Source: Anaerolineae bacterium
Lineage (GTDB): Bacteria; Chloroflexota; Anaerolineae; S140-20
DNA: 64,000 nucleotides
Direction of reading: 5' to 3'
Assembly (NCBI GenBank): GCA_027021705.1
Contig: JALUTT010000132.1
Coordinates: 1-64,000 of the forward strand
In this document: piece by piece, positions 1 to 64,000 of the stretch
Layout: each line of letters starts with the position of its first letter
How positions within the stretch are numbered: position 1 is the stretch's first letter
Translations under genes and position numbers: made by a program
Notes under the pieces: generated by a model
Database searches by the model: none
Seen by the model: the letters and a program-made list of their open reading frames with translations, nothing else
Told to the model about the DNA's origin: nothing

Positions 1-257
1 GCACCGCCCGTTCACGGCGATGCTGGGCCACGAAGGGCACCAAGGACACAAAGCCCACCAAGGGTGACAAAGAGAAAGCAGCCCTTTGAGCCCTTCGTGC
101 TCGTCGTGCGCTTGGTGATCAGACCACCCAGCACCGCCCGTTTACGGCGATGCTGGGCCACGAAGGGCACCAAGGACACAAAGCCCACCAAGGGTGACGA
201 AGAGAAAACAGCCCTTTGAGCCCTTCGTGCTCGTCGTGCGCTTGGTGATCAGACCCG
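1..257. repeat. Tandem duplication of a 130-bp internally palindromic unit (may extend past the window start)
   Basis: 1-125 and 131-255 differ at only 3 positions (13/143, 69/199, 78/208). Each unit has four CACNAAG nonamers facing four inverted CTTNGTG-type nonamers. Confidence 0.9.
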
Positions 258-275
258 GCACCGCATTCGAGCGGT

Positions 276-1202
276 TCAGATCAGGACGGCGCCGGCCATA
301 GCCAGCAGCAGCCAGGGACGGGCGCGCGCCACGTACCGGGCGCCCCCCTCGGTCTCCAGCCAGGGCCGGCGGAGGAGCTGGGGGACCAGGAGCAGGCCGA
401 GGGCCCCGGCTGCCCAGGGCCGGTGCCCCAGCACCAGGAGGAGCAGGGCCAGCCCCTGCCCGCCCAGCCAGGCCCCCAGCCCCTCATCCCGCCGGGCGAG
501 GCGCAGCCCGCCCTCGTGGGCCAGGGCGAAGGCGAGGGCCAGGCCCGTCGAGAGCAGGAGCCCGCTGCCCGGAACCTCCGGCGCGAGGAGCAGGTGGCCG
601 GCCAGCCAGGCCAGCCCTACCTCGATGACGGCCTGGAACCCCGAAGCTCCCCGGCCATTCCAGTCCACCAGGGCAGCGGCCATCTCGCTGAGGGCCAGGG
701 CAGCTCCCGTCAGCAGCAGGACCCGGCCTCCCAGCACCGCTCCCAGGAGCGGCGTGAGGAGGAGCAGGGCCAGGAGCGTCGCCAGCGCCGTCCCCTGCTG
801 GGGCCAGAGCAGCGTGCTCCCCCAGTGCAGGAGCTGCCCCAGGCGGACCCACAGCCGTCCGGCCGGCGCATCGGGCTGGGTGTAGGGCAGAGGGGGCAGC
901 GGCACGCTCTGGCGCCAGCCCCGCCACCGCTCCAGGAGGGTCGCCCAGTCGGTGGCGGCCAGCAGTGTCCACACCCCCCGCCACCCCACCTCCACCAGGA
1001 AGAGGAGCAAGAGCACCCGGATTCCCCGCTCCCCCCAACCCGATCCGGTGCCTGCTGCACCGAGGGTGGCCGAGGCCACCAGCCCGCAGAGGGCGGCCCA
1101 AGCCGCCATCGGCCAGCCGGCCTGCAGCCGGACCTGCAGGACCACGGGCGGCCCTGAGATGCGCCCTGAGACCTCCGCCTGCCCTCCCTCCGGTTGGGAC
1201 AT
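276..1202 (-). CDS. Hypothetical multi-pass membrane protein
   Basis: 308-aa Leu/Ala/Trp-rich ORF with many hydrophobic segments, GGAGG RBS, directly downstream of prs. Confidence 0.7.
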   Translation of the reverse strand: MSQPEGGQAEVSGRISGPPVVLQVRLQAGWPMAAWAALCGLVASATLGAAGTGSGWGERGIRVLLLLFLVEVGWRGVWTLLAATDWATLLERWRGWRQSVPLPPLPYTQPDAPAGRLWVRLGQLLHWGSTLLWPQQGTALATLLALLLLTPLLGAVLGGRVLLLTGAALALSEMAAALVDWNGRGASGFQAVIEVGLAWLAGHLLLAPEVPGSGLLLSTGLALAFALAHEGGLRLARRDEGLGAWLGGQGLALLLLVLGHRPWAAGALGLLLVPQLLRRPWLETEGGARYVARARPWLLLAMAGAVLI

Positions 1203-1214
1203 CTCCCACCCTCC

Positions 1215-2168
1215 TCACGAGTAGCCGTGGTAGCGGGTGAAGAGCTCGCCCACGGAGCGGCCTTCGTGGACCCGACGGATGACGCCGGCCAGCAGCGGGG
1301 CGACGGAGAGGATGGTCATGTTGGGCAGCCGTTTCTCCGGCGGGATGGGCACCGTGTTGGTCGTGACGATCTCCCGGATGGGGAGGTTGCGCAGCCGGTC
1401 CACGGCCGGCCCCGAGAGGACGGCGTGGCTGAAGCAGAGGTAGATGTCGTGGGCGCCTTCTTCCTTGGCCAGGCGAACGGCGTGGGCCATCGAGCCGGCC
1501 GTGTCCACCTCGTCGTCCACGATGATCACGTCGCAGCCGGCCACATCCCCCACCAGCGTCAGCGCCTCCGTGTGGACGTCTACCCGCCGCTTCTCCACGA
1601 AGGCGATGGGCAGCCCCAGTTCGACGGCGAAGTTGCGGGCCTTCTTGGCGAAGCCCAGATCGGCGGCCACCACGACGGCGTTGGTCAGCTTCTTCTCCTT
1701 GAAGTAATCGCTGAGGATGGGGAAGGCGGTCAGGGCATCGCCGGGGATGTTGAAGAAGCCCTGGATCTGCCCCGCGTGCAGGTCCACGACGATGTAGCGG
1801 TCGGCCCCGGCCACCGTGATCATATCGGCCACCAGCCGGGCGGTGATGGGCACCCGGGGCTGATCCTTCTTGTCCGAGCGGGCGTAGGCCAGGTAGGGGA
1901 TCACCGCCGTGATCCGTCCGGCCGAGGCCCGTTTCAGCGTGTCCAGCGTGATCAGCAACTCCATCAGGTTGTAGTTCACCGGGGAGGAGGTGGTCTGGAT
2001 CACGAAGACATCCTGGCCCCGCACGCTCTCGTGGAGCCGGACGAAGATGTTCTCGTTGGGGAACTGGATGATGTCCCGGCCACTCAGCGGAACTTCTAGC
2101 AGGCGGCTGATCTCTTCCGCCAGGTCTGGGCAGCCGGTACCGCTGAAGAGCTTGATCCGGCCATACAT
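1215..2168 (-). CDS. prs: Ribose-phosphate pyrophosphokinase
   Basis: Motifs FPNENIFV, AVIPYLAYARSDKK, VDLHAGQIQGFF and PRPP-binding IIVDDEVDTAGS. Confidence 0.97.
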   Translation of the reverse strand: MYGRIKLFSGTGCPDLAEEISRLLEVPLSGRDIIQFPNENIFVRLHESVRGQDVFVIQTTSSPVNYNLMELLITLDTLKRASAGRITAVIPYLAYARSDKKDQPRVPITARLVADMITVAGADRYIVVDLHAGQIQGFFNIPGDALTAFPILSDYFKEKKLTNAVVVAADLGFAKKARNFAVELGLPIAFVEKRRVDVHTEALTLVGDVAGCDVIIVDDEVDTAGSMAHAVRLAKEEGAHDIYLCFSHAVLSGPAVDRLRNLPIREIVTTNTVPIPPEKRLPNMTILSVAPLLAGVIRRVHEGRSVGELFTRYHGYS

Positions 2169-2184
2169 AGACGCTTCTCCGAGA

Positions 2185-2248
2185 GGTTGGCAGGTTGACG
2201 GGTCGGTGTGTTGCTGGGTTGACGGGTCAATGGGTCAGCGGGTCAACC
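2185..2248. repeat. Degenerate 8-bp tandem repeat (GGTYRNNN x8)
   Basis: ggttggca ggttgacg ggtcggtg tgttgctg ggttgacg ggtcaatg ggtcagcg ggtcaacc. Confidence 0.7.
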
Positions 2249-2283
2249 AGGGAACGTGGGACAAAGCCGTTCGTCCCCAGTTC

Positions 2284-2904
2284 TCACCGATGGTGGTCCA
2301 GATGGCAGCGGTCGTTCAGCGAGAGGATGTGGGGACGGCCATCCTCCATCTGCACGATGCTCAGCGAGGCGTTGCCCACCAGGAAGGGGACCCTCCGCCG
2401 GGGATCTAGGCCGAGCAGCCGGATCAGATAGGCATTGATGGCCCCTCCGTGAGAGACGATGAGCACATCCTCGTCGGGGTGGTGTCCGACGATCTCGGTA
2501 ATGGCCTCCCACACCCGGTCGGCGAAGGCTTCGCGGTCCTCCCCGCCGGGGATGGGGGGGCGGCGCTGCTCGGCAATGGCCTGGGCATACTCCGGGAAGC
2601 GGGCAACGACCTCGTCCCAGGTCAGTCCGGTCAGCGCCCCCAGGTGGATCTCCTTCAGCCGTTCATCGGTGATGAGGGGGAGCTCCAGCCTCTGGGCCAG
2701 GACCTGGGCCGTATCGTAGGCCCGGCTCAAGGGGCTGGTGTAGATGGCGGTGATCCGGCCCTCGTAGTGCTCCAGCCGCCGGGCCAGGAGGCGGGCCTGC
2801 TCTCGCCCCCGTTCGGTCAGCCGGGTGTCCAGCCAGCCCTGGAGGCGACGGGCCGCGTTGCCCTCCGATTCGCCGTGACGGACCAGGAGGAGGCGGGTTT
2901 TCAC
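2284..2904 (-). CDS. Histidine phosphatase (phosphoglycerate mutase-like) family protein
   Basis: LLLVRHGES, YTSPLSRA and IVSHGG motifs. GTG start at 2904 overlaps the upstream stop (GTGA). Confidence 0.92.
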   Translation of the reverse strand: MKTRLLLVRHGESEGNAARRLQGWLDTRLTERGREQARLLARRLEHYEGRITAIYTSPLSRAYDTAQVLAQRLELPLITDERLKEIHLGALTGLTWDEVVARFPEYAQAIAEQRRPPIPGGEDREAFADRVWEAITEIVGHHPDEDVLIVSHGGAINAYLIRLLGLDPRRRVPFLVGNASLSIVQMEDGRPHILSLNDRCHLDHHR

Positions 2905-3524
2905 GCGACGCTCTCTCCCTGGACCCAGCCCTGATCGGGACGGTAGAAGCGAACCTGACCGGTGTGCAGGTCGTAGACCCAACCGTGGATCTCCAGTTCG
3001 TCGGCGTCTAACGCCCGACGGACGGCGGGATAGCTCTGCAGGTGCTCCAGTTGCAGCAGGACGTTGGCCTCGACCAGGGCGCGCAGGTGGGCATCGCCGG
3101 TCAGCCCCTGGCCCTCCACCCGCTCCAGGGCCGGTCGGGCGAAGGCGAGCCAGCGGGCGATGTGGGGCTCGCGCTCCGGGTCCACGCCGGCGGCCAGCGC
3201 CTGCATCCCGCCACAGCCATCGTGGCCCAGGACGACGATGTGGCCCACGTGCAGGTGCTCGACGGCGTACTCAAGGACCGCGCCCACGGCGGCGTCGGCG
3301 GCATCGGCCGGCGGGACGATGTTGGCGATCACCCGGCTGACGAAGAGGTCGCCGGGGCGCGCGCCGGTGATCTGCTCCGGGATCACCCGAGAGTCGCTGC
3401 AACCGATGATCAGGGCAGAGGGGAACTGGCCCTTCTGGGCCAGGGCTTCCATCAGGTCGCGCTCTCGCTCGAAGAAATCGCTCCGAAAGCGCTGGGCTCC
3501 CTCAACAAATCGCTGGAAGGTCAT
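2901..3524 (-). CDS. Beta-class carbonic anhydrase
   Basis: GCSDSRV, GDLFVSRVIAN, LEYAV, GHDGCGG and IHGWVYD motifs. Start set at MTFQRF. Confidence 0.95.
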   Translation of the reverse strand: MTFQRFVEGAQRFRSDFFERERDLMEALAQKGQFPSALIIGCSDSRVIPEQITGARPGDLFVSRVIANIVPPADAADAAVGAVLEYAVEHLHVGHIVVLGHDGCGGMQALAAGVDPEREPHIARWLAFARPALERVEGQGLTGDAHLRALVEANVLLQLEHLQSYPAVRRALDADELEIHGWVYDLHTGQVRFYRPDQGWVQGESVA

Positions 3525-3602
3525 CGTCCTTTCGTCCTCTCCTCGGGTTGTGCTCGTCTCGCGGTTCAGCAGGGCGGTCCGCCGGTCGCCCTGGTGCAAG
3601 CG

Positions 3603-4514
3603 CTAACCACGGCGGCCGGCCGCCCACAGCCCGCCGCCAACGATGAGGGCGCCGCCCAGCCAGTGGGCCGGTCCGATGGGCTCCTGGAGGAAGAGGTGCC
3701 CCAGCAGCGCCCCGTAGAGGGGCAGGGTGTTGTAGAAGACCATCGCACCGCTCGGCCCCAGCCGTCGCACCCCCTCGTTCCACGACAGGAACCCGACGAC
3801 GGTGGGAGCGATGCCGATGTAGAGCATCGCCAGCACCACCTCGGGACGCCCCTGGAGGGGGAAGCTCCGGCTCTCCCAGACCGCAGCCAGGAGAAGGAGG
3901 GGGAGCCCCAGGAAGGCGGAGAAGGCGGTGGCGGAGAGGGCGGAGCGGCGGCGCATCACCTGACGGCCCAGCACCGAGTAGAGCCCCCACAGCGTCACCG
4001 CGCCCAGGATGATCAGGTCGCCCAGGCTCCCCTGCAACGATCGCCAGAAAGCGGGGTTGCCCCCGGAGATGATGACGACCACGCCGGTCAGCCCCACGAT
4101 GGCCCCCACGACCTGGGACCGGGACATCGGCTCGCCGATGAGGAGGGCGGCCAGCAGGCCCGTGATCAGGGGGCCGAGGCCGTTGATCAGCGTGGCGTTG
4201 ACGGCGGTGGTGTAGCGCAGTCCCAGGTAGAGGGTGGGGGCGAAGATGGCCACGCCGCTCAGGGCCATGCCCAGCAGCAGCCATCGGTCCGATCCCAGGC
4301 GGCGCTCGGCAGCCGGTCGGTGCTGCAACAGCGCGGCGAAGAGGGCGGAGGCGATGAGGAAACGGACCGCCGCCAGCGTGATCGGCCCCACGCTCCCCCG
4401 CAGCCACCGTCCCAGGGTCATGTTCGTGGCCCAGGTCAGGGTGGCCAGGTTCACCAGACCGGTGCCGATAAGCCAACTCCATCGGCGCTCCCGCTGCCCC
4501 ACGGTCAGTGTCAT
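3603..4514 (-). CDS. DMT/EamA family transporter
   Basis: About 10 TM segments, two EamA-like halves (WATN...GPITLAAVRF; GDLIILGAVTLWGLYSV). Confidence 0.92.
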   Translation of the reverse strand: MTLTVGQRERRWSWLIGTGLVNLATLTWATNMTLGRWLRGSVGPITLAAVRFLIASALFAALLQHRPAAERRLGSDRWLLLGMALSGVAIFAPTLYLGLRYTTAVNATLINGLGPLITGLLAALLIGEPMSRSQVVGAIVGLTGVVVIISGGNPAFWRSLQGSLGDLIILGAVTLWGLYSVLGRQVMRRRSALSATAFSAFLGLPLLLLAAVWESRSFPLQGRPEVVLAMLYIGIAPTVVGFLSWNEGVRRLGPSGAMVFYNTLPLYGALLGHLFLQEPIGPAHWLGGALIVGGGLWAAGRRG

Positions 4515-4705
4515 CGGCTCTGCAGCTCCTGAGCGTGGAATGGCGGTTCTGAGGTCAGCCGCGTCAGGTCATCGGTGGTCTGACGTTGCAGGAACTCCGC
4601 CCGGTCCTCACCCTGGATGCGCAGGTAGCCAGCGTCAGGGCGGAGCGAGAAGACGGCACGGTCGTAGGTTGCATCATCGTCGGAGAGGGGAGGTGGATTG
4701 GCCAT
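4511..4705 (-). pseudogene. Truncated YgfZ/GcvT-like (folate-binding) N-terminal fragment, 64 aa
   Basis: GYLRIQGEDRAEFLQRQTTDDL resembles the GcvT/YgfZ N-terminus. AAGGAGG RBS; its stop overlaps the EamA start. Confidence 0.6.
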
Positions 4706-4851
4706 GGGCCTCCTTGTTAACCGGGAAAAAGCCGGGCACCCTCTCTCTGAAGCTCTGGGGGGTCGGGGCAGCCTCCCGGACCGCCCCTCGCGCCGCAGCC
4801 GCTTCCTCTGTGCCCGGCACCTGCTGTGAGCCGACTGCCCTTTGCGAGGAG

Positions 4852-4880
4852 ATTGTACCTCTGTCGGCCCCGCTTGTCAA
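4852..4880 (-). promoter_or_regulatory. Sigma70-type promoter for the fragment-EamA-carbonic anhydrase operon
   Basis: TTGACA-17 bp-TACAAT on the minus strand. Confidence 0.8.
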
Positions 4881-4971
4881 CCGGGGTACAGGTTGCCTTT
4901 TTCCGCTTTCGATGTTACCATACGGCGGGTTTCGGAAGAGGTTTCCCGTTCCCGGAGGCCGGAGGAGCCCG

Positions 4972-5448
4972 ATGATCCGTGTTCTCTTCGTCTGTCTTGG
5001 CAACATCTGTCGTTCCCCGATGGCAGAGGCCGTCTTCCGCCATCTGGTCGAAGAGGTGGGGCTGGCCCATCGGTTCGAGGTGGATTCCGCCGGCACGTCG
5101 GGTTGGCACGTGGGGGAGCCGCCCTGTGGAGGCACCCTGCGGGTTCTGCGCCGGGAGGGCATCGCCTTGGGCCGCAAACTGGCCCGCCAGGTCAGCTCCC
5201 TGGAGCTGGACCAGTGGGATTACGTCATCGCGATGGACCGGGAGAACCTGGCCGCCCTCCGCCGCCTGGACCGACGGGGAGCCTCGACCACCCGCTATCA
5301 CCTCCTGATGGAATTCGCCCCCGACCTGGGCTACCGGGACGTGCCCGATCCCTACTACGAGGGCAACTTTGACCTGGTCTACCGGCTCGTAAGGGCCGGC
5401 TGCGAAGGGCTGCTGGAGCACATCCGCCGTCAGGAAGGGCTGGCCTGA
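4972..5448 (+). CDS. Low-molecular-weight protein tyrosine phosphatase
   Basis: VLFVCLGNICRSPMAE P-loop, DSAGT and DVPDPYY. GGAGG RBS. Confidence 0.96.
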   Translation: MIRVLFVCLGNICRSPMAEAVFRHLVEEVGLAHRFEVDSAGTSGWHVGEPPCGGTLRVLRREGIALGRKLARQVSSLELDQWDYVIAMDRENLAALRRLDRRGASTTRYHLLMEFAPDLGYRDVPDPYYEGNFDLVYRLVRAGCEGLLEHIRRQEGLA

Positions 5449-5454
5449 TCTGAG

Positions 5455-6240
5455 ATGTCCTCTCCCGCCTCCAGTCGTACCTACTACAGCCAGGTGGCTG
5501 AGCGCTACGATGCCCACCCTTATCGGCGTAAGGACCCTGACCCCTATCTGGCCGACTTCCTGGCGAAGATGCCCGGTGGCTGGGTGCTGGACCTGGCCTG
5601 TGGGACCGGCAGCCAGCTTCTGGCCAACGGACGGCGCTGGCCGGGGCTGAAGATGGTGGGCCTCGACCTCTCGGCGGCCATGCTTCGTCAGGCTCGGCAC
5701 AAGGCCCCATCCCTCTCCCTCGTGCAGGGTGATGCCCTCCGCCTCCCCTTTCCCGATGCCACCTTTGGGTACGTGAGCCTCCAGTTCGCCGATCACCACA
5801 TCGCCGATCGGGATGGCCTCTTCGGGGAGATCTGGCGCGTCCTGCGTCCTAGAGGGTGGTTGGTGCTGGTCAACGTGGATCCCTGGGGGATGGCGGACTC
5901 CTGGCTCTACCGCTATTTCCCGGAAGCTTGGGAACTGGACCGACGTCGCTTCCTCCCGGTCAGGCGGCTGGTGCGCTGCCTGGAGGCGCTGGGGTTCACG
6001 ATCCGGCTGGAGCGTCAAAAGGGAAGGTCCGTCCTTTCGCTGGCCCAGGTCTACGCTCAGGCGCAGGATCGGGCCACCTGCTCCAACCTGGGGCTCCTGC
6101 CGGAGGAGGCCTGGCGGGCCGGCTTGGCCCGCATCGAAGCGGAGATGGCCCGTCGTGGGGCCGAGGTGCCCGTCCCTGCCCCCTTTGCCCTTCTCCACCT
6201 GGTTGCTGTGAAGGCTGACCAGGCGGGGGTAAGGCGTTGA
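5455..6240 (+). CDS. Class I SAM-dependent methyltransferase
   Basis: VLDLACGTG, GLDLSAAML and GDALRLPFPDATF motifs. Confidence 0.9.
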   Translation: MSSPASSRTYYSQVAERYDAHPYRRKDPDPYLADFLAKMPGGWVLDLACGTGSQLLANGRRWPGLKMVGLDLSAAMLRQARHKAPSLSLVQGDALRLPFPDATFGYVSLQFADHHIADRDGLFGEIWRVLRPRGWLVLVNVDPWGMADSWLYRYFPEAWELDRRRFLPVRRLVRCLEALGFTIRLERQKGRSVLSLAQVYAQAQDRATCSNLGLLPEEAWRAGLARIEAEMARRGAEVPVPAPFALLHLVAVKADQAGVRR

Positions 6241-6300
6241 GAAGCCCTGCCAGGAATGGACCCCCGGTGATTACCCATATCTTTGGAGATAGGGAGACGA

Positions 6301-6377
6301 GCCGTCCACGAATGGGGCACGGATACACAAATTAAGGACCGCCTCATTCGTGCATTTGTGAGAAATTCGTGGACGGC
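6301..6377. repeat. Intergenic palindrome (REP-like)
   Basis: Perfect 13-bp inverted repeat GCCGTCCACGAAT (6301-6313) / ATTCGTGGACGGC (6365-6377) with internal CACRRAT repeats. Confidence 0.7.
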
Positions 6378-6431
6378 CCGCTACGGACCGCTCTCTCGTT
6401 CACTTGTGGGTAATCACCAGATGGACCCCTC

Positions 6432-6460
6432 TTGCCCTTTGGGGCGGCTCCGGGTACAAT
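6432..6460 (+). promoter_or_regulatory. Putative sigma70 promoter of the histidine kinase
   Basis: TTGCCC-17 bp-TACAAT. Confidence 0.55.
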
Positions 6461-6538
6461 ACGGGTGTACAGATTTTCCCAAGCCCATTATCCCAAATAA
6501 CCCAAATCCAATTTGGGATATTCTGTGCAAGGAGGCCT

Positions 6539-8863
6539 ATGTTCCACCTACAGATGCCCGTCATTGCAGCCCTGGCGACGATGGCCGGCTACGGCGTTCT
6601 GTTGATCTTGGCGCTGCGCCGACGCCCTCATCGCTCTCAGACCGAGCGCCTTGTGCTTTTTTATTTGGGGCTCTCGGCCTTCTGGACCCTGGCCCTGGCG
6701 ATCCAGGTCTGGCAGGGACTACAGCCCTGGTTTGTGGCCCTTTGGGACTGGGTTGCCTGGCTTGGTCCGGTTGCTCTCTCCGTCCTTCTGGCCATTCTTG
6801 CCCTGGAAGCGTTCATCTATCCCGGCGGGCGCTGGGTGGGTGCTCTGGGAGCGGGTTGCCTCCTTGTCCTCCTCATCCTGGCTCGACGGCTGGGTGACGT
6901 CAACGCCCAGGAGATCATCGTCCTGCGGGTGGGGGCCTGGACCGGTTTCACGGGGGGGGCCCTGGCAGTGGTCCTGCTGAATTACACACGCCTCACCCGC
7001 CCGCTCTACCGCAACCGAGCCCTTTACTGGCTCATCGCCCTCTCGCTGGTGGCCATCGGGGAGGCCCTTATCCCCGCCGCCGGGTTGGTCCTGCCCGTTC
7101 GCCAGTTGGGGTTGCCGGCCCGCCTGATTGGGGTGGGGCTTCTCACCTATGCCGTCTTCCGCTACAGCCTTCCCGACGTGAAGCGGCTGGTCCGCCAGGC
7201 GGTAGCGACCGGCGTGGTGGGGGTGATCGCTTTCGCCCTCTACCTGGTGGCGATGCAGATCAGCCTGACCATCTACCAGATGCTGGCCTGGACGCCGCTC
7301 CCCTTCGCCCAGCGCCAGTTCTTGGGCGCGTTGGCCGCCATCTTCGTCGCCTTCCTCCTGATGGTCGTCCACGCGCCCCTCAACCGGGCCGTCCGGGCCG
7401 GCCTGGGGCGGCTCTTGATCGGGGAAGGGTACAATCCTGCCCAGGCCGTGCGCACTTACAGCCAGCGGGTCAGCAACATCGTCCACCTGGAGCGGCTGGC
7501 CGAAACGGCCGTCAAGACCATTAGCGAGGTGCTGGGGGTCCGGCGGGGAGCGCTCCTGTTGGTCAACGAACGGGAGAGCGGGGGCGCCGAGGTCCGGGTG
7601 GTGCCTGGGATGGGGGAGGTGGAGGTGAGGGAAGCCCATTTCAGCCCCCGCAGCCCGGTCCTGGAGAGCCTGAAAGCGGGGCAGCCGGTCACCCAGTACG
7701 ACATTGACATGCACCCGCGCTTTCGGGGGGTGAAGCCGTCGGAGCGAAAGTGGCAGTGGGACCTGGATATGGAGGTCTGGGTGCCCATCCACGCCCGACG
7801 CACGCTCATCGGCATCCTGGCCCTGGGGGCCAAGGGGTCCGGGGAGCCGTACACCGGTCAGGACCTGGAACTGCTGGTGGCGATGGCGGGCCAGACGGCG
7901 GTGGCCTTGGAGAACGCTCGCCTCTTCGAAGACCTGCAGCAGAAGCACCAAGAGATCAGCCAGCTCAACGAGAACCTGCGCCAGGCTTACCAGCAGCTTC
8001 AGAAGTTGGACAAGGCGAAGAGCGATTTCATCAACATCGCCTCTCACGAATTGCGCACCCCGCTGACCCAGGTGCGGGGCTACGCCGACATCTTGGCCGA
8101 TATGGTCCAGGCCGGCGACGTCAACCAGACCTACCTGCTGAAGACCACCGGGGGCATCCGCAAAGCCACCGACCGGCTGGAACGGATCATCTCGGCGATG
8201 CTGGACGTTTCGGAGATCGGTGCCGATGCTCTGCGGCTGGTGCGCACGGAGGTCCGCCTCGCGACAGTGGTGAAGATGGCTGCCGACATCTGGAAGGAGG
8301 CCCTGAAGCAGCGTCAACAGCACCTAGCCATCGTCGGATTGGACGAACTGCCGCCCATCCAGGCCGACCAGCAGCGGCTGGTCCAGGCCTTCAGCCACCT
8401 GATCAACAACGCCATCAAGTACACGCCTGACGGAGGGCGGATTGAGATTCGGGGACGGCTGGTGGATGAAGATGAGGGGATTGTGCACGTCGTCGTAGCC
8501 GATACGGGCATCGGCATTGACCCAGAGGATCAGGAGTTGATCTTCGAGCAGTTCTATCGGGTGGGGAGCGCGGACCTTCACTCCACAGGGACGGTTAAGT
8601 TCAAGGGGGCCGGTCCAGGGCTGGGCTTGCCCATCGCCAAGGGGGTCATCGAGGCCCACGGGGGGTACATCTGGGTGGAAAGCGAGGGGTACGATGAGGT
8701 GCGCTGTCCGGGCAGTAGTTTCCACATCCTGCTGCCCCTGTCCGGAGAGCCTATCTCCCGGCAGAGCCTGGACCGGCTGACGAAGACGCGCCCGATGGGC
8801 GAACTGGGAGAGCCCTTTCCCTCCCAGGGGGCCGTCCGACGCCAGTCGGTTATCGTCCAGTAG
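6539..8863 (+). CDS. Membrane-bound GAF-domain sensor histidine kinase
   Basis: N-terminal TM bundle, GAF region, H-box ASHELRTPLT, N-box LINNAIKYT, DTGIGI and GPGLGL. AAGGAGG RBS before ATG 6539. Confidence 0.95.
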   Translation: MFHLQMPVIAALATMAGYGVLLILALRRRPHRSQTERLVLFYLGLSAFWTLALAIQVWQGLQPWFVALWDWVAWLGPVALSVLLAILALEAFIYPGGRWVGALGAGCLLVLLILARRLGDVNAQEIIVLRVGAWTGFTGGALAVVLLNYTRLTRPLYRNRALYWLIALSLVAIGEALIPAAGLVLPVRQLGLPARLIGVGLLTYAVFRYSLPDVKRLVRQAVATGVVGVIAFALYLVAMQISLTIYQMLAWTPLPFAQRQFLGALAAIFVAFLLMVVHAPLNRAVRAGLGRLLIGEGYNPAQAVRTYSQRVSNIVHLERLAETAVKTISEVLGVRRGALLLVNERESGGAEVRVVPGMGEVEVREAHFSPRSPVLESLKAGQPVTQYDIDMHPRFRGVKPSERKWQWDLDMEVWVPIHARRTLIGILALGAKGSGEPYTGQDLELLVAMAGQTAVALENARLFEDLQQKHQEISQLNENLRQAYQQLQKLDKAKSDFINIASHELRTPLTQVRGYADILADMVQAGDVNQTYLLKTTGGIRKATDRLERIISAMLDVSEIGADALRLVRTEVRLATVVKMAADIWKEALKQRQQHLAIVGLDELPPIQADQQRLVQAFSHLINNAIKYTPDGGRIEIRGRLVDEDEGIVHVVVADTGIGIDPEDQELIFEQFYRVGSADLHSTGTVKFKGAGPGLGLPIAKGVIEAHGGYIWVESEGYDEVRCPGSSFHILLPLSGEPISRQSLDRLTKTRPMGELGEPFPSQGAVRRQSVIVQ

Positions 8864-8872
8864 CCCTGGTCG

Positions 8873-9454
8873 TTAGGAGGGGAGCTCGGGAAAGGGGCCA
8901 ATGCCCAGCCGGCGTCGCAGCTTCAGCAGGCGGCGCAGGGTCTTCTGGGGGCCGGTGGGATGCTCCAGGAGCAGGACGCCGGCCTCGTAGGCGGCCAGCG
9001 CTTCTTGGCGGCGACCCCGTTTGAAGTAGAAGACCCCCAGAGCACAGAGGGTCTCGCCGGCCCGCTGACGGTCACCCAGTTCCTGAAAAATGTGGGCGGC
9101 CTGACGCAGACAGGCGACCGCTTCCTCGGCCTTGCCCCACTCCGCGTAGAGCCCCCCCAGGTTCCCCAGAGCCTGAGCCTCCCGGCTGCGGTCCCCCAGC
9201 CGGACGAAGGCCATCTGGGCGGTTCGGAAGGCTGCTTCGGCCTCCTCGCGTTGACCGGCCTGTCGGCAGGCCACCCCTCGGTTGTTCTCCATCTCGGCGG
9301 CTTTCAAGAGGTTTCCCTGCGCTCGGTACCCCTCTCCGGCCTGTTGGAAGAGGCGGATGGCCTTCGCGTAGTCGCCGGTGGCAAAGGCTCGCTCGCCCGC
9401 CTCTGCCAGGGCTTCCGGCGTTTCGGTAGGGACGGTGTTGTGGGTCGTGTCCAT
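8873..9454 (-). CDS. Tetratricopeptide repeat protein
   Basis: Repeated TPR-like helices (EAQALGNLGGLY, AGETLCALGVFY). Confidence 0.85.
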   Translation of the reverse strand: MDTTHNTVPTETPEALAEAGERAFATGDYAKAIRLFQQAGEGYRAQGNLLKAAEMENNRGVACRQAGQREEAEAAFRTAQMAFVRLGDRSREAQALGNLGGLYAEWGKAEEAVACLRQAAHIFQELGDRQRAGETLCALGVFYFKRGRRQEALAAYEAGVLLLEHPTGPQKTLRRLLKLRRRLGIGPFPELPS

Positions 9455-9460
9455 CGGTCT

Positions 9461-10309
9461 TTACCGCTCGGCGGCAGACTCTCCCGAGGCCGCTGCGTTG
9501 GCCTCAGCCCGAGCGCTGGCGGCCTGGGCCAAGTACTCGGTGCCCCGTTCCAGGATGTGTAGGAAGCTTCCCAGGAACTCGATGGGGACGGGGAAGATGA
9601 TGGTTGAGTTCTTCTCCGTGGCGATCTCGGTGAGGGTCTGGAGGTAGCGGAGTTGGATGGAGGCTGGCTCCCGGGCGATGGTGGCGGCCGCATCGGCCAG
9701 CGTCTTGGCCGCCTGGAACTCGCCCTCGGCGTGGATGATCTTCGCCCGCTTCTCCCGCTCCGCCTCGGCCTGCCGGGCCATCGCCCGCTGCATGCTCGGC
9801 GGCAACTCCACGTCCTTCACCTCAACGATGCTCACCTTGACCCCCCAGGGTTCTGTCTGCTCGTCAATGATGTGCTGAAGGCGCTCGTTGATCTTCTCCC
9901 GATGGGCCAGCAGATCGTCCAGCTCCACCTGGCCCAGGACGCTGCGCAGGCTGGTCTGGGCGATCTGCCAGGTGGCTCGGCGGTAGTCCTCCACCTGCAC
10001 CACCGCCCGCTCCGGGTCAATGACCCGGAAGTAGGCCACGGCGTTGACCTTGACCGTCACGTTGTCCCGGGTGATCGCTTCCTGAGAGGGGATGTCCAGC
10101 GTGACGACCCGCAGGTCCACCTTCACCATCCGGTCAATGATGGGAATGATGAAGAAAAGCCCCGGACCTTTGGCCCCGATGAGACGTCCCAGGCGGAAGA
10201 TCACGCCCCGCTCGTACTCCTGCACGACCTTGATGGACGTGCTGAGGATGGAGATGAGCAGCAGGGCCGGGACGATAAGCATACCCAACAACTGGATGAG
10301 CAGTTCCAT
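9461..10309 (-). CDS. SPFH/stomatin (slipin) family protein
   Basis: [32 protein letters not shown] and [19 protein letters not shown] before MELLIQ. Confidence 0.95.
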
Positions 10310-10349
10310 CGAACACCTCCGAATCCCTTCTACGTGTTGCGTGCTACGG

Positions 10350-10503
10350 TAGGGCTTTTCAATGCTCAAACGTCACCCTCCCGCAGGCCCCGCAGTGCCC
10401 GGCGACCGCCATAGCATATCGAAGGCTGCCCACGAGGCGCTTCAGGCCGTGGGAGGACCTGCGGGAGGGTTCCCCCCAAGGGTTAGGGCGCCGAAAAGCC
10501 CTG
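10350..10503. mobile_element. 154-bp MITE-like element carrying a type-A palindromic cassette
   Basis: Terminal IRs TAGGGCTTTTC / GAAAAGCCCTG, flanked by 9-bp direct repeat GTGCTACGG (10341-10349, 10504-10512). Inner cassette at 10375-10470. Confidence 0.8.
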
Positions 10504-10506
10504 GTG

Positions 10507-11193
10507 CTACGGGTTACGGGCTGTGCGCAGTGCCCGGCGGAAGGCACGGATCTGGTCGCCGATGCTCCCCGGCCCGCCGAAGATGGCGCTGCCGGCGACG
10601 AGGACGGTGGCTCCGGCGGCCACGACCTCGGCTGCGTTGCTCACCTTGATGCCTCCGTCTACCTCTAGGTCGGCCTGGGAGCCCAGCCGGTCCAGCATCG
10701 CCCGCAGCCGGGCCACCTTGGCCGTGCTGGTCGGGATGTAGGTCTGACCGCCGAAGCCGGGGTTGACGGACATCACCAGCACCAGGTCCACGTGGGGAAG
10801 CGCCTCTTCCAACATCACCAGCGGGGTGGCCGGGTTGAGGGTGACACCGGGACGAACGCCCAGCTCCCGAATCCGCTGGAGGGTACGGTGCAGGTGAGGA
10901 CAGGTCTCCACGTGGACGGTGAGGATGTCCGCCCCTGCCTCGGCGAAGGCTTCCAGGTAGCACTCTGGGTTCTCGATCATCAGGTGGACGTCCAGGGGCA
11001 AGCGGGTGACCCGGCGCAGGGCCTGGACGACGGGGGGGCCGATGGTGATGTTGGGCACGAAATGGCCATCCATCACATCCACGTGGATCCAGTCGGCCCC
11101 GGCGGCCTCGGCCTCGGCGACGGCCTCCCCTAGCCGGGCGAAGTCGGCGGCCAGGATAGAAGGAGCCAGTTTGACTGAAGGGTTGTGTTCCAA
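10507..11193 (-). CDS. rpe: Ribulose-phosphate 3-epimerase
   Basis: [31 protein letters not shown] and EVDGG. TTG start is approximate. Confidence 0.96.
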
Positions 11194-11210
11194 AAAGCAC
11201 AGCCCTCGAT

Positions 11211-11308
11211 TGGTCGGGTGGTCGCTTGGTCGGATGGTCACGTGGTCGTCTGGTCGCTTGGTCAGGTGGTCGAGTGGTCGCTTGGTCACCTGTCCCTTGC
11301 CCCTTGCC
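11211..11308. repeat. Octamer tandem repeat (TGGTCNNN x10) followed by CCCTTGC heptamers
   Basis: TGGTC recurs exactly every 8 bp from 11211 to 11283. Confidence 0.9.
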
Positions 11309-11309
11309 G

Positions 11310-12389
11310 CTAAGCTACTCGGTCGGCAGCGAGCAGGGCATCAAAGCGCTGGAAGTCGAAGTGTTCCGCCAGGAGCGCCTCGAAGCGGGCCAGCTTGTCC
11401 CGCTGGCCCAACCGGGTCTTGCCGAAGAAGCGCTCGATGGCCTCCACCGTCTTCAGCGTATCCTTGCTGGTCAGGATGACGGGAACGCCCGCCTCCCGCG
11501 CCCGCTCCAGGATGATGGGGCTGGGATGCAGGTTGCCCGTCAGGATAAGCACCTTGGTGGCAGTCTCTAGGGCTGCCAGTTGGATGTCGGATCGGTCGCC
11601 GCCGGTGATGACTGCTTTGTCCGTCTGGCGGCGGAAGCGGCTGAGGGCGGCGTCCACCGTCATTGCCCCCACCATCAGGTTCTCGACCAGTTCGTCGGCC
11701 CTCTCGGGCAGGCAGAGGAACTCCCCCTCCAGCGCCTCCCGCAGTTCGCCCACGCTGATGGCCTGGAGTTGGCGTCGGTGGGGCAGCACCCCCAGGACGG
11801 GGATGCCTCGCTGCTCCAGGAAGGGACGGGCCACCTCGTTGGCGAAGCGCCAGGCCGCTCGGGGGATGGCGTTGAAGACGACGCCGATTAGGGCCTCCCC
11901 CAGCCGCCGACGGGCAACCAGACAGTCGTCCACCAGGCTGTGCTCGTCGGTGTAGCGGACGACGGCCAGGGCGGAGGCTCCCAGCATCGCCACCACGTCG
12001 GGGGTGCCCAGTCCGACGGCGTACCCTTCCCGCAGCCGCGCTCCCCCCTCCAGCATCACGACGTCCTTGTTCCGGCTGATGGCGGCGAAGGTCTGGCGAA
12101 CGATGGCCGGCCAATCCCGCCGGTCCTTACCGGTCAGCACCGCCTCCAGCCCCTCAGGCGTGATGAGGACAGGGGCCAGCTTCTCCAGGGGCTCCTGCAG
12201 CCCCAACAGTTCCCGAGCGAAGGCGGCATCCTCGTCCACCAGCTTTCCCTTCACCGGTCGGGCCGTCGTGCTCAGGGGTTTGAAGTAGCCCACCCGATAC
12301 CCTTCGGCCCGAAAGCGATGGGCCAGCCCTAGACAAAGGGCTGTCTTGCCACTGAAGGTGTCCAGAGAGGTGACGTACACTGCTTTCAT
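11310..12389 (-). CDS. DRTGG-domain protein (BioD-like N-terminal part of phosphotransacetylase)
   Basis: SGKT P-loop, [25 protein letters not shown] and LILTG. Confidence 0.9.
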
Positions 12390-14497
12390 CCCTCGCTCCT
12401 TCCTTCTAGCACCAGCCGCATGTCCACCGCTACGGCTCCTCGGCCCTCTTCGAAGACGATGAGGGGATTGATGTCCATTTCTACGATTTCGGGGAAGTCG
12501 GTGACGAGCTGGCTGACACGCAGGAGCACTTCGACGATGGCGTCGTGGTCGGCGCGGGGCTCACCCCGCACACCGGCCAGCAGAGCATAGGCCCGGATCT
12601 CTCGGATCATCTCCAGGGCCTCCTGCCGCGTGAAGGGGGCCAGCCGGAAAACGACGTCCTTCAGTGTTTCTACGTAGATGCCGCCCAGCCCGAAGGCGAC
12701 GAGGGGGCCGAACTGGGGGTCCCGGCTCATCCCCACCAGCACCTCCCGCCCTCCCAGGAACATCTCCTGGACCTGGCACCCCCAGAGGCGGGCATCAGGG
12801 ACGTAGCGCATCGCTCGGTAGGTGAGCAGTTCAAAGGCATCCCGCACGTCGGCAGGGGTCTGTAGGTTGAGCTTCACGCCGCCGATCTCCGTCTTGTGCA
12901 GGATGTCGGGCGAGGCGATCTTGAGGGCGACGGGATAGCCGATCCGGTCGGCGACCTCCACGGCTTCGTCGGGGTTACGGGCCAGGGCCGACTGGGGCAC
13001 CCGCAGCCCATAGGCCTGGGCCACGGCCCGCGCTTCGGCATCGCCCACCGTCACCCGCCCCTCCGCCCGCACCCGGGCGAAGAGGTCGGCCACCCGCCCT
13101 CGGTCCACGTCGTCGAAGGTCTCCAGGGTGGGCAAGGGGCGCATCCGCTCCCGTCGGTAGGTCGCCATCGCTCGAAAGGCTTCGGCTGCCCGCTCCGGGA
13201 AGGGGTAGTTGGGCACGCCGTACTGCTGGAGGATGCGGACGCCGGCCTCGATCCGGTGCTCTCCCATGAAGCAGCCCAGGACCGGCTTCTCCTGCTGGGC
13301 TGAGGCCAGTTCCCCCACTACCTGTGCCGTCTTCTCGATCTCCGTCATCGCCTGGGGGGTGAGGATGACGAGGAGGCCGTCCACCCCGGGATCGGAGAGC
13401 ACTGCTCGCAGGGCTCCCTCGTAGCGGTCGGCCAGGGCGTCGCCCAGGACGTCCACCGGATTGTGGGTGCTGGCGGCCCCCGGCAGGAGGGACTCCAGGT
13501 GGGCGATGGTCTCCGAGGTCAGGGCGGCCAACCGGAGCCCCGCCCGCTCCAGGGCGTCGGTGGCCAGGATGCCCGGCCCTCCGGCGTTGGTGACGATGGC
13601 GATTCGGTCTCCCGGCAGCAGCGGCTGGTGGGCGAAGGCCAGGGCGTAGTCGAAGAGGGCTTCCATCGAGGCAGCACGGAGGACGCCGGCCTGGCGGAAG
13701 GCGGCTTGGTAGGCGGCCTCGGAGCCGGCCAGCGAGCCGGTGTGGGAGGAGACGGCCCGCGCCCCTGCTTGGGTGCTACCGGACTTCACGGCCACTACCG
13801 GCTTGCGCTGCGTCACCCGGCGGGCGACCTCGATGAATTGCTGTCCGTCAGGCAATCCCTCCACGTAGATGAGGATCACCCGGGTGTCGGGGTCGTCGGC
13901 CCAGGCTTCCAGGAGGTCGGCTTCGGAGACGTCGGCCTTGTTGCCCAGGCTGACGAACTTGGAGAAGCCGATCCGGCCGGCCATAGCGATGTCCAGCACC
14001 GCCGTGCCCAGGGCCCCCGATTGGGACATGAAGGCCATCGGCCCCCGAGGGGGCATCCCCGCCGCGAAGGTGCCGTTGAAGGGCGTCGTCGTGTCAATGA
14101 TCCCCAGGCAGTTGGGGCCGATGAGGCGCATCCCGTAGCGGCGGGCGATTTCCATCACCTCCCGCTCACGCTCTACGCCCTCCAGGCTGGCCTCCCGGAA
14201 GCCGGCGCTGATGACGACGATGCCCTTCACCCCCTTCTGACCGCATTGCTCGACCACGGCGGGGACGTAGGGGTAGGGGATGACGATGATGGCCAACTCC
14301 ACGGGATCGGGGATCTCCAGGACCGAGGGGTAGCAGGGAAGCCCCATCAGTGCCTGGGCCTTGGGGTTCACGGGGTAGACCCGCCCGGGGAAGCCGCTGT
14401 TGATGATGTTGGAGAGCACGGCGTGGCCCAGCTTCTCCGGGTTGCGGGAAGCACCGACGATGGCCACGGACTGGGGGCGGAAGAAGAAATCCAGCAT
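12386..14497 (-). CDS. Acetate/acyl-CoA ligase (ADP-forming), fused alpha-beta
   Basis: VAIVGAS, IGPNCLG, SQSGA, SHTGSLAG, TNAGGPG, ATP-grasp HKTEIGGV and DPQFGP. Confidence 0.94.
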   Translation of the reverse strand: MLDFFFRPQSVAIVGASRNPEKLGHAVLSNIINSGFPGRVYPVNPKAQALMGLPCYPSVLEIPDPVELAIIVIPYPYVPAVVEQCGQKGVKGIVVISAGFREASLEGVEREREVMEIARRYGMRLIGPNCLGIIDTTTPFNGTFAAGMPPRGPMAFMSQSGALGTAVLDIAMAGRIGFSKFVSLGNKADVSEADLLEAWADDPDTRVILIYVEGLPDGQQFIEVARRVTQRKPVVAVKSGSTQAGARAVSSHTGSLAGSEAAYQAAFRQAGVLRAASMEALFDYALAFAHQPLLPGDRIAIVTNAGGPGILATDALERAGLRLAALTSETIAHLESLLPGAASTHNPVDVLGDALADRYEGALRAVLSDPGVDGLLVILTPQAMTEIEKTAQVVGELASAQQEKPVLGCFMGEHRIEAGVRILQQYGVPNYPFPERAAEAFRAMATYRRERMRPLPTLETFDDVDRGRVADLFARVRAEGRVTVGDAEARAVAQAYGLRVPQSALARNPDEAVEVADRIGYPVALKIASPDILHKTEIGGVKLNLQTPADVRDAFELLTYRAMRYVPDARLWGCQVQEMFLGGREVLVGMSRDPQFGPLVAFGLGGIYVETLKDVVFRLAPFTRQEALEMIREIRAYALLAGVRGEPRADHDAIVEVLLRVSQLVTDFPEIVEMDINPLIVFEEGRGAVAVDMRLVLEGRSEG

Positions 14498-14516
14498 TGG
14501 GATGTCCTTCCTAGGG

Positions 14517-14613
14517 ACCCTCCCGCAGGTTCCCCCCACGACTTGGGGCGCGTCATAGGCAGCCTCTGATGAGCTATGGCTGTCGCCGGGCACCGCGTGA
14601 CTTGCGGGAAGGT
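14517..14613. repeat. Type-A palindromic cassette
   Basis: ACCCTCCCGCAGGT ... ACTTGCGGGAAGGT, interior homologous to the copies at 10375, 24112 and 63812. Confidence 0.85.
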
Positions 14614-14704
14614 GATAGAGCCTGATCTCTTTGCAGGGGATGGGGCCTCAGCCTTGGGCCTCTCCCTCCAGCGTATTGGGCGACCGGCCTTCGGGGAACC
14701 TGGG

Positions 14705-16888
14705 TTACAGGCTCTGCCGGCGGGCTTCGATGACGTTGGGCAGCCGCTCCACCTTGGTCAGCACCCGACTGAGTTGGGCGACGTCGGTGATCTCCAAGGT
14801 GGCGGCGAAGAAGGCGAAGTTCTTGTCGGTGGTCACACTGACGCTGCTCATGTTCACCGCTTCGGCGGCGACGACGCCGGCGATGTCCCGCAGGAGTCCC
14901 TCGCGGTCGTAGGCCACGATCTGAACGCTGACCGGGTAGGTCTGACGGCTGACGCCCCACTCGACCTCGATGAGGCGCTCCGGCTCCCGGGTGTTGAGGA
15001 CGTTGGGACAGTCCCGCCGGTGGACGGTGACGCCCCGCCCCCGGGTGATGTAGCCGACGATCTCATCGCCGGGGAGGGGGTTGCAGCAGCGGGCCAAGTG
15101 GGTGAGGAGCCCTCCCGTGCCCTGCACGGTGACCTCTTCGGCGAGGGATGGCTGGGGCGTCGCAGGAGCAGCAGGAGGGAACGTGGGGGGCTGCTCACGA
15201 CGCTCGGCCTCCAGGACCTTGGTGGCGATCTGGTGGCTATTGATGTCCCCGTAGCCGATGGCGGCCAGGAAGTCCTCGGTCTTCTCGTACTCGAAGAGAC
15301 GGGCCACCGCTTCGTGGCTCATCCCTTCCATCCCCAGTCGCTTCAGTTCCCGTTCCAACAGTTCCCGCCCCTGGGCAATGTTCTGCTCTCGATCCTGGCG
15401 GCGGAACCACTGCCGGATCTTGCTGCGGGCTCGGCTGGTCTTCACGTAGCCCAGGGCCGGGTTCAGCCAGTCCCGGCTGGGGCCGCCCCGGCGGGCGGTG
15501 AGAATCTCCACCTGGTCACCGTTCCTGAGCTGGTAGTCGAGGCTGACCAGCTTGCCGTTGACCTTGGCCCCCCGGCAGCGGTGGCCGATCTCCGTGTGGA
15601 TGTGGTAGGCGAAGTCAATGGGGGTGGAGCCGGCCGGCAGGTCTATCACGTCCCCCCGGGGGGTGAAGACGTAGACCCGATCCTGGAAGAGGTCGGTCTT
15701 GAGGGCGTTGACGAACTCGGCGGCATCGGTGACGTCCTGCCGCCATTCCATCAGTTGGCGCAGCCAGGCGATCTTCTGCTCAAAGATGACATCCCGCTTG
15801 CCGCCTTCCTTATAGCGCCAGTGGGCAGCGATGCCGTACTCGGCGGTGCGGTGCATCTCGTGGGTGCGGATCTGGACCTCCAGTGTCTTTCCGTCGTCGG
15901 CCACGACGGCGGTGTGCAGGGAGCGGTACATATTGTCCTTGGGGGTGGCGATGTAGTCGTCGAACTCCCCCGGGATGGGACGCCAGAGGGTGTGGACCAC
16001 CCCTAGAGCGGTGTAGCACTGGGGGATGGTGTCCACAATGACCCGCAGGCCGCGCACGTCGTGGATCTGATCGAAGGGGAGCCCTTTGCGCTCCATCTTA
16101 CGGTAGATGCTGTAGATGTGCTTGGGGCGTCCCGTGACCTCGGCTTCTATCCCGTGCTCCTTGAGCTTGCGCTGCAGGATGGCGATGTAACGCTGGACGC
16201 TCTTCTCCCGGTCGTGGCGGCGCTCGGCCAGGAGGCGGGCGATCTCCTTGTACTTCTCGGGAGCCAGGTGACGGAAGGCCAGGTCTTCCAGTTCCCACTT
16301 CCACTGCCAGATCCCCAGCCGGTTGGCCAGGGGAGCGAAGATCTCCAGGGTCTCGCGGCAGAAACGGCGGCGGCGTGCTTCGGGGAGCGCGGCGACGGTG
16401 CGCATGTTGTGCAGCCGATCGGCCAGCTTGATCAGGACGACCCGGATGTCCCGGAACATGGCCAGGAACATCTTGCGCAGGCTCTCCAACTCCTGAGCAT
16501 CTAAGCCCTCCCGGCCGGCCCGCTGGTCCTCGATCTTCTTCAGCTTGGTGACGCCGTCCACCAGATCGGCGATCTCGTCGTCGAAGGTCTGCCGCAGGTC
16601 TTCGATGGTGAGAGAAGTGTCCTCGACCACATCGTGGAGCAGGCCGGCAGCGATAGCCTTCACGTCCATACGGAGCTCGGCCAGAATTTGGGCCACGGCC
16701 AGGCTGTGCTGGACGTAGGGCTCGCCCGAAGCTCGCTTCTGCCCGGCGTGGGCCTTCTCAGTCACGGCGTAGGCTCGCCGAAGTAGGTCCAAGTCCTGTT
16801 CGCTGGGGTGGTTCTCCCTTCGGACGGTCTCCAAAAGGGTTTCCAGACTCATAGTTCCCTTGGCGTGGGTTGTCGTTGGGGTTGCCAT
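14705..16888 (-). CDS. rel: Bifunctional (p)ppGpp synthetase/hydrolase (Rel/SpoT homologue)
   Basis: HD hydrolase LLHDVVED, synthetase RPKHIYSI/YRSLHT/EVQIRT, TGS DFAYHIHT, RCCNP and C-terminal ACT. Confidence 0.97.
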   Translation of the reverse strand: MATPTTTHAKGTMSLETLLETVRRENHPSEQDLDLLRRAYAVTEKAHAGQKRASGEPYVQHSLAVAQILAELRMDVKAIAAGLLHDVVEDTSLTIEDLRQTFDDEIADLVDGVTKLKKIEDQRAGREGLDAQELESLRKMFLAMFRDIRVVLIKLADRLHNMRTVAALPEARRRRFCRETLEIFAPLANRLGIWQWKWELEDLAFRHLAPEKYKEIARLLAERRHDREKSVQRYIAILQRKLKEHGIEAEVTGRPKHIYSIYRKMERKGLPFDQIHDVRGLRVIVDTIPQCYTALGVVHTLWRPIPGEFDDYIATPKDNMYRSLHTAVVADDGKTLEVQIRTHEMHRTAEYGIAAHWRYKEGGKRDVIFEQKIAWLRQLMEWRQDVTDAAEFVNALKTDLFQDRVYVFTPRGDVIDLPAGSTPIDFAYHIHTEIGHRCRGAKVNGKLVSLDYQLRNGDQVEILTARRGGPSRDWLNPALGYVKTSRARSKIRQWFRRQDREQNIAQGRELLERELKRLGMEGMSHEAVARLFEYEKTEDFLAAIGYGDINSHQIATKVLEAERREQPPTFPPAAPATPQPSLAEEVTVQGTGGLLTHLARCCNPLPGDEIVGYITRGRGVTVHRRDCPNVLNTREPERLIEVEWGVSRQTYPVSVQIVAYDREGLLRDIAGVVAAEAVNMSSVSVTTDKNFAFFAATLEITDVAQLSRVLTKVERLPNVIEARRQSL

Positions 16889-17032
16889 CTCGCCGCCCTG
16901 CCATTCCGCGCCATCGCCAAAATCCCGGCATTACATCCCAGGCCATTCCTCCGCCTCGATCACCTCTTACCCACATCGGCCAGCAGGCCGGGTCTCCCGC
17001 CCAGCCCGCGTTTCTGTAAGGGCTTCGTTAGG

Positions 17033-17061
17033 ATTGTACTCCAGGATTCGCGAAGATGCAA
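17033..17061 (-). promoter_or_regulatory. Putative sigma70 promoter of rel
   Basis: TTGCAT-17 bp-TACAAT on the minus strand. Confidence 0.65.
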
Positions 17062-17092
17062 GCCCCCTGTTGAGGTGTTGGGGTTTATCAGT

Positions 17093-17213
17093 GCTCAAGC
17101 GAGACCCGAATTCCCGGGTCTTCGCGAGGCGATCTTCCCCTTATGTCCCCGAAACGGGGAGCAAGTTGCCTCTTATGGACGCTTGGTAGGCTTCGGGAAT
17201 CTCCGGGGCTAAG
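17093..17213 (+). repeat. Copy 1 of a diverged ~125-bp intergenic element (homologue inverted at 22414-22537)
   Basis: Shares exact CGCGAGGCGATCTTCCCC and TCGGGAATCTC, plus collinear similarity, with the reverse complement of 22414-22537. Confidence 0.75.
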
Positions 17214-17244
17214 GCGTTGATAAGCCCCGCCGGACCGGTGGCGG

Positions 17245-17273
17245 TTGCCGGGGATGGCGGGATCGGGTATAAT
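17245..17273 (+). promoter_or_regulatory. Putative sigma70 promoter of the peptidase
   Basis: TTGCCG-17 bp-TATAAT. Confidence 0.65.
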
Positions 17274-17318
17274 GGGAGCCCGACTTTGCCCTTTGTTCCC
17301 ACGGGACGGAAGGCGAAC

Positions 17319-18908
17319 ATGGCCGAGACGGCAGCAGATTTTATCGTCCATCACACCGCTGTGGCGGAACCCCTTTTCAAAGCCCGGGCTGAGGCTTACT
17401 GGCGGGCGAACACGACGGGACGGGCCGAGGACCAGGAGGAGGAAGCCCGCTTGAAGGCCGAGATTATGCGCCTTTACGCGGACCCTGAGGCCCTCGCCCG
17501 ACTGAAGGTCTGGCGGGAGGCCGGGGATCATCGGCGCGATCCCCTCCTGGCCCGGCAGGTGGACCTGCTCTACCGGCGCTTCCTGGCCGGCCAGCGCGAC
17601 AAGGAGGTCATCGAAGCCCTGACGGCCCTGGAGAAGGCCGTTCAGAGCCGCTACGTCAACCATCGGCCTCAGGTGCGCGGGCGGGTCCTCTCGGACAACG
17701 ACATCCTGGAGATCCTGCGTCAGGAGAAGGACGAGGCCCTGCGCCGGGAGGCGTGGGAGGCCAGCAAGGAGGTTGGTGCCCAGGTGGCGGAGCAAGTGCG
17801 CGAGTTGGTCCGCCTGCGCAACGCCTCCGCTCGCCGGCTCGGCTTCCGGGACCACTACGCCCTCGCCCTCTTCGTCTCCGAGATTGATGAGGCGTGGCTC
17901 CTTGCCCTGCTGGAGGAGCTGGCCCTCCGCACCGAGGCTCCCTTCCGCCAGATCAAGGCGACCCTGGACGCGGCGCTGGCGGAACGCTTCCACTGCACGC
18001 CGGATGACTTGCGCCCCTGGCACTACGCCGATCCCTTCTTCCAGCACCCCCCTGACGGGGAAGGACCGGACCTGGATCCCATCTTTGCTCAGGCCTCGCT
18101 GGAAGAGCTCGCCCGCCGCACCTATCGGGGCCTGGGGCTGGATGTAGAAGCGATCCTGGCTCGCTCCGACCTCTACGAGCGTCCGGGGAAGAACCAGCAC
18201 GCCTTCTGTTTGGACGTGGACCGCCGGGGGGATGTGCGGGTGCTCTGCAACCTGCGCCCCACGGAGCGCTGGATGAGCACGCTCCTGCACGAGCTGGGCC
18301 ACGCCGTCTACGATGCCTACATCAGTCGGGAGCTGCCCTGGCTGTTGCGCCGGCCGGCCCATATGCTGACCACCGAGGCCATCGCGATGCTGATGGGACG
18401 GCTCACCCAAGACCCCCGCTGGCTGAGGGAGATCGCCGGGGTCCCGACGGAGCAGGCCGAGGCGCTGGCCCCCCGGCTGCATGATCGGCTGCGCCGAAAG
18501 CTGCTCATCTTTCTCCGCTGGGCCCTGGTGATGGTCCACTTCGAGCGGGCCTTCTACGCCGACCCGGACCGCCCCGACCTGAACGAGCTCTGGTGGGACT
18601 TGAAGGCCCGATACCAGCTCCTCACCCCTCCCGAGGGACGGGACCAACCCGATTGGGCGGCGAAGTACCACATCGCTATGGCTCCCGTCTACTACCACAA
18701 CTACGTCCTGGGCGAGGTGTTGGCATCCCAATTGCGAGACACCGTCGAGCGCAGCTTCGGTCACCTGGTCAACCGGCCTCACGCCGGAGAGTTCCTCCGG
18801 GAGGCTATCTTCGCTCCCGGCTCTCGCTGGAACTGGCAGGAGACGGTACAGCGAGCGACCGGTCGCCCCCTCGACCTCTCACCCCTCCTCGGATTTGTGG
18901 GATCGTAG
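17319..18908 (+). CDS. M2/M3-type zinc metallopeptidase
   Basis: HELGH zinc motif, downstream TEAIA Glu, RPGKNQHAFC and HIAMAPVYYHNY. Confidence 0.88.
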   Translation: MAETAADFIVHHTAVAEPLFKARAEAYWRANTTGRAEDQEEEARLKAEIMRLYADPEALARLKVWREAGDHRRDPLLARQVDLLYRRFLAGQRDKEVIEALTALEKAVQSRYVNHRPQVRGRVLSDNDILEILRQEKDEALRREAWEASKEVGAQVAEQVRELVRLRNASARRLGFRDHYALALFVSEIDEAWLLALLEELALRTEAPFRQIKATLDAALAERFHCTPDDLRPWHYADPFFQHPPDGEGPDLDPIFAQASLEELARRTYRGLGLDVEAILARSDLYERPGKNQHAFCLDVDRRGDVRVLCNLRPTERWMSTLLHELGHAVYDAYISRELPWLLRRPAHMLTTEAIAMLMGRLTQDPRWLREIAGVPTEQAEALAPRLHDRLRRKLLIFLRWALVMVHFERAFYADPDRPDLNELWWDLKARYQLLTPPEGRDQPDWAAKYHIAMAPVYYHNYVLGEVLASQLRDTVERSFGHLVNRPHAGEFLREAIFAPGSRWNWQETVQRATGRPLDLSPLLGFVGS

Positions 18909-19064
18909 CGCTCTCCCTGTTGTCTGGGGTTCGCCTGGTCCCGTCTGGACCCGAGATGGCCTGACCGGAGGAGGTCGAGCTCTGCGGGCTGCTTCTCCCT
19001 AATCTCCGCCGGGGAGACTTGTGGACAATCACCAGCAGGTGCGGGTAGCCTGCACAGAGGTTTG

Positions 19065-19073
19065 TGGTATAAT
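19065..19073 (+). promoter_or_regulatory. Extended -10 promoter element
   Basis: TGGTATAAT about 60 bp upstream of the next gene. Confidence 0.5.
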
Positions 19074-19136
19074 TCGGCCCATCCGACGCATTGGCTCTCT
19101 CGGGAGCTTGTCCCGCTTGGAGAGGTCCACGTTCCC

Positions 19137-19913
19137 ATGAGACTCGCCTTGCCCGCCGACCTGGCCCCCTGGCTGATCGGAGGTTCCCTCCTGGTCCTGG
19201 TTGCCCTGATCTTCACCGGCATCCAGGGTTTCATCACCTTTCGGCGGGCTCGCTACCACGTGGTGCGGGAGGCTGCTCGGCGGCGGGTTATATGGGCCTT
19301 CTCCTTCGCTATGCCGGTGGGATTGCTTGCGCTGATCCTGATCCTCATCCCCCACACCGGGCCACCCCTTCTCTCCCGTCCTAGGCCGACGCCGATGCCT
19401 AGCCCACAGCCTACTCCCACCTTCACCTCGACGCCGACGGCGACGGCAACGATGACGGCGACGCCGACACCGACCCGCCCCCCGACGGCCACGCCTCCTC
19501 CCATCCCCACCTTTACCCCGACCGCCCAGTTGCCCCAGTCGGCCCGTTCCCCGCTCCCCTCGGCCGTGCCTCCTCCGGCCGATGCCCGTATCATCTTTGA
19601 GACGCTGGCCCTAGGGGTGGACGAAGCGGGCAACCCTGTGGAGCCTGGAGAGAGCTTTGCCGCCGGGACCCATCGCATTTACGTCTTCTTCACCTGGCAG
19701 GGGATCCCCAAGAATGTCCCCTGGACCCATGCTTGGTATCGGGACAACGTCTACCTGGGAGGAGAGACGACCCTCTGGAGTTGGGATGTGGCGGGGCGAG
19801 GTTACCTCTACTTTGTGCCGCCCGACGGGTATCGCCCCGGGGAGTACGAGGTGCAGGTCTTCCTGGGGACCCGACTTCAGTTCCGCAAGCGGTTCACTAT
19901 CGTTGCTGGCTAG
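19137..19913 (+). CDS. Membrane-anchored protein with Pro/Thr linker and C-terminal beta-rich domain
   Basis: Two N-terminal TM helices, PTPT-rich linker, C-terminal WYRD...PGEYEVQVF. Confidence 0.8.
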   Translation: MRLALPADLAPWLIGGSLLVLVALIFTGIQGFITFRRARYHVVREAARRRVIWAFSFAMPVGLLALILILIPHTGPPLLSRPRPTPMPSPQPTPTFTSTPTATATMTATPTPTRPPTATPPPIPTFTPTAQLPQSARSPLPSAVPPPADARIIFETLALGVDEAGNPVEPGESFAAGTHRIYVFFTWQGIPKNVPWTHAWYRDNVYLGGETTLWSWDVAGRGYLYFVPPDGYRPGEYEVQVFLGTRLQFRKRFTIVAG

Positions 19914-20929
19914 GGGCCGACGGGATCGGGAGGCGGGGCCAGGCCGGCGATCAGCAGGTCCAGGGCCACCACGTCGGCCATCTCCCCCGTCTTGATCGCC
20001 AGGTCAGTCTCCAGCAGGTAGCGGTAGATCCGTTCCAGTTGGGCCGTGGAGAAGTTCTGCGCTTGGGCGTAGAGCTTGCGGGCGACGAAAGGATGAAGCC
20101 GCAACCGCCGGGCGATGGCCTCTGTCCGCGCTCCCGCCCCGGTCAGTTCCTTGACCTGGATGAGCAGCCGGAACTGCCGGACGATCATCGCCAGCAGGGC
20201 CAAGGGATGCTGCCCCTCTTCCAGCAATCGGTGGAGCAGTCGGGCGGCCTTCTCCCCATCCCGTCGCCCCAGGGCATCCACCATGGCGAAGATGTTGGCC
20301 TCTTGGGCTGCCGAGACCAACCGTTCCACGTCCTCCGGCTGGATGGCCTCCTCCACCCCTGCGTAGGCCATCAGCTTCTCCAGTTCCTGATCCAACTGCC
20401 GCAGGTCGGGGCCGACGGCTTCGGCCAGGGCGGAAGCGGCCTGAGGGGTGATCGCGCCCCCTTTGCGTTTCACCCGCTGCACGATCCAGCCCTCCAGCCG
20501 GTGGGGAGGGGTGAACCGCTTGATGTAGCCGTGGGGGTGTTGCCGGACCTTCTTCAGGATGGGGTGGTCGTCGCCAAGGGTGCCCCGCTCGACGAAGACC
20601 AAGCGGGTCGTCTCCGGCAGCCGATCCAGGTAGGCGGAGAGGGCTTGGACCTCTTTCTGGCGGGCGGCGGTGAGCCGACTCAAGAGCCCTTCCACGATCA
20701 CCAGCCGGCGGTCAGAGAGGAAGGGCACTGTATCGCAGGCGTCCTGAATCTGGCCCACCGTCACCGAGCGACCATCGAGCACCGAGGTGTTGAGGGCGGC
20801 CATTTCGGGAGGACCCAGACGCTGGCGCAGACTGATCAGAGCTTCGCTGCAACTCAGTTCGTCCTCGCCGTGGAAGATGTAGACGCGGGGGGGAGGGGAT
20901 GTGGGGTCACTGTGCTCTTGAGAACTCAC
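19910..20929 (-). CDS. holA: DNA polymerase III delta subunit
   Basis: VYIFHGED, PFLSDRRLVIV, LDQELEKL and DLAIKTG. Confidence 0.95.
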   Translation of the reverse strand: MSSQEHSDPTSPPPRVYIFHGEDELSCSEALISLRQRLGPPEMAALNTSVLDGRSVTVGQIQDACDTVPFLSDRRLVIVEGLLSRLTAARQKEVQALSAYLDRLPETTRLVFVERGTLGDDHPILKKVRQHPHGYIKRFTPPHRLEGWIVQRVKRKGGAITPQAASALAEAVGPDLRQLDQELEKLMAYAGVEEAIQPEDVERLVSAAQEANIFAMVDALGRRDGEKAARLLHRLLEEGQHPLALLAMIVRQFRLLIQVKELTGAGARTEAIARRLRLHPFVARKLYAQAQNFSTAQLERIYRYLLETDLAIKTGEMADVVALDLLIAGLAPPPDPVGP

Positions 20930-21426
20930 GCCGGTCCCGTCTCCACGAAGTGGATCACGAGGTTTCCCCGCTTCTCGCGGTGAACGCCCCGGATGACCAT
21001 CGAGCCCAGGTCGGCCATCGTCGTCACCCGGGCTTGGAGGAGGGAGCCCAGAGGGCGGGCCAGGACCAGAGCGGCCGTAGCCGCCAGCAGCACGTTGGGC
21101 AGCCGCTCCCAGCGGTCGCGGGGGCGATGTCCTACCGCCAGGACGGCTGCCAGGCCGGCCATCGTACCGGCCGTCACCAGATTGGTGCCGCAGTTGGGAT
21201 GCACGGCCAGGCTGTGTTCCCCCTGGCGCAGCCGTTCCAACGCTTCCTGGGCTGCTGCACGGACCTGCTCGGTCTCCAGGTCACCGTAGAGGTAGAAACC
21301 GTTGAAGGCCGCCCGTCCCACCACCCGGATGGCGTAACCCCTCTCGGTCAACAGGTGGATGGTCGCGTGCTCCAGGGCGTGGTTGCGACGCAGCTGCAGA
21401 ATAGGGGGAAGGTTCAGCAGGTTCAT
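20926..21426 (-). CDS. DUF6391-like protein
   Basis: RRNHALEHATIH and LAVHPNCGTN motifs; overlaps both neighbours by 4 bp. Confidence 0.7.
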   Translation of the reverse strand: MNLLNLPPILQLRRNHALEHATIHLLTERGYAIRVVGRAAFNGFYLYGDLETEQVRAAAQEALERLRQGEHSLAVHPNCGTNLVTAGTMAGLAAVLAVGHRPRDRWERLPNVLLAATAALVLARPLGSLLQARVTTMADLGSMVIRGVHREKRGNLVIHFVETGPA

Positions 21427-22361
21427 TGGGGTGGCATCCTCTCCGCTTCCGATCGGTCCGATCCGTTGTCCGGGGCCGGGCGGGCAACGACGATGAGGCG
21501 GTGGGTGTTGCTGGTGTAGGGCCAGCAGGTGACCAGCGTCAGACGCTCATCGTCCGTGGGCATAATCCACTGGGCGTTCTGGATGCGGACCTCGATGGGC
21601 TCGCCCTTCTCCTTCAGGATGTGGCGCTCTGTCACCTGATAGCGGTAGACCTGCTGACCGGTGTAGAGGTAGATCTCATCACCCGGCTCCAGTTCCACCA
21701 GGTCACGGAAGACCTCTCCGTAGATGTTGTGGTGTCCGTTGAGCACCGTGTTGCCCGGTTCTCCCGGCAGCGCAGAGGTCTTGTGCCAGCCGGCCTCGCG
21801 GGCGTTGGGCACGATCCACGCGCTGACCAATTGCCCATCCACCTCCTTGGTCTCCCACCCCACCGGCACCACCGGCGCATCCAGGTTGATGGCGGGGATC
21901 ACCAAGCGCACGGGGATGAGCGAGGCCGGGTCGGGCGTGGGAGGAGGCGTTGCCGTTGGACCCGGTGTCGCCTCCCCGGCCGACAACAGGGCGGTCTCCG
22001 GCAACACCAGGGGGGGAGGGTCTTGGGAAGCTTCCCCCTTCTGAGGAGAGATGGGTAGCACCGCCGGCTCGACCGGCTCCTGGGATTGCCCAGGGGTCGG
22101 TGAGGCCGTGGGCGCCAGCGTGGGGACGGGAGAGGAGAGGGTGGGAAGGGAGACCACAGCCGGGGCCATGGTTGGGGGCAACGTGGCGACGAACTCCAAT
22201 GCCTCGGCCTCTTCCGACACCCGGATGAGGTCCCGGAGGATGGGGTAGGCCATCAGGCCCCCGATGAGCATCATCAGCACGCCTCCCCACGTCAGCAGGG
22301 TGGCCAACCACTTCAAGGGAGGCTCTTCCGAGGAGCGAGAACGTTCCAGATCCATCGTCAC
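21423..22361 (-). CDS. Sortase
   Basis: N-terminal TM, Pro-rich linker, RLVIPAI, GNTVLNGHHN, catalytic LTLVTCWP and HRLIVVA. Confidence 0.93.
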   Translation of the reverse strand: MTMDLERSRSSEEPPLKWLATLLTWGGVLMMLIGGLMAYPILRDLIRVSEEAEALEFVATLPPTMAPAVVSLPTLSSPVPTLAPTASPTPGQSQEPVEPAVLPISPQKGEASQDPPPLVLPETALLSAGEATPGPTATPPPTPDPASLIPVRLVIPAINLDAPVVPVGWETKEVDGQLVSAWIVPNAREAGWHKTSALPGEPGNTVLNGHHNIYGEVFRDLVELEPGDEIYLYTGQQVYRYQVTERHILKEKGEPIEVRIQNAQWIMPTDDERLTLVTCWPYTSNTHRLIVVARPAPDNGSDRSEAERMPPQ

Positions 22362-22397
22362 CTACCAACAGTCACTCGTCACCTGCCAACAGTCACT
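22356..22397. repeat. 21-bp tandem duplication at the sortase start
   Basis: CGTCACCTACCAACAGTCACT / CGTCACCTGCCAACAGTCACT. Confidence 0.8.
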
Positions 22398-22413
22398 CAC
22401 CTGGTGATTACCC

Positions 22414-22537
22414 CGCTTAACCCTGAGATTCCCGAGGTCTAGGAGACGGCCCTGAGAACAGCGTGCTCATCCTCAGGGGCATCCCAGGGGGAAGATCGCC
22501 TCGCGGAGGCTCCGGGAAGCGAGGTCCTGATTGAGCG
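22414..22537 (-). repeat. Copy 2 of the diverged ~125-bp element, in the predicted sortase 5' leader
   Basis: Homologous to 17093-17213. Its ends pair (CGCTTAACC / GATTGAGCG). Confidence 0.75.
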
Positions 22538-22571
22538 TTGTCCAACTGTGGGCCTCCGAGGTCTCTCACTG

Positions 22572-22600
22572 ATTATACACGAGTTTCGAGAAGTGCACAA
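22572..22600 (-). promoter_or_regulatory. Putative sigma70 promoter of the sortase-DUF6391-holA operon
   Basis: TTGTGC-17 bp-TATAAT on the minus strand. Confidence 0.55.
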
Positions 22601-24110
22601 CCGTCTTTTTGGCCTGGTGATCGGCTTCTTTCCGCTCCTGTTCCTGGTGGTCGGGGGGTGTCGGGGAGGCGGTGTCCCTGAAGCCACCCCCTCGCCCACC
22701 CCTCTTCACTCCTTTCCACCTTCCTTCTTCCTGCCCACTCCCACCCGGGCTGAGGGTTTGTCCGTTGCCGCTGGGGAAGGGGGGGCGGAGGCTATCCCGA
22801 GCTATGAGTTGGGCTGGGAGGTGAATCCGACCTCCGGCCTGGTGACCGGTCAGGCGACCATACGCTACCCGTGGGCAGGGCCTGGGCCGCTGTCCGACCT
22901 GGTCCTGCGCCTCTTTCCCAACGCTCCCGCCTGGGGAGGAGACCTGACGGTCACCCAAGTTCAGGTCAACGGTCATCCCGTCAGCTCCACCTTGGCCGTC
23001 GAGGGCACCGTTCTACGGCTATTCCTCCCGACCCCCCTCCCACCCGGCCGGTCGGTGACGGCGACGATGGCCTTCAGCCTCCAGCTCCCGTCCCTGGGCG
23101 TCGAGGGCAACGGCCAGTTGGGGTATGGAGCGGGGCGGGTGGCTCTGGCCGAGGCCTACCCCATAGTGCCCTGCCGGGGAGGAGCAGGGTGGTGGGAGGT
23201 GTTGGGACCGGCCCACGGCGACGTGACCTGCAACCCGGTGGCCTCTTACCGGGTTCAGATCACCGCGCCGATGACGATGACCTTGCTGACCTCCGGGCGC
23301 TGTGATCCGCCCGTTCCCCTCGACGGAGGTGTGCAACGCTGGTCCTGTACCGCCGGTCCGGTGCGGGACTTCGCCGCCTTCCTAGGGGCCGACTACCGGG
23401 TGGTGACCACCAGCCTTGGTGGGATCACGGTGCGCAGCGCCAGCCTGCCGGGGGACGAAGCGGGGGGCCGGGAGGCGTTGGACTATGCCGCATATGCCTT
23501 GGCTCTCTTCCAGCGCCGCTTCGGTCCCTACCCCTACACCGAGTTGGATGTGGTGGAGGGGTCGCTGGATCGAGCCGGGATGGAATACCCCGGCCTGGTG
23601 CTCATCCAGACGGCCTACTACGGCGAGAAGCGAGAAGGGCTGGAACCGGTCGTCGTCCACGAGGTGGCCCACCAGTGGTGGTACGGCCTGGTGGGGAACG
23701 ATCAGGTTAACGCCCCCTGGCTGGACGAAGCGCTGGCCGAGTTCAGCACCCTGCTCTACTACGAGGACCGCTATGGAGAGGCAGAGGCCAGCCTGATCGA
23801 GGAAGGGTGGAGGCAGAGCTACGAGGCGGTGGTGGCGGCGGGAAAGGACGGGCCCGCAGGGCTCCCGGTGGATGCCTACTCCCCGGAACTGTATGGCCCT
23901 CTGGTCTACCGCAAGGGGGCGCTCTTCCTGGTGGCGCTGCGCGAGGCGATGGGGGACGACGCCTTCGAGGCCATGCTGCGCCAGTACCTGGCTCAACACC
24001 GGTATGGCCTGGCCACTCCCGAGGACTTTCGGACCCTGGTCGAGGGAAGGGGAGGGGCGGCAGCCGGCGCCCTCTACGAAGCCTGGATCCTGGGGACCCG
24101 TCACCCTTGA
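22593..24110 (+). CDS. M1 family aminopeptidase, probable lipoprotein
   Basis: Signal peptide ending [18 protein letters not shown]...WLDEALAE and YRKGA. Start uncertain. Confidence 0.9.
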
Positions 24111-24111
24111 G

Positions 24112-24207
24112 ACCCTCCCGCGGGTTCCCCCACACCCTGAAGCGCCTCCTAGGCCGCCCCCCATCAGCCGTTGCTGCCGCCGAGCACCGCGCGACCTGCG
24201 GGAGGGC
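24112..24207. repeat. Type-A palindromic cassette
   Basis: ACCCTCCCGCGGGT ... ACCTGCGGGAGGG, with interior CCTGAAGCGCCTC shared with other copies. Confidence 0.85.
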
Positions 24208-24217
24208 GACACGGCAT

Positions 24218-24246
24218 TTGACTTCCTCCCCACTCAGTGATACACT
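24218..24246 (+). promoter_or_regulatory. Putative sigma70 promoter
   Basis: TTGACT-17 bp-TACACT. Confidence 0.6.
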
Positions 24247-24254
24247 CCAATTGT

Positions 24255-24334
24255 GCTTCACGCCTTACGTTTCACGCCTTACGTTTCACGCCTTACGCTT
24301 CACACCTTACGTTTCACACCTTACGCTTCATGCC
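24255..24334. repeat. 14-bp tandem repeat GYTTCACRCCTTAC x5.7
   Basis: Five full units at 24255-24324 plus a partial unit. Confidence 0.92.
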
Positions 24335-24355
24335 GCCCTTCACGAGGAACCGCCT

Positions 24356-24586
24356 ATGCCCATAGAAGTCTACCTAGACGATGTCGTGCGGCTGCGCAAG
24401 CCCCATCCCTGCGGGGGATACGAGTGGCGCGTCGTCCGCGTAGGGGCCGACATCGGGCTCAAGTGCACTACCTGTGGCCGGCGCATCTTGCTTCCCCGCC
24501 GTCAGTTTGAGAAGCGGCTCAAGACCTTCGTCCATCGGGCCCGCTCTCCCTCCCTGGATGCCTTCGATGAGGAGGACCTGTCGTAG
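24356..24586 (+). CDS. DUF951 family protein
   Basis: [12 protein letters not shown]...[15 protein letters not shown]...FEKRLK. Confidence 0.9.
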
Positions 24587-24588
24587 CG

Positions 24589-25740
24589 ATGCCCCAGTCC
24601 ATGCTGCTCCGGCTCCTGGAACAGGCCAACCCCGCTCAGGCCATCCTGAAGAAGGGTCCTCGCACCGACCTGGGCATCGCCGACACCGTTCCTTTCCCCT
24701 TCCTGGCCTTGGTGGACCAAGTGGAGATGAAGAAAGCCCTCATCCTGGCCCTCATCAATCCACGTGTCGGTGGGGTGCTGCTCATCGGCCCTCGGGGCAC
24801 GGGGAAGACGACGGCGGTGCGCGGCCTGGTTGAACTCCTGCCGACGGTCCGGCGCAGTCTCTGTCCCTACGGCTGCACCGAGGAAGCTGCCGAGGCGTGG
24901 GGGATGGACGGCATCTGCAGCGATTGCGCCGTCAAGATGGGGATGGGAGAGCCCCTCACCGCCCCCGATCGGATGCGCCTCATCGAGCTCCCCCTGAACG
25001 CCCGGCTGGAGGATGTCGTTGGTGGGGTGGATGAGCGGGTCGCTCTGGAGCAGCAGAAGGTCCGGCTTTCCCAGGGCATCCTGGCGCGAGCCGACCAGAA
25101 CCTCCTTTACGTAGACGAGGTGAACCTGCTGGACGAGGCCATCATCAACGCCCTGCTGGATGCAGCGGCGCAGGGCCAGTACACCGTCCGCCGAGGGCCG
25201 ATGGTCAGCACCTATCGCTCTCGCATCGTTTTGGTGGGCTCGATGAACCCGGAGGAGGGGCCGCTGCGGGCGCAGATCCTGGACCGCTTTGGCCTGCGGG
25301 TGGTGGTGCGGGGGCTGCGCAACCTCAAGAAGCGGTTGCTGGTCGCCCAGCGGGTCCAGGCTTATCAGGCCAATCCCTATGCCTTCTCTGCCGCTTACGC
25401 CCAGGCGACGGCCGAGGCGGCGGCCGAGTTGGCCCAGGCCCGGAGGCGGCTGCCCCGGGTCCGGCTGACGCGCGAGGCCGAGAGGACGGCCCTGGCCTTG
25501 ATCCAGGAGTTGGGCATTGAGACCCACCGGGCCGAACTCGTCCTCTTCGAGGCTGCTCGGGCCCACGCTGCGGCCGACGATCGGGAGAGGGCCGGTGTGA
25601 GCGACGTGCGGGCTGTTGCTCCGATGGTCCTGCGCCAGCGCCGTTCCCAGTTCATCGCCGACTACCTGGCCGCCGCCGACCGGGAGGATGCCCGCATCCA
25701 GGAAGCAATAGAGAAAACGCGGCGGGCGAGGAAGCGATGA
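24589..25740 (+). CDS. Magnesium chelatase subunit I-like AAA+ ATPase
   Basis: GPRGTGKT, LYVDEVNLL and SMNPEEGPLRAQILDRFG. Confidence 0.9.
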   Translation: MPQSMLLRLLEQANPAQAILKKGPRTDLGIADTVPFPFLALVDQVEMKKALILALINPRVGGVLLIGPRGTGKTTAVRGLVELLPTVRRSLCPYGCTEEAAEAWGMDGICSDCAVKMGMGEPLTAPDRMRLIELPLNARLEDVVGGVDERVALEQQKVRLSQGILARADQNLLYVDEVNLLDEAIINALLDAAAQGQYTVRRGPMVSTYRSRIVLVGSMNPEEGPLRAQILDRFGLRVVVRGLRNLKKRLLVAQRVQAYQANPYAFSAAYAQATAEAAAELAQARRRLPRVRLTREAERTALALIQELGIETHRAELVLFEAARAHAAADDRERAGVSDVRAVAPMVLRQRRSQFIADYLAAADREDARIQEAIEKTRRARKR

Positions 25741-25744
25741 GGGA

Positions 25745-25773
25745 TTGCATAAATCCCCCAAACACACTATAAT
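25745..25773 (+). promoter_or_regulatory. Putative sigma70 promoter of the kinase cluster
   Basis: TTGCAT-17 bp-TATAAT. Confidence 0.75.
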
Positions 25774-25808
25774 TAGAGGCGACGAGCAACGATCAGGGGC
25801 ACGATGCG

Positions 25809-27896
25809 ATGAAAGACTCTTTAGAAACCCGCCACATCACGGACGAGTCGCAAGGGGGGACGGCTCCGGCAGAGGGGTTGGAAACCCGACGGATAGGCAG
25901 CGGCTCCGCGCCTGCATCCGACGATAAGTCCACACGGCAGATTGCAGGTCCGCCGGCCACACCCCCGACTACGGCTCCTGCCGCAGAGGCCCCCCGGCCT
26001 ATCACCCCCCCCCCCACCACCACACCAACGGAAGGCACTCTGCCCCGAGGGACCGTGCTTCAGGGCCGTTATCAGATCCTCGGCATCCTGGGTATGGGGG
26101 GGATGAGCTCCGTCTACAAGGCTCGGGATCTCCGCTTCCCCGAGGTGGAGAAGCTCTGCGCCATCAAAGAGATGATCAACCTGGCTCCCGACCCCCAGAT
26201 CCGGGCCACGATGATCCGCAACTTCGAGCGGGAGGCCAACATCCTGGCGACCCTCAACCACCCCGCTGTGCCCAAGGTGTACGACTACTTTACCGAGGGA
26301 GATCGCAGCTACCTGGTGCTGGAGTTCATTGAGGGGCAGGACCTGGAGGAGGTGCTCTCGGAGGTTCCCGAGGGGGAGTTCCTGCCCGAAAAGCAAGTGC
26401 TGGAGTGGGCGATTCAGCTCTGCGATGTCCTGATCTACCTGCACGGCCACAAGCCTCAGCCCATTGTCTTCCGCGACCTCAAACCGTCCAACATTATGCT
26501 GGACAGCCACGGGCGGATCCGGCTCATTGACTTTGGCATCGCCAAGGTCTTCCAGAGTGGCCAGAAGGGGACGATGATCGGCACCGAGGGGTACTCGCCC
26601 CCGGAGCAGTATCGGGGCAGTGCGGAGCCCCGGGGGGACATCTATGCCCTAGGTGCGACGCTGCACCATCTTCTGACCAAGCAGGATCCCCGTTTGGAAC
26701 CTCCCTTCTCCTTCCAAGAGCGCCCGGTCCGCCAGGCCAACCCATCGGTCTCGCCCGAGTTCGAGGCGGTGATCATGAAAGCCCTGGAGTACGATGCGGA
26801 GAAGCGGTATGGTTCCGCTGAGGAGATGAAGCACGCCCTGCTTGGTGTCGGGCGACGGATCGGGTATCGCCGTCCCGGGGCCGGTCCGGCGGCGGGTGTG
26901 GTGCTGACCGGCGAGACCGATCTGGAGGCCAGCGAGACGATGGCCCTCTGGCGGTTTGCCTGTGAGGATGAGGTCCGTTCCTCGCCCACGGTGGCGGATG
27001 GCATCCTCTACATCGGTTCTTACGATCACAACCTCTACGCTCTGGACGCTGAGACCGGCGAGTTTCTCTGGAAGTATGCTACAGAAGGTGGCATCGCCTC
27101 CTCACCCTACGTAAGCGAGGGGAAGGTGCTGGTGGGGTCTCAGGATCGGGTGCTTTACGCGATTCACGCGCGCACGGGCCGCATCGAGTGGACTTGTCCG
27201 ACCCAAGGGCGGATCTACTCCTCGCCCCGCGTCGAGTTCAATCACGTCTTCTTCGGCTCCGATGACCACCATATGTACGCGGCGAGCCTCCAGACCGGAC
27301 GGGTCGCCTGGAAGGTGGATATGGGAGCTCCCATTCGCTCTTCGGCGGCCATTGCAGAAGGCCAACTCTTCTTCGGCTGTGAGGATGGCTCCGTTGCCTC
27401 ACTGGACATCCGGGGGGAGATGCGCTGGCGTTTCCGGGCCAAGCGGGCGGTCACCTCCTCGCCGGCCCTGGATCAGGAGGAAGGGCTGCTCTTCGTTGGC
27501 TCGATGGACTGGAACATCTATGCGCTGGATGCTCGCTCAGGGTGGGCCGTCTGGCGGTTTCGCACCAGCGGTCCCATCGTCTCCTCACCCGCCATCCATC
27601 AAGGGGTCGTCTACGTTGGGTCGGCCGATGGCCACCTCTACGCCCTCGATGCCCGCAACGGCCGGGTGCTTTGGAAGTATCAGACGGAGGGCCAGGTGAC
27701 CTCGTCGCCGGCTTACTACAACGGCGCGGTCTACTTCGGCGGTGTGGATGGGTGTATCTACAGTCTGGATGCTGAGACGGGAGACCTGCGCTGGCGGGTG
27801 AAGACGGGAGGGCCGGTGACCTCATCCCCCTGCGTTGTCAACGAGGTCGTCTACATCGGCTCTACCGACCGCTATGTCTACGCCCTCCCTGCCTGA
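25809..27896 (+). CDS. Hanks-type Ser/Thr kinase with C-terminal PQQ-like beta-propeller
   Basis: LGMGGMSSVY, AIKE, FRDLKPSN, IDFG and GTEGYSPPE, then about 8 SSP...YALDA..G..W repeats. No TM segment seen. Confidence 0.96.
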   Translation: MKDSLETRHITDESQGGTAPAEGLETRRIGSGSAPASDDKSTRQIAGPPATPPTTAPAAEAPRPITPPPTTTPTEGTLPRGTVLQGRYQILGILGMGGMSSVYKARDLRFPEVEKLCAIKEMINLAPDPQIRATMIRNFEREANILATLNHPAVPKVYDYFTEGDRSYLVLEFIEGQDLEEVLSEVPEGEFLPEKQVLEWAIQLCDVLIYLHGHKPQPIVFRDLKPSNIMLDSHGRIRLIDFGIAKVFQSGQKGTMIGTEGYSPPEQYRGSAEPRGDIYALGATLHHLLTKQDPRLEPPFSFQERPVRQANPSVSPEFEAVIMKALEYDAEKRYGSAEEMKHALLGVGRRIGYRRPGAGPAAGVVLTGETDLEASETMALWRFACEDEVRSSPTVADGILYIGSYDHNLYALDAETGEFLWKYATEGGIASSPYVSEGKVLVGSQDRVLYAIHARTGRIEWTCPTQGRIYSSPRVEFNHVFFGSDDHHMYAASLQTGRVAWKVDMGAPIRSSAAIAEGQLFFGCEDGSVASLDIRGEMRWRFRAKRAVTSSPALDQEEGLLFVGSMDWNIYALDARSGWAVWRFRTSGPIVSSPAIHQGVVYVGSADGHLYALDARNGRVLWKYQTEGQVTSSPAYYNGAVYFGGVDGCIYSLDAETGDLRWRVKTGGPVTSSPCVVNEVVYIGSTDRYVYALPA

Positions 27897-27989
27897 ACGC
27901 GGCGACGGGAGCCGCCGACAGAGGCGTGGGAATCTCCCAGCAGAGTCCGGCATTGCCGGACGACGGCTGACTGCCCGAGGGGATAGAGC

Positions 27990-28934
27990 ATGGGTTTTTT
28001 AGACCGATTGCGCAGGAAGCGCCCGTCCAACGATAAGGTCCGGGCGCAGGAAGAGGTCTCAGAACGGGGGGCACCGTCCAGTGATGCCCTCGCAGGCGCT
28101 GAGGTGCAGCCTTCGGCAGGGCCGCAGGAGGTGGAAAAGGCGTCGTCCGTGATGCGTGTGGGGCGGGCCTCGGACATTGGGCAGGTGCGCACGACCAACC
28201 AGGATGCCCTGGTCACCTTTGTGGCCGAGTACATCGGCGATCACGTGGACGATGCCGGGATGCTCAGCCGGGGGCCTTTTGGCTTCTTCATCGTTGCGGA
28301 TGGGATGGGGGGGCACCAGGCCGGGGAGGTGGCCAGTTCCCTGGCTGCCCGCGTCGTTGCCCACCAGGTCATCGAGACGATCTATCTGCCCTATTTGATG
28401 GGCGAAGGGCCGGAAGCCTTCCAGGATCCCCTCACCGATCTGCTGGGGCGGGCGGTCTCGACGGCCAACCAGGCTGTCCATCAACAAGTGCCCGGGGGCG
28501 GCACGACGCTCACCTGTGCGCTGGTGCTGGGTCATCGGGTCTACATCGCCCACGTGGGGGACAGCCGCGCCTACCTGGTGACAGACCGGCTGCGTCAGTT
28601 GACCCAGGACCACTCTTTCGTGGGACGGTTGGTGGAGCTGGGGGAGCTGTCGCCGGATGAGGCGGCTGTTCATCCCCAGCGCAATGTGCTGTACCGGGCT
28701 GTGGGCCAAGGCGACCACCTGGATGTGGACACCTATTCCCAACTTTTACCGCCGGCCAGTCGGTTGCTTCTGTGCAGTGATGGCTTGTGGGGACACGTGT
28801 CGGAGGAGGAGATCGGCGCGATCATCGCCTCGACGCCCAACCCTCAGAAAGCCTGTGAGCGGTTAATCGAGGCGGCCAACGCGGCCGGCGGTTCGGACAA
28901 CATCACCGTCGTACTGATCGAGATCCCCGACTGA
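27990..28934 (+). CDS. PP2C-family Ser/Thr phosphatase
   Basis: [28 protein letters not shown] and GGSDNIT. Confidence 0.96.
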
Positions 28935-29001
28935 TGCCAGACAGCCGCCTCGCGCCGTCGGGGGAGCCGGTACCGTTGAGGCGTCGTCGAAGGAACCGTG
29001 G

Positions 29002-30477
29002 ATGGAGATTGAAAAGGACTACTATGCCATACTGGGGGTCGGGCCGGCGGCTACCGGTGAGGAGATCAAGAAAGCCTTCCGGGCTCTGGCCCGACGTTAC
29101 CATCCCGACGTCAGCGATGCACCCGATGCGGTCGAGAGGTTCCAAGAGATTCAGGAAGCCTACGAGGTCCTGAGCGATGAGGCTCGCCGAAAGGCCTATG
29201 ACAGAGCCCGAGCCGAGGCCGGTCTTTCCGATCAGGCGATCCTGGCCTGGGAACTCACCGTCAGCCGCCAGAGCCTGCCCGCGATACCTGAGGAGCAGAT
29301 TCTCTACCTGATGGTGGAGATCAGCCCGGCGGCGGCGATGGAGGCCAAGCGGCTTCCCCTGAACCTCTGCCTGGTCATTGACCGCAGCACTTCGATGCAG
29401 GGGGAGCGCCTCAACCAGGTGAAGGCGGCAGCTTACCAGATCATCGAGGACCTGCGGGAGAGTGATACCTTCTCGGTGGTCACTTTCAGCGACCGTGCCG
29501 AGGTCGTCCTATCGGGCCTGCGGGGCTCGGACAAGACCCTGGCCCGTGCCCGATTGAACGCCATCCGCGCCAGCGGTGGGACGGAGATCCTCAAGGGGCT
29601 GGAGGCCGGGGTTGAACAGGTGAGGAAGCGCAAACGGCTGCGGGCGGTCAACCACATCATCCTGTTGACCGATGGGCACACCTACGGGGACGAAGAAGCC
29701 TGCTTGGCCCTGGCAGTGGAAGCTCGGAACCAAGGGATCGGCATCAGTGCGATGGGCATCGGCGAGGATTGGAACGACCAGTTCCTAGACCTCCTCGCCA
29801 CCAAGAGCGGGGGCGTTTCTGCGTACGTGGATTCGGCGGCCCAGGTGCGCACCCTGCTGCGCAAGCGGGTGCAAGGGTTGGGAAGCATCTACGCCCAGGA
29901 TATCCAACTCTTGCTTCGCTTTGCGGCCAACGTCCGCCTAGAGAGCGCCTACAAGGTCTCTCCGTACATCATCCGTCTGGAGCCCTCCCAGGACCGAATC
30001 TCCCTGGGACCGCTGGAGGCCACGTCTCCCCTCAGTGCCTTGCTGGAGATCGTCGTCGGCCCCCAGAAGCCAGGCCGGCACCGTCTGATGCAGCTCGAGG
30101 TGACCGGGGATGTGATCGCCATCGGACGACAGGGGGAACGGCTCCGACGTGAGCTGTGGTTTTCCATCACTGAGAACCCTACCGGTGAGGGGGAAGTGCC
30201 GGCGAATCTGGTCAACGCGCTGAACAAGGTGACGATCTACCGGATGCAAGAGCAGGCCTATCAGGCGTTGGAAAGCGGCAATGCGGAGAAGGCCAGCGAG
30301 CAATTGGCTCTGGTCGCCACCCGGTTGCTGGACATTGGTGAACTGGAACTGGCTCAAGCGGCTCGTCTGGAGGCCGGTCGCCTGGCCCGCACGGGCCGCC
30401 TCTCACCTGAAGGTTGGAAGAAGCTCAAGTATGGGACCCGAAGCCTGACAATGGGGCCTGTAGGAGGAGAAGGATGA
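29002..30477 (+). CDS. DnaJ-domain / von Willebrand factor A fusion protein
   Basis: J-domain DYYAILGV...YHPD, vWA MIDAS DRSTS, GGT and LLTDG. Confidence 0.93.
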
Positions 30478-30983
30478 TCACGTGTCCATCGTGTGGACGT
30501 CAACACAGGCCTGGTACACTTTTCTGCAGTGAGTGCGGGGTCTACCTGCCGACAGGGGGGCCATTGCGTACCGAACCGTTGCCGGAGGAAGAACTGCCCG
30601 CCTCTCGAGCCAATCCCTGGGCCACAGGAGAAGGCGAGGTCGGCGTCGAAGCCCCACCCAAGACGCTGCGCATCATTATGCTGGACAGTGGGCGTCAGGT
30701 CCAGTTGCCTGCGGCGCCGGAGCTCTACCTGGGCCGGCTCGATGCCGCCCACGGGATCTTCCCCGACCTGGACCTGACCGCCGACGGTGGGCTGGAAGGC
30801 GGCGTGTCGCGACGCCACGCCAAGATCCACCAGCAGGGCAACCGCTTCTTCATCGAAGATGTGGGAAGCGCCAACGGAACCTTCCTGAACGGGCAACGCT
30901 TGACCCCCTATCTCCCCCATCCCCTTCACGATGGGGACGAGCTCCAGTTGGGAAAGCTGCGTTTGAAGGTGATCCTGGAGTAG
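30474..30983 (+). CDS. Zinc-ribbon + FHA domain protein
   Basis: CPSC/CSEC ribbon, then FHA motifs LGR, VSRRHA and [13 protein letters not shown] overlap with the upstream gene. Confidence 0.93.
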
Positions 30984-30993
30984 GGGAGGGACT

Positions 30994-31236
30994 ATGCCGT
31001 ACACCGTCCTTGTCCACCTGACCAATGCGGACCCGATGTTGGCCGAGATTGACCAACTGCCGGACCCCCAGGACCAGTTCCTGATCTGCTCCAACCCCCG
31101 CCAGCGGGATGGCAAGGACCTGCACTACATCCTGCCGGAAGTGAACACCATCCTCCTGCCTTGGCACCGGATTAGCTTCGTCGAGGTCCTCCCCACCGAG
31201 GAAGAGGAGGAGGTCATCACCTTCATCCGGGAGTGA
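30994..31236 (+). CDS. Small hypothetical protein (80 aa)
   Basis: GGAGG RBS, host-like codon use, stop overlaps the next start. Confidence 0.75.
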
Positions 31237-32015
31237 CCGTGAAAGAACCTAAACTCATCCTGGTGGTAGATGATGAGCCTCGGATGACCCGCTTCATTCG
31301 GATGAACCTGGAACTGGAAGGGTACCAGGTGATCGAGGCGCGTTCCGGCATGGAAGCCCTCAAGCGGGTGCGCGAGGACCTGCCGGACCTGGTGATCCTG
31401 GACGTGATGATGCCCGAGATGGACGGCTTCGAGACCCTCCGGCTCATCCGCCAGGTCTCCACCGTCCCCGTGATCATGCTCACGGTGAAAGCCGAGGAGG
31501 ATGACAAAGTGCGCGGGCTGGAGCTGGGGGCCGACGATTACGTGACGAAGCCCTTCAGCCCTCGGGAGCTGGCCAGCCGGGTCAAGGCCCTGCTGCGCCG
31601 GGCCCAGTTGCCCGCGCCGATGGAGAAGACGGTCATCAAGGTGGACGACCGTCTGACCATTGACTTCGCCCGTCGCGAGGTGATCGTCGAGGGCAAGCCC
31701 ATCAAGCTGCGCCCCACCGAGTACCGGCTCCTCTACCACCTGGTGAACAACGCCGGCTGGGTGATGCCCCACGAAACCCTCCTCTCCAAGGTGTGGGGGT
31801 ACGAGTACCGGGACGAAACCCACTACCTGCGCCTCTACATCACCTACCTGCGCCAGAAGATCGAGGAGGATCCCTCCAACCCCAAGTACATCCTGACCGA
31901 GCGGGGGGTTGGCTACCGCTTTGTGGACTTCCACCGCTGGCAGCGGCAGAAAGAGGAGCAGGAGGAAGGGGAAGCACAAGTCCAGGAGGGCGCAAGCGCA
32001 GAACAGGAGGGCTGA
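31233..32015 (+). CDS. OmpR/PhoB-family response regulator
   Basis: [22 protein letters not shown] and winged helix LRQKIE...TERGVGYRF. Confidence 0.96.
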
Positions 32016-32094
32016 AGGCCCCACGCCCGGCAGGCGCGGCGGGGGTCCCCGTTCAGCGCAGGCACGCGGCCTCCACATCGCTCCTACACCGGAG

Positions 32095-32215
32095 GTATCT
32101 ATTCAGCCTACCCTCCCGCAGGTCACCGGTCGAGGGCGCTTTCAGCCCTGTAGGCTATTCGAAGCACGGTTTCGCGTCGGAAACGCGCCTAACCTGCGGG
32201 AGGGTAAACAGTTAC
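32095..32215 (+). mobile_element. 121-bp MITE (type B) with 8-bp target duplication
   Basis: Ends GTATCTATTCAG / GTAAACAGTTAC. CACCGGAG is duplicated at 32087-32094 and 32216-32223. Confidence 0.92.
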
Positions 32216-32232
32216 CACCGGAGGAAGAAGAC

Positions 32233-32754
32233 ATGGCCACACGCAAGATCGTCGTCACCGGCCCCTTCAACGCCGGCAAGACCGAATTCATCAAGAGCGT
32301 CAGCGAGATCGAGGTGGTCTCCACCGAGCGCAGGATCACCACCGAGGACGCCCACATCAAGGCGGAGACCACGGTGGCGATGGACTTTGGCCGGCTCACC
32401 CTGGGGGGGAACGTCCTGCACCTCTTCGGAACCCCCGGCCAGCCTCGCTTCGAGTTTATGTGGGAGATCCTGGCCAAGGAGATGGACGGCTTTGTCGTCC
32501 TGGTGGACAGCACCGATCCCGACCGCTTCGAGCAGGCCCAGCGGCTGATCCGCCTCTTCACCGAGATCGGGCCGGCCCCTTTCATCGTCGCGGCCACCAA
32601 GCAGGACCTGGAGGGGGCGTTGCGTCCCTCCCAGATCCGACAGGCCCTCCAGCTCCCTCCTGAGATCCCCGTCCTGCCCAACGTCGCCATTGACCCCGAC
32701 AGCGTGCGCAGCGTCCTGGTCCAGCTAGACCACCTGATCACTTGGGGGATGTAG
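32233..32754 (+). CDS. MglA-like small GTPase
   Basis: GPFNAGKT, TTVAMDFG, GTPGQ.RF and TKQD motifs. Confidence 0.9.
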   Translation: MATRKIVVTGPFNAGKTEFIKSVSEIEVVSTERRITTEDAHIKAETTVAMDFGRLTLGGNVLHLFGTPGQPRFEFMWEILAKEMDGFVVLVDSTDPDRFEQAQRLIRLFTEIGPAPFIVAATKQDLEGALRPSQIRQALQLPPEIPVLPNVAIDPDSVRSVLVQLDHLITWGM

Positions 32755-32810
32755 AGGCTTGGAACAGTCTATGAGGTTACAGAGCCATAGGAGAGCCATA
32801 GGGAGGAGAA

Positions 32811-33047
32811 ATGTACGGGTACAGATGTGAGTACTGTGGAGGCCTCGTCCGGGAGCGGGTGGTAGACCGGGAGATGTTCAAACACCGGGATGGCTTCGTG
32901 ATCCTGGAGAACGTGCCTATCGGGGTGTGCGACCAGTGCGGCTACCGCTATTACCACTCGACCCTGCTGCACCGGGTTGAGGAAATCGCTGCCAAGAAGA
33001 AGTCGCCGGCCCGTATGGAACTGGTCCCCGTTGCGCCCTACGCCTGA
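32811..33047 (+). CDS. YgiT/MqsA-type zinc finger protein
   Basis: CEYC...ILENVPIGVCDQCG; GGAGG RBS. Confidence 0.85.
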   Translation: MYGYRCEYCGGLVRERVVDREMFKHRDGFVILENVPIGVCDQCGYRYYHSTLLHRVEEIAAKKKSPARMELVPVAPYA

Positions 33048-33081
33048 TCCCGCCGTGTCACCTGTGGACTTGGAGGCCCCG

Positions 33082-34755
33082 ATGACCCTCCTGCCCGACC
33101 GGATCGCCAGCCTGATCCGGGAAGCGATTCAAGCAGCCCAGGATGCCGGCGACCTGCCGGCCTTTTCCATCCCCTCCATCCCCGTCGAACGGCCTCGCCA
33201 GGCCACCTTCGGCGACTTCGCCTCCCCCGTCTGCCTTCAGTTGGCCCCCCTGGCCCGGATGGCCCCCCTGCGCATCGCCGAACAGGTGGCCGCCCACCTG
33301 CCCCCCGCCGACTTCGTGGGCCGGGTGGAGGTGGCCCGGCCCGGCTACATCAACCTGACCCTGGACGAGGGCTGGCTGGCCCGCCAGGTGGAGACCATCC
33401 TGGCCGCCGGCGACCGCTGGGGAGCCGTGGATGTGGGGCGGGGGGAGCGCATCCAGGTCGAGTACGTCAGCGCCAACCCCACCGGCCCCCTCACCGTCGG
33501 CTCCGGGCGCAACGCCGTCCTGGGCGACGGGCTGGCCGGCGTCCTGGAGGCAGCCGGCTACCGGGTCCAGCGGGAGTACTACGTCAACGACGCCGGCTCC
33601 CAGATGCAGAAGTTCGCCGAAACCCTCTACGCCCGCTACGCCCAGGCCCTGGGCCACGACATCCCCATCCCGGAGGACGGCTATCGGGGGAGCTACATGG
33701 TCGAGCTGGGCAGGGCCATCGCCCAGGAGGAGGGCGAACGCTACCTCCGGATGGACCGCGACCGGGCCGTCGAGGCCCTGCGGGACGAGGGGCTGCGCCG
33801 GATGCTGGAGACCATCCGGGAGGACCTGGCCCTGCTGGGTATCCACTTCGACCGCTGGTTCTCCGAACGGAGCCTCTACGAGGACAGCACCTTCGAGACG
33901 GTGATGCAGCTCCTGCGGGAGCGGGGCTACCTGGAGGAGCGGGAAGGGGCCATCTGGTTCAAGGCCACGCTGCTGGGGGGCGACAAAGATGAGGTCGTCG
34001 TCCGCTCCAACGGCGAGCCCGGCTACTTCGCCTCGGACATCGCCTACCACTACGACAAGTTCGTGCGCCGAGGCTTCGACCGGGTCATTGACGTCTGGGG
34101 GGCGGACCACCAGGGCCACGTGCCCCGGATGAAGGCGATGATGAAGGCCCTGGGCCTGGACCCCGACCGGTTGATCATCGTCATCTACCAACTCGTCACC
34201 CTCACCCGCGAGGGCGTGGAAGTTCGCCTCTCCAAGCGGACGGGGGAGATCGTGACCCTGCGGGAGCTGGTGGAGGAGGTCGGGCCGGACGCCGTGCGCT
34301 TCTTCCTCCTCTCCCGCGAAGCCAACAGCCAGATGGAGTTCGATCTGAGCCTGGCCAAACAGGAGTCGGAGAAGAACCCCGTCTACTACGTCCAGTACGC
34401 CCACGCCCGCATCGCCAGCATCCTGCGCAAGGCGGCCGCCGACGGGTGGGAGGCCACCTCGGATCGGGGGGACGTGACCCTCCTGACCCACCCCGGCGAG
34501 CTGGCGCTGATCCGCAAGATGCTGGAACTGCCCGAGGTGGTCGCCCTCTCCGCCCGTCAGATGAGCCCCCACTTCCTGCCCCACTACGCCCAGGACCTGG
34601 CCGCCGCCTTTCACGCCTTCTACCGGGACTGCCGCGTCCTCGACCCGGCCAACGAAGCCCTCAGCTACGCCCGGCTGAAGCTGGTGCGGACGGCCAAGCA
34701 GGTGCTGGCCCGCACGCTGGGGCTGATGGGGATGAGTGCTCCCGAGACGATGTAG
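33082..34755 (+). CDS. argS: Arginine--tRNA ligase
   Basis: [33 protein letters not shown] and [12 protein letters not shown]. Confidence 0.97.
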
Positions 34756-34769
34756 GGGGGGACGAACCG

Positions 34770-35330
34770 ATGGGCCTCAAGCCGGACCACTGGATCCGCC
34801 GGATGGCGTTGGAACATGGGATGATCGAGCCCTTCGTGGACCATCTGGTGCGCGATGGGGTGATCTCCTACGGCCTCAGCAGCTACGGCTACGACATCCG
34901 CGTGGCCGACGAATTCCGCATCTTCACCCCCGGCCTGGGCGACCTGGCGGTGGTGGACCCCAAACGGCTGGACGACCGGACGATGGTGGACTTCCAGGGA
35001 GAGGTCTGCATCATCCCGCCCAACTCCTTCGCCCTGGCCCGCACGGTGGAGTACTTCCGCATTCCCCGCAACGTACTCTGCCTCTGCGTGGGCAAGAGCA
35101 CCTACGCCCGCTGTGGCATCATCGTCAACGTGACCCCCTTCGAGCCGGAGTGGGAGGGGTACGTGACCCTGGAGATCTCTAACACCACACCGCTGCCGGC
35201 CAGAATCTACGCCAACGAAGGGATCGCCCAGGTCCTCTTCTTCGAGGCCGATGAGGTCTGCGAGGTCTCCTACGCCGACCGGCGAGGGAAGTACCAAGGC
35301 CAGCGTGGCATCGCCCTCCCCCGCGTCTGA
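34770..35330 (+). CDS. dcd: dCTP deaminase
   Basis: [29 protein letters not shown] and GKYQGQ. Confidence 0.96.
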
Positions 35331-35415
35331 GAGCCTGGCCGCCCCACCCGCCCCGCGCCCCCATCGGCCTGTAGACCCGTTTCCTCATCCCACAGCGACC
35401 TTTGAGGAGCGAACG

Positions 35416-36567
35416 ATGGACTTCCAGTTGACCGAAGAACAGGAGATGTTCCGTCGGGCGGTGCGGGACTTCGCCGAGAAGGAACTGAAGCCTCGGGCCG
35501 CCCAGACCGACGAAGACGAGACCCTTCCCTGGGACGCCCTGCGCAAAGGGATCGGGTTGGGGCTTTTCGGCCTCAACGTCCCGGAAGCCTATGGCGGCGC
35601 TGAGATGGATGCCATCAGCGCCGCCATTGCTATTGAGGAGATCGGACGGGTGTGCGGCTCCACGGGCCTCTCCATCGCCGCCCACAACGGGCTGGCCTGC
35701 GCCCCTCTCGTGGCCTACGGGACGCCGGAGCAGAAGGCGCGTTACCTACCCCGGCTGACCAGCGGGGAGACGCTGGGGGCGCTGGCGCTGACGGAGCCCA
35801 GCGGGGGATCGGATCTGGTCGGCGGGGTGCGCACGACGGCCGTCCGCGACGGTGACGGATGGCTCATCAACGGCAGCAAAGCCTGGATCACCAACGCCAG
35901 CCTGGCCGAGTTCATCATCGTCCTGGCCCGCACCGACCCCGAGGCCGGCACCCGGGGCTTCAGCCTCTTCATCGTGCCGACCGACGCCCCCGGCCTGACC
36001 ATCCACCCCAAGGAGAAGAAGATGGGGCTCCGGGGCTCCCCCACCCACGCCCTCACCTTCGACGGCGTGCGGGTGCCGGCGGAAAACCTGCTGGGCGAGG
36101 AGGGACGAGGGCTCCATCAGACGCTGGCCACGCTGGACGGGGGCCGGGTGGGCATCGGTGCCCTCTCCGTGGGCATCGCCCAGGGCGCTTTCGAGGAGGC
36201 CGTCCGCTACGCCCAGGAGCGCCGGGCTTTCGGCAAGCCCCTGGCCGAGCACCAGGCGATCCAGTGGATGCTGGCCGATATGGCGACGGCCATCGAGACG
36301 GCCCGGCTGATGGTCTACTACGCCGCCTGGCTCAAGGAGATGGGCCGCCCCTACACCAGAGAGGCGGCAATGGCCAAGCTCTTCGCCTCGGAGATGGCGG
36401 AGAAGGTCTGTCGGGACGCCATTCAGATCCACGGGGGGTACGGCTACAGCCGTGAGTACCCGGTGGAGCGGATGTACCGGGACGTGCGGCTGATGACCAT
36501 CGGTGAGGGGACCAGCGAGGTGCAGCGGATGGTGATCGCCCGACGGGTGTTGCAGCGGGCAACGTAG
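35416..36567 (+). CDS. Acyl-CoA dehydrogenase
   Basis: ALTEPSGGSD, NGSKAWITN, IQIHGGYGY and IGEGTSEVQR. Confidence 0.96.
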   Translation: MDFQLTEEQEMFRRAVRDFAEKELKPRAAQTDEDETLPWDALRKGIGLGLFGLNVPEAYGGAEMDAISAAIAIEEIGRVCGSTGLSIAAHNGLACAPLVAYGTPEQKARYLPRLTSGETLGALALTEPSGGSDLVGGVRTTAVRDGDGWLINGSKAWITNASLAEFIIVLARTDPEAGTRGFSLFIVPTDAPGLTIHPKEKKMGLRGSPTHALTFDGVRVPAENLLGEEGRGLHQTLATLDGGRVGIGALSVGIAQGAFEEAVRYAQERRAFGKPLAEHQAIQWMLADMATAIETARLMVYYAAWLKEMGRPYTREAAMAKLFASEMAEKVCRDAIQIHGGYGYSREYPVERMYRDVRLMTIGEGTSEVQRMVIARRVLQRAT

Positions 36568-36609
36568 GAGGGCTTTCCAAGCCCGACCTTCCCAAGCCCG
36601 GCTCGGCGG

Positions 36610-37389
36610 CTATCGCAGTCCCTTCTCCCGGAGCAGGCGGTCGGCCCAGGCAGCGTCCTCCCCCTCCAGAGGGGGCACCGGATCGGCGGCGTAATCCACG
36701 GCCAGATCGTAGCCGGCCCGATCGTAGAGCGCCTGCAACAGCGCCCCCAGGTTCACCACCGGCTCCTCATCGCCGGGTCGCAGGGGAAGACGGAAGGTGG
36801 GAATGGGGTCACGCACGCTGAAAGCGTAGAGGTCGGCCCAGGGGCGCCGCTCGGCCCGGCTCACGAGGAGGCGGTAGTGGCTTTCTCGCCCATCGCCGCT
36901 CACCGGCATCGGCTCACCCGCCCGAAGCAAGTCTACCTCCACCAGATGGGCGCGGCTGCCCAACACCTGGAGCCGCTTTTCCTCGTAGAGACGACGCCCT
37001 ACGCCGGGACGCTTGTTCGTCGGCGAGAGGATTTCCACCACCGTCACCACCTCGCCGCTGGCGACATCGCGTATCTCCAGGTAGGCCTCGCGGACCCGGT
37101 CGGGGAGGGGAACTTGGACGGTGCGCGGGCGCAGGGGAGAGGGCGCGGCCCGGGCTGCCGCCGGCTCCATCGGGGCCTCGGTCCGTACAACGGCCACATC
37201 GGGACGGCCAACGAAAGCCGCCCCTTCGATACCGGTCACGTAAACCCGCTCTTCAACGACCACCCGGTAGCGGGGCCGGAGTCGGGGGGCCAGCGCACCC
37301 CGCAGGGCCTCGATCAGGCCGTGGTGCACGTCCGGCCACAGGGCCGGGTGCTCCAGATAGGGGTCCATACCGGGAAAAGGGCTGGGCAT
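36610..37389 (-). CDS. DUF4058 family protein (putative PD-(D/E)xK nuclease)
   Basis: MPSPFPGMDPYLE, RPDVAV, EILSPTNK and LVEVDLLRAG. Confidence 0.9.
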   Translation of the reverse strand: MPSPFPGMDPYLEHPALWPDVHHGLIEALRGALAPRLRPRYRVVVEERVYVTGIEGAAFVGRPDVAVVRTEAPMEPAAARAAPSPLRPRTVQVPLPDRVREAYLEIRDVASGEVVTVVEILSPTNKRPGVGRRLYEEKRLQVLGSRAHLVEVDLLRAGEPMPVSGDGRESHYRLLVSRAERRPWADLYAFSVRDPIPTFRLPLRPGDEEPVVNLGALLQALYDRAGYDLAVDYAADPVPPLEGEDAAWADRLLREKGLR

Positions 37390-37459
37390 TGGCTTCTCCT
37401 GATTCCAGACTCCGAGAATTGTACCATATCCTTGAGGGCTAGACCAACGGAGGACCATC

Positions 37460-39025
37460 GTGAAACCATCGGAACAGCGCATCGCAGAAGGCATTCTCTT
37501 CACCGACCAGTACCAGCTCACGATGGCCCAGCTCTACTACCGCCTGGGCCTGCACGAGAAGCGCGTTCAGTTCGACCACTTCTTCCGCCGCTATCCCGAC
37601 TACGGGGCCCACCAGGCCGGCTACTGCATCAACGCCGGCCTGGCCTGGCTGTTGGACTGGATGCGGACGGCCCGCTTCGGCGACGAGGAGATCGCCTACC
37701 TGCGCAGCCAGACGGGCCGCGCCGGCACCCCCCTCTTCGACGACGACTTCCTGGCCTGGCTGCGGAAGCACGGCTCCTTCGAGGCCATCACCCTGCACGC
37801 CATCCCCGAGGGGCGCGTCGTCCATCCCCACGTCCCCCTCACCGTCGTTCAGGGGCCGCTGGCGATGGCCCAGGTCCTGGAGACCCCGCTGCTCAACCAC
37901 CTGAACTATCAGACCCTCATCGCCACCAAAGCGGCCCGCATCCGGGAGAGCGGTCGGGGCCGGCTGCTGCTGGAGTTCGGCCTGCGCCGCGCCCACGACA
38001 AGGGGGCCAACGCCGGCGCTCGGGCCGCCCTCATCGGCGGGGCCGACTTTACCTCCAACGTCGGCATCTCCCACGTCCTGGGCTACCCTCCCAAGGGGAC
38101 CCACGCCCACAGCATGGTCCAGCTCTTCATCGCCCTGGGGATGGGCGAACTGGAAGCCTTCCGCGCCTACGCCGACGTCTACCCCGACGACTGCTTGCTG
38201 CTGGTGGACACCATCAACACGCTGGAGAGCGGCCTGCCCAACGCCATCCGCGTCTTCCAGGAACTGCGGCGCAAGGGGCACGAGCCGGTGGGCATCCGGC
38301 TCGACTCCGGCGACCTGGCCTACCTCAGCATCCAAGCCGCCCGGATGCTGGACGAGGCCGGCTTCCCCAACACGGTCATCGTGCTCTCCAACGACCTGGA
38401 CGAGCTGGTGATCTGGCAGATCGCCACCCAGATTCGGGAGGAGGCGCCCCGCTACGGCGTGGACCCCGACCGCCTCCTGGGGCGGCTGGTCTACGGTGTG
38501 GGCACGCGGCTGATCACCTCCTGGGGGCAGCCGGCGTTGGGCGGCGTCTACAAGCTGGTCGCCGTCCAGGAGGGCGGCACGTGGAAGCCGGCCATCAAGG
38601 TCTCCGAGTCGGCGGAGAAGACGCCCAACCCGGCCCACAAGCGGGTCTGGCGGCTCTACGACCGGCGCGGCAAGGCGACCGCCGACCTCCTGAGCCTGGA
38701 CGACGAGGACCCCCGCCGGATGGACCCCATCGTCCTGCGCCATCCCTCGGACCACACCAAGCACCGCACCCTCCGCCAAGAGGAGATCGCGGAGATCGAG
38801 CCGCTGCTGGTGCCGGTCCTGGAGGAAGGGCGGCTGGTCTACGAGCTCCCCTCCCTGGAAGCGATCCGCCGGCAGCGCCAGGCCGACGTGGAGCGGCTGG
38901 ATCCGGGGGTGCGCCGGCTGGTGAACCCCCACGTCTACCACGTCTCCCTCACCGAGCGCCTCTGGGCCCTCAAGCAGCAGCTGATCGCCTCGGCGGTAGG
39001 GAAGCCCGCTCCTCCAGGAAGGTGA
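37460..39025 (+). CDS. pncB: Nicotinate phosphoribosyltransferase
   Basis: [31 protein letters not shown] and GGVYKLV. Confidence 0.95.
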
Positions 39026-40112
39026 GCAGACGGCGGCGGAAGCGGGCCACGTCGAAGGTCTGGGCGTGGCGGCGGATGGCCTGGGGGTCGAAGTCGCCGG
39101 GGGTGAAGCGGCGGAGGGTGGCGACCAGGGCCTCGGGCGTCGGGTCGTCGAAGAAGAGGCCGCTGAGCCCCTCGACCACCGTGTCCAACGCTCCGCCGGC
39201 CCGGTAGGCGATGACGGGGCGTCCGGCGGCCATCGCCTGCACCGGGGCGATGCCGAAGTCCTCCGCGCCGGGCAGCACGTAGGCCCGGCAGCCGGCGAAG
39301 AGGCGGGGCAACGTCTCGTCGGGCACCCGCCCCAAGAAGGTGACGTTGGGGCCGGCCATTGCCTCCAGCCGGGGGCGATCCCGCCCGTCGCCGGCGATGA
39401 CTAGGGGCCAACCCAGCCGGCTGAAGGCCCGCACGGCCAGGTCAATCCGCCGGTAGGGGATGAGGCGGGAGACGATGAGGAAGTAGTCGCGCTCCCCGTC
39501 ACCCCCCCGCTCCGCCTCGACCCCGGCCCGGGCGAAGCGCTCCGTCTCCACCGGCGGGTGGATGATCACCGACTCCCGGCGGTAGTAGCGCCGGATGCGG
39601 CGCTGCACCTCGCCGGAGATGGCGATGAAGTGGTCCACGCCCTGGGCAGCCCGATAATCCCAGCGGCGCAGGAGGGCGATCAGGGGGCGCAGCAGGGCCT
39701 TGAGGGGGCGGGGCAGCGCCTCCCGCCGGGCGTAGTCGTCGTAGTTCCAGACGTAGCGGGTGGGGGTCAGGCAGTAGCAGACGTGGGTGGTCCGGGGGCC
39801 GGTGCGGACGCCGTGGCAGAAGCCGCTCTTGTTGCTCAGGACCAGGTCGTAGCCGCTCAGGTCGAGCCGGGCGAAGGCGAGGGGGTAGAGGGGCAGGTAG
39901 GGCTGGTGGTGGCGGTAGATGCCCGGCAGCCGGTCCATCCAGGTGGTGTGGATCCGCCAGCGGCGGTAGGCGGCCGGCATCCCCTCCCGCCAGTAGATGC
40001 TGGTGTAAAGGGGGGCGTCGGGGAAGAGGGCGATGAGGGTCTCCAGCACGTCTTCCGCGCCGCCCATCTGGTTCAGCCAATCGTGGACCAGGGCGAGGGC
40101 GAAGGGGCTCAT
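38970..40112 (-). CDS. GT4 family glycosyltransferase
   Basis: [22 protein letters not shown] and [17 protein letters not shown]. Confidence 0.92.
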
Positions 40113-40738
40113 AGGAACGCCTGGAGGAACGCCTGGACCGGCTTCCAGCGCCGGCGGTGGATGGGACTGACGCCCAGCCGGGCCAGGGCTTCCCGGTGCT
40201 GTCGGGTGCCGTACCCCTTGTGGCGGGCGAAGCCGTAGCCGGGGTAACGGGCGTCCAGCGCGACCATCCGGCGGTCACGGCTCACCTTGGCGACGATGCT
40301 GGCGGCGGCGACGGAGAGGGAGCAGGCGTCGGCCTTGGGCAGCGAACGCTGGGGCAGCGGGACCTCCGGCAGCGTGAGGTAGTCCAGCAGCAGCGCGTCG
40401 GGAGCCGGTCGGAGCCCCTCCAGGGCCCGGGCCATCGCCAGGCGGGTGGCGGCGACGATCCCCAGGGTGTCAATCTCCTCCGGCCCGGCCCAGCCGATGC
40501 CGACGGCCAGGGCGACCTGCCGGATGCGGGGGAGCAAGGCTTCCCGCGCCTCCGGCGTCAGGGCCTTGGAGTCGGTCACGCCGTCCAGCGCCTCCCCCAG
40601 GTCTGGGCGGTCCGGCGGCAGGATGACGGCGGCAGCGTAGACGGGGCCGGCCCAAGCTCCCCGCCCCGCCTCGTCCAGGCCGGCGACGTAGCGGTAGCCG
40701 GCCTCCCAGAGTGTCCGTTCCTCCCGTAAGTCCGGCAT
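40109..40738 (-). CDS. rnhB: Ribonuclease HII
   Basis: GLDEAGRG, DSKAL, AAASIVAKVSRD and HKGYGT. Confidence 0.96.
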   Translation of the reverse strand: MPDLREERTLWEAGYRYVAGLDEAGRGAWAGPVYAAAVILPPDRPDLGEALDGVTDSKALTPEAREALLPRIRQVALAVGIGWAGPEEIDTLGIVAATRLAMARALEGLRPAPDALLLDYLTLPEVPLPQRSLPKADACSLSVAAASIVAKVSRDRRMVALDARYPGYGFARHKGYGTRQHREALARLGVSPIHRRRWKPVQAFLQAFL

Positions 40739-40766
40739 TGGGCTATCTCCGACGACCGCCGACCGA

Positions 40767-40915
40767 GCGGCTTAGCGGCTAGCGGCCTAGCGACCTGGCG
40801 GCGGACTGGAGGACCAAGGACTGAGGGGCAAGGGGCAGGGGGCAAGGGGCAAGGGACCACCCGACCACCTGACCACCTGACCAAGCGACCACCCGACCAA
40901 GCGACCACCCGACTA
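40767..40915. repeat. Composite minisatellite: AGGGGCA heptamers x4 plus GACCANNN octamers x8
   Basis: Heptamers at 40824-40851; GACCA every 8 bp from 40855 to 40911. Inverted counterpart of 11211-11308. Confidence 0.88.
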
Positions 40916-41647
40916 ATCGTAGAGGCCGCGCTTACCGTTGCGCCGCACCTGGAGCACCTCCCGGAACATCCGCCAGGCGTCGCGCAGGGGGTTGACCCGG
41001 CTGTTCTCCCCGTAGTACCAGTTGATGGGCACCTCGACGATGCGGTAGCCCCGCCGTCGGGCGACGTAGAGGATCTCCACGTCGAAGCCGAAACCGTCCA
41101 GCGTCTGGACGGCGAAGAGGTCGCGGGCCACCTCCCGGCGAAAGCACTTGAAGCCGCACTGGGTGTCCTGGATGCCGGGAACGGCCAGCAGGCGGACGAT
41201 GAGGTTGAAGACCCGGCCCATCAGGTGGCGGTAGAAGGGCTCGTTGTAGCGCCGGGCCCCCGGTGCTTCCCGCGAGGCGATGGCCACGTCGAAATCGGTG
41301 AGGACAGGAGGGAGGAACTTGCGGACCTCCTCGATGGGCATCGCCAGGTCGGCATCGCAGATGAAAAGGAACTCCCCACGGCCCGTCAGCATCCCCTTCT
41401 TGACCGCCGCCCCTTTTCCCCGCCGCTCCTCCCGCAGGAGCGAGATGAAGGGGTAACGGGCCGCAAACTCCCGGACGATCTCCGCCGTGCGGTCGGTGCT
41501 GGCGTTGTCCACCACCAGCACCTCGACATCGTAGTCCTGGGCTTCGACGAAGGCCGCCACTTGGGGCAGCGTCGTCGGCAGCCGCCGCTCTTCGTTGTAA
41601 GCCGGAATGATGATGGAGAGAAAAGGTCGCTTGTCGCTGATGGTCAT
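40913..41647 (-). CDS. GT2 glycosyltransferase (polyprenol-phosphate glycosyltransferase-like)
   Basis: IIPAYNEE, VDNASTD, CDAD, DTQCGFK and FGFDVEIL. Confidence 0.93.
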   Translation of the reverse strand: MTISDKRPFLSIIIPAYNEERRLPTTLPQVAAFVEAQDYDVEVLVVDNASTDRTAEIVREFAARYPFISLLREERRGKGAAVKKGMLTGRGEFLFICDADLAMPIEEVRKFLPPVLTDFDVAIASREAPGARRYNEPFYRHLMGRVFNLIVRLLAVPGIQDTQCGFKCFRREVARDLFAVQTLDGFGFDVEILYVARRRGYRIVEVPINWYYGENSRVNPLRDAWRMFREVLQVRRNGKRGLYD

Positions 41648-42624
41648 CCCCTCCTGACGTGTGGTTCCTGGTAATCGCCCATAATGGATTCCAGGTAGGC
41701 GTCGTCCACCCGACGGGTGGCCTGGACGCTCCGGCGTTTGTGGAGCATTCGGGGGAGCCCCAGGAGGCCAGCCACCTGCCCCCGCAGCCGCGCCCGGGCC
41801 TCCCGCCCCCGCCAGGCCCGCAGCGCCTCGCCGGCGATGCGCCCCTGGGCCCGCAGGATCGCCCGCCAGTGCCGACGCCAGAGGGAGCCGGGGTAGTCCT
41901 TGGCCAGCAGGTAGATGAAGTTGCGCCCATCATAGAAGCTGGCGGTCACCCCGCCCCCCGTCGCGCTCAGCTTGTGGTAGACGAGGGCCTGGGGCAGGTA
42001 GAGGACCCGCCAGCCGGCCAACTGGGCCCGCCAGGCCAGGTCCACGTCCTCGCAGGAGTAGAAGAAGGCTTCGTCCAGCAGCCCGATCTCCCGCAGCATC
42101 GTCCGCCGGTAGGCGGCGCTCCCCCCGCAGGCGCTGAAGACGTACCCTTCCTCGTCGTACTGCCCCTCATCCCGCTCCCAAACGCCCCGGTTGCCGGGGA
42201 TGCCGTCGAGACGGTAGAAATCACCGGCGGTGTGCAGCACCTCCCGGCGGTCGAAGAGGCGCATCTTGCTGGCGATGATCCCCACCTCGGGATGACGGGC
42301 GAAGCCATCGGCGATGGCCGCCAGCCAACCGGGGTCCGCCTCGGTGTCGTTGTTCAGCAGGACGACGATCTCCCCCCGCGCGGCCCGCATCCCGGCGTTG
42401 CAGGCGCCGGCGAAGCCCCGGTTCTCCCCCAGCGCCAGCAGCCGCACCTCGGGGTAGCGCCGGGCGAGCAGGGCCTGGGAGCCGTCGGTGGAGCCGTTGT
42501 CGGCGACGATGACCTCGAAGCGGGGGTAGCGTTGTCGGCGCAGGCTCTCCAGGCAGTCGGGCAGGTGGTGGGCTCCGTTCCAGTTGGGGATCACCACCGA
42601 GATGAGGGGCGACGACGGGCTCAT
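41644..42624 (-). CDS. GT2 glycosyltransferase (rhamnosyltransferase-like)
   Basis: VVIPNWNG, DNGSTDGS, LLNNDTE and EDVDLAWR; adjacent to rfbD. Confidence 0.92.
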   Translation of the reverse strand: MSPSSPLISVVIPNWNGAHHLPDCLESLRRQRYPRFEVIVADNGSTDGSQALLARRYPEVRLLALGENRGFAGACNAGMRAARGEIVVLLNNDTEADPGWLAAIADGFARHPEVGIIASKMRLFDRREVLHTAGDFYRLDGIPGNRGVWERDEGQYDEEGYVFSACGGSAAYRRTMLREIGLLDEAFFYSCEDVDLAWRAQLAGWRVLYLPQALVYHKLSATGGGVTASFYDGRNFIYLLAKDYPGSLWRRHWRAILRAQGRIAGEALRAWRGREARARLRGQVAGLLGLPRMLHKRRSVQATRRVDDAYLESIMGDYQEPHVRRG

Positions 42625-43463
42625 CCGTACCCCGTGACCTCCAGGAAGTCGGCCACGGCCTCCTGCCAGGGGCGCAGCCGGATGCCCAAGGCGGCCGCAG
42701 CCGTGTTGCGCAGCGGGGTGTAGGGCGGCACGCGGGAGGCACGGGGGTAGTCGGCCAGGGTGATCGCCTCCACGGGGACCTGCTCCCGGCCCGTCAGGCG
42801 CAGGATCTCGCGGGCGAAGTCGTAGCGGGAGGTCACGCCCTCGTTGACCAGGTGGTAGACGCCGTAGGCCCCGGTGCCGATGAGGGCGACGATGGCCTCG
42901 GCCAGGTCGGCGGCGTAGGTGGGGGAGCCCACCTCGTCGGTCACGACCCGCAGAGCACCCCGCTCGTCGGCCAGTTGCACGATCCGGTGGGGAAAGTTGC
43001 GCCCGCCGGCGGCGTAGAGCCAGGCAGTGCGGACGATGTAGAAGCGGTCCAGGAGATTCTGGACGTACCACTCGCCGGCCCGCTTGGAGCGCCCGTAGGG
43101 GTTGATGGGGCGCGGGGTGTCCCATTCGTCGTAGGGCTCGCCCTTGCTCCCGTCGAAGACCTCGTTGGTGCTGACGTAAAGCAGGGCTGCGCCAACGGCC
43201 TGGCAGGCCAGGACGACGTTCTGGGTGCCCAACCCGTTGACCCGGTACGCTGCTTCAGGGTCCCGGGCACAGCCCTCCACGTCGGTCATCGCCGCACAGT
43301 GGATGACCAGGTGGGGGGCGAAGTCGGCGATCGCCTGGGTGATCGCTTGGCGGTTGGTGATGTCGTGGTCGGGCCGGCCCACGCCCATCACCTCCTCGTC
43401 CTTCAGGAGGGCCATCAGGGCCCGGCCCAACTGCCCCCGGTGTCCGGTGATCAGAATGCGCAT
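42621..43463 (-). CDS. rfbD: dTDP-4-dehydrorhamnose reductase
   Basis: [28 protein letters not shown] and GSPT. Confidence 0.94.
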
Positions 43464-43606
43464 CGTTCGCTCTCGTGAGGGTGCTTGCTCGTCGCTCTTT
43501 CCGGCGGTTCCACCCCTGGCTCCCACGCTCTGCGTGGAATGGTCCAACCTCGGGGCGGTCCGTTGACCGGGGGGATTATAACACAGGGGCCGGAGAAGGA
43601 AAAGCG

Positions 43607-43635
43607 TTGTCGGGCAGGGGGGAGTGTGTTAGAAT
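43607..43635 (+). promoter_or_regulatory. Putative promoter of trmD (a divergent extended -10 for rfbD lies at 43575-43583)
   Basis: TTGTCG-17 bp-TAGAAT on plus; TGTTATAAT on minus. Confidence 0.6.
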
Positions 43636-43654
43636 TCCGGCAGGAGGTGACCGG

Positions 43655-44422
43655 ATGCGCTTCGACGTCTTCACCCTCTTCCCGGAGATCTTCGAGAGCC
43701 CCCTGCAGGTGAGCATCCTCAAGCGGGCCCAGGAGATGGGGCGGCTGGAGGTGGTGCTCCACAACATCCGCGACTACGCGACGGACAAGCACCACGTCAC
43801 CGACGACACACCCTACGGAGGCGGCGGAGGGATGGTGATGAAGCCGGAGCCCATCTTCGCCGCCGTGGAGAGCGTGCTGGGAGAGGCGCTGGGGGAGGTG
43901 CCGGTGATCCTGCTCACGCCCCAGGGCCGGCTCTTTACCCAGGACGTGGCCCGGGAGCTGGCCCGCCACGAGCGCATCGCCCTCATCTGCGGGCGCTACG
44001 AGGGGGTGGACGAGCGGGTGCGTCAGCACCTGGCTACCGATGAGATCTCCATCGGGGACTACGTGCTCACGGGGGGGGAGCTGCCGGCCCTGGTGATCAT
44101 TGACGCCGTGACGCGGCTCCTCCCCGGGGTGCTGGGTGATCCGGGGGCGCTGATCGAGGACTCCCACACCTGGGGGCTGCTGGAGTATCCCCACTACACC
44201 CGGCCGGCCGTCTTCCGAGGGTGGGCGGTGCCGGAGGTGTTGCGCTCCGGCCACCACGCCGAGATCGCCCGCTGGCGGCGGCAGCAGGCCCTGCGCCGGA
44301 CCTGGGAGCGCCGGCCCGACCTGCTGGCGAAAGCGGCCCTCAGCGAGGAAGATCGCGCCTTCCTGCAAACCTTGGGATGGAATGCGGGTGATGAGTTGGT
44401 CAACGAATGGGAGAACGAATAA
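43655..44422 (+). CDS. trmD: tRNA (guanine-N1)-methyltransferase
   Basis: [34 protein letters not shown] and [10 protein letters not shown]. Confidence 0.98.
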
Positions 44423-44551
44423 ACGAATGGCAGATGACTTGGTGGAATGGGAAGCTTATCACCAAGCCTATCAAGAGTGGTTAGAACGCTGGGCGGCGTG
44501 ATCGCAACCGCCCGGAAAGCACGTGATAGAATCATCACTGGGAGTTGAGAA

Positions 44552-44857
44552 ATGACAACGAAGATACGGCAGACACAAGCAGATTTGGTGAAAGCTATTA
44601 CTGACATCGCCTCATCCATGCCGCTGGCGCGAACAGTGCAACTCTATCAGTTCGCGCTTTTCCTCAAGACACATCCACTGCCCACCGAAGAAACATTTGA
44701 AGAAATCGCGGCAGACGAGGCACTATGGGATGCGCAATTTGCGGCGACTGACAATGACAAGTTGGCCGCGCTAGTGGCGGCAGTCGAAGCTGAAATCAAC
44801 GAAGGGAAAACGTTGCCGATGTTCGATGAACACGGCGAATTCATCGAACACCAATGA
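44552..44857 (+). CDS. Putative antitoxin
   Basis: Acidic 101-aa protein (EALWDAQFA...EGKT), ATGA-coupled to the toxin, in lower-GC DNA. TGATAGAAT extended -10 at 44524-44532. Confidence 0.75.
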   Translation: MTTKIRQTQADLVKAITDIASSMPLARTVQLYQFALFLKTHPLPTEETFEEIAADEALWDAQFAATDNDKLAALVAAVEAEINEGKTLPMFDEHGEFIEHQ

Positions 44858-45117
44858 AATCGCAAACGACCAAATCGTTCTGGAAACATTATTGGGCCTT
44901 GCCTCCAGAAATCCGCCAACGCGCGCGGAAAGCCTACAAGCTATGGAGAGATAATCCGGCGCATCCCAGCCTTTTCTTCAAGCGGGTGAAAAAAGGCCAA
45001 CCGGTCTATTCGGTTCGCATTGGCTTGGGATATAGAGCGCTCGGATTGCTCAAGGCGGATACGATTACCTGGTTTTGGATTGGCACCCACGATGAGTATG
45101 ACCGCCTTCTCAAGTGA
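44854..45117 (+). CDS. ParE/RelE-like toxin
   Basis: Basic 87-aa protein with HPSLFFKRV, YSVRIGLGYRALG and WFWIGTHDEYD. Confidence 0.85.
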   Translation: MKSQTTKSFWKHYWALPPEIRQRARKAYKLWRDNPAHPSLFFKRVKKGQPVYSVRIGLGYRALGLLKADTITWFWIGTHDEYDRLLK

Positions 45118-45213
45118 GCGAAGCAAATTCGTCGCCAAGTCGTCGCCCAACACGCGCTTGCACCTCTCGGAGGTGCTGAAAGAAATAGAGAGCGAGCTCA
45201 AGGAGGACGCTTG

Positions 45214-46473
45214 ATGAGCGGTATGACGTTCGCGGAGAAGGTGCTGGTCCGCAAGGCCGGCCTAGAGCGAGTGGTCCCCGGCCAGATCGTCGAGATCACG
45301 CCGGATGTGGCCCTCAGCCACGACAACACCGCCCCCATCGCCGAGATCTTCCGCTCGCTGGGGGTGGAGCGGGTTTTCAACCCGGAGATGCACGCCATCT
45401 TCCTGGACCACGCTTCCCCACCGCCGACGACGAAGCACGCCCAGAACCACAAGGAGATACGGGAGTTCGTGCGCCGGCAGGGCATCCGTCACTTCTTCGA
45501 GGTGGGGCGGGGCATCTGCCACCAGGTGCTGGTAGAAGAGGGGCTGGCCCTGCCGGGAGAGGTGGTGCTGGGCTCCGACAGCCACACCCCCCACGCCGGC
45601 GTGATGGGGGCCTTCGGTGCAGGGATCGGTCGCAGTGAGATGGCCGCCCTCTGGGCCACGGGACGCATCTGGCTGATGGTGCCGGCCAGCATCAAACTGG
45701 TCATCCACGGCCGGCTCCCTCCCGACGTCACCAGCAAGGACCTGGCCCTGCGGGTGATCGGCGATCTGGGGGCCGATGGCGCCCTCTACAAGTCGGTGGA
45801 GTGGCACGGCGAGGCCATCGAGGCGATGTCGCTGGAGAGCCGGGCCGTGCTGCCCAACATGATGGCCGAGATGGGGGCCAAGAACAGCTACATCCCGCCG
45901 GACCAGGTGGTCTTCGACTACCTGGAAGGGCGGGCCAAGCGGCCCTACACCCCCATCTACCCCGACCCCGACGCCACCTACGAGGCGGTCTACGAGTACG
46001 ACGCGGCGACGCTGGAGCCGATGGTCGCCCGGCCCCACACGGTGGACAACGTCGTGCCCCTCTCCCAACTGGGGCGGGTGCGGGTGGATCAGGCCTTCAT
46101 CGGCACCTGTACCAACGGGCGGCTGGAGGACCTGGCAGCAGCGGCGGCCGTCCTCAAGGGGCGGCGGGTGGCCCCCGGCACCCGGCTCATCGTCATCCCG
46201 GCCTCCTCCCAGGTCTACCTCCAGGCCCTGGAGGCGGGCTACATCCAGACCTTCATCGAGGCCGGCGCGGTGGTGGACAGCCCCGGCTGCGGCCCCTGTA
46301 TGGGCAACCACCTGGGCATCCCTGCGCCGGGTGAGGTCACCATCAGCACGGCCAACCGGAACTTCCGGGGGCGGATGGGAACCAAGGAGAGCGAGATCTA
46401 CCTGGCCAGCCCCGCCGTCGTCGCCGCCAGCGCCGTCGCCGGCTACATCACCCGCCCTGAGGCGCTGGACTAG
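45214..46473 (+). CDS. 3-isopropylmalate dehydratase/homoaconitase large subunit
   Basis: [25 protein letters not shown] and [12 protein letters not shown]. Substrate specificity not resolvable. Confidence 0.93.
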
Positions 46474-46494
46474 CCGACTGCGGAGGCCCGGCCC

Positions 46495-47316
46495 GTGCTC
46501 GAGCGGTTCACGGTGGTCATCAAGGGAGGGGGAGACCTAGGCACCGGGGTGGCCTGGCGGCTGTGCCGGGTGGGAATGCGGGTGCTGGTCACCGAGTTGC
46601 CCCACCCCTTGGTCATCCGCCGGGCGGTCGCCTTCGCCTCGGCCGTCTACGAAGGGGCGATCACGGTGGAGGGGATCACCGCCCGTCTGGTCCAGGACGA
46701 TGCCGCCGTCGAGGCTGCCTGGGCCAGAGGCGAGGTGCCGGTCCTGGTGGACCCCGAGGGCGCGGTCATCGGCCGGCTGCGCCCTCTCGTCGTCGTGGAC
46801 GCGATTATGGCCAAGCGGAACACGGGAACCCACCGGGGCGACGCGCCCATCGTCATCGGGCTGGGGCCGGGGTTCATGGCCGGCCGGGATGTGGACGCGG
46901 TGATCGAGACCAAGCGGGGCCACTTCCTGGGCCGAGCCATCTACGAAGGCCCAGCCCAGCCCAACACCGGGGTGCCGGGGGACGTGCGGGGGGAGACGGC
47001 CCGGCGGGTGGTGCGGGCCCCGGCTGCCGGACGCTTCCACGCCCACCGACGGATCGGCGACCGGGTGCGGGCCGGCGACCTGCTGGCCGAGGTGGACGGC
47101 GTCCCCGTCCGCTCCCCCCTCGACGGCGTCCTGCGGGGCCTCCTGGCCGACGGGCTGGAGGTCACGTCGGGGATGAAGGTAGGCGACGTGGACCCCCGAG
47201 GCGTCGTCGAGCACTGCTTCACCATCTCCGACAAGGCCCTGGCCGTCGGCGGGGGCGTCCTGGAGGCGATCCTCGTCCTGGCCCGCCGGAAAGGGGTGGG
47301 GGCACCCGATGGGTGA
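46495..47316 (+). CDS. yqeB: Selenium-dependent molybdenum hydroxylase system protein YqeB
   Basis: KGGGDLGTGVA, IRRAVAF, IETKRGH, KVGDVDPR and ISDKA. Confidence 0.9.
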   Translation: MLERFTVVIKGGGDLGTGVAWRLCRVGMRVLVTELPHPLVIRRAVAFASAVYEGAITVEGITARLVQDDAAVEAAWARGEVPVLVDPEGAVIGRLRPLVVVDAIMAKRNTGTHRGDAPIVIGLGPGFMAGRDVDAVIETKRGHFLGRAIYEGPAQPNTGVPGDVRGETARRVVRAPAAGRFHAHRRIGDRVRAGDLLAEVDGVPVRSPLDGVLRGLLADGLEVTSGMKVGDVDPRGVVEHCFTISDKALAVGGGVLEAILVLARRKGVGAPDG

Positions 47317-48526
47317 GCGGCAGCCCCTGGCCCTCTACGTGCACATCCCCTTCTGCAAATCCCGCTGTGCCTATTGCGACTTCAACACCTACGCCGGCCT
47401 GAGCGCCCTCCTCGCCCCTTACGTCCGGGCCCTCGTGCGGGAGATTCGGATGTGGGGGGAGCGGCTGGCCGACGGTGGCCCCCCCATCCCCATCCGCACC
47501 CTCTACATCGGCGGGGGCACGCCTTCCCTCCTGCCCCCTTCCCTCCTCGCCCAGGTCCTGGAGGCCTGCCGAGAAGCCTTCCACCTGCTCCCCGACGCCG
47601 AGGTCTCGCTGGAGGCCAACCCGGAGACGGTGGATCAGGAGAGCCTGACCGCCCTGCGGACCCTGGGGGTCAACCGGCTCAGCCTGGGCCTCCAGAGCAC
47701 CCACGCCGACGAACTTCGCCTCCTGGGCCGTCGGCACACCTTTGAGGACGCGGTCCGGGCCGTCCAGGCGGCGCGACAGGCCGGCTTCGACAACCTCAAC
47801 CTGGACCTCATCTACGGGCTGCCGGGCCAGAGGGTGAACCGCTGGCGGCGCTCCCTGGAGCGGGTGCTGGCCCTGGAGCCGGAACACCTCTCCGCCTACA
47901 GCCTGACGGTCGAGGAAGGAACGCCCCTCTACGACCGGGTGGCGGCCGGTCGTCTCCCCCCGCCCGACCCGGACCGGGCGGCGGAGATGTACGAGCTGGC
48001 CGAGGGAATGCTGGCGGGGGCCGGCTACGTCCACTACGAGATCTCCAACTGGGCCCGTCTTTCCCAACCCTCCTCGGGGGGTCCGGCCCCTCCCTCGGTG
48101 CGCGAGCCCTCCCCCTTCGTCTGCCGTCACAACCTGGTCTACTGGCGGAACGAGCCCTACCTGGGGGTGGGGGCCGGGGCCCACAGCTTCCTCGAGGGCC
48201 GGCGCTGGCACAACGTCCTGGCCCCGGCCCACTACATCGCCCGACTGGAGGGGGGAGCGCTCCCCATCGCCCAGGTCGAGGAACTCTCGCCGGAGATGGC
48301 GATGGCCGAGACGATGATCCTGGGGCTGCGCCTGCTGGTGGAGGGCGTCTCCTGCGAGGGATTTCGGCGCTGCTTCGGTCGGCACCCCCTGGAGCAGTAC
48401 GGAGAGGCCATCGAGGAGATGGTCGGGGTGGGCCTGCTGACCGTGGACGGGGACCGGATTCGCCTGACGGACCGGGGACGGCTGCTGGGCAACGAGGTCT
48501 TCGTCCGTTTCCTGCCGGAGGGGTGA
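47309..48526 (+). CDS. hemW: Radical SAM heme chaperone (HemN-like)
   Basis: YVHIPFCKSRCAYCDF, GGGTPS, YEISNW and HNLVYW. Confidence 0.92.
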   Translation: MGERQPLALYVHIPFCKSRCAYCDFNTYAGLSALLAPYVRALVREIRMWGERLADGGPPIPIRTLYIGGGTPSLLPPSLLAQVLEACREAFHLLPDAEVSLEANPETVDQESLTALRTLGVNRLSLGLQSTHADELRLLGRRHTFEDAVRAVQAARQAGFDNLNLDLIYGLPGQRVNRWRRSLERVLALEPEHLSAYSLTVEEGTPLYDRVAAGRLPPPDPDRAAEMYELAEGMLAGAGYVHYEISNWARLSQPSSGGPAPPSVREPSPFVCRHNLVYWRNEPYLGVGAGAHSFLEGRRWHNVLAPAHYIARLEGGALPIAQVEELSPEMAMAETMILGLRLLVEGVSCEGFRRCFGRHPLEQYGEAIEEMVGVGLLTVDGDRIRLTDRGRLLGNEVFVRFLPEG

Positions 48527-48587
48527 GGGGGAGGCGAGGCAATGAGGGATAGGGCGACGAGGAGATGAGGGGATAGGGAGGGGAAGG

Positions 48588-49400
48588 ATGCCGGAAGTTT
48601 TCGTCGTTTCCGATGCCACGGGCACCACGGCGGAGCGGGCTGTCCGGGCAGCCTTGGTTCAGTTTGAGGACCCCCAGGTGACCATCACCCGCTACGGTGG
48701 CGTGCGCACACCGGAGCAGGTGCGCGAGATCGTCCTCCAGGCGGCCAAGGCCGGCGGCTTCATCGTTCACACCTTGGTCTCGGCCGAGATGCGGCGGATT
48801 ATGCTGGAGGAAGGGCGGAACCACAACGTGGCCACCATTGACCTGATGGGGCCGCTGCTGGCCCGGCTGACCGAACTGCTCTCCATACCGCCCCGGGCCC
48901 AGCCGGGGGGATTCCGTCCCTTCGACGCCGGCTACACCCGGCGCATCGAGGCCATCGAGTTCACCGTCCGCCACGACGATGGGCGCAATGTTGACGACCT
49001 GGACCAGGCGGAGATCGTGCTGGTGGGCGTCTCCCGCACCTCCAAGACCCCGCTGAGCATCTACCTGGCCTACCGGGGCTGGAAGGTGGCCAACGTGCCC
49101 ATCGTCCTGGGCGTGGAGCCGCCTTCCCAGCTCTTCCGGCTCCCCCGACGGCGGGTGGTCGCCCTCACCGTCCAGCCGGAGCGGCTGGCCGCCCTGCGCC
49201 GGGTGCGGGCGGAACGGATGGGCACTGCCGGCTGGCAGTACGCCGACCTGGATCACATCCGCCGGGAGGTGGCCTACGCCTACGAGATCTTCGACCGACG
49301 GCGCGACTGGCCCATCGTGGATGTCACGACCAAGCCCATTGAGGAGGCGGCCGCCGAAGTCGTCGCTCTGATCGGGGGGCATCCCGAAGAGGCGGATTAG
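48588..49400 (+). CDS. PEP synthase / pyruvate phosphate dikinase regulatory protein (DUF299)
   Basis: VSDATGTTAE, HDDG and GVSRTSKTPLSIYLA. Confidence 0.93.
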   Translation: MPEVFVVSDATGTTAERAVRAALVQFEDPQVTITRYGGVRTPEQVREIVLQAAKAGGFIVHTLVSAEMRRIMLEEGRNHNVATIDLMGPLLARLTELLSIPPRAQPGGFRPFDAGYTRRIEAIEFTVRHDDGRNVDDLDQAEIVLVGVSRTSKTPLSIYLAYRGWKVANVPIVLGVEPPSQLFRLPRRRVVALTVQPERLAALRRVRAERMGTAGWQYADLDHIRREVAYAYEIFDRRRDWPIVDVTTKPIEEAAAEVVALIGGHPEEAD

Positions 49401-49433
49401 GAGAGGGGGAGAGATTGAGGGCCGCCGGAAGGG

Positions 49434-50306
49434 CTATTCGGGAGAGGCCGTGAGGCGGCTGAAGAGGGCTTCCAGCTCTTCGTCGGAGTAGAAGTGGATG
49501 ACGATGCGCCCCCCCTTCTTGCCCCGCTGTAGGGTGACCTTGGTCCCCAGAGCCTCCCGCAGGCGGGCCTCCAGGGCTTGAACCTCCGGTGGGGGGGAGG
49601 GCGTCGGTCTGGTGGGGGCCTCCTCCTGGCCTTGCAACCGGCGCACCAGGGCCTCCGTCTGCCGGACGCTGAGCCCCTGCTTCACGACGGTCTGCAGGAC
49701 CGCCGCCTGGGCGTCCTCGCTCTCCAGGGCCAGCAGCGCCCGGGCGTGCCCCTCGCGGATCTGGCCGGCCAGCAGCGCCTCCTGCACGGCCGGGCTGGCC
49801 TTCAGCAGCCGCAGCGTGTTGGTCACGGCCACCCGGCTCTTCCCCACCCGTTGGGCCACCTCCGCCTGGGTCAGACCGAACTCCTCGATGAGCTGCCGGT
49901 AGGCCGAGGCCTCTTCCAGGGGGTTCAGGTCGGCCCGCTGGAGGTTCTCCACCAGCGCCAACTCCAGCATCTCGCGGGGGGCGGCCTCTTTGACGATGGC
50001 CGGGACGGTGGTGAGCCCGGCCATCTGGGCCGCTCGCCAGCGCCGCTCGCCGGCGATGAGCCGATACCGCGCCTCGCCGGACTCACCGGCCTCGGGGAGC
50101 CGGGTGACGATGAGGGGCTGGATAAGGCCATGCTCCCGGATGGAAGCGGCCAACTCCTCCAGGCTCTCGGGCTGGAGGGCGGTGCGGGGCTGATGGGGGT
50201 TGGGGAGGATGGCCTCCACGGGGACCTCGACGAGCCCCGACGGGTGGGACGGCCCTCCTGGGATCAGGGCGTCCAGCCCCCGGCCCAGACCGCGCTTACG
50301 GGGCAT
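49434..50306 (-). CDS. parB: Chromosome partitioning protein ParB
   Basis: GLGRGLDAL, NPHQPR, IAGERRWRAA, ENLQRADL and an HTH. Confidence 0.97.
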   Translation of the reverse strand: MPRKRGLGRGLDALIPGGPSHPSGLVEVPVEAILPNPHQPRTALQPESLEELAASIREHGLIQPLIVTRLPEAGESGEARYRLIAGERRWRAAQMAGLTTVPAIVKEAAPREMLELALVENLQRADLNPLEEASAYRQLIEEFGLTQAEVAQRVGKSRVAVTNTLRLLKASPAVQEALLAGQIREGHARALLALESEDAQAAVLQTVVKQGLSVRQTEALVRRLQGQEEAPTRPTPSPPPEVQALEARLREALGTKVTLQRGKKGGRIVIHFYSDEELEALFSRLTASPE

Positions 50307-51132
50307 CGCCGACCTCCTGAGCGGGTGCCCCAGGGGCGGGTCGCTCCGAGGACGGACCTGCCGACGCGGCCTGATCCGCCTTCAGCAGTTCCAGGGCCAG
50401 CATCGCGTAGGCCCGGGCGCCGGCGGAACGGGGAGCGTAGGTGGAGATGGGCTCTCCGTGGCTGGGGGCCTCGCTGAGCCGGACGTTGCGGGGGATGAGG
50501 GTGCGGAAGACGCGGGGGCCGAAGTAGCGCCGCACCTCGGCCACCACCTGGCGGGCCAGCGTGGTACGGCCATCGTACATCGTGAGGAGCACGCCCCGGA
50601 TGGTCAGGCGGGGGTTGAGGCGGGTGCGCACCAGTTCGATGGTCTGCTGGAGCTGGGTCAGCCCTTCCAGGGCCAGGTACTCGCACTGGACGGGGATGAT
50701 GACGCCGTCGGCAGCGGTCAGGGCGTTCACCGTCAGCAGGCCCAGGCTGGGCGGGCAATCAATCAGGATGTAGTCATACCGTTGGGCGACGGAGGCCAGT
50801 TGCTGGGCCAGGCGGTGCTCCCGGCCCAGTTCGTTGACCAGCTCCACCTCGGCGCCGGCCAGGGCCGGGGCGCTGGGCACCAGGTCCAGCTTCAGGCGGG
50901 GGTTTCGCAGGATGGCGCGGGTGAGCGGCGTTTCGTCCAGGAGGACCTGGTAGATGGACGTGGAGAGGGCGAACTTGTCCAACCCCAGGCTAGAGGTGGC
51001 GTTGGCCTGGGGGTCCACATCCACGATGAGTACCCGCTGGCCCTGTTCGGCCAGGTAGGCTCCCAGGTTGACGGCGGTGGTGGTCTTCCCCACCCCGCCT
51101 TTCTGATTGGCCAGCGCGTAGGTACGGGACAT
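50296..51132 (-). CDS. parA: ParA/Soj ATPase
   Basis: NQKGGVGKTTT, DPQANAT, DCPPSLG and IPRNVRLSEAPS. Confidence 0.97.
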   Translation of the reverse strand: MSRTYALANQKGGVGKTTTAVNLGAYLAEQGQRVLIVDVDPQANATSSLGLDKFALSTSIYQVLLDETPLTRAILRNPRLKLDLVPSAPALAGAEVELVNELGREHRLAQQLASVAQRYDYILIDCPPSLGLLTVNALTAADGVIIPVQCEYLALEGLTQLQQTIELVRTRLNPRLTIRGVLLTMYDGRTTLARQVVAEVRRYFGPRVFRTLIPRNVRLSEAPSHGEPISTYAPRSAGARAYAMLALELLKADQAASAGPSSERPAPGAPAQEVGDAP

Positions 51133-51210
51133 TGCAACGGCGAGGTCTCCGGCGGCCAACTTTCCCTCGTTCCCCTGCACTGGTGTGGGGGTAAAGGGGA
51201 GATCGGCAGC

Positions 51211-51730
<520 letters not shown>

Positions 51731-52570
51731 TCAGGCAGCCAAGCCGTGTGATCTCAACGTTGCGATCTCTTCCGGCGTGGGGGTTCCCTCCAGGCCGGGA
51801 CGGCGCACGGAGCGGGAGGCGACCTGGTTGGCGAAGCGGGCTGCCTCCCAGGGGTCGCCCGTCTCGTGGAGCCGGATGAAGAAGGCGGCCGCGAAGATGT
51901 CCCCGGCACCGGTGGGGTCCACTTCCTCCTGGGGGGTGACGGGGATGTGGCGCACCTCGTCGCCGACGTGAACCCGGCAGCCCTGGGCTCCCAGCGTGAC
52001 CACCAAAATGGGAGCCAGCCGGGCGAACTCGGCCAGGATGGCTTCGTCACCGCCGACGTCCTCGGGGCTCAGGACGACGGCGTCGGCATAGGGAAGCACC
52101 TGGTCGGCCTCTTCCCAACGCCGTAGCGAGACCCGCCCCGCTTCGTCCCAGGTCCGCAGCCACCCCTGGGGGGTGATCCCGATGAAGGAGCCGGGGAAAG
52201 CGTGGACCAGGGCCGGATCGCACTCACGGGCCAGAGGTCCCAGGTGCACGATCCGGGGGCTGCGCCAGGCGGGAGGCACGGCGTCCGGCCCCAAGGGGGC
52301 GGCGACGGCGTGGATGATCTGCCGACGACCGTGGGGGGTGTAGATGTTCTCAAAGGTGGTCGTCGCCGGGGCCGGCAGCCGTTCCATAGCGATGCCCCGC
52401 AGCGCACCGTCCAGGACCAGGTCGGGCGAGGCGCTGGTGAGCACGGCCACCCGATACCCCAGGGCCTGGGCTGTGCGGGCAGCGTAAGTGGCCGTTCCGC
52501 CCAGCGTCGGCCCCCAAGGGGTCAAGTCCTGGGTGATGTGGCCGATGAGGAGATAGTCGGGAGCGCGCAC
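51731..52570 (-). CDS. PfkB family carbohydrate kinase
   Basis: LGGTATY, VTLGAQG and DPTGAGDIFAAAF. GTG start at 52570; the longer ORF runs through a MITE. Confidence 0.92.
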   Translation of the reverse strand: MRAPDYLLIGHITQDLTPWGPTLGGTATYAARTAQALGYRVAVLTSASPDLVLDGALRGIAMERLPAPATTTFENIYTPHGRRQIIHAVAAPLGPDAVPPAWRSPRIVHLGPLARECDPALVHAFPGSFIGITPQGWLRTWDEAGRVSLRRWEEADQVLPYADAVVLSPEDVGGDEAILAEFARLAPILVVTLGAQGCRVHVGDEVRHIPVTPQEEVDPTGAGDIFAAAFFIRLHETGDPWEAARFANQVASRSVRRPGLEGTPTPEEIATLRSHGLAA

Positions 52571-52585
52571 AGTCCTTCCTTGCTC

Positions 52586-52704
52586 GTAACTGTTCACCCT
52601 CCCGCAGGTCTGGCGCGTTTCCGACGCGAAACCGTGCAAATAGCCCATCGGGGCTGAAAGCGCCCTCAACCGGTGACCTGTGGGAGGGTGGGCTGAATAG
52701 ATAC
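52586..52704 (-). mobile_element. 119-bp MITE (type B) with 8-bp target duplication
   Basis: Ends GTAACTGTTCAC / CTGAATAGATAC. CCTTGCTC is duplicated at 52578-52585 and 52705-52712. Confidence 0.92.
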
Positions 52705-52711
52705 CCTTGCT

Positions 52712-53530
52712 CTACTCTGATGGCTGGGAGGGCCGGTCGGGGCGCAGGAAGATGGTCACCTTGCGGCGGTCTCCCTGCCCGATGCTCTCGGTGGTGACCT
52801 GGGGGTGGTCCCGCAGGGCCAGGTGGATGATGCGGCGCTCGGCCGGGGGCATAGGCTCCAGGACGACACGCCGACCGGTGCGCACCACCCGCTCGGCCAT
52901 CCGCTGGGCCAACCGGCGCAGGCTCCGCTCCCGCCGCTGCCGGTATCCCTCCACGTCCACCACCAACGCCACCCGCCGTTCCAGCTCCCGTCCCACGATG
53001 AGGCGGGTGATGTACTGGAGCGCTTGCAGCGTCTCCCCACGCCGGCCGATCAGGCTGCCCAAGTCCTTCCCCCGGACGTTGAGGATAAAGGGCGGAGCCT
53101 CGGCCTCGCCGGCTTCCGGTTCCGGGTAGTGGACCTCGATGCGAGCCCGGATGTCCATCTTCTCCAACAGCTCTTCCAGGACCTGGCGGGCGACTTCTGC
53201 CTCCTGCTCCCGGGAAGGGGCCGGCGCTGGAGGAGGCGGAACGGCGGCTGGGGCAGGTGCTTCCGCCGGGCTTTCGGGTTCCTCTGGAGGCTCTGGGGGG
53301 GGTGGGGGAGGAGCTGGGGGATGATAGGTGAGACGGACACGAGCGGGGCGGGCGCCGATGCCCAGCAATCCTCGGCTTCCTCTGTCCAGGATCTCGACCT
53401 CGACCTCATCGCGCCGACGGCCCAAGCGAGCCAGGCCGGCCTCGATGGCTTCCTCTACCGTTGGACCAAGGCTCTCAACCGTCTGTGCAGAGCCATCCGG
53501 GTTGCTTACCGTTTGCTCCATAGAGACCAT
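52712..53530 (-). CDS. jag: Jag/EloR (KhpB) RNA-binding protein
   Basis: Jag_N (TVEEAIE...GLLGIG), KH (LIGRRGETL) and R3H (ERRIIH). Confidence 0.95.
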   Translation of the reverse strand: MVSMEQTVSNPDGSAQTVESLGPTVEEAIEAGLARLGRRRDEVEVEILDRGSRGLLGIGARPARVRLTYHPPAPPPPPPEPPEEPESPAEAPAPAAVPPPPAPAPSREQEAEVARQVLEELLEKMDIRARIEVHYPEPEAGEAEAPPFILNVRGKDLGSLIGRRGETLQALQYITRLIVGRELERRVALVVDVEGYRQRRERSLRRLAQRMAERVVRTGRRVVLEPMPPAERRIIHLALRDHPQVTTESIGQGDRRKVTIFLRPDRPSQPSE

Positions 53531-53585
53531 CCACCTGTGTTCCGTGCTTCACGCATCACGTCTCACGTGATGCTGTGCGTTCTAT

Positions 53586-54368
53586 CTACCGACTCTTCTT
53601 CTTGCGGGATGACCGGGCGGGCTTCTTCCCCTTTGCTTGCTTGGCCGGGGCGGGTTGAGGAGCGGGGGCGGGCTGCTTGCGACCGATCAGATAGTACTGG
53701 ACGATCCCCACCAAGTTGGAGATGATGAAGTAGATGGAGAGCCCCGACGAAAACTGCATGGCGAAGAAGCCGAACATCAGAGGCATCATCACCTGCATGG
53801 ATTGGGTCATGCTGGCCGACTGGGGGTCGGTGGCCGGTGGCGTCATCAGCTTCTGCTGGGCCCAAGTGGTGATAACGACCAGGAGGGGCAGGATGTAAAG
53901 GGGATCGGGCCGGCCCAGGTCGAGCCAGAGGAACGATTGGTCCAGGGGCAGCAGGCGGGAGAGGGTGGCCGCGTTGCCGTAGATGTGGCGGGAGAGGTCC
54001 AGAAGCTGCAATGGGGTGGTGCCCAGGACGCGGATGATGGCTTGGTAGAGGCCGAGCATGATGGGGAATTGAAGGAGGGTGGGCAGACACCCGCCCAGGG
54101 GGTTCACCCCATGCTCCTTGTAGAGCTTCATCTGCTCCTGAGCCAGCCGTTCCCGGTCCTTCCCATACTTCTTCTGGAGCTCCTGAAGCTTGGGCTGCAA
54201 CGCCTGCATCGCCTGGGCCGACTGTTGCTGGCGCAGCGTCAGCGGGAGCAGGATGAGCCGGGTCAGGATGGTGAAGATGGTGATGCTCAGCCAGAAGCTC
54301 CTCCCCATCAGCCCATACAGGAAGAGGAGGGCGTTGATCATCGGGTCAAGAATCAGCAGGTCCCACAT
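53586..54368 (-). CDS. yidC: Membrane protein insertase YidC (short form)
   Basis: MQALQPKL, NPLGGCLP.LLQFPI, FLWLDL..PDP and SGLSIY. Confidence 0.96.
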   Translation of the reverse strand: MWDLLILDPMINALLFLYGLMGRSFWLSITIFTILTRLILLPLTLRQQQSAQAMQALQPKLQELQKKYGKDRERLAQEQMKLYKEHGVNPLGGCLPTLLQFPIMLGLYQAIIRVLGTTPLQLLDLSRHIYGNAATLSRLLPLDQSFLWLDLGRPDPLYILPLLVVITTWAQQKLMTPPATDPQSASMTQSMQVMMPLMFGFFAMQFSSGLSIYFIISNLVGIVQYYLIGRKQPAPAPQPAPAKQAKGKKPARSSRKKKSR

Positions 54369-54371
54369 CGT

Positions 54372-55469
54372 TCACTTCTTCTCCGTTGGCGGCGGAAAAC
54401 GCCAGAGCGGTTGGCCGTTTTCGGCCTTCAGAGCGACCAACTTGCTTTCACTGCGCAGGAGGGAAACCAACAGGATGTCTTGGTGTCGAAGGATGGGGGT
54501 GAGGACCTGCCCCTCCAGCTTGATCCGCCACTGCTCCGTGCCCGTGGCCGGATCTAGAGCCAGAACGGTACCGTCCTCGTTCCCCACGTAGAGCACGTTG
54601 TCGGTCAGGGTGGGTGTGGCCCGTATTCCCAATTCCCCTGTGCTGATGCGCCAGATCTCGCGCCCGTCTTCCGGGGCGACGGCGTAGAGGTTCCCCCCCA
54701 GGTCGCCGAAGTAGATGGCCTCTTCGGTCGCCAGGGCCCCCCCCCAGACCCAGTTGTCCACCTCGATGCTCCACCGTTCTTCACCCGTTTCCACGCTGAT
54801 GGCGTAGAGCCGGTTGTCGAAGGAGCCGATGTAGAGGGTGTCACCCAGGAGGGCCGGTGTCCCGGCCATTGCACCCCCCGCCTCGAACTGCCAGACCAGG
54901 TCGCCCTGGGCTGCGTCCAAGGCGTAGAGGTAGTGGTCGGTGGAGGCTACGTAGACCCGGCCATCGGCGAGCAGGGGGGTAGCCCAGATGCGCTGGCTGG
55001 TGGAAAAGCGCCATAGCTCCTGCCCCTCCGGCGAGATGGCGTAGAGGTCACCGTCGGAGCTCCCGATGTAGAGGTTCCCGGCTTCGTCCACGACTCCCCC
55101 TTCGACGAAGCCGCCGTCCACCTTCAGCTGCCACTGTTCCTGACCGCTCTCCGCATCCAGGGCGTAGATGGTGTTGTCGTTGAAGCCGCCGACCACGACC
55201 AGACTGTCCAGAAAGGCCGGTGTCGTGTAGAAAGGACCGATGTTGCGATCGGGTTCTGGGGGGAAGGCCCACCGTTGCGTTCCGGTGGCGATCTCCACCG
55301 CGTAGACCTGCTCGTTGCCGGCCAGGTAGACGAGATCATCGCGGGTGGTCAGGCCAAACCAACTGCTGGCTTGTGCACCTCCACCGGCACAGCCGGTCAG
55401 GACAGAGGCGAGGATGAGGAGGAAAAACAGGCCCCAGAACCTCCATGGCAGGTATTTCCGTAGAGCCAC
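54372..55469 (-). CDS. PQQ-like beta-propeller lipoprotein (BamB-like fold)
   Basis: Lipobox LTGC, then about 8 repeats of LYA...G.E.W. Confidence 0.9.
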   Translation of the reverse strand: MALRKYLPWRFWGLFFLLILASVLTGCAGGGAQASSWFGLTTRDDLVYLAGNEQVYAVEIATGTQRWAFPPEPDRNIGPFYTTPAFLDSLVVVGGFNDNTIYALDAESGQEQWQLKVDGGFVEGGVVDEAGNLYIGSSDGDLYAISPEGQELWRFSTSQRIWATPLLADGRVYVASTDHYLYALDAAQGDLVWQFEAGGAMAGTPALLGDTLYIGSFDNRLYAISVETGEERWSIEVDNWVWGGALATEEAIYFGDLGGNLYAVAPEDGREIWRISTGELGIRATPTLTDNVLYVGNEDGTVLALDPATGTEQWRIKLEGQVLTPILRHQDILLVSLLRSESKLVALKAENGQPLWRFPPPTEKK

Positions 55470-55500
55470 CGATGTACTCCGCCGAGAACGATGTTGCGTC

Positions 55501-55622
55501 GTATCTATTCAGCCTACCCTCCCGCAGGTCACCGGTCGAGGGCGCTTTCAGCCCCGATGGGCTGTTTGAAGCGCGGTTTCGCGTCGGAAACGCGCCTAAC
55601 CTGCGGGAGGGTGAACAGTTAC
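55501..55622 (+). mobile_element. 122-bp MITE (type B) with 8-bp target duplication
   Basis: Ends GTATCTATTCAG / GTGAACAGTTAC. GTTGCGTC is duplicated at 55493-55500 and 55623-55630. Confidence 0.92.
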
Positions 55623-55629
55623 GTTGCGT

Positions 55630-55839
55630 CTAGGGAACCGGGTCGTAACCCCCCGGATGGAACGGGTGACAGCGGCTGATCCGCTTGACGCCCAGCCAGC
55701 CGCCCTTCAGCAGGCCGTACTTGTCAATGGCCTGGTAGGTGTACTCCGAGCAGGAGGGGTAGAAGCGGCAGGTGGGGGGGAGGAGCCGCGAGATGGTCCG
55801 CTGATAGAGACGGATGAAGAACAGGGCCACGCGCTTCAT
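55630..55839 (-). CDS. yidD: Membrane protein insertion efficiency factor YidD
   Basis: YQRTIS...[10 protein letters not shown]...[14 protein letters not shown]. Confidence 0.96.
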
Positions 55840-56237
55840 TCCTGTTTCTGAACCTCCAGATCCACCGAATCCTTGGCCGCTCCGGGCTTTTCCCCCGGGG
55901 AATGGAGCAGACCAGCCTGGCGCAAAAGTTGCTCCAGCGCCTGATCCACTTGGTGAAAGGTGCACCCCACGATGGCCGGACGGGCGATGAAGACCAGGTC
56001 CCAACCGGGTTGGATGTGATCATAGCGCCGTCGGGCGGCCTCCCGGAGGAGCCGTTTGGCCCGGTTGCGCCGCACAGCCTTGCCCACCCGCCGGCTCGCC
56101 GTGACCCCGATGCGCGTGTAGGGCAGGTCGTTGGGAGCAGCCCCCAGGATCACCAGGGGGTGAAACCAGGAACGACCTTCCTGACGCACCCGCTGGAAGT
56201 CCTGTTTCCTGCGCAGTCGGTAGGGGCGCTTCAGCAA
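55836..56237 (-). CDS. rnpA: Ribonuclease P protein component
   Basis: RLRRKQDF and [28 protein letters not shown] start inferred just after rpmH. Confidence 0.94.
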
Positions 56238-56239
56238 GG

Positions 56240-56413
56240 TCAGGCTTTCCAGTTGATCCGTTTGACGTGCCCCAGGCGAGGGGTAAGCCGGTAGCGCCCT
56301 TTCAGGCGGCGGGCCTTCAGGACCCGTCGTCCCCCTTTGGTCCGCATCCGAGCGCGAAATCCGTGGACTCGTAACCGTTTTCGCTTCTTGGGTTGGTAGG
56401 TTCGTTTGGGCAT
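56240..56413 (-). CDS. rpmH: 50S ribosomal protein L34 (57 aa, absent from the ORF track)
   Basis: Manual translation: [57 protein letters not shown]. Confidence 0.96.
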
Positions 56414-56464
56414 CTGAACACCTCGTCGTTGGTTGATCGGTCAGGCGGCCGGCCCGGCGTGGGA

Positions 56465-57214
56465 TCACCCGTTCTCGGGTTCGACGCCTAGGGCACGCAG
56501 TTGGGCGGCCAGCCGCTCGGCTCGCTGTCGTTCCCGCTCAGCCCGCTGGCGCTCTTGCTCGGCCCGCTCCGCCCCCGTGGGGATGACCTGACCCTCCAGG
56601 TCACACCAGCGCAACCAGAGAGCCTCGACACCCTCGTACTCGCCCTGCCAGAGCGTCAGGCCCAGCCCTACTCCCGGCAGTTCCTTCTCGGAGATCACCT
56701 TGGGCGGCTTGAGGGGCGACAGCTCGTGCACCCGCAGCAGGCCGATCCCCAGGAACCCGCCGGGATCGAAGACGACGTAATAGGGCACCCCAATGCGGGC
56801 GTAGGTCTCCAGCTTGCGGCCTAGCTCCTCCCCCTCCCGATTGGAGACGATCTCGATCACCACATCGGGGGGCTTGCCGTACAGCCAGATGAAGTAAGAG
56901 CGGTGCTCCTTGGGCCAGAGATCCGACGGAGCCTGCACGTCCAGACTCAAGAGCACGTCAGGCACGATGGGCGGCTTGTAAAGGGCGTAGAAGAGGCCCA
57001 CGTTGGCCATCACCAGGAAGGGACGACCCTCCCCCGGCCCTGCCCAGGAGCTGTACAGCGGTTCGGTTAGCAAGCGCTGTTGCTTCTCGGAGAAGAGGTT
57101 GTCCACAGGTGTGTCATCCTCGGTCACGAGATGGTCTACAGGCAGATGCTCGATGATGGGCAGGGCCTCAGGGGCTTCTTCGGCCTTCTCTACAACAGGA
57201 GACGTGGTACTCAT
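56465..57214 (-). CDS. Uma2 family endonuclease
   Basis: TEDDTPVDN, VPDVLL, PDVVIEIVS, YYVVFDP, WLRW and a C-terminal RAERLAAQLRALG coil. Confidence 0.9.
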   Translation of the reverse strand: MSTTSPVVEKAEEAPEALPIIEHLPVDHLVTEDDTPVDNLFSEKQQRLLTEPLYSSWAGPGEGRPFLVMANVGLFYALYKPPIVPDVLLSLDVQAPSDLWPKEHRSYFIWLYGKPPDVVIEIVSNREGEELGRKLETYARIGVPYYVVFDPGGFLGIGLLRVHELSPLKPPKVISEKELPGVGLGLTLWQGEYEGVEALWLRWCDLEGQVIPTGAERAEQERQRAERERQRAERLAAQLRALGVEPENG

Positions 57215-57264
57215 CCCTTCACCTCACTTTCCTCGGCCCCCGGTGAACCCCGTAGCAGAGGCAG

Positions 57265-57293
57265 ATTATACCCTGTAGGAGAGCCGTCGTCAA
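57265..57293 (-). promoter_or_regulatory. Sigma70 promoter upstream of the Uma2 gene and rpmH operon
   Basis: TTGACG-17 bp-TATAAT on the minus strand. Confidence 0.75.
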
Positions 57294-59644
57294 GAAAGGA
57301 TCGTGTCACCGATGGTCATCCCTCGTTCGGCCAGCAGCCGGCGCAGCGCCTCCAGGTCGTCCTGGGTGACCAGGGCCAGGGCCTGCTCCGGAGGTGGGTT
57401 GAAACGACGCAGGAAGGGACCGACCTCCGGGTCCTGGAGGAGCTCCTGGAGCGCGGCCTCATCCCGTAGCTGGAGCAGGGTAAGGGACTGCAAAGCGGCG
57501 TCGCCGTAGTGATGAGCCCAGGCTTTGATGCGCACCGTCAGCCGGAAGGGCAGCGGCCCCTGGTGCAGGGTGGACAGTTCCTGGAGGATCGAGGGGGCGT
57601 CCAGCCCCTGTTCCAGGGCCTTCTGGACCGAGGCCGGCGTGATCCGGTAGTGATGGTCGTCCACCCGCTCGGCGAAGCGGTCCAGCCGCCGGGCCAGGTA
57701 GATGCTGGGCGTACGGTGGACCAGGCGCAGGTTTCCCTCCTCGTCGGCGACCAGGCAGTTTTCTTCCCTCCCCGCCTGCCGGGTCACAGCGGGGAGGACG
57801 CCCGCGGTGCCGAAGGCTTCGATGAGCGCGTCCACCTGCTGAGGATTGACCAGGGCAGCGGTCGGAGCCGGTCGGTGGCGTAACAACTCGGTCAGGTTGG
57901 GATGGCGGGAGAGTTGGTCCAGGACCTCAGGATCGTGGGCGTGCACCAGGGCGACGCGCCGGTAGATGGTGATCCGCTCGTGGAGGGCCTGCCACTCCTG
58001 GAGGGAGACGACCACGTTCTGGGGAAGCTTCCCCCCGGAGATCTCCTCCAGATAGGCGATGATCCGCTGGGCCGACCAACCCCGCTGTTGGCCCCGGTAG
58101 ACCGACTCCCGGCTCATCCGGTACTCGATGGCCCGCTCGGCGCTGATCCGATCGGCGAAGATGTCCAGCGTCGCCAGCGTCTGGTCGGAGACCGGGTCCA
58201 TCGCCAGGATCTGGAAGTTGGGCTGGACGATGATCCGCCCCTGCTTCTCCGTGGGGATCTCGACCGGCGGTCCCAGCCCCAGCAACCAGGCCCCCAGCGG
58301 GGTCAGCCGGTAGGCGATGGGGGTCTGCTCGGCGTCCCCGTAGCCCAAGTCCACCAATCCCAGCCAGTGTAGAGGGCCGGTGATCACATTGGTGATGAAG
58401 GGCGCTTCTACCAGGTCCCATCCTTCCTCTTCGGAGGTGACACCCTGGAAGGTCCAGCCCAGGGGATTGCGATGGGCCGCATAAGGGGTCTTGTAGAGCG
58501 GCCCGTAGTAGTAGTACGAGTAGTAGTAACCGGTGGATCGGGCTCGGTAGTCGCGGGGGAGCAGGAACTCATACTCCTCAACCCGGATGGTCTCGACCAG
58601 GTTGTTCAAGGGGACCCAGCCCTGAGCGGAGAGTTTCTGGAGGAACCGGACCACCTGGCGTCGCGCCTGGACAATCGGCTTGGGCGTGGGATAGGGGGGG
58701 ATGCCGCCGCCCGTGGTGATGGAGATGTGGGGCAGGGGCTGATCGTAGAGTTCGTTCCAGAAGTCCCCATCGAGCCACGCCTCGAAGCTGCGGCGCACCC
58801 GCTGGGCAGGATCAGCGGCCAGGAAGTGGGAAGCATCGTTGGCGGTCAGGTCCCGCTGCCCGGTGAGGGAGAGGAGTCCCAGGCCCATCAGCAGGCGGCG
58901 CAGGAAGAGCAGGTAGGGAAGGTCTCGCTCGCTCTGCCCCCTTTGCAGCGTGATGGGCGTCAGCAGGTTGCCCGCCAGGTCCCGGAGCGTCCGTTTGTAG
59001 ACCTCCTGCTTCACGGTGACCCGGACCTGGTGATCCCGGACGTAGCTCCAGTACAGGTAGAGATCGCGCTGCAAGGTGCGGGCCGAGGCCGACTGGACCC
59101 GGTCAACGCGGACCGGACGTTGGAGCAGATCGGGGTCGGGGCTGGGCAGGTATCGGCGGATGGTGGGAGGGATGTATAGGGAAGGGCCGGGCTTCAGAGA
59201 ACGCTTGAGGACGGTGCGGGTGTATCCCAGGTCACTGACCAGTCCCTCGGCGCTGAAGACCAGGCCGTGGAGGGTCAGCCGGGCTACCACCGACTCGAAG
59301 TCGGTGGCGTTGGGGTCCTGCGGATTCATCTTCTTCTTGCTCCCGGTGGGAGAGACGATGCCGTGGCTCACCAGCAACCGCCGGAAGGCACTCGTGTTGG
59401 CCCTCCCTCCCCGCAGCAACAGGACATCCAGGACCTTGCGCTCGACGGGGGAGAGCCGCTCCAGGGCCTCCTGCACGCGCTTCTTGGTGAAGAGCCTCTG
59501 CTCCAACTCTCTCACCAGTTCGCGCTTGTACAGACGCTTCCCCTTTTTGTTCTCCGTGGGGATCCGGTTGAAGCGGGCAATGTCCAGCAGCGTGTGGTAG
59601 TTGTAGGCCTCCAGCAGTTGGCGCGGGGTCTCGCTCATCGTCAT
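57290..59644 (-). CDS. XPB-associated protein with two XPB-N-terminal-like (Helicase_C_3-type) domains
   Basis: IIVQPNFQIL...YRMSRESV...LPQNV and RFAE...YRITPASV...LP..L segments resemble the N-terminus of the neighbouring XPB. Confidence 0.8.
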   Translation of the reverse strand: MTMSETPRQLLEAYNYHTLLDIARFNRIPTENKKGKRLYKRELVRELEQRLFTKKRVQEALERLSPVERKVLDVLLLRGGRANTSAFRRLLVSHGIVSPTGSKKKMNPQDPNATDFESVVARLTLHGLVFSAEGLVSDLGYTRTVLKRSLKPGPSLYIPPTIRRYLPSPDPDLLQRPVRVDRVQSASARTLQRDLYLYWSYVRDHQVRVTVKQEVYKRTLRDLAGNLLTPITLQRGQSERDLPYLLFLRRLLMGLGLLSLTGQRDLTANDASHFLAADPAQRVRRSFEAWLDGDFWNELYDQPLPHISITTGGGIPPYPTPKPIVQARRQVVRFLQKLSAQGWVPLNNLVETIRVEEYEFLLPRDYRARSTGYYYSYYYYGPLYKTPYAAHRNPLGWTFQGVTSEEEGWDLVEAPFITNVITGPLHWLGLVDLGYGDAEQTPIAYRLTPLGAWLLGLGPPVEIPTEKQGRIIVQPNFQILAMDPVSDQTLATLDIFADRISAERAIEYRMSRESVYRGQQRGWSAQRIIAYLEEISGGKLPQNVVVSLQEWQALHERITIYRRVALVHAHDPEVLDQLSRHPNLTELLRHRPAPTAALVNPQQVDALIEAFGTAGVLPAVTRQAGREENCLVADEEGNLRLVHRTPSIYLARRLDRFAERVDDHHYRITPASVQKALEQGLDAPSILQELSTLHQGPLPFRLTVRIKAWAHHYGDAALQSLTLLQLRDEAALQELLQDPEVGPFLRRFNPPPEQALALVTQDDLEALRRLLAERGMTIGDTILS

Positions 59645-61896
59645 CCGTCGTCGGCCTCCTCAAAGCTCTCGGCCACGCGAGGGGTGTATCCTTTCTCCTG
59701 CAACTCTCGGACCAGATCGTCCACCGCATCGGGCTCGATGGCCACCAGCCGGGGGGAGAACTGGTAGATGATGTGCTGGGCCAGGGAGGTGGCGGCCACC
59801 AGTTCGCGGATGGCAAAATCATCGCTGAGTTCGAGGATGGTCAGGTTGGGATAGAGGTGAACCAGGCCGAAGTTCTCCCACCAGCGGGTCAACATCTCCC
59901 GCAGCCCCTCGGGCAGAGGGGCCTGGCTTCCCTTCTCCAGCAGATCGAGGATCTCTTCCAAGGTGTGGCCGGCTTCGAAAGCCTGCCTGGCTCCCTCGGC
60001 GGTCAGGCGATAGTGAAGGCGACCGGACCCTGCCTCGACCAACGTCCCCATCGTTGCCAGAAGGTCCAGGAGCCGGATGTCACTGCGCCCGGGATCGAGG
60101 GTGACCTGGCCATCCTCGGTGAGGACCAGCGTCGGCCCCTCGGGTTTTTTCTCCAGGGCAGGGCTGGGACGCCGGCCCAGCAGGAATGCGCCGAATTCGG
60201 TGATCTGGAAGGCAACGATGCCCCGCTTGTCATAGCCCAGGGAGACGATGCCCAGCCAGTTCAACGGCCCTTCCAACATCGCGGCGATGAAGGCCCCGTA
60301 GGTATTGGACCAGTCTCGGCGGTTGTCAGGGGCATACCGCTTGTGCGTGATCCGAGAGGCCAGCCACCAGGCGTTGGGATCGCCGTAGCGGTGGAGATAG
60401 TGGTCATCCAGCTTGCGGACGAAGGCTAAGAGGTGATCGAGGCCGTACCAGGTCTCCTCCGGCAGCCGCCGTAGAAGGGAGAGCAAGAAGAAGCGCACAT
60501 CGGCCAACTCCTGGAGCAAATGGGTGAGGTGGAAGTGGGAGTAGCGGCCAGACCGACGGAGCTCCAGGTGGTTCAAGTGGCGCAGGACCAGGTAGATTTC
60601 GCTCCAATGGGTCAGCTCCTCCCAGGCTACTGTGAGCAGGTAGGTCTGCTCCGAGGGACTCAGGCTCAGGAACCGCTCCATCACCTGGGAGCTGGTCTCG
60701 ATGGGTTGCCCCGGCTGGAGGGTGATGAAGCCAAGGGCGGACATCAGGGCAATGATGAACTCTATCGCCTCCACCGAGGCACCGGTCGCCCGCGCCAATG
60801 CCTGCATCTCCTCGTCCTGCAGCGGATAGGGCGGGGGGGGAACCGTAAAACTCCGCTGGCTCGCGTGCCAGGAAGCCATACCAGGAGCACGGGACAGGGC
60901 TTTCACCTCTGAGCGAAGGTTGAGCCAGCCCTGCAGGGCGGGAACCTGGTCCTCGATGGGCAGGCGTTCCATCGGGGGACGGGCGACCAGTTGTCGCTCC
61001 CGAACGAGTCGCCAGACGAGGTATAGGGTGCGGGCCAGGGCGAAGGGAGGGGAGTGCTCGATTCGCAGCCCTTTGAGCGAGCCGGTGTAGGGACGAAGCA
61101 GATGGGGTGTGGGGGGCAGGAAGGCGACGACCGTGGGCAGGACAACGTAGTAGCGATCCCCGCCCTCCTTGTGGGAAAGCACCAGCCCCCACGTCTGAAG
61201 GGTCTGGAGGTGGTGACCGGCACCCGCAGCGATGAGGGGCTCACCTATCTGCTCCAACAGCGCGGCCACCTCTTCCTCCGAGTAGTCCGCTACATCACTC
61301 ACAAGAGCCAGGATGTCCAGTACTTTGCGAGGGGCGTCCTCCAACTGCTCGTAGGTCTGGACGATGACCTGGGGACGGCTCAGGTGCTCGGCCAGGGCCT
61401 CCACCAAGGGGGCTTTGCGACGGCCTTTGATGGGAAGCCCGTGACGGCGGGCGATGGCGCGCAGTTGTTGGATGGTCTGAGCCTCAAAGGCTTCCCGCAA
61501 AGTGTCCTGCAGCCTCTGCTCGGTGGCCTCAGGGGAGAGGAACGAGATGGAAAGGGAGGAAGACATCGCCCTCTCGGGTTCCATAGGGATGAAAGTTCGG
61601 GGCTCTCGGATCCACGCGATGAGCAGGGCGCCCATATGGGCGCATAAGCCGTACTGGCCCTCTGGGCAGCTACACATGACGTAGAGGCGCTCGTCCCCCA
61701 CCCAGGCCTCTGAGGTGACAGGCGTGCCGGTCTCATCGTCCTCGATGATGCCGGTGATCCTGTCCTCGGTCCGGTAGCGTGCCGCCACGGACCCCCTCTG
61801 GTAAAGTTGGAGCGCCTGACGGTAGAGGCGCTCCCCTAGCGTCTCTCGTATCCTTGCCTCAGTCAAGGCGGACAGCAGGAAGTGGGTGTCGTTCAT
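59641..61896 (-). CDS. SWIM zinc finger + XPB-N-terminal-like domain protein
   Basis: CSC...CAH SWIM motif, HeH-like TIQQLRAIARRHGL...KAPLV, and C-terminal YRLTAEG...LEEIL...PLPE. Confidence 0.8.
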   Translation of the reverse strand: MNDTHFLLSALTEARIRETLGERLYRQALQLYQRGSVAARYRTEDRITGIIEDDETGTPVTSEAWVGDERLYVMCSCPEGQYGLCAHMGALLIAWIREPRTFIPMEPERAMSSSLSISFLSPEATEQRLQDTLREAFEAQTIQQLRAIARRHGLPIKGRRKAPLVEALAEHLSRPQVIVQTYEQLEDAPRKVLDILALVSDVADYSEEEVAALLEQIGEPLIAAGAGHHLQTLQTWGLVLSHKEGGDRYYVVLPTVVAFLPPTPHLLRPYTGSLKGLRIEHSPPFALARTLYLVWRLVRERQLVARPPMERLPIEDQVPALQGWLNLRSEVKALSRAPGMASWHASQRSFTVPPPPYPLQDEEMQALARATGASVEAIEFIIALMSALGFITLQPGQPIETSSQVMERFLSLSPSEQTYLLTVAWEELTHWSEIYLVLRHLNHLELRRSGRYSHFHLTHLLQELADVRFFLLSLLRRLPEETWYGLDHLLAFVRKLDDHYLHRYGDPNAWWLASRITHKRYAPDNRRDWSNTYGAFIAAMLEGPLNWLGIVSLGYDKRGIVAFQITEFGAFLLGRRPSPALEKKPEGPTLVLTEDGQVTLDPGRSDIRLLDLLATMGTLVEAGSGRLHYRLTAEGARQAFEAGHTLEEILDLLEKGSQAPLPEGLREMLTRWWENFGLVHLYPNLTILELSDDFAIRELVAATSLAQHIIYQFSPRLVAIEPDAVDDLVRELQEKGYTPRVAESFEEADDG

Positions 61897-63716
61897 TGGG
61901 GCTTCCTATCTCCCCGGGGTAGGGCCTGTCGCTGACCGGCGGGGGCCGGCAGCGCCACCGGTTCCGCCGGCAGAGCAGGTTCCTTTTCTACCATCTCGCC
62001 GGCCAGCACCGCCGGTTTGTAGTCGGCAACCTGGTAGTCGTAGAGAATGGTGTAGTGGTAGCCCTGTTCCGTCAGGAAGAGTTGGCGGTTGGCCCCGAAG
62101 GTCTGGTCTTTGGTGTCCTTGCTAACGATGGTGTAGAAGTGAGCCAACAGGCCGTTCTTCTTGGGCCGGAGGATGCGTCCCAGCCGTTGGGCCTCCTCCT
62201 GGCGGGAGCCGAAGGTGCCGGAGACCTGGATCATCACGTTGGCATCGGGGAGGTCCACGGCGAAGTTGCCCACCTTGGAGACGACCAGCACCCGGACCTC
62301 ACCCTCACGGAACTTCTGGAAGAGCTCCTGGCGCTTGCGCACCGGCGTCTTGCCGGTGATGAGGGGGAAGTCGTAGCGCTGGGCAATCTCCCGGAGCTGG
62401 TCCAGGTACATCCCGATGATGAGGATCTGGTCGTCGGGGTGCTTCTTCAGGAGTTGGTCCAGCACCTCCAGCTTGGCCGGGTTCTCGGCAGCGACCCGGT
62501 ACTTGTCCCGTTCGTCGGATACGGCGTAGAGGAGCCTCTCCTCGTCGGGCAGGGTGACGCGGATCTCGCAGCACTCGGCCGTCGCGATCCAGCCCTGCTT
62601 CTCCAGCACCTTCCAGGGGACGTCGTACTTCTTGGGGCCGATGAGGGAGAAGACGTCGGTCTCCCGGCCATCCTCGCGCACCAGGGTAGCGGTGAGGCCC
62701 AGCCGACGCCGGGCCTGGAGCTCCGCCGTGATGCGGAAGACGGGGGCCGGCAGCAGGTGGACCTCGTCGTAGATAATGAGGCCCCAGTTCTCCTCGTTGA
62801 AGATGGCAAAATGGGGGAACTCCGGCTCTCCCGGCTTGCGCTTCCGCCGCCGATAGGTGACGGTCTGATAGGTGGTGATGGTGATGGGGCGGATCTGCTT
62901 GCGCAGACCGGTGTACTCGCCGATCTGCTCCTCCGTCAGCGTCGTCTTGTCCAGCAGCTCTTCGATCCACTGCCGGGCGGCGACGGTGCTGGGCGTGAGG
63001 ATGAGGGTGGCGGTCTGCAGGTCCTCGATCACCTTCATCCCCACCATCGTCTTGCCCGCCCCGCAGGGCAGGACGATGACCCCGCTGCCGCCCTGGGGGC
63101 CACCGCCGGCGTAGAAGACCTCGGCCGCTTCCAACTGGTAGGGGCGCAGGCGGAAGGGCTTGCCGGAGCGGGTGATGGGGCGCAGGTGGATCTCCAGAGG
63201 TGCGCCGGTGATGTAGCCGGCCAGGTCCTCGGCCGGGTAGCCGATCTCCACCAGCGCCTGCTTGATGTGGCCCCGGCGGGCCGGGTCCACCAACAGCGTA
63301 TAGGGGTTGGGTTGGCCCAGGATGTAGGGCTGGAGCTTCTTGTGGCGGGCCAACTCGGTGATCAGAGCGATGTCGTCGGAGACGAGCTGCAACCGCCCCT
63401 CGTCATCCCGCACCAGCTTGACCCGCCCGTAGCGGGAGATGTAGTCGGCGATGTCCACCCGCACGTTGTCGGGGATGGGGTACTTGGCGTAGCGGTCCAG
63501 CCCCTCCAGGATCTCCTCGGCGGTCATGCCGGCCGAGGCAGCGTTCCAGAGAGAGAGCGGGGTGATCCGGTAGGTGTGCACGTACTCCGGCGACTTCTCC
63601 AGCTCCGCAAAGCGGGCCAGGATGTCCCGGGCGGCCTCATAGAAGGGGTTATCTACTTCCAACAGGACGGTCTTATCCGACTGGACGATCAGCGGATTCT
63701 GGGGGTTGTAGGACAT
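61893..63716 (-). CDS. xpb: XPB/Ssl2 (ERCC3)-family SF2 DNA helicase
   Basis: PLIVQSDKTVLLE, LRPYQ, LPCGAGKT, DEVH, GLTAT and QRLGRILRPK. Confidence 0.95.
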   Translation of the reverse strand: MSYNPQNPLIVQSDKTVLLEVDNPFYEAARDILARFAELEKSPEYVHTYRITPLSLWNAASAGMTAEEILEGLDRYAKYPIPDNVRVDIADYISRYGRVKLVRDDEGRLQLVSDDIALITELARHKKLQPYILGQPNPYTLLVDPARRGHIKQALVEIGYPAEDLAGYITGAPLEIHLRPITRSGKPFRLRPYQLEAAEVFYAGGGPQGGSGVIVLPCGAGKTMVGMKVIEDLQTATLILTPSTVAARQWIEELLDKTTLTEEQIGEYTGLRKQIRPITITTYQTVTYRRRKRKPGEPEFPHFAIFNEENWGLIIYDEVHLLPAPVFRITAELQARRRLGLTATLVREDGRETDVFSLIGPKKYDVPWKVLEKQGWIATAECCEIRVTLPDEERLLYAVSDERDKYRVAAENPAKLEVLDQLLKKHPDDQILIIGMYLDQLREIAQRYDFPLITGKTPVRKRQELFQKFREGEVRVLVVSKVGNFAVDLPDANVMIQVSGTFGSRQEEAQRLGRILRPKKNGLLAHFYTIVSKDTKDQTFGANRQLFLTEQGYHYTILYDYQVADYKPAVLAGEMVEKEPALPAEPVALPAPAGQRQALPRGDRKPQ

Positions 63717-63768
63717 CTCGCTTCAATACTCCTGGCTCACGAAGGTCTCTGGCAACAGGCATCACGGT

Positions 63769-63797
63769 ATTGTACCTTAAGGAGAAGGGTTTGTCAA
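63769..63797 (-). promoter_or_regulatory. Sigma70 promoter of the XPB operon
   Basis: TTGACA-17 bp-TACAAT on the minus strand. Confidence 0.8.
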
Positions 63798-63811
63798 AAT
63801 TTCGGCTCCCT

Positions 63812-63908
63812 TCCCTCCCGCAGGTCCTCCCCACGGCCTGAAGCGCCTCGTAGGTCGCCTCCGGCAAGCCGTAGCTATCGCCGGGCACCGCGTGACCTGC
63901 GGGAGGGT
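63812..63908. repeat. Type-A palindromic cassette
   Basis: CCCTCCCGCAGGT ... ACCTGCGGGAGGGT, closely similar to the reverse complement of 10375-10470. Confidence 0.88.
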
Positions 63909-63914
63909 GGCATC

Positions 63915-63998
63915 TCAGGGGGGCGTGGGGGTGCTGGGGGGCTGCTGGGCGACGAAGACCATCTGCCAGGAGGCGAAGGGCGGGGTATCGGCGGGGCA
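63915..63998 (-). CDS. Probable 3' end of a gene entering from beyond the window
   Basis: Open frame CPADTPPFASWQMVFVAQQPPSTPTPP* with host-like codons. Confidence 0.4.
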   Translation of the reverse strand, partial: CPADTPPFASWQMVFVAQQPPSTPTPP

Positions 63999-64000
63999 AC

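Follow-up and report, generated by a model that had tools for sequence, protein, structure and literature searches.

An XPB operon of Chloroflexota with two paralogous partners and four clutch-type domains: a possible counterpart of one part of TFIIH

In eukaryotic TFIIH, XPB's N-terminal domain (NTD) and the "clutch" of p52 have the same fold and pair via their beta-sheets into a pseudo-symmetric dimer, and p52 stimulates the ATPase of XPB (PMC6422496). In Archaea, XPB is encoded beside a dedicated partner, the nuclease Bax1, to which it binds and which affects its ATPase (PMC7293015); the XPB of A. fulgidus lacks the N-terminal domain (PMC3353954). The role of bacterial XPB is still called elusive in PMC13024598. 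In the literature open without subscription, our search turned up no work on the partners of bacterial XPB, and no functional study of Rv0862c among the papers listed.

Here we analyse an operon in the genome of an Anaerolineae bacterium, in which xpb is followed by two partner genes, labelled MID (the middle gene, 751 aa) and LAST (the last gene, 784 aa). By "the window" we mean the whole stretch of 64,000 nucleotides that was analysed. The sequence of the operon points to a possible bacterial equivalent of part of human TFIIH.

The operon and its conservation in Chloroflexota

All three genes lie on the minus strand. The first, xpb (61893..63716, 607 aa), encodes an SF2 DNA translocase/helicase recognized by NF045503 repair_heli_XPB and by the Pfam families ResIII and ERCC3_RAD25_C. 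Pfam and the family alignments resolve MID (59641..61896) into a SWIM finger, a SAP motif, a core and a Helicase_C_3 domain, and LAST (57290..59644) into a SAP-like N-terminus, a core and two Helicase_C_3 domains. The junction of xpb with MID (overlap at 61893..61896, minus strand) reads CAATGAAC, and that of MID with LAST (overlap at 59641..59644, minus strand) reads GGATGACG, so both junctions are 4-nt ATGA stop/start overlaps. A sigma-70-type promoter, TTGACA-17-TACAAT (63769..63797, minus strand), agrees with the consensus at 11 of 12 positions and precedes xpb. The original prediction of one near-consensus promoter followed by three genes joined through ATGA overlaps is therefore borne out. 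Two promoter-like sites were observed in the 8.5 kb between 55500 and 64000, vs. 0.7 +/- 0.7 expected from shuffled sequences, the second one (57293-57265) lying ahead of the next downstream gene. Upstream of xpb in related loci, a promoter score of at least 10/12 was reached in 15 of 33 cases, a count made without a shuffle control and with 25 further loci left out. A scan of positions 55000-64000 against Rfam returned nothing at E<=0.1. The surroundings of the operon in the window are those of an ordinary core chromosome, with rnpA-yidD-yidC-jag, parB, relA/spoT and argS.

The joint conservation of the three genes had been set beforehand as a test capable of refuting the prediction, and it was borne out. 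We collected 80 related loci from Chloroflexota, 59 of which have at least 4.5 kb of upstream DNA; in 56 of these 59, XPB, MID and LAST follow one another in this order on one strand. Among all 80 loci the complete set is found in 66, and 11 of the other 14 are cut by contig ends. The partner pair stands without an adjacent xpb in three of the 59 (L064, L065 and L074). The start codon is located between -20 and +30 nt from the upstream stop codon at 42/59 XPB/MID and 47/59 MID/LAST junctions. In seven pairs of loci, dN/dS ranges from 0.03 to 0.17 for XPB, from 0.18 to 0.45 for MID and from 0.10 to 0.33 for LAST, i.e. all three genes are under purifying selection. No conserved fourth gene or nuclease was found near the trio in the 80 loci, the next real gene cluster being present in only nine of them, and a scan of 64 flanking proteins revealed a heterogeneous set. 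An apparent cluster of neighbours from 11 loci was discarded, as it corresponds to an antisense ORF of xpb rather than to an additional gene. Some genomes contain a second copy made up of partner genes only (L064, L065), and some have a fourth gene of the partner kind in addition. The operon is best read as a vertically inherited, chromosomal system of Chloroflexota, with two co-inherited paralogues kept in a fixed order.

The XPB orthologue and its partners

XPB scores 870.9 bits against the NF045503 equivalog (cut-off 610), with residues 8-557 covering positions 1-547 of the 548 in the profile. Three motifs are invariant in 26 orthologues: G219-A-G-K-T223 (Walker A), D317-E-V-H320 (DEVH) and R347-E-D349 (the XPB-specific RED motif); all of them occur in 59/59 XPB proteins from the related loci. 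Sequence identity amounts to 62-78% within the phylum and to about 55% with XPB of other phyla. By its sequence, the protein is an intact XPB orthologue with all helicase motifs.

Helicase_C_3, the Pfam family that describes the XPB NTD and has the fold of the p52 clutch, is present in four copies, one in XPB, one in MID and two in LAST. The first copy comprises residues 9-132 of XPB (63321..63692, minus strand; E = 1.5e-37), and has a mean pairwise identity of 0.64 among orthologues and a pI of 5.0. The second is located at the C-terminus of MID (residues 590-745; 59662..60129, minus strand), where the Pfam match spans residues 590-707 (54.5 bits vs. the gathering cut-off of 34.2; E = 1.5e-14). 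LAST reaches 139.2 bits over two stretches (E = 9.1e-41): the best Pfam stretch corresponds to domain 1 (residues 471-591; 57872..58234, minus strand), and in domain 2 (residues 628-777; 57314..57763, minus strand) LAST 628-738 aligns with XPB 6-121 (E = 3e-7). Domain 2 matches the XPB NTD profile with a probability of 97.6 and is found in 59/59 orthologues. Helicase_C_3 is matched by every one of the 47 members of the MID family and the 21 members of the LAST family. The partner copies are 26-28% identical to that of XPB, with 10 invariant columns, including Y49, R50, G63 and P82, and all six profile-profile pairs of copies are mutually detectable with probabilities of 97.5-99.3 (E from 7e-12 to 2e-20). 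Thus, the claim that a module of the XPB N-terminus recurs once in the middle protein and twice in the last one is confirmed by Pfam as well as by profile-profile comparison. In the PDB, the family profiles match the XPB NTD of human and yeast with E-values of 3e-5 and 1.7e-3 (LAST domain 1 finds the XPB NTD at E = 3e-5 in the profile search) and the Tfb2/p52 clutch at E = 0.017-0.14; searches of the PDB with single sequences gave only chance-level matches.

In both MID and LAST, conservation is highest in the Helicase_C_3 domains (0.36 for the MID copy), and in MID this domain is the sole part retained across all size variants. The clutch-type domains are acidic (pI 4.4-6.2) vs. a pI of 10.1-11.3 for the SAP and winged-helix-like segments. 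In the domain tree the MID copy (MID-C) groups with the second copy of LAST (LAST-C2; SH-aLRT 83), with alternative placements not rejected by AU tests (p = 0.41 and 0.37).

MID and LAST are paralogues, as had been predicted: they are mutually detectable by BLASTP (E = 1e-17), and hhalign comparison of the family alignments aligns MID 129-751 with LAST 3-622 with a probability of 100 and E = 1.1e-52. In the phylogenetic tree each family forms one clade (SH-aLRT 99 for MID and 98 for LAST) and the sub-clades are mirrored, which indicates an old duplication followed by co-inheritance. Among 1.84 billion representative sequences, MID has 1917 relatives at E<=1e-3. One public relative of MID bears the name "SWIM zinc finger family protein"; public relatives of LAST are named "helicase-associated domain-containing protein".

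The N-terminal SWIM finger attributed to one of the partners is recognizable in MID as a CxCx7CxH core (C75, C77, C85, H87; 61636..61674, minus strand) in the family alignment, although the protein itself scores below the Pfam SWIM cut-off (PF04434; 13.3 bits for the whole protein and 16.6 for the segment alone, vs. 19.6). Across 47 MID-family sequences, C75, C85 and H87 do not vary, C77 is kept in at least 90%, and 22 of the sequences match the Pfam model at E<=0.01 (best 6.2e-6). The motif occurs in 34 of 38 long MID forms from the related loci and, among representatives with 700 aa or more, in 113 of 125; it is found in 0/120 LAST-family proteins. What had been described as a HeH-like motif is real, but should be identified as a Pfam SAP domain, i.e. 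helix-extended-helix (PF02037; residues 137-172; 61381..61488, minus strand), with 24.6 bits for the whole protein and 30.4 for the segment alone vs. the cut-off of 23.9, and with a segment pI of 11.3. Pfam SAP gives no match in the N-terminus of LAST, which aligns with the SAP region of MID with a probability of 97.9 (E = 3.8e-13). The N-terminal parts of both partners contain winged-helix-like segments with a weak ArsR-type match. The core of MID exhibits almost no invariant polar columns. In line with the initial observation, no nuclease motif was recognized in either partner: at E<=0.1 the only match of MID and LAST to a nuclease family is a chance-level one to ssDNA-exonuc_C (E = 0.024), and no nuclease is built into the operon.

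Proposed mode of action and its alternatives

We propose, with a probability of roughly 0.58, that the operon encodes a chromosomal XPB dsDNA translocase with two paralogous, non-catalytic, DNA-anchoring adaptors docked via clutch-type domains. By analogy to the NTD of XPB and the clutch of p52 in TFIIH, the four acidic clutch-type domains would pair with one another, and such pairing would in turn tie XPB, MID and LAST into one complex. MID and LAST would then position XPB or stimulate its ATPase and provide fixed contacts to DNA, and translocation of XPB against these contacts would twist and open the duplex. The setting is probably housekeeping genome maintenance (opening of DNA at lesions, clearing of stalled protein-DNA or transcription complexes) or transcription rescue.

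A more specific version is tentative: the operon may encode a minimal bacterial counterpart of XPB-p52-p8, which in Chloroflexota would be a heterotrimer with two pseudo-symmetric clutch pairs and with the adaptors clamping DNA. The pairs would be XPB NTD/MID-C and LAST-C1/LAST-C2, as hinted by the "mirror tree" analysis, in which these two have the top rate correlations (0.32 and 0.61, respectively). These pairs stand out only weakly from the others (bootstrap 76% and 96%), and partial-Mantel p values, all <=0.0015, therefore do not discriminate between domain pairs. In such a heterotrimer the SAP, winged-helix and SWIM modules would hold the DNA and XPB would open the duplex, in the manner of the "molecular wrench" of TFIIH. 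Were this true, the clutch interface would be an ancient, pre-eukaryotic invention, and the operon would offer a simple experimental system for the harnessing of XPB.

Somewhat less probable still is a transcription-associated remodeller, i.e. the same complex acting on RNA polymerase in rescue, recycling or promoter opening, rather than on lesions. The promoter of the operon looks strong and constitutive, and the window contains no LexA/Cheo-type box GAAC-N4-GTTC (0 matches vs. 0.67 expected, an uninformative difference). The SAP segment has weak Rho_N-type matches (in two of 47 family members; E = 0.031 for the segment of MID), but no RNA-polymerase-binding domain was recognized in XPB, MID or LAST. 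In Tsukamurella the partner gene abuts a gene for a sigma-70-family factor; however, this is a single case, and none of the conserved neighbours in the 80 loci is a transcription gene. Promoter opening is the best understood role of XPB in TFIIH (PMC6422496 and PMC13024598), and hypersusceptibility to rifampin, which inhibits RNA polymerase, is reported for transposon and deletion mutants of ercc3 in M. tuberculosis (PMC10534295), although a CRISPRi screen cited there did not reproduce this phenotype.

It is improbable that the partners form no joint complex with XPB, being instead independent DNA-binding proteins or regulators that share an ancient domain and are merely co-transcribed with it. 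Such independence could account for the three loci in which the partner genes lack an adjacent xpb and for actinobacterial partner genes encoded at a distance from xpb (see below), and no fused XPB-partner or MID-LAST proteins were found among those of 1373-3920 aa, which is weak evidence. However, order and tight spacing are kept in 56/59 loci, the shared domain is the most strongly constrained part of both partners and the only constant part of MID, and the homologous pair of domains is documented as an interface between proteins of TFIIH (PMC6422496).

Among the three roles initially considered, namely repair, transcription and defence, the last is the least likely, and we regard as very improbable an anti-phage or anti-plasmid system in which the XPB-like helicase scans foreign DNA with the SWIM/SAP adaptors as sensors: the partial matches of XPB to PbeA (E = 3.6e-24) and Cas3 models in PADLOC-DB 2.0 involve only the generic helicase core, and the additional partner genes of some genomes, one neighbouring restriction endonuclease (at L060) plus a small number of STAND/TPR proteins among the flanking 64, and the location of the cyanobacterial and Deinococcus modules (see below) are countered by the lack of any PADLOC-DB 2.0 or PHROG match for MID or LAST, of any tblastn match in 50,697 phage records (MID and LAST) or 72,556 plasmid records (LAST alone) and of any effector, such as a nuclease or an NADase, within the operon or next to it, as well as by the conservation of XPB within and beyond the phylum, the co-divergence of the partners with their host lineages and the core-chromosome setting.

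Returning to the proposed XPB translocase with two adaptors, its interest stems from the observation that XPB of bacteria is accompanied by proteins in which the p52-clutch/XPB-NTD domain occurs, and that a pair of such paralogues, one equipped with a SWIM zinc finger, has become fixed in a tight operon in one phylum. Should the three proteins form a complex, they would provide a bacterial model of how adaptors bring in XPB, hold it in place and adjust its activity, would help to trace how the core of TFIIH evolved and would give a lead to what XPB does in bacterial repair or transcription stress. Otherwise, what remains is a well conserved operon with a striking fourfold domain repeat.

Comparison with known systems

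The operon resembles the XPB(Ssl2)-p52(Tfb2)-p8(Tfb5) part of TFIIH in that it encodes an XPB orthologue with the same NTD, partners that carry a domain homologous to the NTD/clutch, and winged-helix-like segments in the N-terminal parts of these partners. The notion that pseudo-symmetric pairs of domains recruit the ATPase and tune it is likewise taken from TFIIH (PMC6422496). The operon differs in its pair of large paralogous partners, which together have three clutch copies where TFIIH has a single p52 with a single clutch, in the addition of SWIM and SAP, and in its bacterial host. In particular, LAST possesses a second Helicase_C_3 where p52 has the module that binds p8/Tfb5, and neither Pfam nor PDB searches of the partners matched a p52 C-terminal/p8-type dimerisation module beyond the clutch region. 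We considered LAST as a member of the p52/Tfb2 family and rejected this assignment, since it scores 25 bits vs. 34.5 with PF03849 and 18 vs. 320.7 with TIGR00625. Its weak Tfb2 match (residues 445-534) overlaps domain 1 and is confined to profile positions 264-354 of 358; sub-threshold matches of this kind occur in 10 of 21 LAST-family members, and MID has none. The description of the partners as "p52-like" stands for the clutch domain only; at the level of the p52/Tfb2 family they remain below the cut-offs. Likewise, "TFIIH-like" applies to the XPB-p52(-p8) sub-module only, as no genes for XPD, p44, p34, p62 or CAK are linked to the operon.

Archaeal XPB-Bax1 is similar in that the gene for XPB lies next to that for a dedicated partner, but MID and LAST match neither Bax1 nor a nuclease and share the XPB NTD instead. 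Two of two records of haloarchaeal XPB-like helicases revealed no annotated Helicase_C_3 neighbour. According to Makarova, Aravind and Koonin in 2002, SWIM-finger proteins are reportedly encoded beside SF2/SNF2 ATPases in bacteria. MID resembles them in associating a CxCxnCxH SWIM finger with an SF2 DNA translocase; however, the ATPase here is XPB rather than SNF2, and MID also contains SAP, the large core shared with its paralogue and the clutch domain.

The closest relatives are bacterial XPB systems with a single partner, such as Ercc3 (Rv0861c) of M. tuberculosis, in which the neighbour is again named "helicase-associated domain-containing protein"; they share the XPB equivalog and the superfamily of the partner, with Helicase_C_3 at about 60-80% of its length. 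One large partner was found in 11/11 records, from Actinomycetota (5/5), Deinococcota (Deinococcus, 3/3), Bacillota (Paenibacillus, 1) and Cyanobacteriota (2). The prediction that actinobacterial xpb has one such neighbour thus held in 5/5 records, with the partner adjacent in only two; in the other three, intervening genes separate it from xpb by 3.5-4.6 kb, so linkage in an operon is not obligatory. In cyanobacteria and Deinococcus, the module is carried by large plasmids or chromids, with transposases and toxin-antitoxin genes as neighbours. Systems differ in how many clutch domains they contain (two in cyanobacteria, about three elsewhere, four here and five with the fourth gene), and therefore a simple "two dimers" rule is not general. 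Unlike the Chloroflexota operon, the single-partner systems have one large partner that is often upstream, divergent or kilobases off, to which Deinococcus adds a fragment-like ORF of 99-115 aa. Chloroflexota, in turn, are distinguished by two co-inherited paralogues (rarely three), by the fixed XPB-MID-LAST order and by the presence of SWIM in one of the partners.

The xpb operon and its fourfold domain

The operon lies on the minus strand and comprises xpb itself (61893..63716, an ORF of 607 aa) followed by two genes for large proteins, MID (59641..61896, 751 aa) and LAST (57290..59644, 784 aa). The gene junctions read CAATGAAC and GGATGACG; at both, therefore, the downstream ATG sits on the upstream TGA in a 4-base overlap. 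Only two promoter-like sites were detected between 55500 and 64000, against 0.7 +/- 0.7 in shuffled sequences: TTGACA-17-TACAAT at 63797-63769 (minus strand), ahead of xpb, and the near-consensus TTGACG-17-TATAAT at 57293-57265 (minus strand). Since the latter overlaps the stop codon of LAST and precedes the next gene, the operon is bounded there; the accompanying scan of this interval found no terminator-like site on the minus strand. The ORFs, junctions and promoter scan thus agree with the original prediction of three genes joined by 4-bp ATGA overlaps behind one near-consensus promoter. The next gene, 75 nt downstream of LAST (56465-57214, minus strand), encodes a putative Uma2-family endonuclease of 249 aa (Pfam Uma2, E 9.4e-13) and is not a conserved neighbor of the operon across 80 related loci. 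An origin-type cluster, rnpA-yidD-yidC-jag, occupies 52712-56468 (minus strand) and is interrupted in the yidD/yidC gap by a PQQ/BamB-like beta-propeller gene (54372-55469); in its longest rnpA ORF (210 aa) the RNase P domain is preceded by about 78 residues, and the yidD ORF overlaps this ORF. Elsewhere in the window, a signaling run (25809-30474, plus strand) encodes a Ser/Thr protein kinase-PQQ beta-propeller fusion (695 aa), a PP2C phosphatase and a DnaJ-VWA protein.

XPB is a full ortholog: it scores 870.9 bits with NF045503 (cut-off 610), matches Pfam Helicase_C_3 (residues 9-132), ResIII and ERCC3_RAD25_C, and its residues in Walker A, DEVH and RED do not vary across 26 orthologs. Helicase_C_3, the domain of the XPB N-terminus (NTD) and the fold type of the TFIIH p52 clutch, recurs in MID (MID-C, residues 590-707, E 1.5e-14) and in two stretches of LAST (LAST-C1 and LAST-C2, E 9.1e-41). 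The three partner copies share 26-28% identity with that of XPB, and profile-profile comparisons of the four are significant in 6/6 cases (probability 97.5-99.3, E 7e-12 to 2e-20), which bears out the predicted distribution of one module once in XPB, once in MID and twice in LAST. The 'Y-R-[IL]-T' motif common to the copies aligns with E115-Y-K-L-T119 of human XPB, whose T119 has been discussed as a residue kept both in XPB and in the p52 clutch (PMC6422496). Among solved structures, the family profiles match the NTDs of human XPB (E 3e-5) and yeast Rad25 (E 1.7e-3), and Tfb2/p52 (E 0.017-0.14). The Helicase_C_3 domains, including the XPB NTD, are acidic (pI 4.4-6.2), and conservation within MID and within LAST is highest in these domains.

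MID and LAST are paralogs, as had been proposed (BLASTP E 1e-17; hhalign of the family alignments, probability 100, E 1.1e-52). The collinearity of MID 129-751 with LAST 3-622 in the hhalign comparison implies that MID consists of a SWIM N-terminus and a common body, composed of SAP, a winged-helix-like region, a middle region and Helicase_C_3; LAST is the common body with a second Helicase_C_3. The SWIM finger and HeH-like motif predicted for one partner are both found in MID. Its SAP domain (137-172) exceeds the Pfam cut-off; its SWIM signature scores under the cut-off in the window protein, and among 47 MID relatives, 22 of which match Pfam SWIM, C75, C85 and H87 never vary and C77 occurs in at least 90%. 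The LAST N-terminus scanned by itself gave no Pfam SAP match; in profile comparison it aligns with the SAP region of MID (probability 97.9). A weak ArsR-type winged-helix signal follows the SAP motif in the partners, whose N-terminal segments are basic (pI 10.1-11.3). Family profile searches matched no nuclease or other catalytic family in MID or LAST, consistent with the earlier failure to recognize a nuclease motif, and invariant polar columns are almost absent from the MID core. The designation "p52-like" holds as far as homology to the clutch and the XPB NTD is concerned, which the profile matches support, but does not extend to membership of the Tfb2 family: both proteins fall below its cut-offs, and the sub-threshold match in LAST is limited to profile positions 264-354 of 358, i.e. 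to the clutch.

Conservation and variation of the partners

A word-indexed search returned 159 relatives of LAST, the named ones being Chloroflexota proteins annotated as "hypothetical protein" or "helicase-associated domain-containing protein"; an exhaustive search returned 1917 relatives of MID at E<=1e-3, of which 275 reach E<=1e-30, and one MID relative is named "SWIM zinc finger family protein". Scanning one genome per species confirmed 131 LAST relatives, of which the best 80 loci were used; 79 are from Chloroflexota (47 Anaerolineae, 6 Caldilineae, 6 Chloroflexia, 5 Ardenticatenia, 1 Thermoflexia and 14 without a class). Where 4.5 kb or more of sequence precedes LAST (59 loci), XPB, MID and LAST occur in this order on one strand in 56, a count that includes L001 despite masked N runs inside its xpb and MID (such runs also occur in L029, L049 and L057), so the three genes are indeed kept together. 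The exceptions are L064, L065 and L074, the first two being second copies in assemblies that also have the full operon. Another 21 loci have shorter upstream regions; all three genes are present in 10, and 11 are ended by a contig edge. No further conserved gene accompanies the trio in the 80 loci, and 64 flanking proteins scanned were metabolic, regulatory or of no known type. The MID sequences fall into a single clade in a quick tree of 55 rows and 579 columns (SH-aLRT 99), as do those of LAST (SH-aLRT 98), and the internal groupings of the two mirror each other, an indication that the genes arose by an old duplication and have since been inherited together. For 7 locus pairs, dN/dS is 0.03-0.17 in XPB, 0.18-0.45 in MID and 0.10-0.33 in LAST.

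The sole constant part among MID architectures is the C-terminal Helicase_C_3. The SWIM motif is present in 34/38 long forms, in 0/23 forms of about 600-690 aa that begin at the SAP motif, and in 7/7 short forms (about 300 aa) in which SWIM and Helicase_C_3 are the only parts. The xpb-less second loci, L064 (9500-12733) and L065 (9473-12659), encode such a mini-MID (281-292 aa) and another LAST copy, and the main operons of the same assemblies (L028, L038) have a SWIM-less MID; there, the finger may be supplied in trans. L074 (5198-9647) and L077 (1041-5490) carry a MID-like (679 aa) and LAST-like (802 aa) pair with no adjoining xpb; the neighbor upstream in L074 lies on the opposite strand and encodes a MiaB-like radical SAM protein. 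In 3 of the 58 loci with enough downstream DNA, a fourth same-strand gene of about 600 aa directly follows LAST (L003:6764-8566, L006:7354-9147, L053:1085-2881). Its C-terminus matches Helicase_C_3 (E 2.5e-10, 5e-8 and 3.8e-12, respectively), and it shares a clade with the lone XPB partner of cyanobacteria (SH-aLRT 100). Four MAG contigs (L044, L051, L062, L079) have xpb broken into several ORFs, and some of the partner genes there are likewise broken; frameshifts introduced in assembly are a more probable cause than pseudogenization.

XPB homologs of other phyla were sampled from plasmid-collection records, several of which are chromids or chromosomes. All 5 Actinomycetota records have exactly one partner within 8 kb: adjoining xpb upstream in Arthrobacter, divergent from it in Actinomyces, 3.5-3.8 kb upstream in Tsukamurella and Nonomuraea, and, in Nocardia, on the opposite strand 4.6 kb downstream. 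XPB precedes a 657-aa partner in the one Paenibacillus record and follows a 622- or 624-aa partner in the two from Cyanobacteria. In 3/3 Deinococcus records an ORF of 99-115 aa (L082:7759-8088, L087:7762-8061, L091:9755-10102) lies between xpb and an 805-815-aa partner. Matches of this ORF to the Helicase_C_3 profiles are confined to the final ~60 positions (E ~1e-6 to 1e-7), and the first Helicase_C_3 of the large partner covers only positions 5-104; the small ORF thus resembles a domain fragment complementing the partner and recalls a small subunit of the p8 type. The ESM Atlas neighbors of both partners comprise, among others, Helicase_C_3 clusters in which Planctomycetota, Myxococcota, Bacillota and Deinococcota are the commonest phyla. 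Together with the sampled records, they indicate that the module of XPB plus partner occurs widely in bacteria. In the lineages covered here, the fixed paralog pair is a feature of Chloroflexota. Two haloarchaeal plasmids (L092, L093) encode XPB-like "DEAD/DEAH box helicases" with 35% identity to the window XPB, alignable from residue ~21-30 to 546-552; neither has an annotated Helicase_C_3 or Bax1-like neighbor.

Possible assembly and cellular role

[quoted passage not shown] The reading that we consider most likely for the operon is that its four clutch-type domains would pair mutually and link XPB, MID and LAST, that the two adaptors would contact DNA through their SAP, winged-helix and SWIM parts, and that the translocase, working against these contacts, could generate torsion and open the DNA. 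Evolutionary rates across 54 loci, with the XPB motor domain as control, correlate at 0.61 for LAST-C1/LAST-C2 and 0.32 for XPB NTD/MID-C, and at 0.12 and 0.14 for XPB NTD with LAST-C1 and LAST-C2, respectively; the bootstrap for this contrast is just 76% and 96%, and permutation p-values are non-discriminating. We regard XPB NTD/MID-C and LAST-C1/LAST-C2 as a lead to the possible pairings.

With respect to function, housekeeping (genome maintenance or the rescue of transcription) seems more likely than defense, because the operon resides in core-chromosome context, descends vertically, is preceded by a strong promoter of constitutive type (63797-63769), and showed no effector or defense signature in searches of defense and phage libraries, of phages and, for LAST, of plasmids. 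Mutants of M. tuberculosis in ercc3 have been reported to be hypersusceptible to rifampin, which leaves room for a link to transcription; this phenotype was not seen again in a CRISPRi screen cited within the same paper (PMC10534295), and a 2026 review terms the function of bacterial XPB elusive (PMC13024598). We found no study of MID/LAST-type bacterial partners in the literature covered, which did not extend to subscription journals and preprint supplements. Altogether, the observation behind the original prediction is confirmed, and its interpretation is supported in part: the homology, the paralogy and the synteny are all borne out, and the complex and its function are proposed.

Relationship to known systems

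Among known systems, the working of the operon products may be likened to that of the XPB-p52(-p8) part of TFIIH. However, MID and LAST stand outside the p52 family, scoring below the Tfb2 cut-offs and having no p8-binding module, and the system also differs from the archaeal XPB-Bax1 pair. The operon is a lineage-specific elaboration of an uncharacterized bacterial pair, XPB and a "helicase-associated domain protein".
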